Source: Spirochaetia bacterium (GTDB lineage Bacteria; Spirochaetota; Spirochaetia; UBA9216). Taken from it: a DNA stretch of 64,000 nt. The stretch spans positions 1,184,001 to 1,248,000 of the forward strand of contig OZ223269.1 in NCBI GenBank assembly GCA_965140585.1, read 5' to 3'. The notes under the pieces are model-generated. The model was not told the DNA's origin, did not search any database, and saw nothing but the letters and a program-made list of their open reading frames with translations. The translations under genes were made by a program, and so were the position numbers. Shown here piece after piece: positions 1-64,000 of the stretch (within the stretch, counting starts at the first letter, position 1; every line of letters starts with the position of its first letter).

Positions 1-132
1 AAGAAAGATCATAGTTCAAGAAGGGGACTTCTGAAGATGGTCGGCCAGAGAAGAACTTTTCTGAAATATCTTAAAAGAACAGATCTGGAAGCCTACAGGG
101 AGATTTTGAAGAAACTGAATCTCAGAAAGTAA
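1..132 (+). CDS. rpsO: 30S ribosomal protein S15, 3' part (runs off the window start)
   Basis: Frame 1 reads [43 protein letters not shown], the S15 C-terminus; lies directly upstream of pnp. Confidence 0.97.
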
Positions 133-152
133 TTAATTATTAGGAATTATTT

Positions 153-2273
<2,121 letters not shown>

Positions 2274-2290
2274 CTTACTTAGGTAAATTA

Positions 2291-2321
2291 AACCCGGTGG
2301 TAAGACACCGGGTTCTTTTTT
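2291..2321 (+). terminator. Rho-independent terminator after pnp
   Basis: aacccggtg-gtaaga-caccgggtt stem-loop followed by ctttttt. Confidence 0.85.
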
Positions 2322-2327
2322 GGAGCC

Positions 2328-2768
2328 GTGATGAAAAATTTTAAAGTACGATACAGCTGCACTGAAAATCTTGAACCGGTATATTCTTCAGAGTTTGCAT
2401 CAGGAGCTGATTTAAAGGCTGATGTCAATGAAGATATTATACTCAGCCCTCTTCAGCGGGTTATGGTTCCAACCGGCATTAAACTTGAAATACCGGCCGG
2501 TTATGAAGCCCAGGTAAGACCCCGATCAGGACTAGCCGCAAAAAGCGGGATTACAGTTCTAAATACTCCCGGCACAATCGATGCTGATTACCGTGGAGAA
2601 GTCAAAATAATTCTGATAAACCTCAGCAGTGAAGATTTTATAATTAAACGCGGAGACCGCATTGCACAGCTGGTGTTTGCACCTGTTGTTCAGGCAGAAT
2701 TGATTAAAACAGAAGAACTTTCAGAAACAGACAGGGGGAGCGGCGGTTTCGGCTCTACCGGAGTCTGA
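2328..2768 (+). CDS. dut: dUTP diphosphatase
   Basis: [22 protein letters not shown] and [10 protein letters not shown] motifs. Confidence 0.98.
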
Positions 2769-2790
2769 GTTTCAGGGATAAATTAATTAA

Positions 2791-4059
2791 GTGGGTAGAA
2801 AGTTTACCAGTGTTTACAGATACGTAGCGGAAGAATTTCTCTTTTCATTTACCGTTGCGTTTTTATTCTTCTTCTTCATTTTCTTCGTAAATCAAATACT
2901 TCTCATGGCAGAAGAAATACTCTCCAAAAACATCGGCATATTTGTAGTCCTTAGACTGCTGATATATTCTCTGCCGGCAATAATATCATTCTCATTTCCC
3001 TTCGGCTCACTTGTAGGAGCTTTAATGGCTATAGGCCGTCTATCTTCGGATAATGAAGTTCTCGCATTTCAAGCCTGTGGTGTGCCGGCACTAAGACTTT
3101 TTATTCCTATTGCAGTAGTGGGTCTTGTATTTTCATTATTCAGTTTCTTAATGAATGATATTTTCTATCCTATGGGAAATATAAAATTCAGCCAGCTATA
3201 CCGTGAAGTCTTATATTCCAACCCGGAGCTGGAATTATCTCCATATTCAATCAAACGCTACCAGAAAAGTACAATAATCACAGGAAAAATTGAAAATAAT
3301 ATAATCTACGATCTGGTGATCATGGATAAAACTCCAGAAAAAGACAGGCGTATTATACTTGCTGATTCAGCCTCACTGAACAAACTTGAAGAACAGAATG
3401 GTGTAATTTCTCTGGAACTGCATGGAGTATTCATTCAGACCTTTGATCAAAAAAAGAAGAACGATTTTGATTATCTCACATCACAGTCCATGGTTTATAA
3501 TATTCTTCTTAAAGATATATCATTTTCAATGAAATCACCCGGACCGAGAGAAATGAGTTCGAGAGATGTAAAAGCTGAAATTCTAAAAAAACAGGGTTCA
3601 CTTGATTCCAAAATTCTCTCAAACCTCAGAAGTGCGGAACTTTCAGGATATACTATGACCTCTGAATACTATACTGCGGTTTCTCAGTTTCCGCCGAATT
3701 CCGATTTTAAAATAATGAGTTCAAATCTTGAAGATTACAGAAACCGGCTAAATAAGAACCTCAGTGACCGATCATTAAAAATATACCTTGTTGAATACTA
3801 TAAAAAGTTTTCATTGCCATTTGCCTGCTTTGCTTTTGTACTTTTCGCATTTCCAGTCGGACTTTTCACCAAAAGAAGCGGTCGTTCGGTCGGCTTCGGT
3901 ATAGGACTTCTTGTTGCAGTTGCTTACTGGGGACTTCTATTTGCAGGACAGACTTTCGGTATACAAAATGATTCAATACCTGTACTGACAATGTGGATGC
4001 CGGATATAGTAATCATGGCTGCAGCTCTAATATTTTCATTACTGAGGTTTCGCCATTGA
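2791..4059 (+). CDS. lptF: LptF/LptG family permease (LptF-like)
   Basis: 3 TM + periplasmic domain + 3 TM; GRLSSDNEVLAFQACG motif; paired with a second family member. Confidence 0.85.
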   Translation: MGRKFTSVYRYVAEEFLFSFTVAFLFFFFIFFVNQILLMAEEILSKNIGIFVVLRLLIYSLPAIISFSFPFGSLVGALMAIGRLSSDNEVLAFQACGVPALRLFIPIAVVGLVFSLFSFLMNDIFYPMGNIKFSQLYREVLYSNPELELSPYSIKRYQKSTIITGKIENNIIYDLVIMDKTPEKDRRIILADSASLNKLEEQNGVISLELHGVFIQTFDQKKKNDFDYLTSQSMVYNILLKDISFSMKSPGPREMSSRDVKAEILKKQGSLDSKILSNLRSAELSGYTMTSEYYTAVSQFPPNSDFKIMSSNLEDYRNRLNKNLSDRSLKIYLVEYYKKFSLPFACFAFVLFAFPVGLFTKRSGRSVGFGIGLLVAVAYWGLLFAGQTFGIQNDSIPVLTMWMPDIVIMAAALIFSLLRFRH

Positions 4060-5141
4060 ACACTTTAGACAGAATGATCATCAGACAGTTTTTACCGACT
4101 CTTCTTGTTGCTGTAATGTTTTTTGTTCTAATCCTTGAGATGGTTGATTTATTTGCAAACCTATGGCGTTATATCGACAATGAAACTCCTTTAATGCAGA
4201 TAGTTACTGTATTTATATTATATATTCCAAAGTGTATTTCGTTTTCAATACCGATGGCACTTCTGTTTGCGGTTTCATATACCCTTGGAAATTTCTATTC
4301 AAATAATGAGCTTATTGCGGTTTTCGGCTCCGGAGTACCGCTTTTCAGATTTGTTCTTCCTCTGATTTTTGCGGGGCTTATTCTAAGTGTTTTTTCATTT
4401 GCTTTTGAAGAAAACCTCGTAATAGAAACCTATAAAATGAAAAACGATCTCTCTAACCAGATGCTCAGACGCTCGGAAAGTCTGAATAACAGCAATCCCA
4501 CAGTAATCGATGAGAATGGAAGAGTTATCTACAGTGCAGATTTTTACAACGATAATGAAACAAACCTTACTAATTTAACTCTTATAGAAAGAGATGTTGA
4601 TGGTAATCTGATACAGAGCTTAAGCGCCGAATACGCCAAATGGAATGAGGAAAAATTACTTTGGGAATTTAACCGATGCAGGATTTATGCTTTAAATTCA
4701 GATTCCGGATTTTATGAAATTGATTATATAGACAAGTATACTAATGTACTTTATGATGCTGCACCTTTTACATTCAGGAAGGTTGTCCGTGATGTTGAAG
4801 AAATGCAGCTTAAAGATGCATCAATGTGGATTGAAGCGCTTCAGAAAGCCGGACTGCCTTACAGAGAAGCCCTTACCGCTTATTACAAAAGATTTTCTTT
4901 TGCACTCACACCATTTATAGTCAGTCTGCTTTCAGCAGCTATCGGCGGACGATTCAGAAAAAATATACTGTTGATGAGTCTGCTTACAAGTCTTATTATA
5001 TCTGTAGTATATTACGTAATGCAGATGGTTCTGGTTATTCTGGCAAATCTGGGTTATATATCTCCTGCAGCAGGAGCCTGGTCACCATTCATCTTTTTCT
5101 GCATACTTGGATTCTTTGCCTACCGATGGTCTCATTCGTAA
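4056..5141 (+). CDS. lptG: LptF/LptG family permease (LptG-like)
   Basis: SNNELIAVFGSG motif and same topology. Probable TTG start at 4056 overlapping the lptF TGA (TTGA); track start 3993 looks over-extended. Confidence 0.85.
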   Translation: MNTLDRMIIRQFLPTLLVAVMFFVLILEMVDLFANLWRYIDNETPLMQIVTVFILYIPKCISFSIPMALLFAVSYTLGNFYSNNELIAVFGSGVPLFRFVLPLIFAGLILSVFSFAFEENLVIETYKMKNDLSNQMLRRSESLNNSNPTVIDENGRVIYSADFYNDNETNLTNLTLIERDVDGNLIQSLSAEYAKWNEEKLLWEFNRCRIYALNSDSGFYEIDYIDKYTNVLYDAAPFTFRKVVRDVEEMQLKDASMWIEALQKAGLPYREALTAYYKRFSFALTPFIVSLLSAAIGGRFRKNILLMSLLTSLIISVVYYVMQMVLVILANLGYISPAAGAWSPFIFFCILGFFAYRWSHS

Positions 5142-5170
5142 TAAATTATTCTTTAAATATGGAGTATTAG

Positions 5171-6313
5171 TTGAAATTCGAAGTTACATTACACGATTCA
5201 GAATCTTCCGCCAGAACCGGAAAACTTGAACTGCCTCACGGCACCCTTGAAACACCGGTCTTTATGCCCGTCGGAACAAATGCAACTGTCAAAGGTATGC
5301 ATCATGATACCCTCGATAATATCGGATTTAAGCTTATCCTTGCAAATACCTATCACTTGTACCTCCGTCCCGGTATGGATCTGTTTCTTGAATTCGGAGG
5401 AGTACACAAATTCAGTAACTGGAAGCACAATATTCTTACCGACAGCGGCGGATTCCAGGTATTCTCGCTTGCGCCCTTCCGAAAGATAAAGGAAGAGGGC
5501 GTATATTTTAGATCTCACATTGACGGCAGCTATCATACTCTGACTCCCGAGAAGGTTGTTCAGCTCCAGAAGGCTTTCAACAGCGATATTATGATGCAGC
5601 TTGATGTTTGTACAGCTCCTGAAATAGACTATCGAAAAGCTCTTGAAGCACTTGAACTTACAACAAGATGGGCCGGAAGATGCAAAACCGAGTGGCTCAA
5701 GGAATCTCCCGGTTACGAAGGAAGTCTTTTCGGGATAGTGCAGGGAAACTTTTATGAAGATCTCCGAAAAAGAAGTGCAGAGGAACTCATTGAGCTTGAT
5801 CTTCCCGGATACGCTATAGGCGGTCTTTCAGTCGGTGAAGAGTACAATATATTCCGGGACTTTCTTTCATATACTTCACAATTCCTGCCCGAATCAAAAC
5901 CTAGATATCTTATGGGTATAGGTACACCTGAATACATACTAGATGCTGTTGAAAACGGTATTGATCTTTTTGACTGTGTACTTCCCACAAGAATTGCCCG
6001 CAACGGGACTGTATTTACAAGGGGAGGAACCATTTCTCTCAAAAAAGCGGTGCACTCCTCATCACATGAACCTATTGAAGAAGGCTGCGGCTGCCGGGCC
6101 TGTACACAGTATTCCCGGGCTTACCTTCGGCATATGTTCAAGGCAGGTGAGATGTATGGGCCCATGCTGGCCACGGAACATAATCTCTTCTTTCTTTATA
6201 AAATGCTTGAAGATATACGAAAAAGTATACGCGAAGACCGTTTTCCACAGTTTAAAAAAGAATTTTTGTCCGGTTACAACTCAAGCAGTTCCACCGGAAA
6301 GGCCGGCAGATAA
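5171..6313 (+). CDS. tgt: Queuine tRNA-ribosyltransferase
   Basis: TPVFMPVGT, NTYHLYLRPG, TDSGGFQ, DCVLPTR motifs and CxCxxC..H zinc site. Confidence 0.98.
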   Translation: MKFEVTLHDSESSARTGKLELPHGTLETPVFMPVGTNATVKGMHHDTLDNIGFKLILANTYHLYLRPGMDLFLEFGGVHKFSNWKHNILTDSGGFQVFSLAPFRKIKEEGVYFRSHIDGSYHTLTPEKVVQLQKAFNSDIMMQLDVCTAPEIDYRKALEALELTTRWAGRCKTEWLKESPGYEGSLFGIVQGNFYEDLRKRSAEELIELDLPGYAIGGLSVGEEYNIFRDFLSYTSQFLPESKPRYLMGIGTPEYILDAVENGIDLFDCVLPTRIARNGTVFTRGGTISLKKAVHSSSHEPIEEGCGCRACTQYSRAYLRHMFKAGEMYGPMLATEHNLFFLYKMLEDIRKSIREDRFPQFKKEFLSGYNSSSSTGKAGR

Positions 6314-6318
6314 AAATT

Positions 6319-7881
6319 ATGAGCGATAAAACAAAAACTGTCCGTTCTACCTTCGTTGTCATGGTATGTACTTTTGCATCGAGAATACTCGGATTCATAC
6401 GAATCGCTGTGATTACAGCTATTTTCGGTGCTGGTGATGTAGCTGACGTTATAAATCTTACTTTTTCTATCCCGAATAACCTCAGGAAACTGATGGCTGA
6501 AGGAGCACTTTCTTCAGCATTTATACCTGTTCTTTCACAGGCCATTGTAAAAGATAAATCCGGAAAAGAACCAAAGCGTCTAGTGAGAAATATTCTGTCA
6601 TTTCAGGTCTTGATTCTTGTTCCCCTATGCGTTCTGCTTATAATCTTTGCAAAACCGCTTATCGCTCTTGTCCTGGCCGAGTTTGATGCGCAATGGCAGG
6701 TAGAACTTGCTGTAAAACTTTTCAGATGGTTTATCAATTATCTGCTTTTTATAAGTATCAGTGCAGTTCTAATGGCAACTCTCAACTCATCAGGTCATTT
6801 TATGGTACCGGCAGTTACACCGATACTTTTTTCCATCTGCGTAATAGGCTCTATAATCCTTCTTCATTATGTTCTCGGTGTTTATTCAATGGTGGTAGGT
6901 GTTCTGGCTGGAGGGCTGGCTCAGATACTGTTTCAGTCTCCTGTTTTCATAAAATCCGGCTTTGATTTTAAACCTGATTTTAAGTTCAAAAATTCCGGTT
7001 TTCAGCGGATAATGAAACAATGGATGCCGGTTCTTGCCACAAGCTCAATCTTAACAGTAACACAGACAATTGCTTTCCGTTTTGCAAGCGGTCTTTCTGA
7101 AGGAAGTACTTCTGCACTCAGCAATGCAGTTGTTTTCTGGCAGTTCCCTTACGGAATTTTTTCAGCATCGATATCAACAGTACTGTTTCCGAGAATGAGC
7201 CGTCAGGCAGCTTCATCTGATTACTCCGGACTTGCAGATACTATACAGTATGGTATACGCTACCTGGCTGTACTTCTGATTCCATCAACTCTTTTTTTAA
7301 GCCTTTTCGGCAAAGAGATTATAGCAGTCACCATTCAGCACGGCATGTTTACTGCCGAAAATACTATTATGACCGCATCTGTATTAACAGCCTATAGTGC
7401 AGGACTGTTCAGCTCTGGCGCATATAATTTCCTCCAGAGATTTTTTTACAGTTCAGGTAATTACCGTATCCCCCTGTATATGACTATTATAATTGCAGTA
7501 AGCGATATAATTCTTTCTCTTATTCTGAAAGAAACATATCTCGGGGTCAGGGGACTTGCTTATGCCAATACCATTTCCTTCAGTATCGGGTTTATAATTC
7601 TGTTTATTCTTGCGGTATTAAAACTTCAGACTATAGATTATAGAAGTATTTTGAAGACCTTTTTAAAGATAATCTTTTCAATGACACCATTTATTGCTTT
7701 TCTACTTATTTTTAAGAGATTAAGCGGAGATTGGTGGCTGGATGGAAGCAGTTTTTACGGTGTAGCTATGCTTTTAGCCGGTTTTACCGTCAGTTGCGCA
7801 TTAATATTGGGTATGTATAAACTTACAAGAGTCGAGATGATAAATGCTCTTCTGAGTAAAAGGAAAAGAAAAAATGCATAA
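6319..7881 (+). CDS. murJ: Lipid II flippase MurJ (MviN)
   Basis: SRILGFIR and IPNNLRKLMAEGALSSAFIP motifs; about 14 hydrophobic segments. Confidence 0.96.
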   Translation: MSDKTKTVRSTFVVMVCTFASRILGFIRIAVITAIFGAGDVADVINLTFSIPNNLRKLMAEGALSSAFIPVLSQAIVKDKSGKEPKRLVRNILSFQVLILVPLCVLLIIFAKPLIALVLAEFDAQWQVELAVKLFRWFINYLLFISISAVLMATLNSSGHFMVPAVTPILFSICVIGSIILLHYVLGVYSMVVGVLAGGLAQILFQSPVFIKSGFDFKPDFKFKNSGFQRIMKQWMPVLATSSILTVTQTIAFRFASGLSEGSTSALSNAVVFWQFPYGIFSASISTVLFPRMSRQAASSDYSGLADTIQYGIRYLAVLLIPSTLFLSLFGKEIIAVTIQHGMFTAENTIMTASVLTAYSAGLFSSGAYNFLQRFFYSSGNYRIPLYMTIIIAVSDIILSLILKETYLGVRGLAYANTISFSIGFIILFILAVLKLQTIDYRSILKTFLKIIFSMTPFIAFLLIFKRLSGDWWLDGSSFYGVAMLLAGFTVSCALILGMYKLTRVEMINALLSKRKRKNA

Positions 7882-9292
7882 AGCAACAACAGCCTTCATT
7901 TGTTCTGCGGTAATTTTCTTTATTCCGCTCATTAGTATATCCGCACAGGATAGTACGGCTGAAGCTGACCCAACCTCCACTGGAACCTCTGCTGATGAAC
8001 AGACGAAAGCAGATGAGAAAAAAGCAGAAGAACAGCTTAAATCTCTTGATGAAGACAGAAGAGATACGCTTCTCTACGGCATCGATTCAGAAGTTACCGA
8101 ACTTATAGACAAACTGACTTCTGAAAAGGATTCAAAGTTTACTCCTGAAATCAGCGAAATTTACTCTGCAGCTCTGAATCCATCGATAATCAGCAGCTGT
8201 GTTAATTATTTTATCACTGTAGAATTTGACGGTGCCGGAGAAAAATCCAGAGATATAATCAGTAATTTTGAAGATGAGAATAATAATTCACTGTCCGCCG
8301 CACTGCGGTATGTTTCAACCTATCCTGATGAAGAATCTGAAGATATCATTATAAATCTTGTTGATAATGAGAATAAACTTTTAGCTTCCGCAGCAATAAC
8401 CGCTCTTGGTAAATGCGGCACAGAAAAAAGTGCAGACACACTTCTTGATTACCTTGAAGACGATGATTTTCCAGAAGAACTAAAACCGACAATTATTAAA
8501 GCACTCGGTGAGATGAAATCTGAGATTTCGGTCGATATCCTTATTGAAATTCTGGATGACATTGATGAAGAAAAATCATGGCGGTGGAATGCTTGTGAAG
8601 CACTCGGTAAAATCGGCGATCCTGAAGCTCTTCCGTCTATTAAAGAAGCACTGCTTGATAAGGATACTTATCTCCGCTCATTTGCGGTAAAAGCGCTGTC
8701 ATCCTATGAAGGCAGCGATATAGAAAAAACACTCATCCAGTCCCTCCGTGATTCATTCTGGAGAGTCCGGGTAAGTGCAGCAGAAGCCCTTGGTGAGAGG
8801 AAAACAAAAGAAGCTGTAGACATCCTTATTTATAAAGCTGAAAAAGATCCTGAAGCCAATGTTAAAAAAGCTGCAGTCAAAGCCCTAGGCGAAATAGGAA
8901 CCAAAGAATCCTTTGAGTTTCTGCGTGAAGCCTTCGGCAGCAGCAGCACTTCTGCCGGGATACGAGCGCTGTGTGCTCAAACCGTAATAGAAAAAGATCT
9001 TTCAGCCTCACTTGATACTGTAAAAAAGGTATTTGCTGAAGAGTATGAAAAAGAAACTTCACCAATCCTCGGTCATGTATGCAACTTTCTCAGCAAACAG
9101 GAAAACTCAGGACTTAAAGACCTTTATCTTAGAATGCTTGATCATAACGATGTTGCTATCAAGATATATGGAATCAAGGGTATAGAACTGAACGGATTTA
9201 AAGATCTGAAGGAAAAACTTGAGGCAATCACTGAATCAGCAGGTAATAATGCCGTAAAAAAGAATGCCCTGTCTGTACTTGAAGAGTGGTAA
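7874..9292 (+). CDS. Exported HEAT-repeat protein
   Basis: Signal-peptide-like N-terminus; repeated A..ALG.. HEAT/PBS-lyase units; 8-bp overlap with murJ. Confidence 0.85.
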   Translation: MHKATTAFICSAVIFFIPLISISAQDSTAEADPTSTGTSADEQTKADEKKAEEQLKSLDEDRRDTLLYGIDSEVTELIDKLTSEKDSKFTPEISEIYSAALNPSIISSCVNYFITVEFDGAGEKSRDIISNFEDENNNSLSAALRYVSTYPDEESEDIIINLVDNENKLLASAAITALGKCGTEKSADTLLDYLEDDDFPEELKPTIIKALGEMKSEISVDILIEILDDIDEEKSWRWNACEALGKIGDPEALPSIKEALLDKDTYLRSFAVKALSSYEGSDIEKTLIQSLRDSFWRVRVSAAEALGERKTKEAVDILIYKAEKDPEANVKKAAVKALGEIGTKESFEFLREAFGSSSTSAGIRALCAQTVIEKDLSASLDTVKKVFAEEYEKETSPILGHVCNFLSKQENSGLKDLYLRMLDHNDVAIKIYGIKGIELNGFKDLKEKLEAITESAGNNAVKKNALSVLEEW

Positions 9293-9315
9293 TGCAGTTA
9301 TAATCCAACGGCTCT

Positions 9316-11190
9316 TTAGAATTCCAGATCAGGGGTTCCGGTTGTTCTGGTCATATTAAGATATCTGTTAAGTTTCTCCAGTTTTGAAATATGCTGTCTG
9401 AACTCAATATAAAATGTATGCTCGTCCTTATTAACTACTTTTACAGGTCTGTAAAGGCAGCCGTGCATGGGACCGTCAAGTTCGGGGAAAAACTCAGGGA
9501 TTTCAGGCCGTAAAATAAAATCATCGCCAGTACATTCGATTGTAGCAATTACCGCTGGCACCTTTACCAGAAAGATTCTGAACGCAGCTCCTGATGAGCC
9601 GCCTATTTTCTGTCTGGTATTTATTCCAAGCCACTTTATATTGAATATTCCGGTTTGAGTATTCTGCCCGTATACAATCATTTGTATAGGTCTGTTCTTC
9701 TTTATATCAAACTCATCAAACCCGCGGCGCTTAGCCTCAGCAATCATCAGCTCCTGCATTGCATTAGGCTGCTCGATAACGGGCATCTTTTCGTGCTCTT
9801 TACGTTTTCTTGCTGAAGCAGCCCCGGATTCGCTCGGTTCCAACCCATCTTCAGATTTTTTCGCAGACTTTGCTGCAGAAATATCAGATGAAGCTTCAGA
9901 AACTTTATGTTGCGCTTTCGCCGATGAAGTCATCGACGGTAAATGCGATGCTGACCCGGCAAGTTTTCTGAGTATAAGAATCAGCAGCACTGCAATAACG
10001 ATTGCGGCTAGAAGAACTATAATTATAAATCTGACTATGGGGCTGAGCGAAGAGATAGGACCACGGCTTTCGATCACTTCAAAATGCAGATTAACGCTGT
10101 CAGGACTCACCCTTTGCCCCCCGGTGAAAATAAACTTTATTTCTGCAGTATATTCTCCCGGAATAACTGATTCAGGAAGGCTGACAGCAGCTGTCATTGT
10201 ACCTTCGGCTCTTCCTTCAAGTTTCAGACTTACCGGTTCCTGAAGAATGTCCCGTCCGTCCCATAACAGAGCGGAAAGACTCAGTAAAATATTTGAATCG
10301 GATTTGTTTGTAATTTCAATTGGAAGCTTAAAATTTCTTTTTACTTCTCCAAGTTCACTATTTACATGAAGTGCAGGAATTCCCAGAGCTACAGCAGCCA
10401 TGTCATTTTCATCAACATCGAAAACACTTGAACTTGCTCCGGCTGCTTTACTAACCTTTGAAATAACTTCATTACTGTCAGTTTTTTCTGATTCTGCAGA
10501 ATCGGATATTGCATCACTATTTCCGCCGGAAGCAGTGGAAATATTAGCAGAGTTATCCCCGGAACTGACATCTGTATTTCGATCTTTTGAAACAGCATTG
10601 TCCGGCTGCACCGGGGTTAGTGCATTCACGGATTCATTGTCAGAACCGCTTTCCGATTCATCAGTTTTCAACTGGAGGATGCTTACATCCCAGCCCTCTT
10701 TGTGGATATCACTTGAAACCCTGTTAAGTTCATCAAGTACTTCATCGTCAGTTTTACCGTAATAGGGACTTCCCTCAGGAGGATCATGAATTCCGTCGGT
10801 CAAAATAATAATTTTCTTGGCATTACTTAAAGGCAGATCAAGGCAGTATTTATACAGAACACGCAAAGCCAGAATAAGATCGGTATGCTGTCCCATAGGC
10901 TGAAGCAGCATGGAGTAACTCATGACCTGGTTAAGGTCGTCATTATTTCTGATTTCTCTGGCTATTTCCACTTCTGTAGAATCAGAAAAGGTTATCAGGT
11001 TGAAAGTGTCACCTGGCTTCAGATGCTCTGTAATAATTTTACCGATAAGAGATTCCTGAATACGATCGTAGTAGGGGATTACACTTATGGAATTATCAAG
11101 AAGTATAACCATATCGGTTCTGTCCGCGCCCGAAACAGGGCTGAGCAGAACCAACAGGAAAATAATAAAACTAATAACACTTTTTTTCAT
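9316..11190 (-). CDS. VWA-domain membrane protein
   Basis: Signal peptide; MIDAS motif LLDNSIS...HTD...ILTDG; acidic/Ser-rich linker; beta-rich domain; one TM helix; cytoplasmic tail. Confidence 0.85.
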   Translation of the reverse strand: MKKSVISFIIFLLVLLSPVSGADRTDMVILLDNSISVIPYYDRIQESLIGKIITEHLKPGDTFNLITFSDSTEVEIAREIRNNDDLNQVMSYSMLLQPMGQHTDLILALRVLYKYCLDLPLSNAKKIIILTDGIHDPPEGSPYYGKTDDEVLDELNRVSSDIHKEGWDVSILQLKTDESESGSDNESVNALTPVQPDNAVSKDRNTDVSSGDNSANISTASGGNSDAISDSAESEKTDSNEVISKVSKAAGASSSVFDVDENDMAAVALGIPALHVNSELGEVKRNFKLPIEITNKSDSNILLSLSALLWDGRDILQEPVSLKLEGRAEGTMTAAVSLPESVIPGEYTAEIKFIFTGGQRVSPDSVNLHFEVIESRGPISSLSPIVRFIIIVLLAAIVIAVLLILILRKLAGSASHLPSMTSSAKAQHKVSEASSDISAAKSAKKSEDGLEPSESGAASARKRKEHEKMPVIEQPNAMQELMIAEAKRRGFDEFDIKKNRPIQMIVYGQNTQTGIFNIKWLGINTRQKIGGSSGAAFRIFLVKVPAVIATIECTGDDFILRPEIPEFFPELDGPMHGCLYRPVKVVNKDEHTFYIEFRQHISKLEKLNRYLNMTRTTGTPDLEF

Positions 11191-11204
11191 GAAAACGCTC
11201 CGGT

Positions 11205-13898
11205 TTAGAATTCAGAGACGGCCAGTTTTTCAATTGTATAATTATATTCTCTCTCATTTATAGTAAAGGTAAGAGTTTCGCCTGCCTGATGCCCAAGCAG
11301 TTCTCCAGCGAACGGAGACTGGTAAGAGATAATATTCTTTGCAGGGTCTGATTCCCATGGACCGAGAATTGTAAACTCTTCATTTTTACCGGAAGTATTA
11401 TTTTTCATTGAAACTTTAACACCGAAGGCAATCTTCTCATCGCTGATATTAGAAGGATCAACAATCTGAGCCTTTTCAATTTCTTCCTTCAGTTTACCGA
11501 CAGAAATCTGCAGAAGTTCCTGCTTTTCCTTTCCGGCTTTATACTCCGCATTTTCACTAAGGTCACCAAGTGCAATTGCAGCACCGATTTCCTTTGAGTT
11601 CATAGGTATCTCAACCTCAACAAGATGCTTAAGTTCCTTCTGTTTGATCTTGTAAGATTTTTCAGAAACAAGAAGTCCTCTGATGGATGTCTTCTTCTCA
11701 ACCTTTGATGATGTTTCATCATAGAACTTGAAGTCAGAAAATCTGTGTTTAATTGTATCTTTAAGTTTGATCTTAATCTGCGGATCGAGATCCTTAACAT
11801 CTGATATAAGAGTATAAATTCTTGATACAGAATCTTCATCAGCATTTGAAAGATAGTCGCTGATCTTGCCTTCACGAAACAGGAAGGTCTGAATCTGCTT
11901 GTTGAGCCTTCTGTTATCACTTACATCCTTTTTGTCGGATATCTCACGGAAGGTAATATCAAGAAGATGCACCATGTTTATGAGAATCTTCTCATAATTG
12001 GTATTATGCTTGCTGCACCATTTTTCAGTAACGTAATTTCTTACAATCCAGATAAATGCTTCTCTGAACTCCCTATACCGGTCTGAAATAGAAATGAAAA
12101 GTTCTTCAATTCTGTCCTTGTATCCGGAAGAGGAGAGTTCATCAATAATGGCAGTAGACATTGATTTCGGGAATAATCTGATGTAAAGATCCGGCCAGTC
12201 TTCAAGTTGTTTAAGTGCAATAAGAAAACTTCTTTTAATATCACTGTTATCAAGCTTTACGTAAGCGGCTTCAAGGTCATCAATATTTGCAATAAGCTTC
12301 ATAAAATCAAGTTCAAATTCAGCAGATTTCAGAAACGGAAACTCTTTCACAAGCTTGCTTACAACAAAGAAACTGGCAATAGTCTGTTCGTTTACAATAG
12401 TATGTGATTTCAGCAGATTGGCAAAATAGGAAAACATTTCATTGAAAAAATCCGATTCTACATCACTGACTTTCACAAAGTCATCAAGTGCTTTAATCTT
12501 ATTGAAGAAATTCTTTTCAGCTTTAAATTTATTATAGATTTTCTCTTCTTTGGAGATCGGCTTGTCTCGTACGATAAAAACATCGATTTTATCAGGATGG
12601 TTGCCGAAAACAGGGTCTTCTTTAAGAATATTTCTTGCATTGGTACTCCAGCTTGACCATTCACCCTGTGTAAGGATTCCAGGAACCAGAGCAGCCTTGA
12701 TTTGCTTCATATTAGCTGCATTATCGAAACTTCTAATGACTATTTTTAAAGCCCAGGTAATGTCATTCTTAATCTTATCATGAAGCACATCTTTCTTTTT
12801 TCTTACTTTAAGAACTGTTATATGATCCTTTGCAAGACTGGTAAGAGCATTTACTGCCATTTTAAGCGACATCTTGTGATTACGCTTTTTAACAAAATCT
12901 ATAACTATTTCATCACCGCTTATGCTTTTGATTTTACCGATGCCCCAGGAATTATGGCTTACAAAGCTTCCGACATCGAATGAAATATGCTTTTCAAAGT
13001 CAGCAATCGCATCATGCACATTTCTCCAGCTCTGATTAAGGTTGGAAAGACGCACATATTCATCAAGCTGGCTGTGAAAGCTGTATTTGGCCTTGAAACA
13101 GTCCGTAATTTCTTTTCTTGCCCAGGCATTCTTTGGATCATAGATGAGAACCTGTTTCAGTATCTCTATACATTTATCCCAGAGTTCTTCCTGTTTGTAA
13201 TATGCATACAAATCTTCAAGTAGCTGTGAAGCACGTTCTGTACTGATAATAGTGCTGACTTTCCTGTCCACATGAGCAAAAAAGTCGGTTTCTTCTGGGG
13301 AGTATTCGATGAGCTTTGCCCAGATTTCCTTTACACTGCTGAAAAGTTTCTTATTTATATAACGGTGAATAGCTTTCTTGTATAATTCAACGGCTTCTTC
13401 GATCTGGCCTTCATTTTCTCTTTTTTCAGCGAGAAGCTTGGTGATATCAGCCTCTTCATAATCTACTTTAATCAGTCTGTCCCAGACTTCATATTTTTTC
13501 TCTTCTTCATTCTCGTTTTCATAGCATTCAGCAAGGGTTCTTAATGCGTATTTGTTTTCCCCGAATTCGAGGATTCTTTCGCAAAGGAACTCAACAATGT
13601 TCCATTTATGGTTATCTGTAAATATTGTAATCAGCATCACAAGGTTGGTATCATCGATGAGCTGGCGTCTTAAGGACAGGATTCCGGAAATGTAAAGTGC
13701 TACAATGCTGTTTTTTGTGTGAGTCAGGTGTTCGTCACAAAGATCCTTTACTTCATTCTGTATTTCATCTTCATAGGCAAGTTTGATAAGTGATTCAAGC
13801 TCCTTGAAGTTATTTATTGTATAGCTGTTTAAAGTTGCTCTGGTCCATTTCTCTTCGTTTAGGATCTCAGAAATCGTTTTTATGCAATCTGTGGACAT
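11205..13898 (-). CDS. greA: Transcription elongation factor GreA, long spirochaete form
   Basis: C-terminal GDLSENAEY and ISYQSP GreA motifs preceded by ~740 aa of helical/TPR-like extension. Confidence 0.93.
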   Translation of the reverse strand: MSTDCIKTISEILNEEKWTRATLNSYTINNFKELESLIKLAYEDEIQNEVKDLCDEHLTHTKNSIVALYISGILSLRRQLIDDTNLVMLITIFTDNHKWNIVEFLCERILEFGENKYALRTLAECYENENEEEKKYEVWDRLIKVDYEEADITKLLAEKRENEGQIEEAVELYKKAIHRYINKKLFSSVKEIWAKLIEYSPEETDFFAHVDRKVSTIISTERASQLLEDLYAYYKQEELWDKCIEILKQVLIYDPKNAWARKEITDCFKAKYSFHSQLDEYVRLSNLNQSWRNVHDAIADFEKHISFDVGSFVSHNSWGIGKIKSISGDEIVIDFVKKRNHKMSLKMAVNALTSLAKDHITVLKVRKKKDVLHDKIKNDITWALKIVIRSFDNAANMKQIKAALVPGILTQGEWSSWSTNARNILKEDPVFGNHPDKIDVFIVRDKPISKEEKIYNKFKAEKNFFNKIKALDDFVKVSDVESDFFNEMFSYFANLLKSHTIVNEQTIASFFVVSKLVKEFPFLKSAEFELDFMKLIANIDDLEAAYVKLDNSDIKRSFLIALKQLEDWPDLYIRLFPKSMSTAIIDELSSSGYKDRIEELFISISDRYREFREAFIWIVRNYVTEKWCSKHNTNYEKILINMVHLLDITFREISDKKDVSDNRRLNKQIQTFLFREGKISDYLSNADEDSVSRIYTLISDVKDLDPQIKIKLKDTIKHRFSDFKFYDETSSKVEKKTSIRGLLVSEKSYKIKQKELKHLVEVEIPMNSKEIGAAIALGDLSENAEYKAGKEKQELLQISVGKLKEEIEKAQIVDPSNISDEKIAFGVKVSMKNNTSGKNEEFTILGPWESDPAKNIISYQSPFAGELLGHQAGETLTFTINEREYNYTIEKLAVSEF

Positions 13899-13910
13899 AT
13901 GTACTCCTGA

Positions 13911-14843
13911 CTAGTTAATATATTGATTAAAGACTTCGTTATTAAGTCTTTTTATTTTCCGCAACAGTTCCTCAATTTTTTCACGTTCTTCACCAACTGA
14001 AATGTAATGATCAACAAGCCTGAAGTATGCATTGAGTAGTCTGGGCTGTGTTTCTGCACCAATCTCTCCGTTTTCTTCAAGTCTGTTTTCAAACGAAAAA
14101 ATAGACTGTTTTAATTTTCCAAGCTCAAGCGGCTTGAGCTCTCTTTTGATATTGAATACTCCGTATATCACCCCGTAGACGGGTATCCATTCTTTTATCT
14201 GCTCCCTGCTCAGATTCAGCTCTCTTACTCTCGAAATAAGCCGCTGAATCATCATTGATTCCAGAAAGGCTGTCTCTACTTTTGAAGGATCAATAAAAAA
14301 GGCCTCCCTGAAGAACAGTTTTGCAGGCTTAATCTCATTGATTAAAGCATAGCAGTCTGCAAGTTCAGCCATTACTGCAGCATTCTCTTTCTGCTGTCTG
14401 AAAGTTCTTTCAAGAAAGGTCAGGGCATTGGCATAATCACCCATGCATTTATAGCACCTTCCTATTTTAAACAGTATCTCGTGGTCGTTCCCGCCTGAAT
14501 CATAGAAAACCTTCTCATAGCTGTTCAGAGCAGTCCCGAAACACCACTGTCTAAGTGCATTAATGCACTTTTCATCAAAGCCGGTAAAATTCTCTGCAAA
14601 AACCATGAAGTTCTTCCATTCTTTTAGAAGATATTCACCCTTGGCAAGATTTTCACCAATCGTATCTATTCTGTTCTCTTTCTCCCGCCAGAAATTTGCA
14701 CATTTAAGAGCACTCAGGATTCTATCATCCTCAAAATCTATCTCCAGAGCTTTCTCAAGTGTTTCAATGGCATCTCCAAAAAAGCCCTTGTGAAAAAAAC
14801 CATATGCCTCTTCGAGGAGAGATGACTTCATTACGCTGTTCAT
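13911..14843 (-). CDS. TPR protein
   Basis: TPR-like units (ILFKIGRCYKCMGDYANA; VMAELADCYALINE); 12 bp upstream of greA. Confidence 0.8.
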   Translation of the reverse strand: MNSVMKSSLLEEAYGFFHKGFFGDAIETLEKALEIDFEDDRILSALKCANFWREKENRIDTIGENLAKGEYLLKEWKNFMVFAENFTGFDEKCINALRQWCFGTALNSYEKVFYDSGGNDHEILFKIGRCYKCMGDYANALTFLERTFRQQKENAAVMAELADCYALINEIKPAKLFFREAFFIDPSKVETAFLESMMIQRLISRVRELNLSREQIKEWIPVYGVIYGVFNIKRELKPLELGKLKQSIFSFENRLEENGEIGAETQPRLLNAYFRLVDHYISVGEEREKIEELLRKIKRLNNEVFNQYIN

Positions 14844-14854
14844 GTGCGTCTTTC

Positions 14855-14882
14855 ATTATAACATGTGTGGATTATTAGTCAA
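14855..14882 (-). promoter_or_regulatory. sigma70 promoter for TPR-greA-VWA operon
   Basis: Minus strand TTGACT-16 nt-TATAAT with extended TGn. Confidence 0.7.
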
Positions 14883-14912
14883 TCAGTGGAGGAAAACTCA
14901 GAGTGACAATAA

Positions 14913-14941
14913 TTGAACCTTTGTGCAAATTCTGGTACAGT
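14913..14941 (+). promoter_or_regulatory. sigma70 promoter for rpe (leaderless geometry)
   Basis: TTGAAC-17 nt-TACAGT with TGn; ATG 6 nt after the -10 box. Confidence 0.6.
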
Positions 14942-14947
14942 TTAGCC

Positions 14948-15613
14948 ATGAAAGATAAAAATGAAATAATTCTTGCCCCCTCAGTACTTTCCGCTGATTT
15001 TACAGCCATGAAAGACGGGGTCAGACTGGCTGAAAAAGCAGGCTGTGAATGGCTTCATCTTGATGTCATGGACGGTAATTTTGTACCTGTCATAACCTTC
15101 GGTCATAAGATGATTGCAGATATACGGCCGCTCACCAAACTCGTTCTTGATGCACATCTGATGATAAATTCGCCTGAAAATCAGATAGATAATTTTGTAG
15201 AGGCCGGTGCAGACTATATTACCATTCACATGGAAAGCACTGTTCATGTAAACAGAGTAATTAACAAAATTAAAGACAGCGGTGTTAAAGCCGGCATTTC
15301 ATTAGTTCCGTCAACACCAGTTGAGGCACTTTCAGAAATACTTTCCGAAGTTGATCTGGTCCTTATCATGACCGTAAACCCCGGTTTCGGGGGGCAGAAA
15401 CTTATACCTTCATGTATTGAGAAGATAAGAAAACTTGCGGCAATCCGTGAGGAAAAAGGCTATAATTACCTGATTTCCGCAGACGGAGGTATCAGCAGAA
15501 ATACTGTAGGCCCAATGATTGAAGCAGGGCTTGATGTAGCTGTAAGTGGAAGTTCTTTCTATGGAGCAGAAGACCCGGTAAAGGAAGCCGGAATCATAAA
15601 AGGCCGTATTTAA
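14948..15613 (+). CDS. rpe: Ribulose-phosphate 3-epimerase
   Basis: APSVLSADF, HLDVMDG, MTVNPGFGGQ and DGG motifs; ATG 14948 preferred over track start 14903. Confidence 0.97.
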   Translation: MKDKNEIILAPSVLSADFTAMKDGVRLAEKAGCEWLHLDVMDGNFVPVITFGHKMIADIRPLTKLVLDAHLMINSPENQIDNFVEAGADYITIHMESTVHVNRVINKIKDSGVKAGISLVPSTPVEALSEILSEVDLVLIMTVNPGFGGQKLIPSCIEKIRKLAAIREEKGYNYLISADGGISRNTVGPMIEAGLDVAVSGSSFYGAEDPVKEAGIIKGRI

Positions 15614-15643
15614 TTCTTTATATAATACGGAAAAAGGTCGAAA

Positions 15644-16705
15644 TTGAAGATAGGAGTGCAGACCTTGAAACGTATATCAAAAATCCTTATAGCAGTTTCT
15701 CTTTTATATATAACGGCAGTTTCGGCGACCGCCCAGAATACCGCTTCAGTTTCAAAACTGGACATGGGTATTAAAAGTTTCGGTGTGGCCGATTATGAGA
15801 CTGCCTTGAACTATTTTCGTGAAGTAATTATCGACTCGGGACTTAAATTTTACCATTCAGATGCCTATTTCTGGATTGCAAAATCATATATGGCTCTTAG
15901 AAAGCTTGATAATGCGGAACAGAATCTTGAATTTTTTATTTCAAACTTCCCTGATCACAGATTTTATCCGGAAGCGCTATATCAGAAAGGCCGACTTCTT
16001 TTTCTTCAGCAGGATTATGAGAACTGCATACAGGAAAATCAGAAATACATAGAAAAATACCCGGACGCTCCTTTTACGGCAAACGCATACTTCTGGACCG
16101 CTGAATCATTATATTCACTCGGAAGGCTGCAGGAAGCAGAAAAGATATACAGTTACATTACCTATAAATATCCTTCAACCTATAAGGTTGAATCAGCAAA
16201 TTACCGTCTGGCTCTAATTGAGCAGAAATACAGAGAAGAATCCCTGATAGATCTTCTTAAACTTACTCATGAAGAATACCTGAAATCTCTCGAAGAATTT
16301 CAGGTAAGAGAAAAGACCTACGAAAAAGCTCTTGATAACTATCAGAAACGGCTTTCACTGTCTGAAACCGGAATCCAGGACAGTTCACAGGGGCTTTCAG
16401 TTGAGCTTCTGGACCTGCAGACAAAAATTAGAAATAAAGACAACGAAATCATGGCACTGAAACGGAAAATTGCTGAACTTGAATACAGGCTTACCAACGC
16501 AGAAACCAAAATTCAGGAATCTGCAGCGAAGGTTATTGAAGTAAATCCTGAAGAAACTGAAGCTGCAGACGTGAACCCCTCAGATACCGAAGAAAAAACC
16601 AATCTGACTGCGAATGACCGGCTGAAGCTGCTTGAAATAAAATCAAGAGCTCAGGAAATCAAAAACTTTTATCTTGAATATCTAAGCAAGGTCGGGAGAG
16701 AGTAA
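15644..16705 (+). CDS. Exported TPR protein (CpoB/BamD-like TPRs plus C-terminal coiled coil)
   Basis: Signal peptide; repeated AYFW.A / YP.. TPR units; heptad-rich C-terminal half. Confidence 0.75.
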   Translation: MKIGVQTLKRISKILIAVSLLYITAVSATAQNTASVSKLDMGIKSFGVADYETALNYFREVIIDSGLKFYHSDAYFWIAKSYMALRKLDNAEQNLEFFISNFPDHRFYPEALYQKGRLLFLQQDYENCIQENQKYIEKYPDAPFTANAYFWTAESLYSLGRLQEAEKIYSYITYKYPSTYKVESANYRLALIEQKYREESLIDLLKLTHEEYLKSLEEFQVREKTYEKALDNYQKRLSLSETGIQDSSQGLSVELLDLQTKIRNKDNEIMALKRKIAELEYRLTNAETKIQESAAKVIEVNPEETEAADVNPSDTEEKTNLTANDRLKLLEIKSRAQEIKNFYLEYLSKVGRE

Positions 16706-17770
16706 ATGAAAAAGTTATACGCAGTGATACTGACAGCAGTTGTATTTACATCTCTTATTTCTGCAGAAGACATTAAAGAAGGCAGGATGAAGCTTACAAT
16801 GCATGAATCCAGCGGAAGAATAAGTGTTTTCTATCAGAATGAGCTTGTCACAGACAAATATACCTCTCTTCTGCTCAAACAGGATCCCAGAACAAGCGGT
16901 ATAACCCTGCTTGTTGATAATAAAACCTATAAGCTCGGTGACAGTTATGAGTTTGAACAGAGTATCGAACCTACTAAAACAGGATCTTCTTTTATATGGA
17001 CATCAAAACAGCTCAAGATAACAGAAGCCTTTTCATTTGTGACATCAAAGAATTCCAGTATAGCGGATGGAGTCAGAATCGATATCACAATAAATAATAT
17101 TTCTGAAACAGCCTTAAGTGTCGGATTGAAATACCTTTTTGACACATGGCTTGGCGAAAAGAACAAGAGCAACAGGCATTTTCGAAATCCTGATTATACA
17201 TATATTTCCGGTGAAAAAGTTTACAAGGGGCTTATGCCCGATTACTGGGTATCCATTGATGAGGATACTCCTGACATCGGACTTCTTGTAATGCTTGATA
17301 ATAAGGTAGTAACTCAGCCTGACCAGGTTATCTTCGCTAACTGGAAGAGGCTTGATGAAAGCGGGTGGACACTGAACACAAAGGACGACCGGAATTTCAA
17401 TCTGCTTCCTTATTCAATTAATGATTCTGCTGTTGCACATTATTATGCCCCCGTCAGAATCCCGTCCGGAAGCAGCCGTACAATAACTCTTGTACTTGGT
17501 AATTATTCTGAATCCGGATTTGAAGTAAAAACAGCAGCTGCAAATTCTAACCTTGATGATCTTTATAACCGTGTTTCAACCGATGATTCCACTGAATCAT
17601 TTACCAGTACTGAAAATGCTATCAAAAATGAACTTGTTTTAACAGATGACCTTATCATTCATATAAACAGACTGCTGAACTCTGATGAACCTTTAACAGA
17701 AGACGAGCTTAATACACTGAATATAATGATACAGGCCTTAGAAAAGAATAAAGAGAATTTTGAAGAATAA
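16706..17770 (+). CDS. Exported hypothetical protein (beta-rich domain, helical tail)
   Basis: Signal-peptide-like N-terminus; 354-aa ORF abutting both neighbours. Confidence 0.75.
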   Translation: MKKLYAVILTAVVFTSLISAEDIKEGRMKLTMHESSGRISVFYQNELVTDKYTSLLLKQDPRTSGITLLVDNKTYKLGDSYEFEQSIEPTKTGSSFIWTSKQLKITEAFSFVTSKNSSIADGVRIDITINNISETALSVGLKYLFDTWLGEKNKSNRHFRNPDYTYISGEKVYKGLMPDYWVSIDEDTPDIGLLVMLDNKVVTQPDQVIFANWKRLDESGWTLNTKDDRNFNLLPYSINDSAVAHYYAPVRIPSGSSRTITLVLGNYSESGFEVKTAAANSNLDDLYNRVSTDDSTESFTSTENAIKNELVLTDDLIIHINRLLNSDEPLTEDELNTLNIMIQALEKNKENFEE

Positions 17771-17772
17771 CG

Positions 17773-18879
17773 ATGGCGGAAAATTTCAAAAATGCTCTTA
17801 TACTATACAACAAACAAAAATTCTCTGATGTAATAAGGATACTTGAACCTCAGGTATTTCGTTTCCGTGATAATTTTGAATTCTACCATTTACTCGGAAT
17901 GTCCTGTCTATTTACAGGTGATTACGGCGGCGCTTATTCTTATTTGAGACGGGCAATTACAATAAATGAAGATGACATTGTTTCTCTTCTTGGAATCGCC
18001 GCAGTTTATCTTAAAAGAGGTGATACCGGTAATGCACTTCGAATATGGCTCGATGTTGTTGAACTCGATCCTGATAATACATATGCAGCACGAGGGCTTA
18101 ATTTTCTCAAAAAGAATGCGGAAAGTGATTATTTCACCGGCGTAGCAGCACAGGAAAGACTTCAAAAATTTATTCCAGTTCCAGGCAAAAGAAAAAATAA
18201 TCTCAAATATCTGTTGATACCTGCAGCGATTCTAATCCTATTGCTGATTGCAGTTCAAATAATTCCAGGCAGCCTTATACCGGCGCCCGTTAAAGTTGTT
18301 AAATTAATTGATTTTTTTGATAAAGCCTCTTCCAGACCGGAACTTCCAGATGTAGAACTTGATGCAAGGAAAGAATTTACCGAACTAACAGGCAGCTTTT
18401 CCTATACTTTTTCTGAAAAGGAAGTAGAAAAGCTTTTAAAAGATATCCAGGATTATCTTTATGATTTCCGCGATAACATTGCTATGAGAGAAATCAACAG
18501 ACTTCTGCTTTCAAATGCTACTGAGTATGTGAAAGATCGTGCTAGACTTTTATCCGAATACATACGAGCACCTGAAATAACTGATGTAAAAGACAACTTC
18601 ACCTATGCAGAAGTTTTAGCCGAGCCGGCACTGTACCGTGGATGCTATATTCTATGGAAAGGCAAAACAACAAATGTTTTTGAAAGCGAAGATGTTATCA
18701 GGTTTGATTTTCTTGTGGGCTATCATGAGGAAAAGAATCTTGAAGGCGTCCTGCCTGTTGAATTTAATTTTGGTATCAGAGTAAATACAAATCAGGCTGT
18801 AGCCTTACTTGCACGTATAGATATCGATAATTCCAGCCGGATAGTTCTGAAAGGTAAGGCCATTCAGCGGCTTTTCTGA
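17773..18879 (+). CDS. Membrane-anchored TPR protein
   Basis: N-terminal TPRs, central TM helix (LLIPAAILILLLIAVQII), C-terminal OB-like beta domain. Confidence 0.75.
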   Translation: MAENFKNALILYNKQKFSDVIRILEPQVFRFRDNFEFYHLLGMSCLFTGDYGGAYSYLRRAITINEDDIVSLLGIAAVYLKRGDTGNALRIWLDVVELDPDNTYAARGLNFLKKNAESDYFTGVAAQERLQKFIPVPGKRKNNLKYLLIPAAILILLLIAVQIIPGSLIPAPVKVVKLIDFFDKASSRPELPDVELDARKEFTELTGSFSYTFSEKEVEKLLKDIQDYLYDFRDNIAMREINRLLLSNATEYVKDRARLLSEYIRAPEITDVKDNFTYAEVLAEPALYRGCYILWKGKTTNVFESEDVIRFDFLVGYHEEKNLEGVLPVEFNFGIRVNTNQAVALLARIDIDNSSRIVLKGKAIQRLF

Positions 18880-19013
18880 TAATCTGTTTTCACTCTTTCA
18901 GTTGTCATAACAGATATCTGTACTTTTTTATTTTTCTAAGCTATTATTACAGAAAAGATATTCCTGAATCACCGTAAATATTTTTCGGTATTGGGAGGGT
19001 AAGGAGTATATTT

Positions 19014-20144
19014 ATGGCAAAACGAGCAGCATTGCCCGAAACCAAAGTAATTACTGATGACAGTGAAAAAGATAAAGCTCTTGAAGCAGCACGACTTCAG
19101 ATAGAAAAACAGTTCGGTAAAGGTTCATTGATGAAATTGGGAACCGGAACTGATTTGAATGTTGAATCTATACCATCGGGCTCCATACTTCTTGATGAAG
19201 CTCTTGGAGTAGGTGGATATCCGAAAGGAAGAATCATTGAAGTCTACGGACCTGAATCCTCAGGTAAAACCACTCTTACACTGCATGCTATCGCTGAAGC
19301 TCAGAAGAAAGGCGGTATTGCGGCATTTATAGATGCGGAGCATGCACTGGATCCGACTTATGCTAAAGCTCTAGGCGTTAATACCGATGAACTGTGGGTT
19401 TCGCAGCCTGATACCGGTGAACAGGCCCTTGAGATAGCTGAATCACTTGTACGATCCGGAGCGGTGGATATTGTTGTTATAGACTCGGTAGCTGCGCTTA
19501 CGCCTCAGGCTGAAATTGAAGGAGAAATGGGAGATTCCCATATGGGCCTTCAGGCCAGACTTATGAGCCAGGCACTGAGAAAACTAACCGGAACCATTTC
19601 AAAATCCGGATGCTGTCTGATATTCATTAACCAGATTAGAATGAAAATAGGTGTTATGTTCGGTAACCCGGAAACAACTACAGGCGGAAACGCTCTTAAA
19701 TTCTATTCCTCTGTAAGACTTGAAGTCAGAAGAGTCGAAACCATCACCCAGGGAACTGATAACGCCATCGGAAACAAAGTAAGGGTAAAGGTCGTAAAAA
19801 ATAAGGTTGCACCTCCATTTAAAAAAGTTGAAATGGAAATCATGTTCGGAAAAGGTATTTCTGCGAGCGGAAGTCTTCTTGATGCAGCCGTAAAATATGA
19901 ACTGATAGATAAAAGCGGAAGCTGGTATTCCTACGGCGAAGAAAGAATCGGTCAGGGACGTGAAAATGCGAAACTTTTCATTGAAAATAACCCTGATACC
20001 GCTGCTGATATAGAAGCAAAGCTTCGTCAGGTTATGTTTCCCAAGCCCGAAGCTTCAGCTTCAGCTGATGACAGCAAGAAGGAAGAAAAGAAAACTGCTG
20101 CATCCAAAAAAGCGGTTCCAGCGGCTGATGGAGATCTTTTCTGA
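19014..20144 (+). CDS. recA: Recombinase RecA
   Basis: [18 protein letters not shown] and GNPETTTGG motifs; AAGGAG RBS. Confidence 0.99.
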
Positions 20145-20634
20145 ATTGACTGAAAAAACGGTATATCTTGGGCTGGGTTCCAACCTCGGGAACCCGGTAC
20201 AAACCCTTAAAGACGCTTTTGAACAGTTAAAAAAAATACTTTCGAATGCGGAAATCGCATCATTTTACAGAACAGATCCTCAGGATGTAACAGATCAGCC
20301 GCAGTTCATCAATACCGCAGTAAGAGGTATGACAGGACTGTCTGCTTATGATTTACTATCCGAAATTAACAGAATTGAAGCAGAATACGGGCGAAACAGG
20401 GAAAATGAAATCAGAAGAGGACCGCGAACCCTCGATATTGATATACTTCTCTATGGAAACGATTTAATTATAGATCCGCCTGTTCTGGTTATTCCTCATG
20501 AACGTCTGCACCTGCGTAAATTTGCCTTAGTACCGCTGTTGGAACTCAATCCCGAAATAAAACAGCCTGGTACCAATGTCCTTTATAGCACATTTATTGA
20601 AGGGCTTTCAGAACAGGGTATTTACTGTTTTTAA
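20128..20634 (+). CDS. folK: 2-amino-4-hydroxy-6-hydroxymethyldihydropteridine diphosphokinase
   Basis: [19 protein letters not shown] and PHERL motifs; start probably ATG 20128 or TTG 20146. Confidence 0.95.
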
Positions 20635-20656
20635 CCGAAAAGTTATATTAACCGTC

Positions 20657-21427
20657 ATGGATGAAAGGTCTGAAACGGAGCTTCACAGTCATTTTAAAAT
20701 TAATGATTTTGAAGGGCCACTCGATGTTCTGCTTTTTCTGATAAAAAAATCGGAAATCAATATATATGATATACCAATTTCTCAGATCACGGAACAATAT
20801 ATAAAATTTATAGAATATGCCGTCTCGGTTAATCTTGATAACCTGACGGAGTTTTACGTAATGGCTTCAACTCTGCTTTATATTAAGAGCAGGATGCTTC
20901 TTCCGGTTGAAATTGATGTCGATGAGGAGCTTGAAGATCCAAGAAAGGAACTTGTCGAACGGCTGATTGAATATCAGAAATTCAAGAAGATATCGGATCT
21001 TATGGCCGAAAAAGAAGCTGAATCCGAATGGCGGATTGAACGAACAAGAAAGCAGCGTACGCTCCCTTTCCCTCAGGATGACAGTCTATGGGAACAGGTT
21101 GACGTATGGGATCTATTTCAGACTTTCTCAAATATTATTACTTCTTTATCTTCAGAACGTATTCTTGATTTATACGAAGAAGTAAGTATCAATGAAAAGA
21201 TAAGTCTGATGTATGAGTATTTCGAAGCAAGGGAAGAGTTCTTGTTCTCGGAACTGCTCGTACGTGAAAATTCGATTCTTGATGTCGTCTGTGCCTTTCT
21301 GGCCGTTCTTGAATCGGTAAAACAGAAAAGAATTACTATACTGCAGAATAAACTTTTCGGAGATATCCTTATAAAGAAACGCGAAGAACCCGAAGAGCAG
21401 GAGGAACCACTTGATGGAACTGCTTAG
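20657..21427 (+). CDS. scpA: Segregation and condensation protein A
   Basis: FEGPLDVLLFLI and IKSRMLLP motifs; ATG 20657 preferred. Confidence 0.95.
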   Translation: MDERSETELHSHFKINDFEGPLDVLLFLIKKSEINIYDIPISQITEQYIKFIEYAVSVNLDNLTEFYVMASTLLYIKSRMLLPVEIDVDEELEDPRKELVERLIEYQKFKKISDLMAEKEAESEWRIERTRKQRTLPFPQDDSLWEQVDVWDLFQTFSNIITSLSSERILDLYEEVSINEKISLMYEYFEAREEFLFSELLVRENSILDVVCAFLAVLESVKQKRITILQNKLFGDILIKKREEPEEQEEPLDGTA

Positions 21428-21953
21428 AGAAATGGCGCTTATAGAAGCAGTCCTGTTTCTTGAATCCGATCCGGTTGAAATAAAAACCATTAAGAAGATT
21501 ACAGATCTTCCGGAAGATGTGATTTTAAAAGCTCTGGAGAAACTTGAAGAAAAATATAAAGCAGAAGGAAACGGGCTTGATCTTATTGAATTTGCCGGCG
21601 GATATCTGCTGACCCCTAAGGGTGAACTCTGGGATTATTTAAAAGAGAGATACGGCCAGAAAAACGATAAAAGACTCTCAAGAGCTGCAATGGAAACACT
21701 GGCAATCATTGCTTATTCACAGCCTATTACAAAGGCTGAAATTGAGAATATCAGGGGAGTTTCAGCTGACAACATGATGCGGATACTCAGTGAAAGAACT
21801 CTTATTAAAGTAGTAGGAAAGAAAGATGTCCCGGGTAAACCGGTTCAATACGGAACTACTAAAGAATTTTTAAAGACATTCGGACTCGGCAGTATATCCG
21901 ATCTGCCGAAACTGGATGATGTCCAAAGTGACAGGTTTGAATTAAATGGATGA
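21411..21953 (+). CDS. scpB: Segregation and condensation protein B
   Basis: IEAVLF, LSRAAMETLAIIAYSQPIT and YGTTKEFL motifs; start TTG 21411 or ATG 21414. Confidence 0.96.
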   Translation: MMELLREMALIEAVLFLESDPVEIKTIKKITDLPEDVILKALEKLEEKYKAEGNGLDLIEFAGGYLLTPKGELWDYLKERYGQKNDKRLSRAAMETLAIIAYSQPITKAEIENIRGVSADNMMRILSERTLIKVVGKKDVPGKPVQYGTTKEFLKTFGLGSISDLPKLDDVQSDRFELNG

Positions 21954-22671
21954 CAATAAAGAAGCAATAAGACTGCAGGTATATCTGGCTCATTCCGGAA
22001 TAGGTTCCAGGCGTAAATGTGAAGAATTTATTTCGCAGGGAAGAGTTTCTGTAAACGGTAAGATCGTGCGGGAACAGGGCATAAAAATTACTGATGATTC
22101 AGTATCCTTCGATGGAAGACCGGTATATCCGGCAAAGAAAAAAATATATCTTGCACTGAATAAACCCATACGTTATGTATGCACTTCAGATGATCCTGAC
22201 GGACGTCCGACAGCACTTGACCTCGTAAAGAATGCCTGGCCCGGCAGAATATATAATGTAGGACGTCTTGATTATATGTCTTCCGGACTGATTCTTTTCA
22301 CAAACGACGGTGAATTTACCAAGATAATTACTCACCCGTCTTCCGGTGTCCTTAAAACCTACCTCATAGAAACAAGAGAGGAAATCAAGGACGAGGATCT
22401 TGAAGAATGGAAGAAGGGCGTACGGGTTAAAGGAATAAAATACCAGATTAGTGATTTTTCAAAGAAATCACCTTATAAGGTTGAAGTTACCCTTGCTGAA
22501 GGTAAAAACCGGGAGATAAGAAACCTTTTTGCCTCACGTCTTTACAAGATTAAAAAACTTCACAGAATAATGATAGGAAATATTTCCATCAAAGGCATTA
22601 AACCCGGTGAGTACAGATATCTGAACGATAAGGAAGTTTCAAGGCTTCTGAGATCAGGAGACGGACATTGA
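21946..22671 (+). CDS. rluB: RsuA/RluB-family pseudouridine synthase
   Basis: S4 domain, GRLD catalytic motif, EGKNREIR; usual scpB-rluB-cmk context. Confidence 0.88.
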   Translation: MDDNKEAIRLQVYLAHSGIGSRRKCEEFISQGRVSVNGKIVREQGIKITDDSVSFDGRPVYPAKKKIYLALNKPIRYVCTSDDPDGRPTALDLVKNAWPGRIYNVGRLDYMSSGLILFTNDGEFTKIITHPSSGVLKTYLIETREEIKDEDLEEWKKGVRVKGIKYQISDFSKKSPYKVEVTLAEGKNREIRNLFASRLYKIKKLHRIMIGNISIKGIKPGEYRYLNDKEVSRLLRSGDGH

Positions 22672-23300
22672 TCATAGCACTCGACGGTCCTGCAGGCGTC
22701 GGTAAAAGTACAATAGCAAAAAAAATTGCTGAAAAATCCGGTTTTTTTTACCTGAATTCAGGAAACTTTTACCGGGCTGTAACACTTTCAGCCATTAAAA
22801 AGAATCTGGAACTGACAGATAAGACTGCGATTACCGATAATGCGAAAAATATAAGCATTGAAATAAAAGATAAAAAGCTTCATCTTGACGGAATTAACGT
22901 TGAAACTCATCTTCACACAGATGCCGTTGATAAATGGGTAGCTACACATTCTGCCATTATCGATGTAAGAAGCATAGTAACCGATGCTCTTCGAAAAACC
23001 GCATCAGGAATGGATGTAGTTGTTGAAGGCCGTGATATATCAACCGTCGTTTTTCCTGATGCTGATTTCAAGTTTTACATGGATGCTTCAATTGAAGTCC
23101 GCGCCAGCCGCCGCTACAAACAGGGAACCAGTTCACAATCACTGGAAGAGCTTATAAACTCTATCAGAGAACGTGATGAAATAGATAAAAACAAACCTGT
23201 GGGGAGTCTGAAATTAGCCGAGGATGCCATATATTTGGACACATCGGACTTGACCATAGATGAAGTTTGTGAGAAAGTATTACATAAAATTCAGAGATGA
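22668..23300 (+). CDS. cmk: Cytidylate kinase
   Basis: DGPAGVGKST and VVEGRDI motifs; upstream of rpsA. Confidence 0.97.
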   Translation: MIIALDGPAGVGKSTIAKKIAEKSGFFYLNSGNFYRAVTLSAIKKNLELTDKTAITDNAKNISIEIKDKKLHLDGINVETHLHTDAVDKWVATHSAIIDVRSIVTDALRKTASGMDVVVEGRDISTVVFPDADFKFYMDASIEVRASRRYKQGTSSQSLEELINSIRERDEIDKNKPVGSLKLAEDAIYLDTSDLTIDEVCEKVLHKIQR

Positions 23301-23322
23301 AATAACAGGTTTTAGGAGATAG

Positions 23323-25041
23323 TTGCCGCTTATGACAGACAGAGATGTTACCGCCGACAATAACAACATGACCCTTCAGGAAGAATATCTGAAGAACTTC
23401 GAAGATATCGAAGAAGGGGCCCTGATCGAGGGTACAGTAATAGAGATTACCCCCGAACAGGTTTTTATAGACGTAGGCTATAAATCAGAAGGCAAAATCT
23501 CCCTTGAAGAATTCGAAAATAAACCAGAAATTGGGGATAAGGTCAGTGTAGTGCTGATCAAGAAAGAAGGAAGAGGCGGCCAGGTTGTCGTTTCCAAGAA
23601 AAAAGCCGACAGTCAGGTATTCTGGAAAAACCTGAAAGAAGCTTCAGAGAACGAAACACCCATTGAAGGAACAGTATGTAAGGTTATCAAGGGTGGTTTT
23701 GAAGTTGATCTGGGGTTTGATGTAAAGGCTTTCAACCCGATTTCAAAAATTGACACAATCAGAGTAGAAACTCCGGAAGAGTACCTCAATCTAAAGTCAA
23801 AGTTTCTGATTGACAAGTTCAGTACTTCTTCACGGGCAAGAATAGTAGTTTCAAGAAGACAGTATCTTGAAAAAGCTGCTGAAAAAGCCAAGAAAGACTT
23901 CTTTGAAAACACAACTATCGGCGATGAAGTTGAAGGTTCAGTTAAAAGCTTTACATCTTTCGGTGCATTCATAGATCTTGGTGGTTTTGACGGACTTCTC
24001 CATATCAATGATATGAGCTGGGGACATGTCACAAAGCCGAAAGATTATGTTAAGAAAGGACAGGTTATAAAGCTTAAGGTCATCAAGATTGATCCTGAAG
24101 ACAAGAAAATCAACCTTTCACTTAAACATTTTTCAGACAACCCATGGAACACCTTCGAGCACAGATATCACATCGATGATGTTATTAATGGAAAGGTTAC
24201 AAAGCTCACAGATTTCGGTGCTTTTATAGAGATAGAAGAAGGTATTGAAGGTCTGGCGCATATTTCAGAACTTTCATGGACCAAGAGGGTTAATCATCCG
24301 AAAGAAGTTGTTTCCATCGGTGATGAAGTAGAAGCCAAAATACTTGCTTTTAACCTTGATGAGGGACGTATTTCGCTTGGACTCAAGCAGGTTCTTCCTA
24401 ATCCGTGGGATTCAATTGCAGAAAAATTCCCTGTTGGAATGGTTCTTAAAAAGACTATCAAGAAAGTTACCAATTCAGGTGCTTTCATTGAACTTGAAGA
24501 AGGTATTGATGCCTTCCTTCATATAGATGATCTTTCCTGGACAAAGAAGATTAAGAATGCTTCTTCAGTTCTTAAGGAAGGTGAGGAAATTGAAGCTTCA
24601 GTTATTTCTGTTGACAGTGAAAACAAGCGTGTTAGACTTGGTGTTAAACAGCTTTCCGACGACCCATGGGATCAGCTTAAGAAATCCTATCCGAGAGGAA
24701 GTCTTATTGAAGGCGAAGTAACCAATATTACCGACTTTGGAATTTTTGTTAAGGTTCCCGGAGGTATTGAAGGTCTTATCAACAAGTATAATCTTGCTGA
24801 AAACCCCAACAGAGAGCTTTCAGACGAAGATCTTCTTAAGAAATTCAACGTAGGCGATAAGGTTAAAGCCCTTGTTACAGAAATCAAAGCTGATGCACAG
24901 AGACTTTCACTTTCCATCAGGGAATACCAGAAGAGTCTTCAGCGTGAAGAACTTTCCAAATATATTCATGACAGTGAAGAGGAAGGAAACTTTACACTTG
25001 GCGACATGCTTAAAGATAAAATAAATCTCGACGAAGAATAA
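23323..25041 (+). CDS. rpsA: 30S ribosomal protein S1
   Basis: Six S1 repeats (FGAFIDLGGFDGLLHI etc.). Confidence 0.98.
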   Translation: MPLMTDRDVTADNNNMTLQEEYLKNFEDIEEGALIEGTVIEITPEQVFIDVGYKSEGKISLEEFENKPEIGDKVSVVLIKKEGRGGQVVVSKKKADSQVFWKNLKEASENETPIEGTVCKVIKGGFEVDLGFDVKAFNPISKIDTIRVETPEEYLNLKSKFLIDKFSTSSRARIVVSRRQYLEKAAEKAKKDFFENTTIGDEVEGSVKSFTSFGAFIDLGGFDGLLHINDMSWGHVTKPKDYVKKGQVIKLKVIKIDPEDKKINLSLKHFSDNPWNTFEHRYHIDDVINGKVTKLTDFGAFIEIEEGIEGLAHISELSWTKRVNHPKEVVSIGDEVEAKILAFNLDEGRISLGLKQVLPNPWDSIAEKFPVGMVLKKTIKKVTNSGAFIELEEGIDAFLHIDDLSWTKKIKNASSVLKEGEEIEASVISVDSENKRVRLGVKQLSDDPWDQLKKSYPRGSLIEGEVTNITDFGIFVKVPGGIEGLINKYNLAENPNRELSDEDLLKKFNVGDKVKALVTEIKADAQRLSLSIREYQKSLQREELSKYIHDSEEEGNFTLGDMLKDKINLDEE

Positions 25042-25064
25042 GAACTGACAGGACGGTAAAACCT

Positions 25065-26573
25065 ATGCAGGCAGCGTCCATTGATGTTGAGCGCCTTGAA
25101 ACACTAATCGAAATTAACACTCTTATTAATTCCGATTATGCTGATGACAAGGCGCTTTTAACGCATATACTGGAGGCTGCCTCACGCCTGACAAACGGTG
25201 AATCATCATCTATTCTCTTATTGAATCCTGAAAATGACCGATTGTATTTTGAAATCTCGCTTGGACCGAAGGGACCTGAAGTCCAGAAATTTTCAGTGAA
25301 AGTAGGTGAGGGCATAGCCGGATGGGTTGCAAAGCATAATAAAAGTCTGATTGTAAATGATGTTGATAAAGACGAAAGACACTTCAAAGGCATAGATTCA
25401 CAGACAGGATATGCCACAACCTCAATTCTGGCCGTACCAATGCGTATTAAAGACCGCTGTGTCGGTGTTATAGAAATTATTAACAGACTCGATCAGCAGA
25501 ATTTCACCAATGATGACCTTGTCTGGCTCGAACGCTTTGCTGTTCAAGCTGCACTGGCTATTCAGAACGCAAGATCCTACCAGCGGCTTACTGATGAAAT
25601 TATCAGGCTTCAGGATAAAATCAATGTGGAAAAAGGATACCATCCATTTATTCATGGCAGCAGAATAATTAAAGAAAAACTTGAACTTGCTGAAAAGATT
25701 GCATCTACAGATTCATCTGTATTGATTCTTGGAGAAAGCGGCGCAGGCAAGGAACTCTTTGCTGAGCAGATACACCTTAACAGCAAAAGAGCAGGCGGTC
25801 CTTTTATCAGAATTAACTGTGCAGCGCTTCCTGAACATCTTCTCGAAAGTGAGCTTTTCGGACATGTTAAGGGTGCTTTTACCGATGCCACAAACGACAG
25901 GCGCGGCCGATTTGAATTGGCAGACGGGGGTACAATTTTTCTTGATGAAATAGGTGATATGCCGCTGAATCTTCAAAGCAAGCTGTTAAGAGTTTTACAG
26001 CATATGGTTTTTGAAAAAGTCGGAGCCAGTGAACCTACCACTGTTGACGTGAGGGTGCTTGCTGCAACAAATAAAGATATTGAAAAGCTGATTGAACTGG
26101 GCGAGTTCAGAAGGGATTTATATTACAGGTTAAATGTACTGCCTTTTTATGTTCCGCCGTTAAGAGAACGTGTTGAAGATATTCCTGAACTGTCCTCCTT
26201 TTTTCTAAAAAAGTTCAATCGGGAGCTTAAAAAAAGAATAAAAGAGTTTTCAAATGAAGCTCTGGATGCACTTATGAGTTATGCCTGGCCTGGCAATGTG
26301 AGAGAACTTGAAAATGTAATTGAACGTTCCGTAGTTATTTGTGATGAAGATTTTATTAAGCCTCAGCACCTGCTTTTATTCAATAATGCAGATCAGGCCG
26401 GTGATTACGATAAAAGCAGTCTTAAAGATGCAGTAAATACATTTAAAAAGCACTTTATCAAAAGTACTTTAGAAAACCATAGCTGGAATCAAACCGAGAC
26501 TGCAAAAACTCTTGGTATACAGAGAACATATCTCTCTAAATTGTTAAGGGAACTTGAAATAATCAATTCTTGA
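25065..26573 (+). CDS. GAF-domain sigma54-dependent transcriptional activator (NifA/FhlA-like architecture)
   Basis: GAF domain; GESGAGKE; ESELFGHVKGAFTDA; FLDEIG; WPGNVREL; C-terminal Fis-type HTH. Confidence 0.93.
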   Translation: MQAASIDVERLETLIEINTLINSDYADDKALLTHILEAASRLTNGESSSILLLNPENDRLYFEISLGPKGPEVQKFSVKVGEGIAGWVAKHNKSLIVNDVDKDERHFKGIDSQTGYATTSILAVPMRIKDRCVGVIEIINRLDQQNFTNDDLVWLERFAVQAALAIQNARSYQRLTDEIIRLQDKINVEKGYHPFIHGSRIIKEKLELAEKIASTDSSVLILGESGAGKELFAEQIHLNSKRAGGPFIRINCAALPEHLLESELFGHVKGAFTDATNDRRGRFELADGGTIFLDEIGDMPLNLQSKLLRVLQHMVFEKVGASEPTTVDVRVLAATNKDIEKLIELGEFRRDLYYRLNVLPFYVPPLRERVEDIPELSSFFLKKFNRELKKRIKEFSNEALDALMSYAWPGNVRELENVIERSVVICDEDFIKPQHLLLFNNADQAGDYDKSSLKDAVNTFKKHFIKSTLENHSWNQTETAKTLGIQRTYLSKLLRELEIINS

Positions 26574-26607
26574 TATATAATACACCAAAGGAGAATTTTT
26601 AAATAAA

Positions 26608-27306
26608 ATGGCGACTTCGAAAAATGCTAAAGAACTTAGCGGCAAACAGAAATTTTTAAATGGATTATCATCTTTTCTTGAAAAAAATAAAAAGTTGCTG
26701 GTTATCCTGCTTGCAGTTATTTTTGTTGCTGTAATAGTTTCAGCTATAATTACAAATCTTTCTGAAAAGAAAAATAATGAAGCGGCTTTAAGTGTTGAAG
26801 CTCTTCAGGAAAAATATGTCGAATGGCAGTCTTTCACTGATGAGGAAGAGGCTGATAAAACAGCGATGGAGCAGGAAATTATTGCTGATGCTGAAACACT
26901 TATTTCCGAGTATACAGGCAGTTATGCAGCGCAGAAAGCCTATTTTCTTTCCGGAAATATGAAATCAGCAGCTGAAAAATATGATGAGGCTGCGGATTAT
27001 TATGTAAAATCCTCAGAAGTAAACAAAAAAAGCTATCTCGCACCTGTTTCAATCATGCTTGCTGCAATATCCTATGAAAACTCGGGAAATAATGAGAAAG
27101 CAATCGAGATGTACCAGAATGTGGCTGATGACTATAGAGAGACCTATGCTGATGCACCAAGAGCAATTCTCTCCCTTGGCAGGCTATATGAGGCTTCAGG
27201 TGACATTGATAAGGCGGTTGAATATTACAACAGCCTAATAGACGACTTTCCTTCCAATGGCTGGACTGATTTTGCACACACCAGACTAATACAGTTAAAT
27301 AAATAG
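26608..27306 (+). CDS. Single-pass membrane TPR protein (YfgM-like)
   Basis: N-terminal TM helix followed by TPR units. Confidence 0.75.
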   Translation: MATSKNAKELSGKQKFLNGLSSFLEKNKKLLVILLAVIFVAVIVSAIITNLSEKKNNEAALSVEALQEKYVEWQSFTDEEEADKTAMEQEIIADAETLISEYTGSYAAQKAYFLSGNMKSAAEKYDEAADYYVKSSEVNKKSYLAPVSIMLAAISYENSGNNEKAIEMYQNVADDYRETYADAPRAILSLGRLYEASGDIDKAVEYYNSLIDDFPSNGWTDFAHTRLIQLNK

Positions 27307-27330
27307 ACCAGTATACCTGTTAAAAGAAAG

Positions 27331-27364
27331 GCTGACCATAACTATTAATGGTCAGCTTTTTTTT
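27331..27364 (+). terminator. Rho-independent terminator
   Basis: gctgaccat-loop-atggtcagc followed by T8. Confidence 0.85.
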
Positions 27365-27423
27365 GTTAAAAAATGCTTTTATTTTGCGTATTTTTTTGAC
27401 ATAATTAGTCAGGAGAACCCCTT

Positions 27424-29799
27424 ATGTCAGGAAAAAAGAAACGGTTAAAAATATTTGAAACAAAGGTATTCTGCTGGATCATTGGTCTTCTTCTTCTACT
27501 AGCATTCACTGCAGTCTCAGAATATACAGATGTCTTCAGACGGCTCGATTCTTCTATGCTTGATACTTTTTTTAAAAACAGATATTCAAGGCAGAATAAG
27601 GACATAGAAGTCGGCGTTACTCTGGAAGAATTCAATCCAAACATATCTCCTGATATCCTTATAGTAGGTATAGATTTAAAATCACTTGAAAGACTGGGAA
27701 AATGGCCGTTTCCACGCTGGAGGGAAGCTGATCTGCTCAGTTCACTTGCAAGAATTCAGAATCAGAATGAAAGAGAAAGCTCCATCTTCATGGATATTTT
27801 CCTTACAGACCCTGATAATAATACGACTCATGATGGTATTCTCAATGAAGCGATAAATGAAAATGGAAGAGTCTTCCTTGAAACAGTACTCAGCCAGACA
27901 CCACCTTCTTCTACAACATATGATGATTATTTTTACCGTCAGGAACTTTTATATGATAATTACGGAGAGTTAACTGATATTAAGGGAAACTGGTCCGAGA
28001 TGATGTCATTCTACGGACTGGAACCGCCTCTTGCACCTTATGCCAATTCAACCTACGGATACGGACATGCAAACTTTAAAGAGGATAACGACGGGATTTA
28101 TCGCCGACAGGCTCTTGTTGCAAAAAGCAGTAAATTAATTGATTCTGTTAAACTAAATGAGCTTGAGGTTGATTATCCTGTAGATTTCAATAATTACGAA
28201 CAACTTGTTTGGACTGATAATACAGGAAATAAGCATAATATTGAGTATCCTCTTACAAGACAGATTATTGAAAAGCTTAAAAGTGATATGGAAAAGGATG
28301 CACCTTTAAAAACTGTTGATACTAACAATGACGGGGAACCGGACGAAAAATATTACATTGTTGAAAAATATGAAAGCAGTTTTGTTCCATCTATCACCTT
28401 AAGTTTATCATGTAATTATTTCGGAAAGACGCTCAATGATCTTGATATTACAATAGGGGAGTCCATAGTAATTCCTTCTCCGCAGGTTTTTAACGTTGAA
28501 AGCGGAGCATGGGAGAAATACACAATAATTACAAGTCCGGCTGAATTTGATGAAGAAGGCAATCTGACCAAGGAAGCTGTCAAGCGTGATATCGACGAAA
28601 TACGTATTCCAATTGATGAAGACGGAACAATGCTGATAAATTACATGGGATTCCCATCATTTGCAGCAGCTGGCGAACGTCAAACCTATCCTATACGTTC
28701 CTTTTCCGGTTATGCTACTACACCGCCTGAGGCCGGAGGAAGACTACCCAGAACCAAAGCTCTGGGTAATAAAATTGTAATGGTTGGAGCCTTTACAAGA
28801 GGAATGGCTGATGATGAAAAACCGACACCATACGGACTGATGTTCGGTGTTGAAATACACGCCAATGCCCTTAATACCATCCTGATGGACAAATTTCTAA
28901 CAGACGCTCCTTTCTGGGTAGATACATTAATTCTGGCTGTAGCTATTTTCCTTGTAGCTTTTCTTTCTTCAAGGCTGCCAACTTTATGGTCTCTGCTTAT
29001 ATCACTTGTTCTAATCCTGAGTATTTTCATAGGATCCAGCTTTATTTTTGATTCACATAATTATGTAATATCTTTTCCAGAACCGGCCTCGGCTATTGTT
29101 CTGACCTTCCTTATGATCATTGCCTACAGGGCAATGACAGAGGAACGTGATAAACGTAAAATAAAGGGAATGTTCGGTACATATCTCAGTCCGAAGGTTG
29201 TTGAGCAGATGATGGATAATCCTCCAGAGCTTGGCGGTGTTGATAAGGATTTAACAGTATTCTTCTCTGACATAAGAGGTTTTACAACGCTCTCAGAGTC
29301 AATGGAACCACAGGAGCTCGTGCAGCTACTTAATAAGTACCTGACTGAGATGACTAACATTATAATCGAAACAGAAGGAACTCTTGATAAGTTTGAGGGT
29401 GATGCCATTATGGCCTTCTGGGGAGCACCCCTTGAACAGGATGATCATGCTTTAAGGGCCTGTACAGCTGCCATTAAGCAGATGGAAGCATTAAAAGAAT
29501 TGAACAAAACCTTACCTCCCGAAAAACAGATTGATATTGGAATCGGCCTTAATTCAGGAAAAATGACTGTAGGAAACATGGGCGCCGCCCAGAGGATGGA
29601 TTATACGGTAATGGGTGATAATGTAAACCTGGGTGCAAGGCTTGAAGGAACCAATAAACAGTACAGAACAAACATAATAATGAGTGATAATACATTTGGA
29701 AAGGTTAAAGATAAAGTTATTGCCAGGGAACTCGATAACATCAGGGTAAAGGGAAAGAATAAACCTGTACTCATCTATGAACTTATTGACATTTTATAA
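27424..29799 (+). CDS. CHASE2-domain class III adenylate cyclase
   Basis: CHASE2 (IVGID..SL..LGKWPFPR, D.DG.YRR, GVEIHANAL), 3 TM helices, cyclase motifs FSDIRGFT, DKFEGDA and DYTVMGDNVNLGARLE (K/D pair suggests ATP). Confidence 0.93.
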   Translation: MSGKKKRLKIFETKVFCWIIGLLLLLAFTAVSEYTDVFRRLDSSMLDTFFKNRYSRQNKDIEVGVTLEEFNPNISPDILIVGIDLKSLERLGKWPFPRWREADLLSSLARIQNQNERESSIFMDIFLTDPDNNTTHDGILNEAINENGRVFLETVLSQTPPSSTTYDDYFYRQELLYDNYGELTDIKGNWSEMMSFYGLEPPLAPYANSTYGYGHANFKEDNDGIYRRQALVAKSSKLIDSVKLNELEVDYPVDFNNYEQLVWTDNTGNKHNIEYPLTRQIIEKLKSDMEKDAPLKTVDTNNDGEPDEKYYIVEKYESSFVPSITLSLSCNYFGKTLNDLDITIGESIVIPSPQVFNVESGAWEKYTIITSPAEFDEEGNLTKEAVKRDIDEIRIPIDEDGTMLINYMGFPSFAAAGERQTYPIRSFSGYATTPPEAGGRLPRTKALGNKIVMVGAFTRGMADDEKPTPYGLMFGVEIHANALNTILMDKFLTDAPFWVDTLILAVAIFLVAFLSSRLPTLWSLLISLVLILSIFIGSSFIFDSHNYVISFPEPASAIVLTFLMIIAYRAMTEERDKRKIKGMFGTYLSPKVVEQMMDNPPELGGVDKDLTVFFSDIRGFTTLSESMEPQELVQLLNKYLTEMTNIIIETEGTLDKFEGDAIMAFWGAPLEQDDHALRACTAAIKQMEALKELNKTLPPEKQIDIGIGLNSGKMTVGNMGAAQRMDYTVMGDNVNLGARLEGTNKQYRTNIIMSDNTFGKVKDKVIARELDNIRVKGKNKPVLIYELIDIL

Positions 29800-29817
29800 A
29801 GTAATTACCTAAATTAC

Positions 29818-29861
29818 AAAAAAGCCCTGATTCTTTATTTAATAAAAGAACAGGGCTTTTT
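29818..29861. terminator. Possibly bidirectional intrinsic terminator after the cyclase gene
   Basis: aaagccctg...cagggcttt stem with flanking A- and T-tracts. Confidence 0.8.
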
Positions 29862-29988
29862 AAGTATTAGGGGAGGAAAATAGTGTTATAAATATTAAGA
29901 CAATATTAGTTATTATGTCCGTATAAAGTTATTAAACATTAGCTTGACATTATAAGAGTAAAAGGTAAGAATAAGCTCGAAACAATTT

Positions 29989-30864
29989 ATGAGCTTATTG
30001 ATATTTAATATAAAAGATAGATTAGAAATTTTAGAAAATAGGGTAGTGCTAAGTTTTATTTCATTACCGCTCCTCCGGTATTTTAGTCTAATAAGTCTTG
30101 TTTTAATATTAATTTTTATTTCATCCTGCGGGTTGCCTACATATGCCTACCTTGCACCACCCGTAACAACTCAGGTACGTGATGATCCTACTACAGGTGA
30201 ATATGACTTGATTTTTCAAAACGCTTATACTAATTCCCTAAATATATTTCAGGGTTATGAGATTTTCTATAAAATCTATTATCCGGAATCAACGAGTTCT
30301 ACAACCTATCTTACAGATTTTAATAGAATTGACGGGAACTCCAGTCCTGATTATACTCTTTTAAAAAATAATGGATTCAGAAGGTTATATGTTTCCACCG
30401 GAATAACTGGGTCTACTCTTATTACATCCGGTATTGATGAAACTTCACACAGCAATTCTAAACCTGCATTTCTGCTTGATGAGAATCTTCTGGATGCTGA
30501 TTTTGAAATCAGATTTAATTTTCTCAATGAGAATTATAATAATATTGAATCTTATAACACAAGCACATATACATTCGACCCGACACCTTATCTTTACAGA
30601 TGGGTATATAATGATCAGATATCTGATCCTTCAAGTTCTGATTATATTGCTAAATCTTTTAATGATACTGATTTTGATTTAAATGACAGTGATATGCCAT
30701 CGAGTATTACTTCTGCAAATATGTCGGATGTAATGAACCTCTATATAACTTTTTATATATGTTCCTACGGAAGAGACACAGACGATATTACTCAGTCTGT
30801 GTATAGTGAACCTGAATATCTGGGAACCTTAAGCTTTGACTGCAGTATTACAGATTCCTACTGA
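29989..30864 (+). CDS. Hypothetical lipoprotein
   Basis: Hydrophobic stretch ending ILIFISS-C (lipobox-like, Cys codon 30127); AT-rich; true start may be GTG 30046. Confidence 0.7.
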   Translation: MSLLIFNIKDRLEILENRVVLSFISLPLLRYFSLISLVLILIFISSCGLPTYAYLAPPVTTQVRDDPTTGEYDLIFQNAYTNSLNIFQGYEIFYKIYYPESTSSTTYLTDFNRIDGNSSPDYTLLKNNGFRRLYVSTGITGSTLITSGIDETSHSNSKPAFLLDENLLDADFEIRFNFLNENYNNIESYNTSTYTFDPTPYLYRWVYNDQISDPSSSDYIAKSFNDTDFDLNDSDMPSSITSANMSDVMNLYITFYICSYGRDTDDITQSVYSEPEYLGTLSFDCSITDSY

Positions 30865-30900
30865 TACTTTTTTATTATAATATTGGAGATTTATAGTTAG

Positions 30901-31188
30901 ATGTTTTTTTATTTTAATGTAGCACTTACGTATCTTTTGATTGGTACTATCATATCTTTCCTTTTCTTTTTATTTTTTAAACGAAAAAGCCTTAAACATT
31001 TTCTTCCCTGCCTATTATTCGGAGTGATAGGTTCTTTTCTGGGAGGTTTCTTAAATCTTTTTATTACATTTGATCCTCTTAAGTATTTCAGCTTTTTCAA
31101 AAATATTTTTACGATAAGTATATTCATGCCACTTATAACATCTATAGTTGTTGTCTTTTTTTACAGTATAGTAGCCGAGAATAACTAA
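30901..31188 (+). CDS. Small membrane protein, GlsB/YeaQ/YmgE-like
   Basis: Three hydrophobic helices with a GVIGSFLGG glycine motif; GGAG RBS upstream. Confidence 0.6.
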   Translation: MFFYFNVALTYLLIGTIISFLFFLFFKRKSLKHFLPCLLFGVIGSFLGGFLNLFITFDPLKYFSFFKNIFTISIFMPLITSIVVVFFYSIVAENN

Positions 31189-31302
31189 TTTTAAATAAAT
31201 AGAGTGGAATGATTGTTGGTTTTTTCTTTATAGATCTCATATTTACTTAGGGTTAATTTATAGGAAAAAACGCTGCTTTTTATAATTATTTGGAAACATT
31301 TT

Positions 31303-31330
31303 ACTTCTGATAATATATATTCTGTCTACA
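31303..31330. other. Candidate dif (XerCD chromosome dimer resolution) site
   Basis: ACTTCTGATAA-TATATA-TTCTGTCTACA in 11-6-11 layout, 21/28 identical to B. subtilis dif as I recall it; gene orientation and local GC skew switch here. Confidence 0.7.
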
Positions 31331-31660
31331 TGTAATAATTATCATTCCAATTATTTGAACACTTTATAACCCCCGCTGCTCAAAATTACACGACTTTTGC
31401 CCCGGAACACAAACGAAACCTCTCCTCCATAAAAACCGAAACCGCCAAAAAGACCAAACGCGTGCTAAACAACAGTCAAAATCCAGAACTTCACCTTTAT
31501 GTATTACCTCACGTTGTGTTATTTTATATACACCTCTGCTCTGAATTACAGAAACTTTCATGCAATTATATGCACAATATATGAATACAATGAAGCATTT
31601 AATTTTCTAATGATTGCCAGTATTATTAATTAATTTTTATATATGTGTTATCATAACTGT

Positions 31661-32479
31661 ATGGAAAATAATACACCTTCATACGATTTCAACTCTCTGA
31701 TTGAGATACTTAATACACTTCTTGGTCCAAATGGTTGTCCCTGGGATCGAGTACAAACTCCTGACAGTCTTAAAGAAAACCTTATTGAAGAAGCATATGA
31801 ATGTTTTGATGCAATAATTGAGAATGACTATGAACATGCCTGTGAAGAATTGGGAGACGTTTTCTTACTTGCTGCCTTTATAAGCATAATCTATGAAAAA
31901 CAGAATAGATTCGGTATGAATGATGTTTTTAAATCTATTTGTGAAAAATTGATCAGAAGACACCCGCATATCTTCAGTGATAAACAGGCAGGTACTCCTG
32001 AAGAAGTTAAGCAGCAATGGGATGATATAAAGCTTAATGTAGAAGGAAGAATACATCATGATTCTGTTATGGATTCTCTTGCAAAGCATTTCCCCCCTCT
32101 TTTAAAAGCTTATAAGATTCAGAAAAAAGCAGCTAAAAATAACTTTGAATGGGACACAATTGATGATGTTATTGTCAAGCTTGATGAAGAAGTTGACGAA
32201 CTTAAACAGGCAGTCCAGAAAAATTCGGATGAAAATATTGAGGAAGAAATTGGAGACATTCTTTTTACTATTATAAATATATCAAGATATCTTAAAGTAG
32301 ATCCATCTACTGCACTTTCAAAAACCAACTCAAAGTTTTTAGAACGCTTTAGATATATTGAATCTGAAGTAAAATCACAAAATAAAAAGATGTCCGAAAT
32401 GTCTCTCGAACATCTTGATAAACTCTGGGATGAGGCAAAGTTAAAACAAACTGCTAATGATAAAGATCAAAGTAACTAA
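31661..32479 (+). CDS. mazG: Nucleoside triphosphate pyrophosphohydrolase MazG
   Basis: GCPWDRVQT, EEAYE, EELGD, KLIRRHPH and a second EEIGD domain; ATG 31661 preferred. Confidence 0.96.
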   Translation: MENNTPSYDFNSLIEILNTLLGPNGCPWDRVQTPDSLKENLIEEAYECFDAIIENDYEHACEELGDVFLLAAFISIIYEKQNRFGMNDVFKSICEKLIRRHPHIFSDKQAGTPEEVKQQWDDIKLNVEGRIHHDSVMDSLAKHFPPLLKAYKIQKKAAKNNFEWDTIDDVIVKLDEEVDELKQAVQKNSDENIEEEIGDILFTIINISRYLKVDPSTALSKTNSKFLERFRYIESEVKSQNKKMSEMSLEHLDKLWDEAKLKQTANDKDQSN

Positions 32480-34964
32480 CCTGCTTATAGCTGTCTTTAT
32501 CTCTCCAGTCTTCTGCAAGTGTAGATAATCTTCTAACCGTAAACTCTGAAATAAATATATTTGAGAAATTTTCGATTAGATATTTAACCGGATTAACAAT
32601 TTTGACCTTCTCATCATAAAAATTCAAACCTGTTCTTAGAATAATATTTTTTTCCTGTAATTCAAATTTCAGATCATTGCTGTTCTCAAGAAAAGCCCTA
32701 AGCTTTTCTATTTTTTCAGATTTCAAATCTTTTACAGCACTTATTTCATATATGCCGCCGGCATATACAGACATGGTAGATCTTGTCTTTTTACCGGTTG
32801 CTTCATTTTCAATAAGTTTTACAACTTTACACCGTTCAATTTTTATTCCTTCAGGAAGAACACCGTTCAAACTTTCTTTGAAACTATTTTCAATAATTTC
32901 AGTATTTACATTCTCTGAAAATATAAAATCTGCTGCGGCAATTTCTTCGTTTGAATATATCCCAAGAGAAACAGGATTTGCAAATTCCAGCACCGGCTTT
33001 GGATTAAAACCTTCAGTATAGCAAACATTAAGTCCGGCTCGAAGAAATGCCCTTTCAAAAACAGACATAATATTTATATGTGATAGATATACAGCAGATT
33101 TATTTTTAGTGAATGAAAATAATAGCTTATTCCTATTTTTAGGTTCTTCCTCTGATTTTTCCGATTCGTTTTCTATTATTTCATCTTCTGGCTTTTCAGC
33201 GTGAATCACTTCAGTAGTATCATTACAGCAGCCGCACAAATCATTACAGGGATTATTGCATGGATCTGTTATTTCACTACTGAAAGATTTCTCCAGTTCT
33301 CGCTTAAGAAATGCTTTCCCCACGTTTAAACTGATATCATCCCATGGTAGAGCATCTTCAGTATCTTTACCTTTAAATAAAATATCCATTTTAACATTAC
33401 AGTCTATAATTGCTTTTCTCCATGCATCACGGTCAATATACTCTTCCCACGCATCCAGCCTGGCTCCGTTATTGTAGGCATTTAGAATAATATCTGCAGC
33501 CGATTCATCTCCTCTGCTTATAATTCCTTCTATCATGGACATAAAAGGTGACTGATATCCAACCTTAAAAAATCTTGGTGGAAGAGCCTTTTTAATTTTC
33601 ATTATCCTTTCTAGAGCTTCTTCTTCAGTAAGCTGAAACGACCATTGATATGGAGTGTGCGGTTTAGGAATAAAGGTACCTAAATTAACATTAATTTGCA
33701 TCCTTGATTCCCGCCCTACTTTCCTTAGAAAATCTATAATATTATCGGTTTCTTCATCTTCCCTGAAGAAAGGAAGGCCAACCATAAAATAGAACTTCGC
33801 TTTATTCCAGCCAAATTTTTTAGCCTGAATTAGTATTTCAATAATCTTATCGGTAGTAACTTCTTTATTAAGCCCTCTCTGGTGAGCAATATCCGGAGTT
33901 TCTATTGCAAAAGTTAAGCCACTCTTACGTACTTTTGATATTTCATTTATTAGAGGCAATGTGAAACCGTTTACACGCATGGACGGAAAAGAAAAAGATA
34001 TTTTTCTATGGCTGAAAATATCATTCAAACGCCTACTGAGCGTCTGTATCTGTGTATAATCACCGCTGGACAGTGATGATAAAGTCATTTCACGATATCC
34101 GCAATTTTTAATTATGCTTTCAGCTTCATTTATGGTATTATTAACCGATTTTTCCCTGAATGGCCTATAATAAATTCCTGCATGACAGAATCTACAGCCA
34201 TTAGGACAGCCTCTCATAATCTCTATTACACCATTATCCTGGACAGTCTTTATTGAAGGAACAAGATATTTCATATCTGTAAGATTGCTACCGAAATCAC
34301 TCCAGACAGCCCTCTTGGTTTTTTCTTTTTTACCTGAAAACCATATAAATGGATTTTTATGTAAGATCCGTAGAATCTCGGACCGACATAACCCTTTTGT
34401 TTTTAAATTTTCAAGTTCTTTAATTAAAGACAAAAATTCAGATTCAGCTTCACCTATATATACTGCATCAATAAACTTTCCAAATGGCAAAGGATTAGTA
34501 ATTGCGGGCCCTCCTGCGATTACCACTGGATCTTCTTCAGTTCGTTCTGATGCTAAAACAGGAATACCGCTTAAAGATAAAATATTAAGCATGTTGGTAG
34601 CGGCTAGTTCATATCCAACTGTAAAAGCAAGAATATCAAAGTGTTTGACAGGAGTTCTTGTCTCTAGCGAAAACAATGGATATTTATCTTTCTTCAATGC
34701 CTGTTCCATATCCAGAGCAGGACAGAAAACCCGTTCACATGAGGTTTGAGTTTTTTTATTTATAATATTATACAGTATCTTTACAGCCTGATTCGACATT
34801 CCAATTTCATACAAATCTGGAAAACAGAGTGCAATTTTTAATAAATAATCAGCTTTTTTTATCGAATTATACTCACCGCCGGAATATCTGCCCGGGGAAG
34901 TCACATTTAACAGAATTTTCTTGAATTCAGCATCAGGAATTCTTTTGTTTGAGAAACTATTCAT
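32454..34964 (-). CDS. TIGR03960-type B12-binding radical SAM protein fused to a TIGR03936-type domain
   Basis: PGRYSGGE, FPDLYEIGMSN, RGCPNGCRFC, PKPHTP; C-terminal YLSH...FERAFLRAGL..YTEGFNPKP. Confidence 0.88.
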   Translation of the reverse strand: MNSFSNKRIPDAEFKKILLNVTSPGRYSGGEYNSIKKADYLLKIALCFPDLYEIGMSNQAVKILYNIINKKTQTSCERVFCPALDMEQALKKDKYPLFSLETRTPVKHFDILAFTVGYELAATNMLNILSLSGIPVLASERTEEDPVVIAGGPAITNPLPFGKFIDAVYIGEAESEFLSLIKELENLKTKGLCRSEILRILHKNPFIWFSGKKEKTKRAVWSDFGSNLTDMKYLVPSIKTVQDNGVIEIMRGCPNGCRFCHAGIYYRPFREKSVNNTINEAESIIKNCGYREMTLSSLSSGDYTQIQTLSRRLNDIFSHRKISFSFPSMRVNGFTLPLINEISKVRKSGLTFAIETPDIAHQRGLNKEVTTDKIIEILIQAKKFGWNKAKFYFMVGLPFFREDEETDNIIDFLRKVGRESRMQINVNLGTFIPKPHTPYQWSFQLTEEEALERIMKIKKALPPRFFKVGYQSPFMSMIEGIISRGDESAADIILNAYNNGARLDAWEEYIDRDAWRKAIIDCNVKMDILFKGKDTEDALPWDDISLNVGKAFLKRELEKSFSSEITDPCNNPCNDLCGCCNDTTEVIHAEKPEDEIIENESEKSEEEPKNRNKLLFSFTKNKSAVYLSHINIMSVFERAFLRAGLNVCYTEGFNPKPVLEFANPVSLGIYSNEEIAAADFIFSENVNTEIIENSFKESLNGVLPEGIKIERCKVVKLIENEATGKKTRSTMSVYAGGIYEISAVKDLKSEKIEKLRAFLENSNDLKFELQEKNIILRTGLNFYDEKVKIVNPVKYLIENFSNIFISEFTVRRLSTLAEDWRDKDSYKQVSYFDLYH

Positions 34965-34980
34965 AGAAATAAAACCTATA

Positions 34981-36294
34981 TCAGTATTTATATTTATGCA
35001 AGTAGATACTGGAGATAAGCCCCAGGGCTGTCATACTAGTCAGGATCGAAGACCCGCCATATGAGACCATCAAAAGTGGAATTCCGGTTACAGGCATTAT
35101 GCCCATAGCCATACCTATATTAACTATAAAGTGAAAGAACAGCATTCCAACTACGCCCACACCCAAATAAAGTGCAAATGCATCTTTCACCGATGTCATT
35201 ACAAAAAGAGTTCTAAGCATTATTACAAGAAACAGAACAAAAACGATAATACTACCAAGAAATCCCCATTCTTCAGCTATAATAGAGAAAATAAAATCGG
35301 TAGACTGCTGTGGAAGGTATCTGTAATGACTTTGAGTCCCCTGCAAAAACCCCTTTCCTAATGGTCCTCCGGAACCTACGGCAGTAATTGACTGAATAAC
35401 GTTCCATCCTGCTCCTTTAGGGTCTACCTGCGGATCCAAAAAAATAATAAGCCTTTTAAGCTGATAATCTTTAAGAAAATCTGATGCAATAAAAGTCATA
35501 CCGAGAGCTATGCACAAAATTAGAGCAAAATACCCAATCCAGTAAAAGTATGCTCTTTTATAAAATAGCAGACCTGCGCCGCTCAAAGCCGCTATTAAAG
35601 CTATAGAACCTATAACAATTAAGAGGATATGTTTTTCTGTTAAAATACGAGTAACCTTAAGATTCTTCTCAACGACAATATAACTATCCCATGCTGGTAT
35701 AAGGGTAAAAATTATAATGAAAATACCGGTTAAGAGTATAAAGAAAATGTATCGTCGTTTGATTCCAGCAGTAAATGAAATAACCAGAAAAATAGGCAGA
35801 TATACCAGAGCTGTACCCATATCCGGCTGTATAAGAACAAGCCCCATAGGGATTGCCATAAGAAGCAAGCCTAATAGAAATTTCACCAGATCATTATATT
35901 TTTTCTCATTCTTTTCATAAAAAGCTGCAAGCTGAATGATCAATGCAATTTTCATAAACTCGGAAGGTTGAAATCCAACGCCTTTAAAACTGATCCAGGA
36001 TCTGGCACCATTAACGATAGAACCGAAAGCTAAAACAATAACCAGCATAATTATCATTGCGTAATAAATCTGGCTACTGTAGCTTCGAAGTTTTTCATAG
36101 TCGAAAAATGAAACCAGCATATAAAAAATGAGACCAATAACACCCCATACTATCTGTTTAATATATTCATTATTCTGCAGAATCCCGTCCGAAGAAATCC
36201 CGCTGGAATATATAAAGATTATTCCTATAGTAACCAACGCGACTATTGAGAAAAAAATTATCAGATCAAATGCAAAAAAAGATTTTGATTTCAC
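34981..36294 (-). CDS. rodA: Rod shape-determining SEDS glycosyltransferase RodA
   Basis: GARSW, FQPSEFMK, QPDMGT, TDFIFSIIAEEWG and SYGGSS motifs; follows mrdA. Confidence 0.96.
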   Translation of the reverse strand: MKSKSFFAFDLIIFFSIVALVTIGIIFIYSSGISSDGILQNNEYIKQIVWGVIGLIFYMLVSFFDYEKLRSYSSQIYYAMIIMLVIVLAFGSIVNGARSWISFKGVGFQPSEFMKIALIIQLAAFYEKNEKKYNDLVKFLLGLLLMAIPMGLVLIQPDMGTALVYLPIFLVISFTAGIKRRYIFFILLTGIFIIIFTLIPAWDSYIVVEKNLKVTRILTEKHILLIVIGSIALIAALSGAGLLFYKRAYFYWIGYFALILCIALGMTFIASDFLKDYQLKRLIIFLDPQVDPKGAGWNVIQSITAVGSGGPLGKGFLQGTQSHYRYLPQQSTDFIFSIIAEEWGFLGSIIVFVLFLVIMLRTLFVMTSVKDAFALYLGVGVVGMLFFHFIVNIGMAMGIMPVTGIPLLMVSYGGSSILTSMTALGLISSIYLHKYKY

Positions 36295-38150
36295 TCTTCA
36301 CGGTTCCTCAGTTCCTGAATATACCAGCGATATTTAAATTCTTCCAGTACTTCTTCATAATTCTGATCAGCAAATATTCCCTGAAAAATCATATCAGCTG
36401 CTTTTGGCCCCCACCATTCCCAATCATTCTTAGCTTCAACATTTACTACTACAACAACCTGGTCATCAGGATCTTCAGCATCATAAGGGCCGTATGCGGC
36501 AAACCAGGAGTCCCATTGTTCATCATATCCTGCCTGCCCGGTTCCAGTTTTTCCGGCTATCTCAACTGCTTTTGTCGTAATTACCCACCTTGCAGTACCT
36601 TCAGTAATTACTCCACGCATATACTCTTTTAAGGTTTGAAAAGTTTCTTTTCTGATATTGCTTGTTCTCAGAATTTCAGGTTCAACAGAGGATATAACCT
36701 CTCCGGTTGTAGAATCTGTCACCATTTTAAGAACATGGGGTTTATAGGCCACCCCTTCATTAACAATCATTGAAACTGCGTTGGCAAGCTGTAAGGGCGT
36801 TACATTCAGAGCTCCCTGCCCTATTGAGACATTCATGGTATCACCGCCGACCCAGATTGTATGATAAACTTCCTCTTTCCATTCTGGTGTAGGAACAAGC
36901 CCCTGAATTTCTCCAGGTAAATCAATTCCTGTAATCTGACCAAAACCGAAACGTCCGGCATAATCGGAAATCTTATCTATACCAAGGTAGTCTATGCCCA
37001 TTGTGTAAAAGAAGACATTACATGACTCTGCAAGTCCGTGAGCAAGATCAAGCGGACCATGACCGCTGAGCTTGTGACATTTAAATACTCTGTCTCCAAG
37101 CCGTTTTTCACCTGTACAATTTATTGTCTTATTTAGAGGAAAAGCTTCTTCTTCTAAAACTGCCGCAGTCATAAACATCTTAAAGGTGGAAGCGGGAGCA
37201 TATCCGGATTGAATACTGCGGTTTAAAAAAGGAAATCTGGAATCCAGAGACAGCCGATTGTATTCCCTGTTCCCTTCATCAGTGTAAAAAATATTAGGAT
37301 CATAATTAGGATATGAAACCATAGCCAGCACTTCACCGGTATTTGGTTTCAAAACCACAACAGAACCGAGTCGGTTACCAAGAGCTTTTTCACATAATAT
37401 CTGTATATCACGATCAAGAGTCAGAACAAGATTATTTCCGTTTTCCGGAGCTATAATCTGATAATCATCCTCGTCGATTCTCCGGCCCCTTACATCGACT
37501 GTTCTTAAACGGCTTCCATCTTTTCCCCGCAGCAGCATATCATACTGCTTTTCAACACCGCTTTTGCCGATTGTAGAATTCCTGTCATAACCTTTGTTAT
37601 AAAGGACCTGCAGATCCTCGCTTGTAATAGTTCCCACATAACCGATCACATGAGAAAAAGAACCGGTTTCCATGTATCCTCTAATTGGTTTGCTTTGCCA
37701 GCTTATTCCGGGAAATTCATTTATATGTTCTGCTATATAGGTTATAGTTTCGTACTGGACAGCTTCTTTCAGCTCCACAGCATAAAAACTTGGAGACCTG
37801 CCGGATGGAAGTTTTTTTCGAAGTTCATCTTCATTATATCCTAGAAACTTTACAAGATTGGTTATAAGAAGTTCCCTATCATTGTCTGTAAGCTCTCCTG
37901 GAACAGTATACAATGCAAAAGATGGTATATTCATAACCAGAGGAACATCCCTGTTACGGTCATAAATTTCACCCCTCTGGGCGTGAATAACAGCCTGTCT
38001 GCTGGCTACATCCCTGGCTCGTTTTTCATATTCACTGAAGTTCACAATCTGCATTGTTCCCAGGAAAACTGCATAAACAATAACTGATGCAGATACGAGA
38101 AACATTAGAAACAGTATTCTGTATTTTGGAACTATAAAATTCTGAGGCAT
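36291..38150 (-). CDS. mrdA: Penicillin-binding protein 2
   Basis: RGEIYDRN; SxxK (STFK), SCN and KTG motifs. Confidence 0.96.
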   Translation of the reverse strand: MPQNFIVPKYRILFLMFLVSASVIVYAVFLGTMQIVNFSEYEKRARDVASRQAVIHAQRGEIYDRNRDVPLVMNIPSFALYTVPGELTDNDRELLITNLVKFLGYNEDELRKKLPSGRSPSFYAVELKEAVQYETITYIAEHINEFPGISWQSKPIRGYMETGSFSHVIGYVGTITSEDLQVLYNKGYDRNSTIGKSGVEKQYDMLLRGKDGSRLRTVDVRGRRIDEDDYQIIAPENGNNLVLTLDRDIQILCEKALGNRLGSVVVLKPNTGEVLAMVSYPNYDPNIFYTDEGNREYNRLSLDSRFPFLNRSIQSGYAPASTFKMFMTAAVLEEEAFPLNKTINCTGEKRLGDRVFKCHKLSGHGPLDLAHGLAESCNVFFYTMGIDYLGIDKISDYAGRFGFGQITGIDLPGEIQGLVPTPEWKEEVYHTIWVGGDTMNVSIGQGALNVTPLQLANAVSMIVNEGVAYKPHVLKMVTDSTTGEVISSVEPEILRTSNIRKETFQTLKEYMRGVITEGTARWVITTKAVEIAGKTGTGQAGYDEQWDSWFAAYGPYDAEDPDDQVVVVVNVEAKNDWEWWGPKAADMIFQGIFADQNYEEVLEEFKYRWYIQELRNREE

Positions 38151-38656
38151 TAATACTCATCCCGTTCATTAATACGGTACAGCTTTACAGCTTTCAGTAA
38201 AGCAAAAATAAACGGTGCCAGAAAAGCATTGAAACCAAGCTCTATAAGAAATTCATGCGAGAAGAAACTGACGCCTGATTCAGGAATAAAAATTACTGTA
38301 ATAAAGTATCCGCAAATTTGTTTGACTACAGTTGCAGATATTATAAAAAGCACTGGCATCAAAATACTGTCAAGAAAAAGTTTACCTTTGATTTTACCGA
38401 ATGAAAAACCGATTATCATTCTAGAAAAAATATGAAACCCGAGCGGACTGGAACTAAGAAGGTCCATAATCAACCCGGCTATCAAGCCTGTCATCTGGCC
38501 GCGTATCGAGCCCATATTATTTGACATAAAAACGAGCACAATTAATGCCAGATCCGGCTTTATGCCGTTTATCCCTAGTTTACTGAATACTGTGGATTGC
38601 AGAATGATAAATACGGCAATAAGCAAAGTACTTATGATGAAAGTTCTATTTCTCAA
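38150..38656 (-). CDS. mreD: Rod shape-determining protein MreD
   Basis: Polytopic membrane protein with KPDL motif, between mreC and mrdA. Confidence 0.9.
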   Translation of the reverse strand: MRNRTFIISTLLIAVFIILQSTVFSKLGINGIKPDLALIVLVFMSNNMGSIRGQMTGLIAGLIMDLLSSSPLGFHIFSRMIIGFSFGKIKGKLFLDSILMPVLFIISATVVKQICGYFITVIFIPESGVSFFSHEFLIELGFNAFLAPFIFALLKAVKLYRINERDEY

Positions 38657-39504
38657 TTTTCAGTATCCCCGTTTAAAATATAAACGTATTCAAGTCTCGT
38701 AAAATCTATTATCGGCTCAATTTCGAGCTGGAGTGAAGTATCCCATTCTTTCCCCTCAATAGCTATAACTCTACCTATATAGATGCCTTTTGGATATATT
38801 GATTTCATACCTGATGTAATAACATAATCGTTATATTGTATTTCTTCTCTTGCTCTTTTCTTGACATAGTTCATCAGCAGAGTTTCATTTTCATTGCCTG
38901 CACCGCTTATCAAGCCTTCATATCGAGCTGTCATAAGCCGTGCTGAGACGTAGGTTGATGTATCGTATATTGGAAGAACTTTTGAATTCTGTAAACCAAC
39001 CTCAACTATCTTACCTACAAGACCGTGATAACCATCCTGTAGGGCTATCACAGGCATATCCTTCCTAATCCCGTCACGGGATCCTTTATTAATATTTATT
39101 GTGTTGAATTCGTTGCCTGGATCTTTGCCAATAACCTCAGCCGGTATATTTACAAGAGTTGAGTTCTTGGAAAAACCCAGTTGTTCTCTAAGTGAAGTAT
39201 TTTCTTTGGTAAGCTCTGCAATATTTCTCTCAATTTCCTGATATTCCACAATTTTTGATTGGAGGTCATCATAACTTTTTTTAAGCTCCTTTAATTCATT
39301 AATTGAATTAACTGTGTTGGAGAAAAAAGATCCTGTGGAATGAAGAGCATTCTGAAATACAGAGATAACTGTAAAACCTGCCTGTCTCGGATTAATGAGA
39401 CCTCCCCCGCTACTGATATTCAGAACTATCAGATTGACAATGAGGAGAAGGATGAGAAGGTTTAAGTCCTTATGCTTTTTTATAAAATTTATAAACTCTG
39501 ACAT
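38653..39504 (-). CDS. mreC: Rod shape-determining protein MreC
   Basis: TM + coiled coil (ENTSLREQL), INKGSRDGI, ITSG...YPKGIYIG. Confidence 0.94.
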   Translation of the reverse strand: MSEFINFIKKHKDLNLLILLLIVNLIVLNISSGGGLINPRQAGFTVISVFQNALHSTGSFFSNTVNSINELKELKKSYDDLQSKIVEYQEIERNIAELTKENTSLREQLGFSKNSTLVNIPAEVIGKDPGNEFNTININKGSRDGIRKDMPVIALQDGYHGLVGKIVEVGLQNSKVLPIYDTSTYVSARLMTARYEGLISGAGNENETLLMNYVKKRAREEIQYNDYVITSGMKSIYPKGIYIGRVIAIEGKEWDTSLQLEIEPIIDFTRLEYVYILNGDTEN

Positions 39505-39513
39505 CAACTCTTA

Positions 39514-40551
39514 TCAGTTGAGACTGTTATATATCGTTCTGCTTGAGAGATCTTTAGTATGTTCATAGTACATTCCTGCACCCTTTGCCACACATAGTAA
39601 AGGATCTTCAGCAAGGATTACCGGTACACCTGTTTCTTTGGATATAAGTTTCGGCATTCCTTTAAGCAGCGAACCGCCTCCGGTCATTACAATTCCTCTT
39701 TCTACTATATCAGCTGCCAGCTCAGGAGGTGTTTGACCTAGAGTACTTTTAATTTCTTCAATAATCCCGTTTATGGGCTCCTGAAGAGCTTCACGAACTT
39801 CAACTGAATCTATTTCAAGCCGTCTCGGAAGACCTGTAATTGCATCTGTGCCTTTAATTTCCATCTTTTCAATTTTTTTATCGGGAGAAGCATTACCAAT
39901 CTTAATTTTTAGATTTTCAGCTGTCTGCTCGCCTACTATCAGGTTATGAACATTCCTGACATGCTTGATAATTGCCTCATCAAACTCATCACCACCGATT
40001 CTGATAGCTTTTGTTACAACCATTCCGCCAAGTGATATAACCGAAATTTCAGTGGTACCGCCACCGATATCACAGACCATATGTCCGGCAGGTTCAAAAA
40101 TCGGCATGTTTGCACCAATTGCAGCTGCAAGTGATTCTTCAATTACCTTTACTTCACGGGCACCGGCTTTAAGTGCACATTCCTCAACAGCTCTTCTTTC
40201 AACTTCAGTAATACAGGTTGGAACACCAATAACCATTCTAGGTTTAACAAAAAGTCTTTTAGGTATTACTCTTGAAAGAAAATATCTTATCATTTTTTCA
40301 GTTGTTTCAAGATCGGCAATTACTCCGTCCCGGAGCGGTCTTATGGCAATAATATCTCCCGGAGTCTTCCACAACATTTTTTTTGCCTCTGTTCCTACAG
40401 CAACAACCTTTTTGGTGCCTCTTTCTACTGCAACAACGGAGGGTTCAGAGATTACAATCCCTTTTCCTCTTACATGAACAAGTGTATTACAAGTTCCTAA
40501 ATCTATACCAATATCTGATGAAAATGCATCTGCAAATTTACCAAGCCCCAT
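39514..40551 (-). CDS. mreB: Actin-like protein MreB
   Basis: [20 protein letters not shown] and TGGGSLL motifs; GGAGG RBS supports ATG 40551. Confidence 0.98.
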
Positions 40552-40568
40552 TATGACCTCCCAAAGCT

Positions 40569-41528
40569 TCAATTAACCGGATAAAGTTTCAATTTTGCAC
40601 CGTAATGATATGAATCAATTTCAAGACATTTTCGCCATTCATATCTGGCTTTTGCAGTATCACCCATTTTTTCATATATCTCACCAAGATAATAATGAGC
40701 ATCAGCCGCCTTCTCATTTTTTTCAATAATCTTACGGTATTCTTCTTCTGCCTTTAGAAATTCTTCCTTTTCAATGTATATATTGCCAAGCAGATATCTT
40801 GCTTTCTGCTCAACATTGAAATCGGTTGTTTTATTAAGCGTCCAGATTAAATATTCTTCCGCATCATCAATTTTCCCCATCTGGTTATAAGTCTGGGCAA
40901 GAACCAGATAAAGCATATCGGAAGGTTTTTCATCAATCGCTTTTTTATAATATTCTGAACTTAGTTCGTACTGACCAAGCTTGGAATACAACAACCCTAA
41001 ATACTCGAAAGTATCTTCTCCAGTATAACCATCTTCAACAGATTCTTCCAGATATTTTATAGAAAGATCTGTATAGAACTTTCCTTTTTGAAAATAGCAT
41101 TTACCGATGATGTAATTAATTTTGCCATCAATTTCAGTTTCTTTCAACAGAAGCGATTTTCTTAGATTTATAAGCGCGTCATCAAACAGTGGAATCTTTT
41201 CTTCAAGTGAAAATTGTGCTGCTCCGCGATAAAAATAAGAAAAGCCATTATATATAAGGGCTTTCTGATTCATGGGATCTTCTTTAAGGATTAGTTCACA
41301 TTTTTCATTAATCTGTTCGTAGTGTTTGTTTTCCCATAAAAGTTCAATAGTCTGTTCGTTATTCTGGGAAGGAGCTGAGCCAAGGATATTATTACCAATT
41401 CCGTTTTTAAATAGAGCGAAGCCTAAACCTGCAATAACTATCACAGCGATTACTATAATTATAATACGAGGCAGAATGCCGGACTGCTTTCTGCTGTTAA
41501 ATTTATATCTGTCTCCAGGTAGAATCAT
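40569..41528 (-). CDS. Membrane-anchored TPR protein
   Basis: N-terminal TM helix and multiple TPRs; directly upstream of mreB. Confidence 0.8.
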
Positions 41529-41549
41529 TTTATAGCCTTTTTATATAAA

Positions 41550-41882
41550 GACGGACCTATAAGCCGGGTTTTGTCTAGGATAACCATCTATCTAAATCTG
41601 ACATTACTGACAGACTTCAGCAGTTTACCCGCAGATTAGGCGAACAACCCTCTGCTGCTTAACTTTGCTCCAGGTGAGGTTTACCATGCCCTTTACGTCA
41701 CCATAAAGGCGGTGGGCTCTTACTCCGCCATTTCACCCTTACCCGGCATACCGGGCGGTATATTTTCTGTGGCACTTTCTGTAAAAAACTGTAAACAGTT
41801 TTCCCCCGGCTATTATCCGGCACCCTGTTCTGTGGAGCCCGGACTTTCCTCCCTGAATTTAAGGGCGGCTATCCGGTCCGTC
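41550..41882 (-). ncRNA. rnpB: RNase P RNA (bacterial class A-like)
   Basis: Minus strand has GAGGAAAGTCCGGGC near the 5' end and AAAACCCGGCTTA near the 3' end; complementary termini GACGGACC/GGTCCGTC form P1. Confidence 0.96.
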
Positions 41883-41942
41883 AAATAAATATTAACACAT
41901 CAAAATTGGTTTGCCAATTAAAGATTGATACTATGCAATTAC

Positions 41943-42749
41943 CTAGAAATCATCGTCATCATCGTCGTCTTCAAGATCGGCAAGACCTTCTGAATCATCA
42001 TCACTGAAGAGGCTCAGATCGTCCTTATCCTCATCGGCATCAATCGCTTCATAAAAAAGAATTCTGCTGCAGTAGGGGCAGAAATGTATATCTTCACCTT
42101 CCCTTACTTCATTAACGAACTGAGCAGGAAGAATCATATGGCAGCCTGAGCATACAGATTTTCTTACAGGAACTATACCAACACCTGATTTACTTCGAAT
42201 GATTCTTTCAAACTTAAAAAGAATTTCCTCATCCATATCAGGAGTAGTACTTTTTTCCATTTCTTCCAGTTCGATAAGTCTCTGACGTTTATCTTCACTT
42301 TCATTCTTGTTTTTCTCTTCTTCAGCAGAAAGTTCCTCTTCCTGCTGTTTGATGAGTTTTTCATCACGTTCAAGCAGATACTGAAATTCTTCAAGATCTT
42401 TTTCGGATTTAATTATATCCTTTCTGCATTCCTGTTCTTTTTCAGTAGCATCCTTGATTTCCTTATCAAGAATTTCGTACTCACGCTGGGTTTTAATTTC
42501 GTCCATCTGCTTTTCATATTTTTCCCGCAGACTTTCAGCTTCAGCGAGTCTGACACGCAGATTAGCAATTTTCTTTTTAGTTGCTTCTACCTTTTCATTC
42601 TTTTCGATATATGTTTTTTTAAGACGATTAAGAAGCTCATTCTTAGTAACCATCGCCTTGGGAATTTCCTGAATATCTCTCTCAATTTCAAATTTCTGTG
42701 AGAGAATATCCTGAAGCTCTTTCAGTTTGTCGAAGATATCTGTTTGCAT
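41943..42749 (-). CDS. Coiled-coil C4 zinc-ribbon protein (DUF164/CT398/HP0958-like)
   Basis: Long coiled coil, then CSGC...CPYCSRIL, then acidic tail; follows rpoD. Confidence 0.9.
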   Translation of the reverse strand: MQTDIFDKLKELQDILSQKFEIERDIQEIPKAMVTKNELLNRLKKTYIEKNEKVEATKKKIANLRVRLAEAESLREKYEKQMDEIKTQREYEILDKEIKDATEKEQECRKDIIKSEKDLEEFQYLLERDEKLIKQQEEELSAEEEKNKNESEDKRQRLIELEEMEKSTTPDMDEEILFKFERIIRSKSGVGIVPVRKSVCSGCHMILPAQFVNEVREGEDIHFCPYCSRILFYEAIDADEDKDDLSLFSDDDSEGLADLEDDDDDDDF

Positions 42750-42764
42750 ACGGCAACCCCTCTG

Positions 42765-44672
42765 TTAATTGTCTATATAATCTTTCAGCCGTCTGCTTCT
42801 TTTCGGGTGTCGCAACCTTCTTAAAGCTTTGGCTTCAATCTGTCTAATTCTTTCTCTTGTAACATTAAAATAGAGACCGACTTCTTCAAGAGTCAGCGAA
42901 TATCCGTCTTCAAGTCCAAACCGCATTTTAAGAACCTCCTGCTCTCGCGGCGGAAGTGTGCAGAGTACATCCTGCAGCTGTTCCTGAAGAAGTTTAAATG
43001 CAGTCTGATTTGCCGGGTTCTCTACGTCTTTATCCTCAATGAAATCACCAAGAAGCGAATCTTCTTCTTCTCCTATCGGAGTTTCCAGAGAAATAGGTTC
43101 GCGGGCAACATTTTTTACTGATTTTACCCTAAGGACGGACCAGCCCAGTCTGTCTGCGATTTCCTCATCAGTCGGTTCCCGCCCAAGCAGCTGCATAAGC
43201 TGTCTTGATTCTCTAACGACCTTGTTTATCTGCTCAATCATATGAACAGGAACACGGATTGTTCTTGCCTGATCGGAAATAGATCTTGTAATAGCCTGTC
43301 TAATCCACCATGTAGCATAGGTGGAAAATTTATATCCCTTGCGGTATTCAAATTTCTCAACAGCCTTGATAAGTCCGATATTTCCTTCCTGAACAAGATC
43401 AAAGAAATGAAGTCCGCGGTTAGTGTATTTTTTTGCAATACTGACAACAAGTCTAAGGTTAGCCTGAATTAGGCGATCCTTGGCTTTTTTCATCATACTT
43501 TTTCCGCGTTCTATCTCTTCGGAACGTTCAATGATTCGATCTATATTTTCTTCAAATTCGATCTCAATCTGACTGAGTTTTTTCTCCGCAACCTGAACCT
43601 GTCTGATCTTTTCTTTAATCTCCTCAGAGTTCATACAAAGATCTTCTTCAATTTCGCGTCGTTTTTCAGTTTGAGCTAGGCCTCTTCCGAGCGTACGTAG
43701 TTCACGCATACTGTTTACACGAAGTCTTCGCTCAATCTTCTGCTGTTTTTTCCGGTATTTAGTGATTTTTTCAGCTGCTATAGTAAAACGATCTGAAAAA
43801 TACAGAATTTCTTCCTGGTGGATATCAATAGCCTGTATTTTTTTAAGCATAGTCTTACGCTTCTTTAAAAGCTGCTCATCAACTATAATATCTCCACCCT
43901 TTTCAACTATATCTTCTTTCATTTCCATATAGCCTTTAAGCTGCGGTCGAATCTCTTTCAGATTTTCCCGGTAGAACTGAGTAAGTCTTCTTCTTTCTGC
44001 TAGAAATTCCGAAATTTCCTTTTTGGTAAGATCAAGCTCTCTCGGATCAACCTTGGAATACGTTTTAAGCATCAAATTGTAGAATTCGGGAATAATCATT
44101 CCTGAATTTTTAATCACGACCTTGATTATATTTTCACCTTCTTCCATCTGTTTGGAAAGTTCAACTTCCTGTTCAGCCGTAAGAAGATTTTCTTTGCCTA
44201 TTTCACGAAGATACAGTCTGATTGGATCATCGATTGAAGAATCTTTATCGCTGTAAACAATTCTCTTTTTACCTGAGCCCTGTTCATCCTCGTCATCTTC
44301 TTCATCGTTGTCTTCGCTGTCTTCATCGTCTTCTTCATCAAGGTCTTCTTCGTCGTCAACATCATCGTCACCGTCTACAAGATCTTCATCATCAGGTTCA
44401 TCTTCCGGAAGTTCCTCATCAGCAATGTCTTCTTCTTCATCAAACATTTCATCGATTTCTTCCGGCGCTTCATCTGATGACGGCGGTACTGCTGAATCAT
44501 CTACAATCGAGACCTTATTCTTTTCAAGCAAAGTCATTACTTCTTCTATTTTCTCAGAATTGACAATATTCTCCGGAAGGAGATCATTTATCTCATCATA
44601 AGTGATAGTTTTCTTGTTCTTTGCGTATTCAATTAATTTTTCTACAGCAGGTTCGGTCTGCAATTCTGACAT
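42765..44672 (-). CDS. rpoD: RNA polymerase primary sigma factor
   Basis: Region 1.1; [11 protein letters not shown]; [12 protein letters not shown]; [15 protein letters not shown]; TRERIRQIE. Confidence 0.99.
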
Positions 44673-46426
44673 TATATTCCCAACCTCAGTTTTTCAATTT
44701 CACGATCAATAAAGATCTTTTCTGATAGAAGTTTAACTTCGTCCTCTTCATTATTTTCCTTAGACAGCTTTTTTAATTTTAGTACAATTTCTTCCTTTTT
44801 CCTCAAAAGACTTTTATTTTTTATCTTTTTTACAGTATCTTTAATAATTTCTTCAGAATTGATACTGTATTCTCCGGAAGTAAGCTTCTGTGTAAGCAGA
44901 GAAACAACTTCACGGTCTTCTATTCTATCGAATAAGTCTTCCAAACCATTCAGATTTTTCCGGTAACATTCTTCCAATGCTATATAGATACCTCTTGCAT
45001 TGCCGTCCAACAGGTCCTCGGTGTCTATCCTTTTACGTACATAAGGATACTGCTCCCTGTTAGAAGCCAGTGCAATCATCAGAAACATTTCTGCTGAGAT
45101 TTCTGTTCTCTTATTCGTTGTTTTAGTTTCGTGCTGCGAAACCTTACCAGGATTCCGCCCCCTTTTTGTGACATCCGTTGAGACAGAGTAAAAATCAACA
45201 CCAAGCCTGTCAGCTATCTCTGTCATACAGCTGTTTTTACGTACTTCTGATGACAGGCTGTTCAGATATTCTTCGAGCCTATTAATTACAGCTTCTTTAC
45301 CTTCAGGTGTTGAAATATCTGATTCTTCTGCTGCGTTATCAAGAATATAGTCAAAGCTATTTATATTAGATTTTAAGACTTTTTGCAATGCCTTTTCACC
45401 TTCATTTAACAGTATATCGGCAGGATCAGCTTTTTCCGGTAGTATGATAACTTCTGAAAGCAGATTATTTTTTTCACAGGTTATAATAGCCTTTTGTGTT
45501 GCTTTTTTTCCCGCTGAATCTCCGTCAAAACAGATTAATATCTTATCAGCATATCTTTTTAAAACATTAGCCTGATTATCCGTATATGCAGTACCCAGGG
45601 GGGCAACTGCATTAGAGACTCCAGCCTGATGCATGGCTATTACATCAAGTTGACCTTCACATAGAACTGCATTTTTATTCTCTCTAATCGTTTTTATCGC
45701 GTGACTCAAACCATAAAGATTACTTTTTTTCAGGAAGATCTCAGTCTCCGGTGAATTGATATATTTAGGACCATTGTCTTCAAGAGTTCTTCCGCTGAAT
45801 GCGATAACATCTCCAATATTATTGGTAATCGGAAACATAATCCTTGCAGAAAACAACGGATAATATATACCGCGTGATGAAAAAATTCCGCTTTCTTCAA
45901 GGAAGTCTTTTGAATATCCTTTTTCTGTCAGGAACTTCCTCAGCCAGCTTCGATCAACCGGAGCCCACCCAATCTGAAACTTTTCAACAACATCATCAGT
46001 CAGGCCCCTCAGCTTCAGGTAGGCTCTGGCTACTTCAGCTTCACCGGATGTTTTCAGAATATAATGAAACGAGCCTGCAACCCGTCGGTACAGCTCTTTT
46101 AAAGCTTCACGTTTTTTATTATCGCCGGAGTTTTCGTATCGATCATTGACTTCGACACCTGCTTTCTTTCCAAGAAATTTAAGAGCTTCAGGAAATGTCA
46201 TATTTTCCATTTCCATTACAAAATCAAATATAGTCCCGCCCTTATGACAGCCAAAACAGTAAAAAAGATTTCTTTCCGGAGTAACCGAAAATGACGGAGT
46301 CTTCTCATTATGGAAAGGACATAATCCGACATATTTGGTTCCAGCACGTTTAAGAGTGACATACTGCCCTATGAGATCTACTATATTTATTCTGTTACTA
46401 ATTTCTTCTCTGGCGTTACTTTTCAT
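44672..46426 (-). CDS. dnaG: DNA primase
   Basis: [11 protein letters not shown] zinc finger; KYINSPET; TOPRIM EGQLD and DGDSAG. Confidence 0.98.
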
Positions 46427-47412
46427 TTTCCCTTTATATAAAGTTCATAAGATCTGTTGTGCTCGTCAAGTGTTTTTGAAAATACATGTTTTCCTGCCTG
46501 AGGATCTTCGAGAAGAAAATATAGATAATCGGTATGTTCAGGGTTAAAAGCAGCATTCAATGCAGTTTTTCCAGGATTGCAGATGGGCCCCGGCGGCAGT
46601 CCGCGGTTTATATAAGTATTAAAAGGGCTCTCAATGTCGAGATCCTGATAGTATATTTTCTCAGGATGGGGTTTTCCCTGAATTTCTGTAATTACATAGA
46701 CAACAGTTGCACATGAACCGAGGTACATATTTTTTTCAATGCGATTATAAAAAACAGAGGCTATATAAGGGGCTTCTTCGGCTCTTCTGTATTCTCTTTC
46801 AACAATTGAAGCCACTATTATTTTTTGATAAAGTTCTTCCTCACTGTAATCACCGTATGAAGGATATATTCCTTCAAGAACTGAAAAAAAAGATTCTTTC
46901 ATATAATCGGCCGCTTTTTCTGCCGGGTATTCTTTCGGAAAATAATAAGTATCAGGATATAAAAATCCTTCTAAATTATTCTCTTTCACATAATTAATGA
47001 ATTCTGATGATTCACAAATTCCATTTTTCTCAAGTATCTCAGCAATCGCCGTTGAAGTTAATCCTTCTGTAATAGTCACTTTGAACAACTCTTGCTCACC
47101 TTTTACAAGCAGATTAACTATCTCGGCAGTTGTTTTACCTTTCTCAATACTGTACAGCCCTGTTTTAATCATTCCGGAGGTATGGTTAAACCTTGAATAC
47201 AGCCTGAAAAAATCAGAACTCCTGATTAAGCCCTGATTAACAAGGTTGACAGCTATATCACCGGCCGAGTCACCTTTATTAACCTTAAAAACAGTCTGTT
47301 CCGGCATACCTTCCGGCGGAGAGTTCAGGTTACTGATAAAGATGCCGCCGGCCAAAGCAGCCAGCAGCATTATTCCTGCGAGAAAAAATAAAACTTTAAA
47401 AACAGCTTTCAT
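46423..47412 (-). CDS. mltG: Endolytic transglycosylase MltG
   Basis: LEGFLYPDTY, ASIVERE, VFYNR, SPFNTY...GLPPGPICNPG. Confidence 0.96.
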   Translation of the reverse strand: MKAVFKVLFFLAGIMLLAALAGGIFISNLNSPPEGMPEQTVFKVNKGDSAGDIAVNLVNQGLIRSSDFFRLYSRFNHTSGMIKTGLYSIEKGKTTAEIVNLLVKGEQELFKVTITEGLTSTAIAEILEKNGICESSEFINYVKENNLEGFLYPDTYYFPKEYPAEKAADYMKESFFSVLEGIYPSYGDYSEEELYQKIIVASIVEREYRRAEEAPYIASVFYNRIEKNMYLGSCATVVYVITEIQGKPHPEKIYYQDLDIESPFNTYINRGLPPGPICNPGKTALNAAFNPEHTDYLYFLLEDPQAGKHVFSKTLDEHNRSYELYIKGK

Positions 47413-47422
47413 TGTGCTCCTG

Positions 47423-50400
47423 TTATTTTATTAGTATAAATTCAACCCTTCTGTTCTTCCATCTGTTATCCAAATCACTGTGCGGAACAATGGGGCTGCT
47501 TCCGCCTATACCGACAGTTGACATCCTCAGGCTGCTGATACCGAGTTTAGAAAGATAGTTCTTAACAGTTTCAGCTCTTGCCTTGGAGAGAGGCAGCAAT
47601 TCTTCCTCCTGCTCCTTTTTTGCCCTGGCGGAATCAGACCACCAGACACTTACTGCATGGCCTTCTATCATTATTTTATAGCTTTCATATTTTTTAAGAA
47701 TTTCAGAAAGACGGCCAAGTACATATTCATTTTTAGCCTTTATTTCAGCATCTGTTGTAAGAAGCTCCGGACTGTCCGGCGCAAATGTAATATTTGCAAT
47801 TCTAATCTTTAATTTATCACCTTCTCTTACTACCAGAACGTCAATAGGTATAATTCCATAACTCTCATTTGAATTACCGAACTCATCTGTAACTTTAAGT
47901 CTGTACGGATAATCCTCTGCAGCACCTACCAGTTCACCTGTAGAACTCAGCCCGTCCCAGATTATTCTGTCTGAAGGCTGTCCCTTTCCGGAAAAACTTG
48001 TAAAAGCATTTCCTTCACGGTCGACAATGTCCAGAGACCAGGAATCAATAGCGCTCATATCACTCACTGCAAGACTGATTGTAAGTTCATCATCTATTCC
48101 GTCATTATCAGGAGAGAAAGGCTGTGGAGTCATCGCAACTGTAACTTTAGGAGCTGTGATGTCCGAGCTGAATTCCTTTGTAAGTGATTCAGGAAGATTG
48201 CCCTTTTTAAACTCAACACGGTATCTGGCCTTAAAAACGCCTTCAACAACTTTTCCGCTGTCATCAGTACCATCCCAGATAATTTTTTCAGGCAGCACAG
48301 TTCCTTCAAATGTTTTTACAGGGCTGACTCCATTTTTAAGTATTTCAAAACTCCACTTTGCAACACCCTCTTTCAAAGTTGTCAATGTGCTGAACTCAAT
48401 TCTGTCATTTCTGCTGTCATTATTCGGAGTGAATCCGCTGCTCTCGGCAGTTGCAAAAACATTAACCTGACGTGTGTCTATTACAATAGCCGGCAATGTC
48501 TTTTCAGTTTTGTTGCCGGCTGTGTCAACTGCAACGATCGAGTAGATATATGAGCCATCTGCAACCTTGTTACCTTGATTATCAGTACCATCCCATGTAA
48601 ATGATTCAGCAGACCCCTTCCAAAGATATTCTTTTACCGTGTTTCCATTCTTATCTTTAATAACTCCGGTAAATAAATTCTCAGTACTTGTTTTCTGACT
48701 TACTGTTATAGAGTCCTTCCTGTTATCGGAATCCGGAGAAAACAGAAGGTATTCTGCATTTATATCAATTGCCGGATAGACAGTGTCAATAACAAACTCT
48801 CTTGAAACTGCCTTTGAGATATCACCTTTTTCATATACAACCTCAAGCTCAGCCTGATATGTGCCGTCAACAGCTTTTCGTCCGTCATCGGTGAATCCAT
48901 CCCAGGTAAACTCCTTTTTAAGAGCACCCCGGCCCGTTATCTTTTTGATAGCTTTTCCGCTGCTGTCCTTAACATTTATGGTATATGACTGTATTCCGGC
49001 GGTTACATTGAGTACCGGACTGAATGTTATAATATCTTTTGTACCGTCACCGTCCGGTGAAAAAGCTTCTGTTCCTGCGGTAATTATTACCGGGGTGGCT
49101 TCAGTATCAAGCGAAAGTTTCAATTCCGTTGAATTACCGGTATTTCCGGCGCGATCCGAGGTATAAAGTCTGTAGCTGTAGTCGCCGTCTGCTGCAAGTT
49201 TACCATCATCGGTATATCCCAGCCACTCTATTGACTGATCTGCATTGCTGACCCATTTATAAGATTTTACGACTGCGCCTTCACCGTCGGTAATCTGACC
49301 ATACCAGACATCTTCTGTTGACGTCTCCTGATATATTACAACTGAATCCTTTTTTCCGTCTCCGTTGGGGCTGAAAATCTTAAGTGAAGCACTGGTTGAA
49401 GCCCTTGGAGCAGTCTTATCCACGGTAATCTGAGGAGAGTCTGTTACCGGCCGGTTTCCGTTTATATAAATAATCTGAAGAGTGGCTTTATATAATCCCT
49501 CGTCAAGATATTGACCTGAATCATTTTTTCCGTCAAAACTCACAATCGCGGGAACTTCAGATGCGCCTGAAAAAGTTCTGACAACAAGCCCGTTATTATT
49601 TCTTACCGTAAGTCTCCATTCAGTTATACCTGTTTTCACTGGAATTTCAGGCTGAAATACCAGTGTTTCTTTAGAACCGCTGATTCCGGGGGCAATATAT
49701 GCATTATCGAGGCTTAAAGAAATAGGTGTAGACTGGGTATTTATTATAATATTTGAAAGTTCACCTTCAGTTGAATTACCGGCTCGGTCAGTACTTGAAA
49801 TGTAATAGAAATATACGCCATCCGGAAGAAGAAGTTTTTTATCATCTTTACCATCCCAGCTGAATGTTTCAGGGCTCTGTTTCTGCCAGACAAAGTTCTT
49901 CATAACCTTTCCGGATGTGTTCTTAATAACAGCATTCCAGCTGTCTTCTCCGGATCCTGACTGAGTAATTTCAAGTTCATCCTTGTTACCGTCGTTATTT
50001 GGGCTGAAAATTTTATTATCAGAGTTGATGTCTCCGATTGCTAATTCCGGTGCAGTATTATCAACAACGATTGCATATTTGGAAGTAGTTGAAATATTAT
50101 TATTATCATCCCAGGCCTGCATATAAAAAATATAAACACCGTCATCAACTACAGAACCGTTGTTATTCATTCCGTCCCATCGGATACTATCCGGAATATC
50201 AACTCCTTTTTCAACATAAAAAAGCCTTAAAAAGAAATTTGCGATTCCGGAGGTATTTTCAGGACGTTTTTCCTTGTTTTCAATACGTTTAACTTCATTG
50301 CCTTTCTCATCTTCTATTATGAAGGCAAATCCCTTTATATACCTTGAATCTGTAATTTTAACCGGAATTGTAATTTCATCCTTGATTCCATCATTATTCG

Positions 50401-51658
50401 GTGAAATATAGGCGATTATTTTTTCATCATCAGGACCGGCATTGATATTTCCTGGATTATCCGATGATTTTTTTACCGATTTGCTTACAGCATCATTGAC
50501 TGCTCTTTTTTCAACAGTTTTTTTTAAAACGGCAGATTTGTCCCTTCCTCCATCATCATACGGAGGAAAAACAAAACTTACATTATCAGAGCTCTGATCA
50601 TCCTGAGTTGCATCCTGATCTTCAACAGCCTCTTCAAAGCCAGAAAGATCAAGTTCGATTGCCGGTGCATCCCTATCAACAACTCCGAGATTCAGCACCG
50701 CACCGGCGCCGACCGACCAGAGATCATTTGCCATAGGTGATGCGGCAACAGTTGTCTGGACATCACTCTGCCCCCAGCCCCGTTCGGCAAGGCTGAGAAA
50801 ATCATCATCCTTATTAAAGTTGGTTGTAAGATCAACATATATACCGAATGCGGGGATAAGCGCCGATGCATCGCCTGCTACGAGCTCACGTACATCCAGT
50901 GCAGCTGTGGTTTTCAGACCTATAAAGTCAAAAAATTTGGCATCAGCACCAAGACTCAGTCTCATATTTATATTGTCAAAATTAAAAAGCGAAGGGATAA
51001 TCAAATCAGAGTTCAAAGCGAGAAATATATTATCTGTATTAACCAGATCAAAGGCTGCGCCTCCGCCGATGGTGAAAGGAGATGATATATCTGTTGTTGC
51101 AAATCCGGAATACCCGAAGTTGTTCAAGGCCGCAGCCCATCGAAAATCCTTCATGAAGGAGATATCGCCTTCATATTTTATAAATCCTATATCTGCGCCA
51201 AGATACCAGCTTTCGCCGGCAGTAAAATCAATACCGATTCCTGCTAAAAGGTCCGGATACAGTTCTTTTGCAAATGAAGCACTTAATCCGCCCTGAAATG
51301 TTCCGGGATTAATTTCAGTCAATGAAGTATTAGTCCCCATAAGAAAACCGTTACCTGTAATTACACCGGCACGTGTCGGGTAAGAAAGCCCCAACCCGAA
51401 GGCACTGCCGTCATATCCGGAATCTGCGGCATCTCCGAACAGTGATGTAAAATTAATTTCAGCGGTGATTCTCTGCTGCAAGGCAGATGCAGCCGGATTG
51501 ATGATATCAGCAGACGGAGATTCCGTAGAGGTATAGCTGCCGCCGGTAAGGGTCAGAGACGGCGATCTTAAAAGATTAGCGGTTTCATTTCCTTCAGCGG
51601 AGATTACTGCTGCGGTTAAAATTGAAATTAAAAAAAACAGAACTTTCTTTTTCATCAT
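47423..51658 (-). CDS. Large envelope protein: putative beta-barrel + 8 FlgD-Ig-like repeats + OmpA_C peptidoglycan-binding domain
   Basis: Signal peptide; NPA motif and amphipathic strands; eight (F/I)SPxxDGxxD...WDG repeats; C-terminal IEGHA..LS..RA..V..YL..NRRVEF; AAGGAAGG RBS supports ATG 51658. Confidence 0.85.
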   Translation of the reverse strand: MMKKKVLFFLISILTAAVISAEGNETANLLRSPSLTLTGGSYTSTESPSADIINPAASALQQRITAEINFTSLFGDAADSGYDGSAFGLGLSYPTRAGVITGNGFLMGTNTSLTEINPGTFQGGLSASFAKELYPDLLAGIGIDFTAGESWYLGADIGFIKYEGDISFMKDFRWAAALNNFGYSGFATTDISSPFTIGGGAAFDLVNTDNIFLALNSDLIIPSLFNFDNINMRLSLGADAKFFDFIGLKTTAALDVRELVAGDASALIPAFGIYVDLTTNFNKDDDFLSLAERGWGQSDVQTTVAASPMANDLWSVGAGAVLNLGVVDRDAPAIELDLSGFEEAVEDQDATQDDQSSDNVSFVFPPYDDGGRDKSAVLKKTVEKRAVNDAVSKSVKKSSDNPGNINAGPDDEKIIAYISPNNDGIKDEITIPVKITDSRYIKGFAFIIEDEKGNEVKRIENKEKRPENTSGIANFFLRLFYVEKGVDIPDSIRWDGMNNNGSVVDDGVYIFYMQAWDDNNNISTTSKYAIVVDNTAPELAIGDINSDNKIFSPNNDGNKDELEITQSGSGEDSWNAVIKNTSGKVMKNFVWQKQSPETFSWDGKDDKKLLLPDGVYFYYISSTDRAGNSTEGELSNIIINTQSTPISLSLDNAYIAPGISGSKETLVFQPEIPVKTGITEWRLTVRNNNGLVVRTFSGASEVPAIVSFDGKNDSGQYLDEGLYKATLQIIYINGNRPVTDSPQITVDKTAPRASTSASLKIFSPNGDGKKDSVVIYQETSTEDVWYGQITDGEGAVVKSYKWVSNADQSIEWLGYTDDGKLAADGDYSYRLYTSDRAGNTGNSTELKLSLDTEATPVIITAGTEAFSPDGDGTKDIITFSPVLNVTAGIQSYTINVKDSSGKAIKKITGRGALKKEFTWDGFTDDGRKAVDGTYQAELEVVYEKGDISKAVSREFVIDTVYPAIDINAEYLLFSPDSDNRKDSITVSQKTSTENLFTGVIKDKNGNTVKEYLWKGSAESFTWDGTDNQGNKVADGSYIYSIVAVDTAGNKTEKTLPAIVIDTRQVNVFATAESSGFTPNNDSRNDRIEFSTLTTLKEGVAKWSFEILKNGVSPVKTFEGTVLPEKIIWDGTDDSGKVVEGVFKARYRVEFKKGNLPESLTKEFSSDITAPKVTVAMTPQPFSPDNDGIDDELTISLAVSDMSAIDSWSLDIVDREGNAFTSFSGKGQPSDRIIWDGLSSTGELVGAAEDYPYRLKVTDEFGNSNESYGIIPIDVLVVREGDKLKIRIANITFAPDSPELLTTDAEIKAKNEYVLGRLSEILKKYESYKIMIEGHAVSVWWSDSARAKKEQEEELLPLSKARAETVKNYLSKLGISSLRMSTVGIGGSSPIVPHSDLDNRWKNRRVEFILIK

Positions 51659-51688
51659 GTCCTTCCTTAAGGGTATCAAAGGAATTTA

Positions 51689-51883
51689 TCATTTTTTGAT
51701 TAAAAAATCAGAATTATTCTCATAAAGACTTTTAATGTTTTCCATTTCTTCTATAGAAAGAATGTCGTAAAGATATGTTTCGATGTCGTCATGAAGATCC
51801 TGCATATTTTTATCAAGCAGGTTTTCATGTTCCTTTAGAAAGAGATAAAGACCGGCGATTTTATGTCCTTCAACAGTAATCAA
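51689..51883 (-). CDS. Small hypothetical protein (64 aa)
   Basis: TTG start overlaps the upstream TGA; fills the gap inside a co-oriented run. Confidence 0.7.
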   Translation of the reverse strand: MITVEGHKIAGLYLFLKEHENLLDKNMQDLHDDIETYLYDILSIEEMENIKSLYENNSDFLIKK

Positions 51884-52821
51884 AGCTCAAACTCCAATTC
51901 TTCTTTGGCTAGAAAGATCTCCAGATCGCTGTTTTCTATATGCTTTTCATACCATTTCGCTGAATTGAGTATTTTATATATCTTTTTATCTTCATATTTT
52001 GGTTCATGATGAAAAAGCACCAGTTTGGGAACCTTCCATTCTGCGGCGAAGTCTACAGCAAGACTGTAGGATGAATGCCCCCAGTCATATTTTTCTATGG
52101 CTTCACCGAGTGTATACTGTGAATCAACTACAATTAAATCAGTATCCTTGTAAAATCTGATATTCTCTTCAGTTTTTTCAAAATCACGCTCTGTAAGCTC
52201 TGTATCAGTAGAGAAAATAAAAGTTTTACCGCCTTCCTCTATTCTATAAGAAAAACAGCCCCCAGGATGCTTAACCCTGCGCCAGGAAATCTCAGTAGGA
52301 CCTACTTTAATCGTATTTTCTTCCATATGGTGAAAATGCATTTCTGCAGCAAAATCATCCATGGTGACCGGAAAATAAGGATATTTCATCTGCTCTCTGA
52401 GATGTTTTTCAAGATCTTTAATTGGACTGTAGAAATGAAGTTTATATCCTTTTATATAAGCGGGGTCAAAAAACGGCAGTCCCTGAATATGATCCCAGTG
52501 AAAGTGAGTAAAAAATATATGAAGTTCTTTCACTTTATCATGTTTTTTAAGAATATCGATCCCCAGTTCTCTTATACCTGAACCTGCGTCAATAATGATA
52601 AGATTTCCGCTGTCGGGTCGAACCTCGATACATGTAGTATTTCCGCCGATTGTTTCAAGCAGATATGGAGGAACACTTGCAAGGAATGCATCCCGGCTTT
52701 CCTGAGAGACAAGATCTGACGGCTGAATTCTCTGTACAATAGCAGCAATCTTACTCTGCAGCTGAGAAGGTTTTACAGGCGTCGGTACAGAACCTCTGAC
52801 ACCCCAGAATTTTATTTTCAT
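51880..52821 (-). CDS. MBL-fold metallo-hydrolase
   Basis: FWGVRGS, GGNTTC, DAGSG, THFHWDHIQG, WGHS, FHHEP; start ATG 52821 or GTG 52830. Confidence 0.92.
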   Translation of the reverse strand: MKIKFWGVRGSVPTPVKPSQLQSKIAAIVQRIQPSDLVSQESRDAFLASVPPYLLETIGGNTTCIEVRPDSGNLIIIDAGSGIRELGIDILKKHDKVKELHIFFTHFHWDHIQGLPFFDPAYIKGYKLHFYSPIKDLEKHLREQMKYPYFPVTMDDFAAEMHFHHMEENTIKVGPTEISWRRVKHPGGCFSYRIEEGGKTFIFSTDTELTERDFEKTEENIRFYKDTDLIVVDSQYTLGEAIEKYDWGHSSYSLAVDFAAEWKVPKLVLFHHEPKYEDKKIYKILNSAKWYEKHIENSDLEIFLAKEELEFEL

Positions 52822-52840
52822 CGACACCACCCGGTCCGAA

Positions 52841-53281
52841 TTAAACTGTTAACAGTTTTTCATTCTGTCTCTGATTAACTCTGTCTTCAATTTCTTCATA
52901 AGAAACAACAGAGCCTTTATCAATGCCAGGACAGCTTTTTCCAAGCTCTTTCCATTCATCGACACTTCCGAGAAAACTGCTCCAGAACGGAAAGGTCCGG
53001 CACTGGACAGGTCTTATCCCGTAGACAGAACATCCATCATTTTCCCAGAAAATACAGTCATAATTCTTCTTCTCATTTAAACTTATTCGTTTTGTAACGC
53101 CTAAATCTATTACTCTGCAGTATTTTTCAAGGAAATCCTTTTCAGACAATTTAAAATGGGCTGACATATTTTCGAGGTCATTTTTCGAAATAAAGACATA
53201 CCCGGGATCAAACCTGCAGCATGCAGAACATCTCTGACATTCAAATCTAAGTCCGTCTTTATAGAAAATATCCTCAGTCAT
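52841..53281 (-). CDS. YkgJ family cysteine-cluster protein
   Basis: CQRCSACC, CIF..GCSVY..RPVQCRTFPFW, CPG; real start ATG 53281 (track ORF runs on through the tRNA). Confidence 0.9.
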   Translation of the reverse strand: MTEDIFYKDGLRFECQRCSACCRFDPGYVFISKNDLENMSAHFKLSEKDFLEKYCRVIDLGVTKRISLNEKKNYDCIFWENDGCSVYGIRPVQCRTFPFWSSFLGSVDEWKELGKSCPGIDKGSVVSYEEIEDRVNQRQNEKLLTV

Positions 53282-53329
53282 ATCCCTTCCAGTATCATTA
53301 TAAGCTACAAATAAAAACAAAAAAAGTCT

Positions 53330-53367
53330 AAAAAAAAAGCCTTTTCCCTGATTCAAGGAAAAGGCTT
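53330..53367 (-). terminator. Intrinsic terminator after tRNA-Tyr
   Basis: Minus strand aagccttttcc-loop-ggaaaaggctt followed by a T-tract. Confidence 0.85.
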
Positions 53368-53449
53368 TGGGGAGAGAAGGATTCGAACCTTCGAAGGCTG
53401 AGCCAACAGATTTACAGTCTGCCCCCTTTGGCCACTCGGGAACCTCCCC
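53368..53449 (-). tRNA. tRNA-Tyr (GTA), no encoded CCA
   Basis: GGGGAGG acceptor; anticodon arm GCAGA-CTGTAAA-TCTGT; long variable arm; GGTTCGAATCC T arm. Confidence 0.97.
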
Positions 53450-53624
53450 GTAGAATAAAGTCAGCTGCCAGGCACTGGATGAATTAACCATGACTTTACT
53501 CACCAACTTTGTACTATAAATCATTTTTTTTGACAAGCCTTTCTGGCTAAATTCCCAATATATTTCAGACAATTTCTATTCTAAGGCATATATAAAAACG
53601 ACCAATTTATTAATACTTAAAATG

Positions 53625-53653
53625 TTGACAAAAAAGTAAAAAACATGTAAGTT
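53625..53653 (+). promoter_or_regulatory. sigma70 promoter for tRNA-Thr
   Basis: TTGACA-17 nt-TAAGTT about 25 nt upstream of the tRNA, with AT-rich upstream sequence. Confidence 0.65.
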
Positions 53654-53677
53654 ACCACCACAGTTAAGGACTGTTAA

Positions 53678-53751
53678 GCCGCCTTAGCTCAGCTGGCCAG
53701 AGCACGTGACTTGTAATCTCGGGGTCGTCAGTTCGAATCTGACAGGCGGCT
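53678..53751 (+). tRNA. tRNA-Thr (TGT), no encoded CCA
   Basis: GCCGCCT/AGGCGGC acceptor; CTTGTAA anticodon loop; GTCAGTTCGAATCTGAC T arm. Confidence 0.96.
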
Positions 53752-53760
53752 GTAATCTTC

Positions 53761-53791
53761 AGGTAATACTCAATAAGTATTACCTTTTTTT
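53761..53791 (+). terminator. Intrinsic terminator after tRNA-Thr
   Basis: aggtaatact-caata-agtattacct followed by a T-tract. Confidence 0.85.
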
Positions 53792-53817
53792 ATGCCTGTG
53801 CATGCTATAATTTCAAT

Positions 53818-54144
53818 TTGTCAGATAATAGAGCAGATATCGATACGCTAATCAAACAATAAGGGCCGAAGGTATTCAATATTACCTACTGCTTCCTTGG
53901 TGATATTCATGATTTGTAAGATGCGGTTCAGGAAACATTTATTAAGGTTAATAAAAAAATTGACAGCTTTCAGAATCTCAGCATAATTTATACCTGGATT
54001 TACCGAATAGCAGTAAATACCAGTCTATCCTACAGGAAAAATTACAGCAGTAACCCATGTAAATGTGAGAAGAAAATCAGCTACCTCTTATCAGATAATG
54101 CACCGTATATTGAGTATAACCAGTGTCGTGACAGGTATAGTTAA
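53818..54144 (+). pseudogene. ECF sigma factor pseudogene (region 2 only)
   Basis: One frame reads DIDTLIKQ*GPKVFNITYCFLGDIHDL*DAVQETFIKVNKKIDSFQNLSIIYTWIYRIAVNTSLSYRK; TAA at 53860 and 53917; no region 4. Confidence 0.85.
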
Positions 54145-54157
54145 CTATTTCTTAACT

Positions 54158-54925
54158 TTAATTAAATGCAGTGAGAGTAAGGATTTCGGTTTTATCTGAG
54201 GTCACTGCTATTGTATGTTCAAACTGGGCACAGGGCATCCGGTCTTTTGTTATCACAGTCCAGTTATCATTCAGTGTTTCAACTGAATCTATACCTCTGG
54301 TAAGAATAGGCTCTATTGTAAAAACCATTCCGGGCACAACGGGTCTTCCGCTGCCCGATTCTCCTATATGAAGAACTGCGGGGTCTTCATGAATATCTCT
54401 GCCGATTCCATGACCGGTAAAATTCCTGAGAACTCTGAACCCCCTTCTTTCGGCAGCGCTTTGAATAGCAAATCCTATATCTCCCATTCTGCATCCGGCC
54501 GCTGCAGCATTTATACCGGCAGCGGTTGCTTCTGCAGCGGCGGCTATCAAGGCTTTTTTTTCGTCAGGAATTTTTCCGACAGGCAGAGTTACTGCACAGT
54601 CGCCATACCAGCCGTGAAGTCCAACAGTAAGATCAAGGGTAATAATATCACCTTCTCTGAGTATGTAATTATTTGGAACACCATGTGCAGCAACATGGTT
54701 AACTGAGGTGCATAAACAGGAGGGGAATCCCTTATAGCCTTTTAAAGCCGGTTCAGCTCCGGCTCCTGAAATCAGTTTTTCACACTTTAAGGCTATGGAA
54801 GAAGTCGACACACCCGGTTCGACTTCTTTCGATACTGATTCAAGTATACGGGCCGCCAAAGCACAGCTTTGCTTTATTCTCTGTATTTCGTTTTTTAATT
54901 TAAGGGGAACATATGAATATCCCAT
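54158..54925 (-). CDS. map: Type I methionine aminopeptidase
   Basis: CTSVN..AHGVP, GHGIG..HEDP, FTIEP and AQFEHT motifs. Confidence 0.96.
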   Translation of the reverse strand: MGYSYVPLKLKNEIQRIKQSCALAARILESVSKEVEPGVSTSSIALKCEKLISGAGAEPALKGYKGFPSCLCTSVNHVAAHGVPNNYILREGDIITLDLTVGLHGWYGDCAVTLPVGKIPDEKKALIAAAAEATAAGINAAAAGCRMGDIGFAIQSAAERRGFRVLRNFTGHGIGRDIHEDPAVLHIGESGSGRPVVPGMVFTIEPILTRGIDSVETLNDNWTVITKDRMPCAQFEHTIAVTSDKTEILTLTAFN

Positions 54926-54927
54926 CT

Positions 54928-55308
54928 TTATTTTAAATCCGGTCTGAAACTCACTGTATCTCCAAGATAAACATGTTTGATTTCATTATTTTTTATATTT
55001 TTTTCAGTATTAAAAGTTATCATTACCCTTACTACCTTAGGCATGCTACCGGTGCAATCGGGTTCCACGGTACAAAACAGCGGAATATCACTGTATGCCT
55101 CGGACCCTGTCCGTAATGCTTTAGCCGGATTTATTGATACCAGATCGTGAGTAACGCTGAAAATCAAACTTACACAGTCCTCTGATTTCAGGCTGTTTAA
55201 ATTGAAGATACTGTCAACCATCCGGGTTACGCCCTCAATAATTTGTTCACTGTTGTCATTTTTGAAATTGATTGCGCCCCTTGCAGCTCTAGTCATTAAC
55301 ATCCCCAA
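54928..55308 (-). CDS. aroH: Chorismate mutase, AroH class
   Basis: RAARGA, IFSVTHDL...PA..LR, HVYLG...RPDL. Confidence 0.9.
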   Translation of the reverse strand: MGMLMTRAARGAINFKNDNSEQIIEGVTRMVDSIFNLNSLKSEDCVSLIFSVTHDLVSINPAKALRTGSEAYSDIPLFCTVEPDCTGSMPKVVRVMITFNTEKNIKNNEIKHVYLGDTVSFRPDLK

Positions 55309-55311
55309 TTT

Positions 55312-55653
55312 TTAAATGCCGGACACAGGCTTTATAAAAACAAGCAGCGCTGAGATAAGAAAATACACTGCAAGATTAACAGCAATTCCGACACTGATAA
55401 TAATTATTCGTAAAGGCCTGTTTCTTTTATCCGATTTACCGGATAGTGCTAGAATAATGATGTAAAAAAAAGCCATTACAATAAAAATTAATGAAGCTAA
55501 TACGTATATCCTCATTAATAACGTAATTGTACTGTCGAGAAATGACTGGAAATTACCGATTACAATAAGACTGATTACCAGAAAAGAAAATACGAATAAA
55601 AATGTAACAAGCCTTCCGTATACCGATAATATTTTGTCATTCAGACTTTTCAT
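55312..55653 (-). CDS. Small 3-TM hypothetical membrane protein
   Basis: Hydrophobic ORF; ATG 55653 preferred because it avoids overlap with the divergent HAD gene. Confidence 0.7.
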   Translation of the reverse strand: MKSLNDKILSVYGRLVTFLFVFSFLVISLIVIGNFQSFLDSTITLLMRIYVLASLIFIVMAFFYIIILALSGKSDKRNRPLRIIIISVGIAVNLAVYFLISALLVFIKPVSGI

Positions 55654-55717
55654 CGACGTTATTTTAACAGTAAATTTATCCTTGCACCATAGCTTTGTAA
55701 AAATGTACACTGAAGAT

Positions 55718-56611
55718 ATGGAAAATGATTTTAGGTGCTTTCTAAAGACAGTAAATGAACTGAAACCTGTTCCTACCGGAACACCTGAACACAGCACAGA
55801 TTTAAGCATGATAAAAGCTGTAATATTCGATATTTACGGAACCCTTTTTATTTCAGGCTCCGGAGATGTTGGAACAGCAGTCTCATCCGGTTCATCTCTG
55901 GCATTCGGAAAAGCTTTTGAAAAACTGGGAATAATTATTCAAGAAACTGAAATTCTGGAACAGATCAAAGATCAGTATTTTTTACTGATTACACAATCAC
56001 ATTCAAGAGATAAGAAAAAGGGTATTTTATATCCTGAAGTCATTATCACTGATATATGGGCTGAAATTCTTAATAATCCGCTTATTAGCTCATCTACCGC
56101 GGGATACGATATAACACCTGAAACTGCAGCTGCAGCATTCGAGGGTGTGGTTAACCCTGTGTGGCCGATGCCGGGTCTCACAGACTGCCTGAAATCTCTT
56201 TACACTCAGGGATACAAACTTGGAATAGTATCCAATGCACAATTTTATACACCTGAACTGTTTCCTGTTTTCCTTGGAAAGAGTATCAAAGAACTCGGCT
56301 TCAATGACAACCTGAGTATTTTCTCATATAGAACTGGACGCGGGAAGCCTGATGTATATTTATTTGAAATGCTTAAAAAAGGACTTTCAACTTACAGCAT
56401 TGACGCATCAGAGGCTGTTTTTGTAGGTAATGACATGCTTAATGACATTTATGCCGCACACTCTGCCGGACTGAAGACTGCATTATTTGCAGGTGATAAA
56501 AGATCCCTGCGAATGAGGACTGATAATCCGTCTTGCAGAAAGCTTAAACCCGATGTAATATTTAACAACCTTGGTAAGTTTCCAGAAATTCTTCGGGAAG
56601 GTGGTATATGA
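55718..56611 (+). CDS. HAD family hydrolase
   Basis: FDIYGTL, VSNAQ, KPD and VGNDMLND motifs; start probably ATG 55718. Confidence 0.9.
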   Translation: MENDFRCFLKTVNELKPVPTGTPEHSTDLSMIKAVIFDIYGTLFISGSGDVGTAVSSGSSLAFGKAFEKLGIIIQETEILEQIKDQYFLLITQSHSRDKKKGILYPEVIITDIWAEILNNPLISSSTAGYDITPETAAAAFEGVVNPVWPMPGLTDCLKSLYTQGYKLGIVSNAQFYTPELFPVFLGKSIKELGFNDNLSIFSYRTGRGKPDVYLFEMLKKGLSTYSIDASEAVFVGNDMLNDIYAAHSAGLKTALFAGDKRSLRMRTDNPSCRKLKPDVIFNNLGKFPEILREGGI

Positions 56612-57465
56612 AAAAAAGATCAAAGATTGCGGGAACAATAATCATCATTCTTTTAATTGCCGCCGCTGGAGCAGCTGTTATTTTCGGGTACTATCAGTTT
56701 CAGCTTCCTTCTGACACCTATGCAGTTATTTACACAAAAATAAACGGGTGGAACCCTGAGGTTGTAAAACCGGGAGAGTTCCGGATTGAATGGGAAGGGC
56801 TAATACCGGCCAATCTTTCAATGCAGAAAATTGTAATACTTCCCCACCAGCTTAGTATAAACCGCAGCGGAGAATTGCCGTCATCCGATGTCTACAGCAG
56901 AATGATCGAAGGCGATGCGGATTTTTCTTACGAAGCTGAAATACGAATTTCCTATACCCTTACTCCCGAAACCCTCCCGGCCCTCGTTGAAGATCGCTTT
57001 TTAAGAGAGGACAATATAAACGGGTTTTATACTGATTATGATGCTGATATAACCGCCGCAGTAACTGCATTCCTGACAGATGCTGTTACTTCAAATCCCG
57101 AAAGCTTTTCCGCTGACCCTTCAAAGCTTTCGGATCCACTATATGAGTCACTTAATAAAGATTTCCCTAATCTGTCGATAGCAATGATTTCAATAAATAA
57201 ACTTATATATCCTGATATAGAACTTTATAACCGTGTCAGAGAACTTTATCTGTCATCGCTGGAAGTCAAAAGAGAGCTTGAGAAATCTGCGGCTGAAAAA
57301 ACCGCGACAAAACTTTCTGAGGAAACCGCAAAGATAGAGCTTCTGCGCAAATACGGTGAGCTTTTCACAAGCTATCCCGCTCTTCTGGATTATTTTGCAT
57401 TAGAGAACAAGGGTAACAGCATGCTTTCAGGATTAGAACTTCCTGATTTCAATCTGGAGAATTAA
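56608..57465 (+). CDS. Membrane-anchored hypothetical protein (possibly SPFH-like)
   Basis: N-terminal TM, VKPG.F beta segment, C-terminal coiled coil; ATGA overlap with the HAD gene. Confidence 0.6.
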   Translation: MKKRSKIAGTIIIILLIAAAGAAVIFGYYQFQLPSDTYAVIYTKINGWNPEVVKPGEFRIEWEGLIPANLSMQKIVILPHQLSINRSGELPSSDVYSRMIEGDADFSYEAEIRISYTLTPETLPALVEDRFLREDNINGFYTDYDADITAAVTAFLTDAVTSNPESFSADPSKLSDPLYESLNKDFPNLSIAMISINKLIYPDIELYNRVRELYLSSLEVKRELEKSAAEKTATKLSEETAKIELLRKYGELFTSYPALLDYFALENKGNSMLSGLELPDFNLEN

Positions 57466-57506
57466 TATCCAAGAAGATTAAATATTGATTTTCTATGCTG
57501 ACTTCG

Positions 57507-59252
57507 TCAGGAGGCTTCCATCTTTATAACCATGGACATCAGATTACGAAACTCTTTAAGATGCTTCGCTCTGGTCTTCAGCAGGCTTACAAGCGTTATT
57601 GATTTACCCTTAAGCAGATAATGCCTGTTCAGCTGAATCTTCATGACATTAGTTGTACTGTTAACCAGTTCTTCGAATATTTTTTCAAGTCCGCCCAGCG
57701 AATCCATTCCGGCATCAAGAAGAGTCTTGACTTCACGGTTCTTGTGTACAACCATCGTTCGGTAAATCCTCTGCTGGGAAGGTTCAGAAATAAGAGAAAT
57801 ACGTAATTTATGAAAAATCTTACCGTCCTCTTCCTCCGGAGCAAGTGAGTCATCAGAAGCCTTTATCTTGCTTTCAAGATCCTGCAGTGCTATGCTGTGA
57901 TTAAGAAGCCTGTCTCTTGTTATACGGTTCTGTGCAAGGATTCCCTTTTCAAGTATTGAAACAACTTCGCTCAAATGTCCCTGATAAAAACTTACGACAT
58001 AGTTATAAAGAAGATTTAGCGACTTTGTATGTGTAAAAAACGGAAGCCCCATTTTCTGATAATCTATAGCGGCATACTTTCTATAGTTACAAAACTCGAT
58101 AAACCGTTTTCCCTTGAAAATACGGCCTATTTCCTTCTCAATGTATTCTTTCTGAATCTCGGTATAGATTTCTTCAAGCTTTTCCCTGGCCTTCTTGCGA
58201 AGTATTTCCCTGTAGATCATCTTGAAGGGCTGCTCAACATCGACATAATTGATTTTCAGGTAGGGATCTTTTAAAAAGAACCTTAGAAGTTCAAGAATAG
58301 GCATTTTCCTGTTAAAGGCCTTTATACTGAGGATAAATTCCTTAAGTTCATCCTGATTTTCTTCAGGCCATATCTCCGACCCTTCGAAACTTCTGAGAAA
58401 CTCAATGAGGTATCTGTTTATTCGGTATGTTTCATTGAGTTCAGCCCCCCGGTTAACTGCCTTGTAAAGTAGTCTCAAATCATCTAAACAAAGCATAACT
58501 GATGCATTTTTAAAAAAATGTTTCCCGCCGTCCTCTCCGCTTCTGTTTGGGGTAAAACTGAATTTCTGAAAAAAAGCAGTATATGGAAAAAGTATCAGAT
58601 CTTTTAGTCTGTATAAGGGTTTAAGACTGTTATCTATATCATTGTACAACAGCTCGGGAATGCTTGTTATATATTCATCAATCCGCCGTTCGGCCTCTTC
58701 CCTTATAAAATCCTTTCGTCCTGTAGCTGCGTATAGCTGTACAAGCTCATCCATACTGATAAAATCTTCAAGCTCATTCTTACACTGCTCATACATCCCC
58801 CTGATAATATACAGAAGGCTTGATTCAAAAACTCCGGCTTCCATCCAGAGCTTTCTGTAAAGCTCTCTGAAGGCGAATGTTCTGCTGTATATGTTAAAAA
58901 CTTCCTCTGCAAACTGGGGAGTCAGATTTCTGCTTTCAAAGCCCGTAATTCCAGGTTGCTTTTTATTAATATATTTTTTAACCTGCTTTATTCTTCGGTC
59001 TATAAGGATATCGGTGATTTTTCTTCCGCTAAGCTTGCTTCGGATAAAAAGAATCGTGCGTCTGAACCAGCTCATAAGATGCAGGTCTTCGTTTATATGT
59101 CCTTCGATTGAATCTTCAGATTCTGCCGCGGGAATCTCATTATTATCGACCGTCTGTGTATTCAGACTGCTGTTTATTCTATCTAGAAGTGTAGTTCTTT
59201 CTTTTTCAGACAGTGAATGGGATAGTTCATCAAGTACATTCTTCTTGTACAT
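57507..59252 (-). CDS. Conserved helical hypothetical protein (resembles spirochaete DUF5312-type proteins)
   Basis: 581-aa ORF with GAGG RBS and LS..ER..LL..I start; family call is from memory only. Confidence 0.6.
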   Translation of the reverse strand: MYKKNVLDELSHSLSEKERTTLLDRINSSLNTQTVDNNEIPAAESEDSIEGHINEDLHLMSWFRRTILFIRSKLSGRKITDILIDRRIKQVKKYINKKQPGITGFESRNLTPQFAEEVFNIYSRTFAFRELYRKLWMEAGVFESSLLYIIRGMYEQCKNELEDFISMDELVQLYAATGRKDFIREEAERRIDEYITSIPELLYNDIDNSLKPLYRLKDLILFPYTAFFQKFSFTPNRSGEDGGKHFFKNASVMLCLDDLRLLYKAVNRGAELNETYRINRYLIEFLRSFEGSEIWPEENQDELKEFILSIKAFNRKMPILELLRFFLKDPYLKINYVDVEQPFKMIYREILRKKAREKLEEIYTEIQKEYIEKEIGRIFKGKRFIEFCNYRKYAAIDYQKMGLPFFTHTKSLNLLYNYVVSFYQGHLSEVVSILEKGILAQNRITRDRLLNHSIALQDLESKIKASDDSLAPEEEDGKIFHKLRISLISEPSQQRIYRTMVVHKNREVKTLLDAGMDSLGGLEKIFEELVNSTTNVMKIQLNRHYLLKGKSITLVSLLKTRAKHLKEFRNLMSMVIKMEAS

Positions 59253-59264
59253 TAATCACCTCTG

Positions 59265-59894
59265 CTAAATAACATTATTAATAATAACTGCGGCCTTTCC
59301 CTTAAAAAGTCTGACCTTAACTTCTGTTCCAACCGAAACATTGCTCAAACTACAACTGTCGGCCTCCCAGACTGTCTCTTTGAGTTCCCATTTTAAACCG
59401 CTTGTGGATATTATACACGGATATTCGCCTATCGGAAAGATGGATATTGTCTGACCGTTTCTTACCCTGAACATTTCTTCGGTTTCTACCGGGATGATAG
59501 TCTCTGTATCAGTAATCCAACGTACTGGATGCGGCTGTTTTCTGAATATGTTCAGTATTCCAAGCGTATGATCAAGCCGGCCTCCGCCTCCTCCTATCAA
59601 AGTCACATTTTTAAATCCATTCTGAAAAAGGTATTCAACTGCCAGCTCAGTATCAGTAAAATCCTTATCAACAGGATGCAGAACTTTTCTGTCGGCAGGT
59701 AGATTTTTTATCCCTGATTTGTCTACAACCGAATCCATATCGCCTATAAATATATCAGGAACTATTCCATAGGATAATGAAAGATCCCAGCCTGAATCCG
59801 CTGCTACTATCAGCGAAGATTCCTGAAGTATGTCTTTAATATCCCCTTTTCCAGGTCCAAATCCTCCGGTTACAACAGCTCCAATTTTGTCCAT
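59265..59894 (-). CDS. thiN: Thiamine diphosphokinase
   Basis: AADSG, GDMDS, KDFTD and GGRLDH motifs. Confidence 0.93.
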
Positions 59895-59899
59895 ACACG

Positions 59900-59929
59900 A
59901 TTATATCAGATTTTATAATTTTTTATCAA
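59900..59929 (-). promoter_or_regulatory. sigma70 promoter for thiN (leaderless geometry)
   Basis: Minus strand TTGATA-18 nt-TATAAT with TGn; ATG 5 nt after the -10 box. Confidence 0.7.
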
Positions 59930-59945
59930 AGTTAAATGAATTTCC

Positions 59946-59973
59946 TAAAGAGGATTTTTCAAATACCGACCAT
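59946..59973 (+). promoter_or_regulatory. sigma28 (FliA) promoter of flaB
   Basis: TAAAG-aggatttttcaaat-ACCGACCA matches TAAA-N16-CCGA. Confidence 0.7.
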
Positions 59974-59980
59974 TTTAAAA

Positions 59981-60018
59981 GGGACAAGGATGTCCCGTGT
60001 CAAATAATCAAGGAGGAT
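59981..60018 (+). promoter_or_regulatory. Two CsrA-type sites in the flaB leader
   Basis: Hairpin GGGACA-AGGA-TGTCCC (ACAAGGATGT consensus) plus CAAGGAGGA overlapping the RBS. Confidence 0.8.
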
Positions 60019-60021
60019 TAT

Positions 60022-60894
60022 ATGATCATTAATCACAACATCAGTGCGATGTTTGCCCAGAGAAGTCAGAAATTCAATTCATGGGCAATGGACTCAGACA
60101 TGAGTAAGCTTTCATCAGGTATGCGGATTAACAAAGCTGGTGATGATGCTTCCGGTCTTGCCGTTTCAGAAAAGATGAGATCACAGATTAGAGGTCTCAA
60201 CAGAGCTGAGAAGAATGCAGAAGACGGAATATCATTTATTCAGGCTACTGAAGGCTACCTCGGTGAAACAACTCAAATTCTTCAGAGACTCAGAGAACTC
60301 GCAGTACAGTCTTCCAACGGTATTTATTCAAGTGAAGACAGAATGCAGATTCAGGTTGAAGTTTCACAGCTGATTGACGAAGTCAACAGAATTGCATCAC
60401 ACGCACAGTTCAACGGAATGAATATGCTCACAGGCCGCTTTGCTAAGGAAGGCGCTGAAAATTTCGTTACAGCAAGTATGTGGCTGCATATCGGTGCAAA
60501 TATCGATCAGCGTGAAAGAATGTACATTGGTACAATGACAGCCCAGGGTCTCGGTCTTCAGCAGGCAGGCGGTTACGCTCATTCTGCTAGTTTTATCTCC
60601 ATATCAACACCGGACAAAGCTAACATCTCGATAGCTATGATTGATACTGCAATCAGAAAAGTTAACAAACAGAGAGCCGATCTGGGTGCTTACCAGAACC
60701 GGCTTGAATATGCAGCTCAGGGACTGTCCATAGGTGCTGAAAATCTGCAGGCTGCAGAATCCAGAATCAGGGACGCCGATATGGCTAAGGAAATGGTTAC
60801 TTACGTTAAGGATCAGATCCTTGTTCAGGCTTCTACAGCAATGCTGGCACAGGCTAACCAGAAAGGTCAGTCAGTACTTCAGCTCTTTCAGTAG
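60022..60894 (+). CDS. flaB: Periplasmic flagellar filament core protein FlaB
   Basis: MIINHN start; [30 protein letters not shown]; SRIRDADMA; AGGAGG RBS. Confidence 0.98.
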
Positions 60895-60939
60895 ATTTAA
60901 AGCATTCAAAGTTCCAGTCCAGACATTAACTGATACCAG

Positions 60940-60968
60940 GGAGACTTCCGTATGGAAGTCTCTTTTTG
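60940..60968 (+). terminator. Intrinsic terminator after flaB
   Basis: gagacttcc-gtat-ggaagtctc followed by a T-tract. Confidence 0.88.
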
Positions 60969-61016
60969 TTTCTGTATTGTTGACAAGCTTAATGTATCAG
61001 GTATTATTGTAATCTT

Positions 61017-62378
61017 ATGAGACGCAAAGTTGATCCTGATGTTATTAAATTCTCAAAGATTATCAAGGATGCAGGCTACAGCTGTTTCCTGGTCGGAGGG
61101 GCTGTCAGAAACATCTCTGCAGGCCTGAAGGTCTCTGATTATGATTTTACAACGGATGCAAAGCCTGAGATCATCTGCAGCCTGTTCAGAAATGTTATAC
61201 CTACCGGCATTAAACATGGAACTGTAACTGTACTTTTTAAAAATCATAGATTTGAAATAACAACCTATAGAGAGGATGGCGAGTACACCGATTTCAGACG
61301 ACCAGACGAGGTAAAATTTACCCCTGATATTTTTGAAGACTTAAAAAGACGTGATTTTACCATTAACTCAATGGCCTATGATGTTCTGACTGATGAACTT
61401 CTAGACCCTCACGGCGGCCGCAGCGACCTTGATGCCGGAATAATCAAAGCCATTGGAAATCCGGCAGACCGGTTCCAGGAAGATGCACTCCGGATAATGA
61501 GAGCATGCCGTTTTGCCGCTCAGCTGGAATTTCAAATCGAAACCGAAACATTTAATGGAATGAAGCTCAAGGCAGAGAATCTCAGGGCGGTATCAGCAGA
61601 AAGGATACGCGATGAGATAGAAAAAATATTCAAAACCAGACTTCCCTCAATAGCATTCCAGATAATGGAAAAAACAGGTGTTATGCAGGTAATACTTCCT
61701 GAGCTTTCAGTTTGCCGGGGCGTTGCACAGAAGGGCTATCATGATTTTGATGTACTTGATCACCTCCTTTTTTCATGTGACGGAGCACCGCCGGATAATA
61801 TGATTGTAAGGCTTGCAGCCCTTCTCCACGATACTGGAAAACCCGATGCCGCAGATATTGATACTGATGGGTTTCCTACATTTCATGGACATGAAATAAA
61901 ATCTGTAGCTATCAGCAGAGAAATTATCCAGCGTTTTAAATTCTCTAAAAATGCGGAAGCCCGAACTCTTCACCTGATTAAGCATCATATGTTTAATTAT
62001 CAGGATGAATGGACTGATGCAGCGGTACGCCGATTCATATCAAGGGTTGGCACTGACTACATTAACGATCTTTTTATACTCAGACGGGCTGATCAGTACG
62101 GTATGAAAAAGTCCTATGCTGACTCGCAGAACCTGCTGGATCTTAAAAAAAGAATCGATGCAATACTTTCACAGGAAAATGCATTCAGTATAAGGGACCT
62201 TGCAGTAAATGGAAACATGCTTAATATCAAGGCGGGTATACCAAAGGGACCTGCAATGGGCACAGTACTTGAATTTCTGCTTGAATCGGTTCTTGAAGAT
62301 CCAGAATTAAATACTGAGGGTAAATTATTAAAAATTGCTGATAATTTTTACAGAAAAAGGATTAATCTTCCTCAATAA
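61017..62378 (+). CDS. cca: tRNA nucleotidyltransferase (CCA-adding type) with HD domain
   Basis: LVGGAVR, DYD, DLKRRDFTINS, EDALR, SAERI, LLHDTGK; TTGACA-16 nt-TATTAT upstream. Confidence 0.9.
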   Translation: MRRKVDPDVIKFSKIIKDAGYSCFLVGGAVRNISAGLKVSDYDFTTDAKPEIICSLFRNVIPTGIKHGTVTVLFKNHRFEITTYREDGEYTDFRRPDEVKFTPDIFEDLKRRDFTINSMAYDVLTDELLDPHGGRSDLDAGIIKAIGNPADRFQEDALRIMRACRFAAQLEFQIETETFNGMKLKAENLRAVSAERIRDEIEKIFKTRLPSIAFQIMEKTGVMQVILPELSVCRGVAQKGYHDFDVLDHLLFSCDGAPPDNMIVRLAALLHDTGKPDAADIDTDGFPTFHGHEIKSVAISREIIQRFKFSKNAEARTLHLIKHHMFNYQDEWTDAAVRRFISRVGTDYINDLFILRRADQYGMKKSYADSQNLLDLKKRIDAILSQENAFSIRDLAVNGNMLNIKAGIPKGPAMGTVLEFLLESVLEDPELNTEGKLLKIADNFYRKRINLPQ

Positions 62379-63123
62379 ACTCAGGAATTAAAGTTTTATA
62401 TGCTATACCTGCAGCCTGCTGTTCAGCTTCTTTTTTATTCTTTCCCTTTCCGGGTCCGTATGCAGTACCTTTAACCTTAACTTCAATCCAGAAGGTTCTG
62501 TCATGATCAGGCCCTGTCTTTTTGACCAGGTTATATCTGGGATAACTTTTGTAATTTTTCTGAACGTATTCCTGTAGAAGTGTTTTGTAGTCTTTTCTGT
62601 GCTTATTTTCTATTACCTTATTAATTTCGGGAATAAGGTATTTAAGAATAAAATTCTGAACACTTTTAAATCCGGAATCAAGATAGTAGGCGCCAATTAT
62701 TGCTTCCATGCAGTCAGCAAGAATGGCTTTTTTTGATCGGCCGCCTGAATATTCCTCGCCTTTTCCAATGAGTATGAAATTATCAACCTTTATATTCTTG
62801 GCGATTCCTGCAAGACTGTCTTCGCTCACAACAAAGGATTTAATCCTGGCGAGATCACCTTCCGGTTTGTCAGCCATGATACGGAAAAGATAATCACTTA
62901 CAACCATACCGAGTACACTGTCACCAAGGAATTCGAGTTTTTCGTTATTATCTATATCTGAACTGTTTTCGTTTGAAAACGAACGGTGGGAGAAGGCAAG
63001 GTTCAGGAAGTCTAATTTCCTGAACCTTATCCCTGCGTGCTTCTCAAATAACTGCAGCTCTTTCTTTCTTTCAGGATCAACCGATGGAGTTTTGAGCGCA
63101 GGCAGTTTAGGTAAAAGAACCAC
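62362..63123 (-). CDS. rnc: Ribonuclease III
   Basis: NEKLEFLGDSVL, ADCMEAIIGA; dsRBD DYKTLLQE..KKEAEQQAA. Confidence 0.98.
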   Translation of the reverse strand: MVLLPKLPALKTPSVDPERKKELQLFEKHAGIRFRKLDFLNLAFSHRSFSNENSSDIDNNEKLEFLGDSVLGMVVSDYLFRIMADKPEGDLARIKSFVVSEDSLAGIAKNIKVDNFILIGKGEEYSGGRSKKAILADCMEAIIGAYYLDSGFKSVQNFILKYLIPEINKVIENKHRKDYKTLLQEYVQKNYKSYPRYNLVKKTGPDHDRTFWIEVKVKGTAYGPGKGKNKKEAEQQAAGIAYKTLIPEFIEED

Positions 63124-63136
63124 GACGAAATAATTC

Positions 63137-63373
63137 TTAGCTCTGTGCTGATTTGATAAAGTTTACCGCATCGCCAACAGTTTCAAACTCGTTAGCTTTC
63201 TCGTCAGGGATAGTGATTCCCATTTCTTCTTCGATTGCATAAACCAGCTCGTAAGTGTCAAGACTGTCAGCGCCAAGATCCTGTCTGAATGATGCTTCAG
63301 GAGTGATCTTGTCTTCTTCAACCTCAAGCTTTTCAGCAATAAGCTTCTTTATTTTTTCAAAAAGCTCGTCCAT
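63137..63373 (-). CDS. acpP: Acyl carrier protein
   Basis: DLGADSLD phosphopantetheine site. Confidence 0.97.
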   Translation of the reverse strand: MDELFEKIKKLIAEKLEVEEDKITPEASFRQDLGADSLDTYELVYAIEEEMGITIPDEKANEFETVGDAVNFIKSAQS

Positions 63374-63393
63374 TCTTTGCTCCTTCTTAGGCT

Positions 63394-63582
63394 TTACGCC
63401 ATTTCTTCAAGCTCAATAACCTGTTTTCCACGGTAAAAGCCGCATTTTGAGCATACCCTGTGGGGCAGGATCAAGTTGCCGCAGCTACCGCACTCAACCA
63501 GATTACTAGCGTTTAGCTTGTTATTGATAGACCTTCTTCTCCGGCTTCTGGCCTTTGAAGTTTTATATTTTGGTACTGCCAT
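63394..63582 (-). CDS. rpmF: 50S ribosomal protein L32
   Basis: MAVPK..SK; C..CG...PHRVC..CG.Y.G. Confidence 0.98.
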   Translation of the reverse strand: MAVPKYKTSKARSRRRRSINNKLNASNLVECGSCGNLILPHRVCSKCGFYRGKQVIELEEMA

Positions 63583-63616
63583 TATTAATGCCTCTCATAC
63601 AACTTATAGTTAACAG

Positions 63617-63645
63617 ACCATACAGTATAGAATTACAATTGTCAA
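63617..63645 (-). promoter_or_regulatory. sigma70 promoter for rpmF-acpP-rnc
   Basis: Minus strand TTGACA-17 nt-TATGGT. Confidence 0.6.
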
Positions 63646-63681
63646 GCACCCCATAATGCAAAGTCTTTTTATAAATAATAC

Positions 63682-63999
63682 CTACTCAGGGTATTTAAAT
63701 TTACTCTTTAAACCTGCTTCTACGCAATCGGGAACCATGCCGGAGACACTCCCATGCATTCTGGCAATTTCCTTAACACTTGATGACCTGGTTACGAAAA
63801 ATTCAGGATCTGTGGGCATAAAAAGTATCTCTATATCAGGATTCAGAGTTTTATTAGTCATAGCAAGTTCAAACTCATACCCGAAATCAGTTAAAGCCCT
63901 TACACCCCTGATCATCACATGGGAGCCGACCTTCTTTGCGTAATCAACCATCAGCATATCTGTTACCGCAACATTGACATTTCCGATATCCTGCGTGAT
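63682..63999 (-). CDS. coaD: Phosphopantetheine adenylyltransferase, 3' part (runs off the window end)
   Basis: IRGVR..TDFGYE..A..N..L; SSSVKEIA..G; upstream of rpmF. Confidence 0.93.
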   Translation of the reverse strand: MTQDIGNVNVAVTDMLMVDYAKKVGSHVMIRGVRALTDFGYEFELAMTNKTLNPDIEILFMPTDPEFFVTRSSSVKEIARMHGSVSGMVPDCVEAGLKSKFKYPE

Positions 64000-64000
64000 C

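Follow-up and report, generated by a model that had tools for sequence, protein, structure and literature searches.

Barrel-plus-OmpA-domain proteins are the only tether type known in Spirochaetes, according to a survey of such systems (bioRxiv 10.1101/2021.05.31.446380). In E. coli, the width of the periplasm is set by the length of Braun's lipoprotein Lpp, as cited in PMC13547282. In the T9SS of Bacteroidota, an OmpA_C domain bridges to the peptidoglycan, while a type-B CTD meets PorP at the cell surface (PMC9143113). The NPA motif of the plug has been defined for FadL-like barrels (PMC8407342), and PMC5104382 gives TD(x)7NxxLSxxRA as the canonical ligand motif of OmpA-like domains, in which the Asp, the Asn and the Arg are critical.

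A predicted barrel, type-B-CTD-like Ig domains and an OmpA-like domain occur together in one gene in the window analysed here, a stretch of 64,000 nucleotides from a Spirochaetia genome (Table 1). One open frame runs through 47423..51679 on the minus strand of this 64-kb window. Its translation probably begins with the ATG at 51658, which has AAGGAAGG upstream as the ribosome binding site, resulting in a product of 1411 aa. Judged by eye from the translation, the N-terminus (MMKKKVLFFLISILTAAVISA/EG) resembles a type-I signal peptide, and a lipobox Cys is absent from this signal sequence. The analysis confirmed the architecture proposed in a sequence-only reading of this DNA, namely a signal peptide, an N-domain, a linker, eight repeats and an OmpA-like domain. 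We consider it somewhat more probable than the opposite that the product serves in the envelope as an OmpA-type tether or spacer, made of one chain that reaches from the outer membrane to the wall; it probably ties the two together at a fixed, long distance.

Table 1. Features of the candidate tether gene and of the adjoining mltG gene (window coordinates; residue numbers in brackets).
Feature	Coordinates	Strand	Basis or remark
mltG (YceG family, E 1.7e-82)	46423..47412	-	10 bp downstream of the stop of the candidate tether gene
OmpA-like domain (1276-1411) and stop	47423..47833	-	PF00691; divergent ligand pocket
Ig-like repeat 8 (1173-1275), OmpA-proximal cap	47834..48142	-	positional matches
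Ig-like repeats 2-7 (543-1172), three A-B pairs	48143..50032	-	A/B similarity matrix, family matches
Ig-like repeat 1 (410-542), barrel-proximal cap	50033..50431	-	conserved ~23-aa insertion
Linker (340-409; 70 aa)	50432..50641	-	alignment
Predicted 14-stranded beta-barrel (64-324)	50687..51469	-	AlphaFold2, Foldseek
Predicted plug/hatch segment (22-63)	51470..51595	-	NPA at 54-56 (51491-51499), QR at 62-63
Putative signal peptide (1-21; MMKKKVLFFLISILTAAVISA)	51596..51658	-	translation reading; predicted helix 3-15

The short distance to mltG reported earlier was confirmed, since the stop codon occupies 47423-47425 and the YceG/MltG gene starts at 47412. Downstream of mltG lie dnaG and rpoD, with overlapping stops and starts. 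The proposed co-expression with the elongasome was not supported, as dnaG, rpoD, a Zn-ribbon gene and rnpB intervene before the mre genes. Across Spirochaetota, the linkage to mltG holds in the clade of the window (8/8 assessable loci) but not in Treponema/Breznakiella (0/6 assessable loci); it is restricted to this one clade, outside which the neighbourhood shows no conserved functional link in the loci inspected. A flagellin gene is also located within the 64-kb window, about 8 kb from the candidate tether gene. All labelled relatives belong to Spirochaetota, both by the genome loci of the family (21/21) and by the organism names attached to homologues, which are all Spirochaet- or Treponema names.

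For the N-domain of about 320 aa, structure prediction gave with high confidence a 14-stranded barrel whose plug carries the NPA, as had been expected of a barrel-type region with an early NPA motif. AlphaFold2 with 53 sequences yielded 14 strands and an N-terminal plug with a pLDDT of 88.9 and a pTM of 0.86, and a shallower run with 10 sequences gave the same strands at a pLDDT of 62; the barrel call reflects strand count and these confidence scores. An alternating hydrophobic pattern (z>1) was detected in 8 of the 14 strands. Residues 31-70 of the plug region have pLDDT values of 94-97, and in a 40-sequence alignment N54 and P55 are invariant, while A56, Q62 and R63 are at least 90% conserved. 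A weak profile match (E 0.19-0.44) aligns the NPA of the window protein with the one in FadL of E. coli.

In a Foldseek search of the PDB with the N-domain, 8gl6_F ranked first and 6h3i_F had a TMq of 0.56; both are chain F of T9SS translocon structures, which we take to be PorV. Many FadL/TodX entries were also retrieved (TMq 0.41-0.51), and OmpG and BcsC were ranked high as well. HMM searches gave a divided result: the barrel of the window protein itself matched no Pfam or NCBIfam model, even up to E 10, and PF01389 (OmpA_membrane) had no match in the whole protein, but among 53 relatives seven matched the NCBIfam model PorV_fam (best 1.2e-7) and nine matched PorQ (best 1.2e-4), with no Pfam barrel model below E 0.01 in any of the 53. 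The N-domain is similar to FadL/PorV by fold and, via its relatives, by sequence.

FadL likewise has an NPA-bearing plug and 14 strands, so the main task of the protein could be the uptake of hydrophobic compounds through a FadL-type channel, with the periplasmic Ig chain and the OmpA-like domain serving only to position or steady this channel or to pass cargo across a wide periplasm. OmpM of diderm Firmicutes is presented as a tether and channel in one (PMC10628300). Moreover, a barrel-only subfamily exists: 33 proteins of about 340-380 aa form a clade nested inside the family. The barrel must therefore have its own role even where rod and anchor are absent, which also counts against the tether. 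Nevertheless, we regard an uptake channel as unlikely, since no FadL/Toluene_X or other transporter model matches the window barrel, the nearest sequence family via relatives is PorV/PorQ, and eight position-conserved domains would be costly for mere positioning. PorV and PorQ are not known to act as channels for nutrients.

The acidic linker described between the barrel and the repeats was confirmed; its first half is acidic and its second half is Lys-rich. Among 132 complete homologues, the segment between the barrel and repeat 1 exceeds 30 aa in 49 and has 30 aa or fewer in 83 (median 0), and the acidic and Lys-rich linker is specific to one clade. These lengths bear on the topology of the chain. 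In intimin and invasin, an N-terminal barrel is likewise followed by Ig repeats, and inverse autotransporters are defined by a barrel through whose open lumen a linker passes to the exported Ig domains, together with a periplasmic LysM. One could thus envisage a surface adhesin with exported Ig repeats, resembling an inverse autotransporter or Lsa66 of Leptospira, and the best NCBIfam match is indeed Lsa66_OmpA (E 9.7e-95, residues 984-1409). In vitro binding of laminin, fibronectin and plasminogen by Lsa66, and its detection on live cells, are reported in PMC3130794. However, this match covers only the last three to four repeats and the OmpA-like domain and, at 318 bits against a cut-off of 700, leaves the protein outside the Lsa66 equivalog (NF053608). 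In the AlphaFold2 model, the lumen is occupied with high confidence by the protein's own plug, and the 83 homologues mentioned above have no linker of more than 30 aa able to thread the pore. Pfam searches returned neither an intimin-type barrel nor LysM, and the characterised OmpA-like domains of PorE, Pal and OmpA work from the periplasmic side. A surface adhesin is thus very improbable, and membership in the inverse autotransporters was rejected, considering the lack of a Pfam match, the plugged lumen and the median linker length of zero.

Eight gap-free Ig-like repeats tile residues 410-1275 (50431-47834), the boundaries of repeats 2-7 being 543-647, 648-753, 754-857, 858-964, 965-1067 and 1068-1172. 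Both [FI][ST]Pxx[DS]... and W[DL]G occur in seven of the eight. Repeat 3 is degenerate (IAPGISG, FDG), yet alignable over its whole length. Their assignment to the FlgD-Ig/type-B-CTD kind was borne out by matches to FlgD_ig (Pfam; E 2.4e-44, six stretches), CHU_C (E 1.9e-32, 111.7 bits against a cut-off of 27, five stretches) and TIGR04131 (81.4 bits against a cut-off of 35, four stretches), and these values, like that of the OmpA domain, are far outside what chance would give.

The repeats also match the FlgD structure 3c12 (E 1.8e-5). Together with the occurrence of the family only in Spirochaetota and the flagellin gene about 8 kb away, this likeness could be taken to mean that the Ig domains organise the flagellar compartment, touching the periplasmic flagella or their sheath or fencing the filaments, instead of just spanning the gap. 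We find such a role quite improbable, since the same repeats are also matched by models of general Ig-like domains, CHU_C and Big_13 among them, which makes the FlgD likeness one of fold type; the N-terminal domain of FlgD is absent, and no flagellar gene is adjacent in any inspected locus. The FlgD hook-cap protein itself was ruled out, as only FlgD_ig matches and the best FlgD equivalog reached 104 bits against a cut-off of 230.

The scores of TIGR04131 and CHU_C, the PorV-like fold as the top structural match, and the public annotation of homologues as 'gliding motility-associated C-terminal domain-containing protein' might instead point to a type IX-like system for secretion or attachment, of which the protein would be a component or what is left of one, with a PorP/PorV-like barrel and type-B CTD cargo signals. 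This seems extremely unlikely. The CTD-like domains lie in tandem inside the chain, in eight copies with a further domain behind them, which excludes a single C-terminal T9SS type-B sorting signal, and they are placed at the barrel's periplasmic end. A scan of 43 neighbouring ORFs in the window revealed no T9SS component, and PorU turned up solely through weak similarity to the repeats.

Returning to the tether or spacer, new support for it came from the repeat array across the family, whose stepped repeat number (4, 8, 12, 16) and position-conserved order are newly found here. The 132 complete homologues have 4 (n=9), 8 (n=101), 10 (n=2), 11 (n=1), 12 (n=16), 14 (n=1) or 16 (n=2) repeats; the number is 4, 8, 12 or 16 in 128 of them and even in 131. 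Junctions between repeats are longer than 15 aa in only 4 of 981 cases, with a median gap of 0. When the window repeats were compared with 63 other eight-repeat proteins, the same-numbered repeat was the best match in 46-63 of the 63 proteins, namely in all 63 for repeat 1 and for repeat 8, and in 61, 58, 48, 57, 59 and 46 for repeats 2-7, respectively. Window repeat 8 also corresponds to the terminal repeat of proteins of other lengths (repeat 4 in 9/9 four-repeat and repeat 12 in 14/14 twelve-repeat proteins). Within the 12-repeat proteins, 156 of 160 best internal matches have an even offset. Even and multiple-of-four counts, combined with the same-numbered matches, show that the rod has the layout cap-(A-B)n-cap and that its length is conserved and stepped. 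On the N-domain tree (FastTree), the 12-repeat state requires at least nine changes and the 4-repeat state at least five. Unequal recombination between those repeats that are most alike, which in the window protein are R2 and R6 (81 bits), could account for the bias towards multiples of four, and selection for length is not required.

Residues 1303-1403 of the C-terminal domain match PF00691 (47.8 bits; cut-off 27.2). To this domain, 24 solved OmpA-like domains are similar at E values up to 1e-3, the best being 6jfw (6e-10). The earlier identification of an OmpA_C domain is thus upheld, whereas its description as peptidoglycan-binding is weakened by the ligand pocket, where the window protein has GHAVSVWWSDSARAKKEQEEELLPLSKARA in place of the canonical motif. 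Across 91 domains of the family, the pocket Asp and Asn are not conserved and the pocket has an 8-10-aa insertion, while IEGHA, LS..RA (including the Arg) and NRWKNRRVEF are conserved. Since the canonical Asp and Asn are missing, peptidoglycan binding cannot simply be assumed. The similarly altered domain of Tp0624 did not bind diaminopimelate, and treponeme peptidoglycan is reported as ornithine-type (PMC5104382).

In the tether that we favour, the plugged FadL/PorV-like barrel would span the outer membrane, its two chain ends lying on the periplasmic side, and an unbroken chain of Ig-like domains (cap R1, three A-B pairs, cap R8) would lead to the OmpA-like terminus, which would grip either the wall itself or a layer associated with it. 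The Ig string would act as a rod of set length, with lineages differing by A-B pairs, mostly four domains per step. We infer the periplasmic location of the rod, its rigidity and the binding to peptidoglycan, and the protein may have a role in setting the distance between the outer membrane and the wall around the periplasmic flagella. Of the original proposal that fused parts form a rod fixing this distance, the single-chain fusion and the stepped array speak in favour, and the missing pocket residues against.

Several known systems share parts of this design. The PorP-PorE-type-B-CTD complex of the T9SS has the same kinds of parts, a 14-stranded FadL-family barrel, CTD-like Ig domains and OmpA_C (PMC9143113), but as separate proteins, of which the CTD protein lies on the surface and PorE, a lipoprotein, carries TPR and propeller domains. 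The likeness to T9SS parts suggested earlier therefore extends to the parts and not to the topology: in the window protein, one chain carries eight internal Ig copies that must be periplasmic, and no T9SS genes were seen nearby. Lpp shares the proposed principle that a protein of fixed length sets the spacing between membrane and wall (as cited in PMC13547282), but this small, helical lipoprotein is attached covalently to the peptidoglycan and has a much shorter span and an unrelated sequence and fold. Treponema pallidum Tp0624 (PDB 5JIR) is the second-best solved match of the C-terminal domain (5jir_B, E 8e-10) and, like it, has lost the canonical Asp and kept LSxxRA; Tp0624 has neither a barrel nor Ig repeats, its other two domains being unrelated (PMC5104382). 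Lsa66 of Leptospira interrogans (LIC10258), described as a surface adhesin in PMC3130794, shares the last Ig-like repeats and the OmpA-like domain (positions 165-579 of the 581 of its model NF053608), but is too short for a 14-stranded barrel and the full array. Among spirochaetes, T. pallidum TP0548, TP0859 and TP0865 also have a FadL-like barrel of 14 strands and an NPA/NAA plug, and their C-terminus extends into the periplasm; compared by description only, this extension is a small three-helix/TPR-like bundle instead of Ig repeats and an OmpA-like domain (PMC8407342). OmpA of the E. coli type likewise joins an N-terminal outer membrane barrel and a C-terminal OmpA-like domain in one chain, although its OmpA_membrane barrel is 8-stranded and not a plugged, 14-stranded FadL/PorV-like one, a short hinge takes the place of the ~870 aa of Ig domains, and the canonical pocket of its type has both the Asp and the Asn that are missing here. 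The best reading of the window protein is a long version of this known OmpA-type class of tethers or spacers.

The candidate tether gene (below, the tether gene) is a single open reading frame, whose ATG stands behind a good ribosome-binding site and gives a 1411-aa product; to judge by eye from the translation, the N-terminus looks like a type-I signal peptide. Pfam searches with this protein returned FlgD_ig (E 2.4e-44), CHU_C (E 1.9e-32) and Big_13, as well as, at the C-terminus, OmpA (47.8 bits; cut-off 27.2), and the NCBIfam model of the T9SS type-B sorting domain, TIGR04131, scored 81 bits against 35. Residues 410–1275 are tiled without gaps by eight Ig-like repeats (R1, next to the barrel region, to R8, next to the OmpA-like domain), while residues 1–336 had no Pfam match up to E 10. 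Every particular of the architecture observed in the sequence-only reading (the reading frame, the repeats, the OmpA domain and an mltG start 10 bp beyond the stop codon) was borne out, and the profile searches suggested there for the repeats and the C-terminus matched FlgD_ig, TIGR04131 and OmpA.

The N-terminal domain (N-domain) was characterised by means of its homologues. A word-based search yielded 11 long proteins that share this N-domain, and a profile built from them and run over 1.84 billion representatives retrieved 373 proteins at E ≤1e-3, 301 of them at E ≤1e-10, which fall into a long class of about 900–2250 aa and a barrel-only class of about 333–381 aa. An AlphaFold2 model of the N-domain from 10 sequences (pLDDT 62) was too weak to rely on; the model from 53 sequences reached a pLDDT of 88.9 and a pTM of 0.86, with 14 strands and an N-terminal plug modelled at pLDDT 94–97. 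In a Foldseek search of the PDB the top-ranked structure was 8gl6_F, closely followed by 6h3i_F (TMq 0.56); both are chain F of type IX translocon complexes, taken here to be PorV. Many FadL/TodX entries, OmpG and BcsC also ranked high. When PDB sequences were searched with a profile, all seven matches were weak, five of them being E. coli FadL (E 0.19–0.44), and in these five the invariant NPA motif of the family lines up with the NPA of FadL. Alternating hydrophobicity exceeded z = 1 in 8 of the 14 predicted strands. The N-domain of the window protein matched nothing in Pfam or NCBIfam even at E up to 10, and the 53 relatives had no meaningful match in Pfam; in NCBIfam, seven of the 53 matched PorV_fam (best 1.2e-7) and nine matched PorQ (best 1.2e-4). 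The proposed architecture proved right, its barrel part now being backed by a confident predicted fold. We conclude that the N-domain forms a 14-stranded barrel with a plug, within the FadL/PorV superfamily, and that its subfamily is absent from Pfam; a barrel family lacking any covering Pfam model is thereby defined. PorV and PorP-like proteins are likewise 14-stranded FadL-family barrels (PMC9143113).

The barrel-only proteins (P0057–P0171, about 333–382 aa) share the N-domain of the tether protein and form one well-supported clade, 33 of the 34 rows of which have neither repeats nor an OmpA domain. A Pfam scan of 35 barrel-only relatives gave no match. A word-based search with a profile turned up 13 of these proteins, the barrel-only ones mostly on contigs of 2–9.5 kb; one of the 13 (P0172, partial, 299 aa) is labelled 'hypothetical protein [Spirochaeta sp.]', and the other 12 are unnamed. 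The barrel-only proteins may be one half of a split, two-gene form (barrel and Ig–OmpA).

Repeats were counted across homologues with an HMM built from the eight repeats of the window protein, and the 132 distinct proteins with both a full N-domain and an OmpA-like domain were treated as complete. Four repeats are present in 9 of them, eight in 101, 10 in 2, 11 in 1, 12 in 16, 14 in 1 and 16 in 2; the number is even in 131 and a multiple of four in 128. Adjoining repeats are separated by a median gap of 0 (more than 15 aa at 4 of 981 junctions), and the linker between barrel and R1 also has a median of 0, exceeding 30 aa in 49 of 132 proteins; the 70-aa linker of the window protein is peculiar to its clade. 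In the window protein, R2, R4 and R6 are mutually alike, as are R3, R5 and R7, and R1 and R8 are distinct. In 63 other eight-repeat proteins the best match of each repeat was the same-numbered one in 63, 61, 58, 48, 57, 59, 46 and 63 cases for R1 to R8, respectively. Four-repeat proteins have the order R1-A-B-R8, where A and B are the two alternating inner types; in 12-repeat proteins, repeats 1–4 and 9–12 mostly correspond to repeats 1–4 and 5–8 of the window protein, and inner repeats have their best internal match at an even offset in 156 of 160 cases. An N-domain tree (FastTree, 167 rows, many weak branches; rows with fewer than 280 profile positions and the window near-copies P0002 and L001 left out) requires at least nine changes for the 12-repeat state and at least five for the four-repeat state. 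Taken together, the counts, positional matches, even offsets and tree indicate that the array is old, has the form cap-(A-B)n-cap, and has changed in length repeatedly by whole A-B units. The preference for steps of four may reflect selection on length or a recombination mechanism.

R1 alone carries an insertion of about 23 residues, IENKEKRPEN...FF.RLFYVEKGVDIP, at residues ~455–490. It is strongly conserved among distant homologues and might be the dock of the rod onto the barrel. The conserved SPN[ND]DGxxD loops of the repeats, in turn, may be metal sites where one domain meets the next.

At the other end of the rod, the closest solved OmpA-like structures are PA0833-PD (6e-10) and Treponema pallidum Tp0624 (8e-10). 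The canonical ligand motif, TD(x)7NxxLSxxRA, has critical Asp, Asn and Arg residues according to the Tp0624 report (PMC5104382). In 91 OmpA-like domains of the tether family, IEGHA, LS..RA and NRWKNRRVEF are conserved; conservation does not extend to the canonical Asp and Asn, where a variable insertion of 8–10 residues is found. The loss of the pocket Asp is comparable to that in Tp0624, which has an Asp-to-Ala change and did not bind diaminopimelate; its authors suggest that the domain is adapted to treponemal peptidoglycan, which is of the ornithine type (PMC5104382). Since the pocket is non-canonical and Tp0624 does not bind diaminopimelate, wall binding by the C-terminal domain of the tether protein is plausible rather than a given.

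Barrels of the FadL family have an even number of strands, and their plug enters from the periplasmic side; the chain is therefore expected to emerge from the barrel into the periplasm. A minority reading is that the repeats are exported to the surface, either as an adhesin or in the manner of intimin. The top NCBIfam match overall is in fact the model of Leptospira Lsa66, although it scores 318 against a cut-off of 700 and covers residues 984–1409 only; in-vitro binding and immunofluorescence had led to the description of Lsa66 as a surface adhesin (PMC3130794). Intimin-like export is opposed by the plug, which fills the barrel lumen in the predicted model, and by most homologues having no linker able to thread it. 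A periplasmic tether or spacer is the best-supported mechanism, and we rate it slightly better than an even chance: the stepped, position-conserved rod adds to its strength, and the non-canonical anchor pocket and the barrel-only subfamily weaken it.

The sequence-only reading had also linked the gene to mltG and proposed co-expression with the elongasome. The order CxxC–MBL–tether gene–mltG–dnaG–rpoD (MBL, a metallo-beta-lactamase-fold gene, here 221 bp upstream of the tether gene) is kept in all eight window-clade loci that reach far enough, and in none of the seven Treponema/Breznakiella-clade loci with a complete gene, one of which (L020) extends only 89 bp downstream. In three of the latter the neighbouring genes encode transporters, methyltransferases and LRR proteins, and have no relation to one another or to cell-wall genes. 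Because the order is kept in the window clade alone, the adjacency to mltG is a matter of shared ancestry in one clade and not a family-wide link. As for the elongasome, the 414 bp from the Zn-ribbon gene to the cluster of a TPR gene, mreB, mreC, mreD, a PBP2-type transpeptidase gene and rodA are filled by RNase P RNA, which separates the tether gene from these genes. The proposed co-expression with the elongasome is not supported. In a scan of 41400–52100, consensus promoter and terminator counts did not exceed those of shuffled sequence (26 vs 24.8; 13 vs 8.1), and no terminator was found between the tether gene and mltG; the two are probably co-transcribed, to judge by their spacing of 10 bp and by the overlaps among the genes that follow. 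No paralogues occur in the window or the 21 genome loci. Two loci (L010, 9863–13856; L015, 5046–10636) have the homologous gene in two overlapping reading frames, either through frameshift or assembly error.

Features of the window around and beyond the candidate tether gene
Feature	Position	Strand	Remarks
Tether gene	47423–51679	−	ATG at 51658
R1 of the tether protein	50033–50431	−	barrel-proximal repeat
mltG, dnaG, rpoD, Zn-ribbon gene	downstream of tether gene	−	mltG-dnaG-rpoD boundaries overlapping or near-overlapping
RNase P RNA	41544–41884	−	RF00010, 266 bits
Mechanical ORF	52841–53572		CxxCxxCC domain
tRNA-Tyr(GTA)	53368–53449	−	inside the mechanical ORF
tRNA-Thr(TGT)	53677–53752	+
897-aa protein	11205–13898	−	last ~150 residues a complete GreA/GreB factor
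ORF	29989–30864		no Pfam match
Low-G+C stretch	~30000–34000		G+C 31.5–33.5%
LptF/LptG permease pair; MurJ; flagellin gene	2791–5141; 6319–7881; 59830–60894	+
DUF5312 protein	57507–59252

Since tRNA-Tyr lies inside the mechanical ORF, the true start of the CxxCxxCC gene is downstream of the tRNA; matches to its homologues in other loci begin at about residue 40–100. The 740-aa N-terminal extension of the GreA/GreB-ended protein had no Pfam match. G+C content elsewhere in the window is 36–43%, and within the low-G+C stretch both the sign of the GC skew and the orientation of the genes change. The LptF/LptG pair and MurJ make an envelope of the LPS-export type likely.

All 21 genome loci, obtained in a single genome scan with two peptide patterns taken from close relatives, belong to Spirochaetota; a MAG labelled 'Spirochaetia bacterium' is the nearest, with 97% identity. 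Homologues from MAGs bear the names 'gliding motility-associated C-terminal domain-containing protein', 'OmpA family protein', 'FlgD immunoglobulin-like domain containing protein', 'flagellar motor protein MotB, partial' and, for the partial barrel-only fragment, 'hypothetical protein'; the misleading ones (gliding-motility CTD protein, FlgD, MotB) can now be corrected. Literature outside subscription journals yielded no description of the barrel–Ig–OmpA architecture.

In spirochaetes the outer membrane is loosely attached, and the flagella rotate between it and the wall. It is conceivable, though on balance unlikely, that the family is a spirochaete 'periplasmic ruler', a barrel-anchored Ig rod fixing the distance from outer membrane to wall. 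Rod length would be set stepwise by A-B domain pairs, and this distance would delimit the compartment of the rotating periplasmic flagella; lineages that differ in repeat number should then also differ measurably in outer-membrane-to-wall spacing or in the size of the flagellar bundle. An Ig domain is roughly 4 nm long. The family is a concrete, genetically manipulable candidate for how, and at what distance, the outer membrane is held, with a countable built-in length variable (4, 8, 12 or 16 domains), conserved repeat positions and eight-repeat members in the cultured, non-pathogenic species Breznakiella homolactica (RmG30) and Treponema primitia.

In E. coli, the width of the periplasm is set by the length of Lpp (as cited in PMC13547282). 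A phylum-wide survey gives Spirochaetes as being without Lpp and Pal, and barrel-plus-OmpA-domain proteins as their sole recognised tether type (bioRxiv 10.1101/2021.05.31.446380). The barrel–Ig–OmpA protein is best seen as a variant of this OmpA-type tether, not a separate category. Barrel–spacer–OmpA designs appear to occur outside the family too, as indicated by the domain make-up of an unrelated 805-aa protein (P0218), which combines OmpA, thrombospondin type-3 (TSP_3) repeats and DUF5723; the last is also a weak match of one N-domain relative (E 0.14). PorP, the OmpA_C-bearing PorE and a type-B-CTD protein are separate proteins joined in one complex (PMC9143113), and a further possibility is that this module of type IX secretion and the single-chain protein both descend from one ancestral barrel–Ig–OmpA tether.
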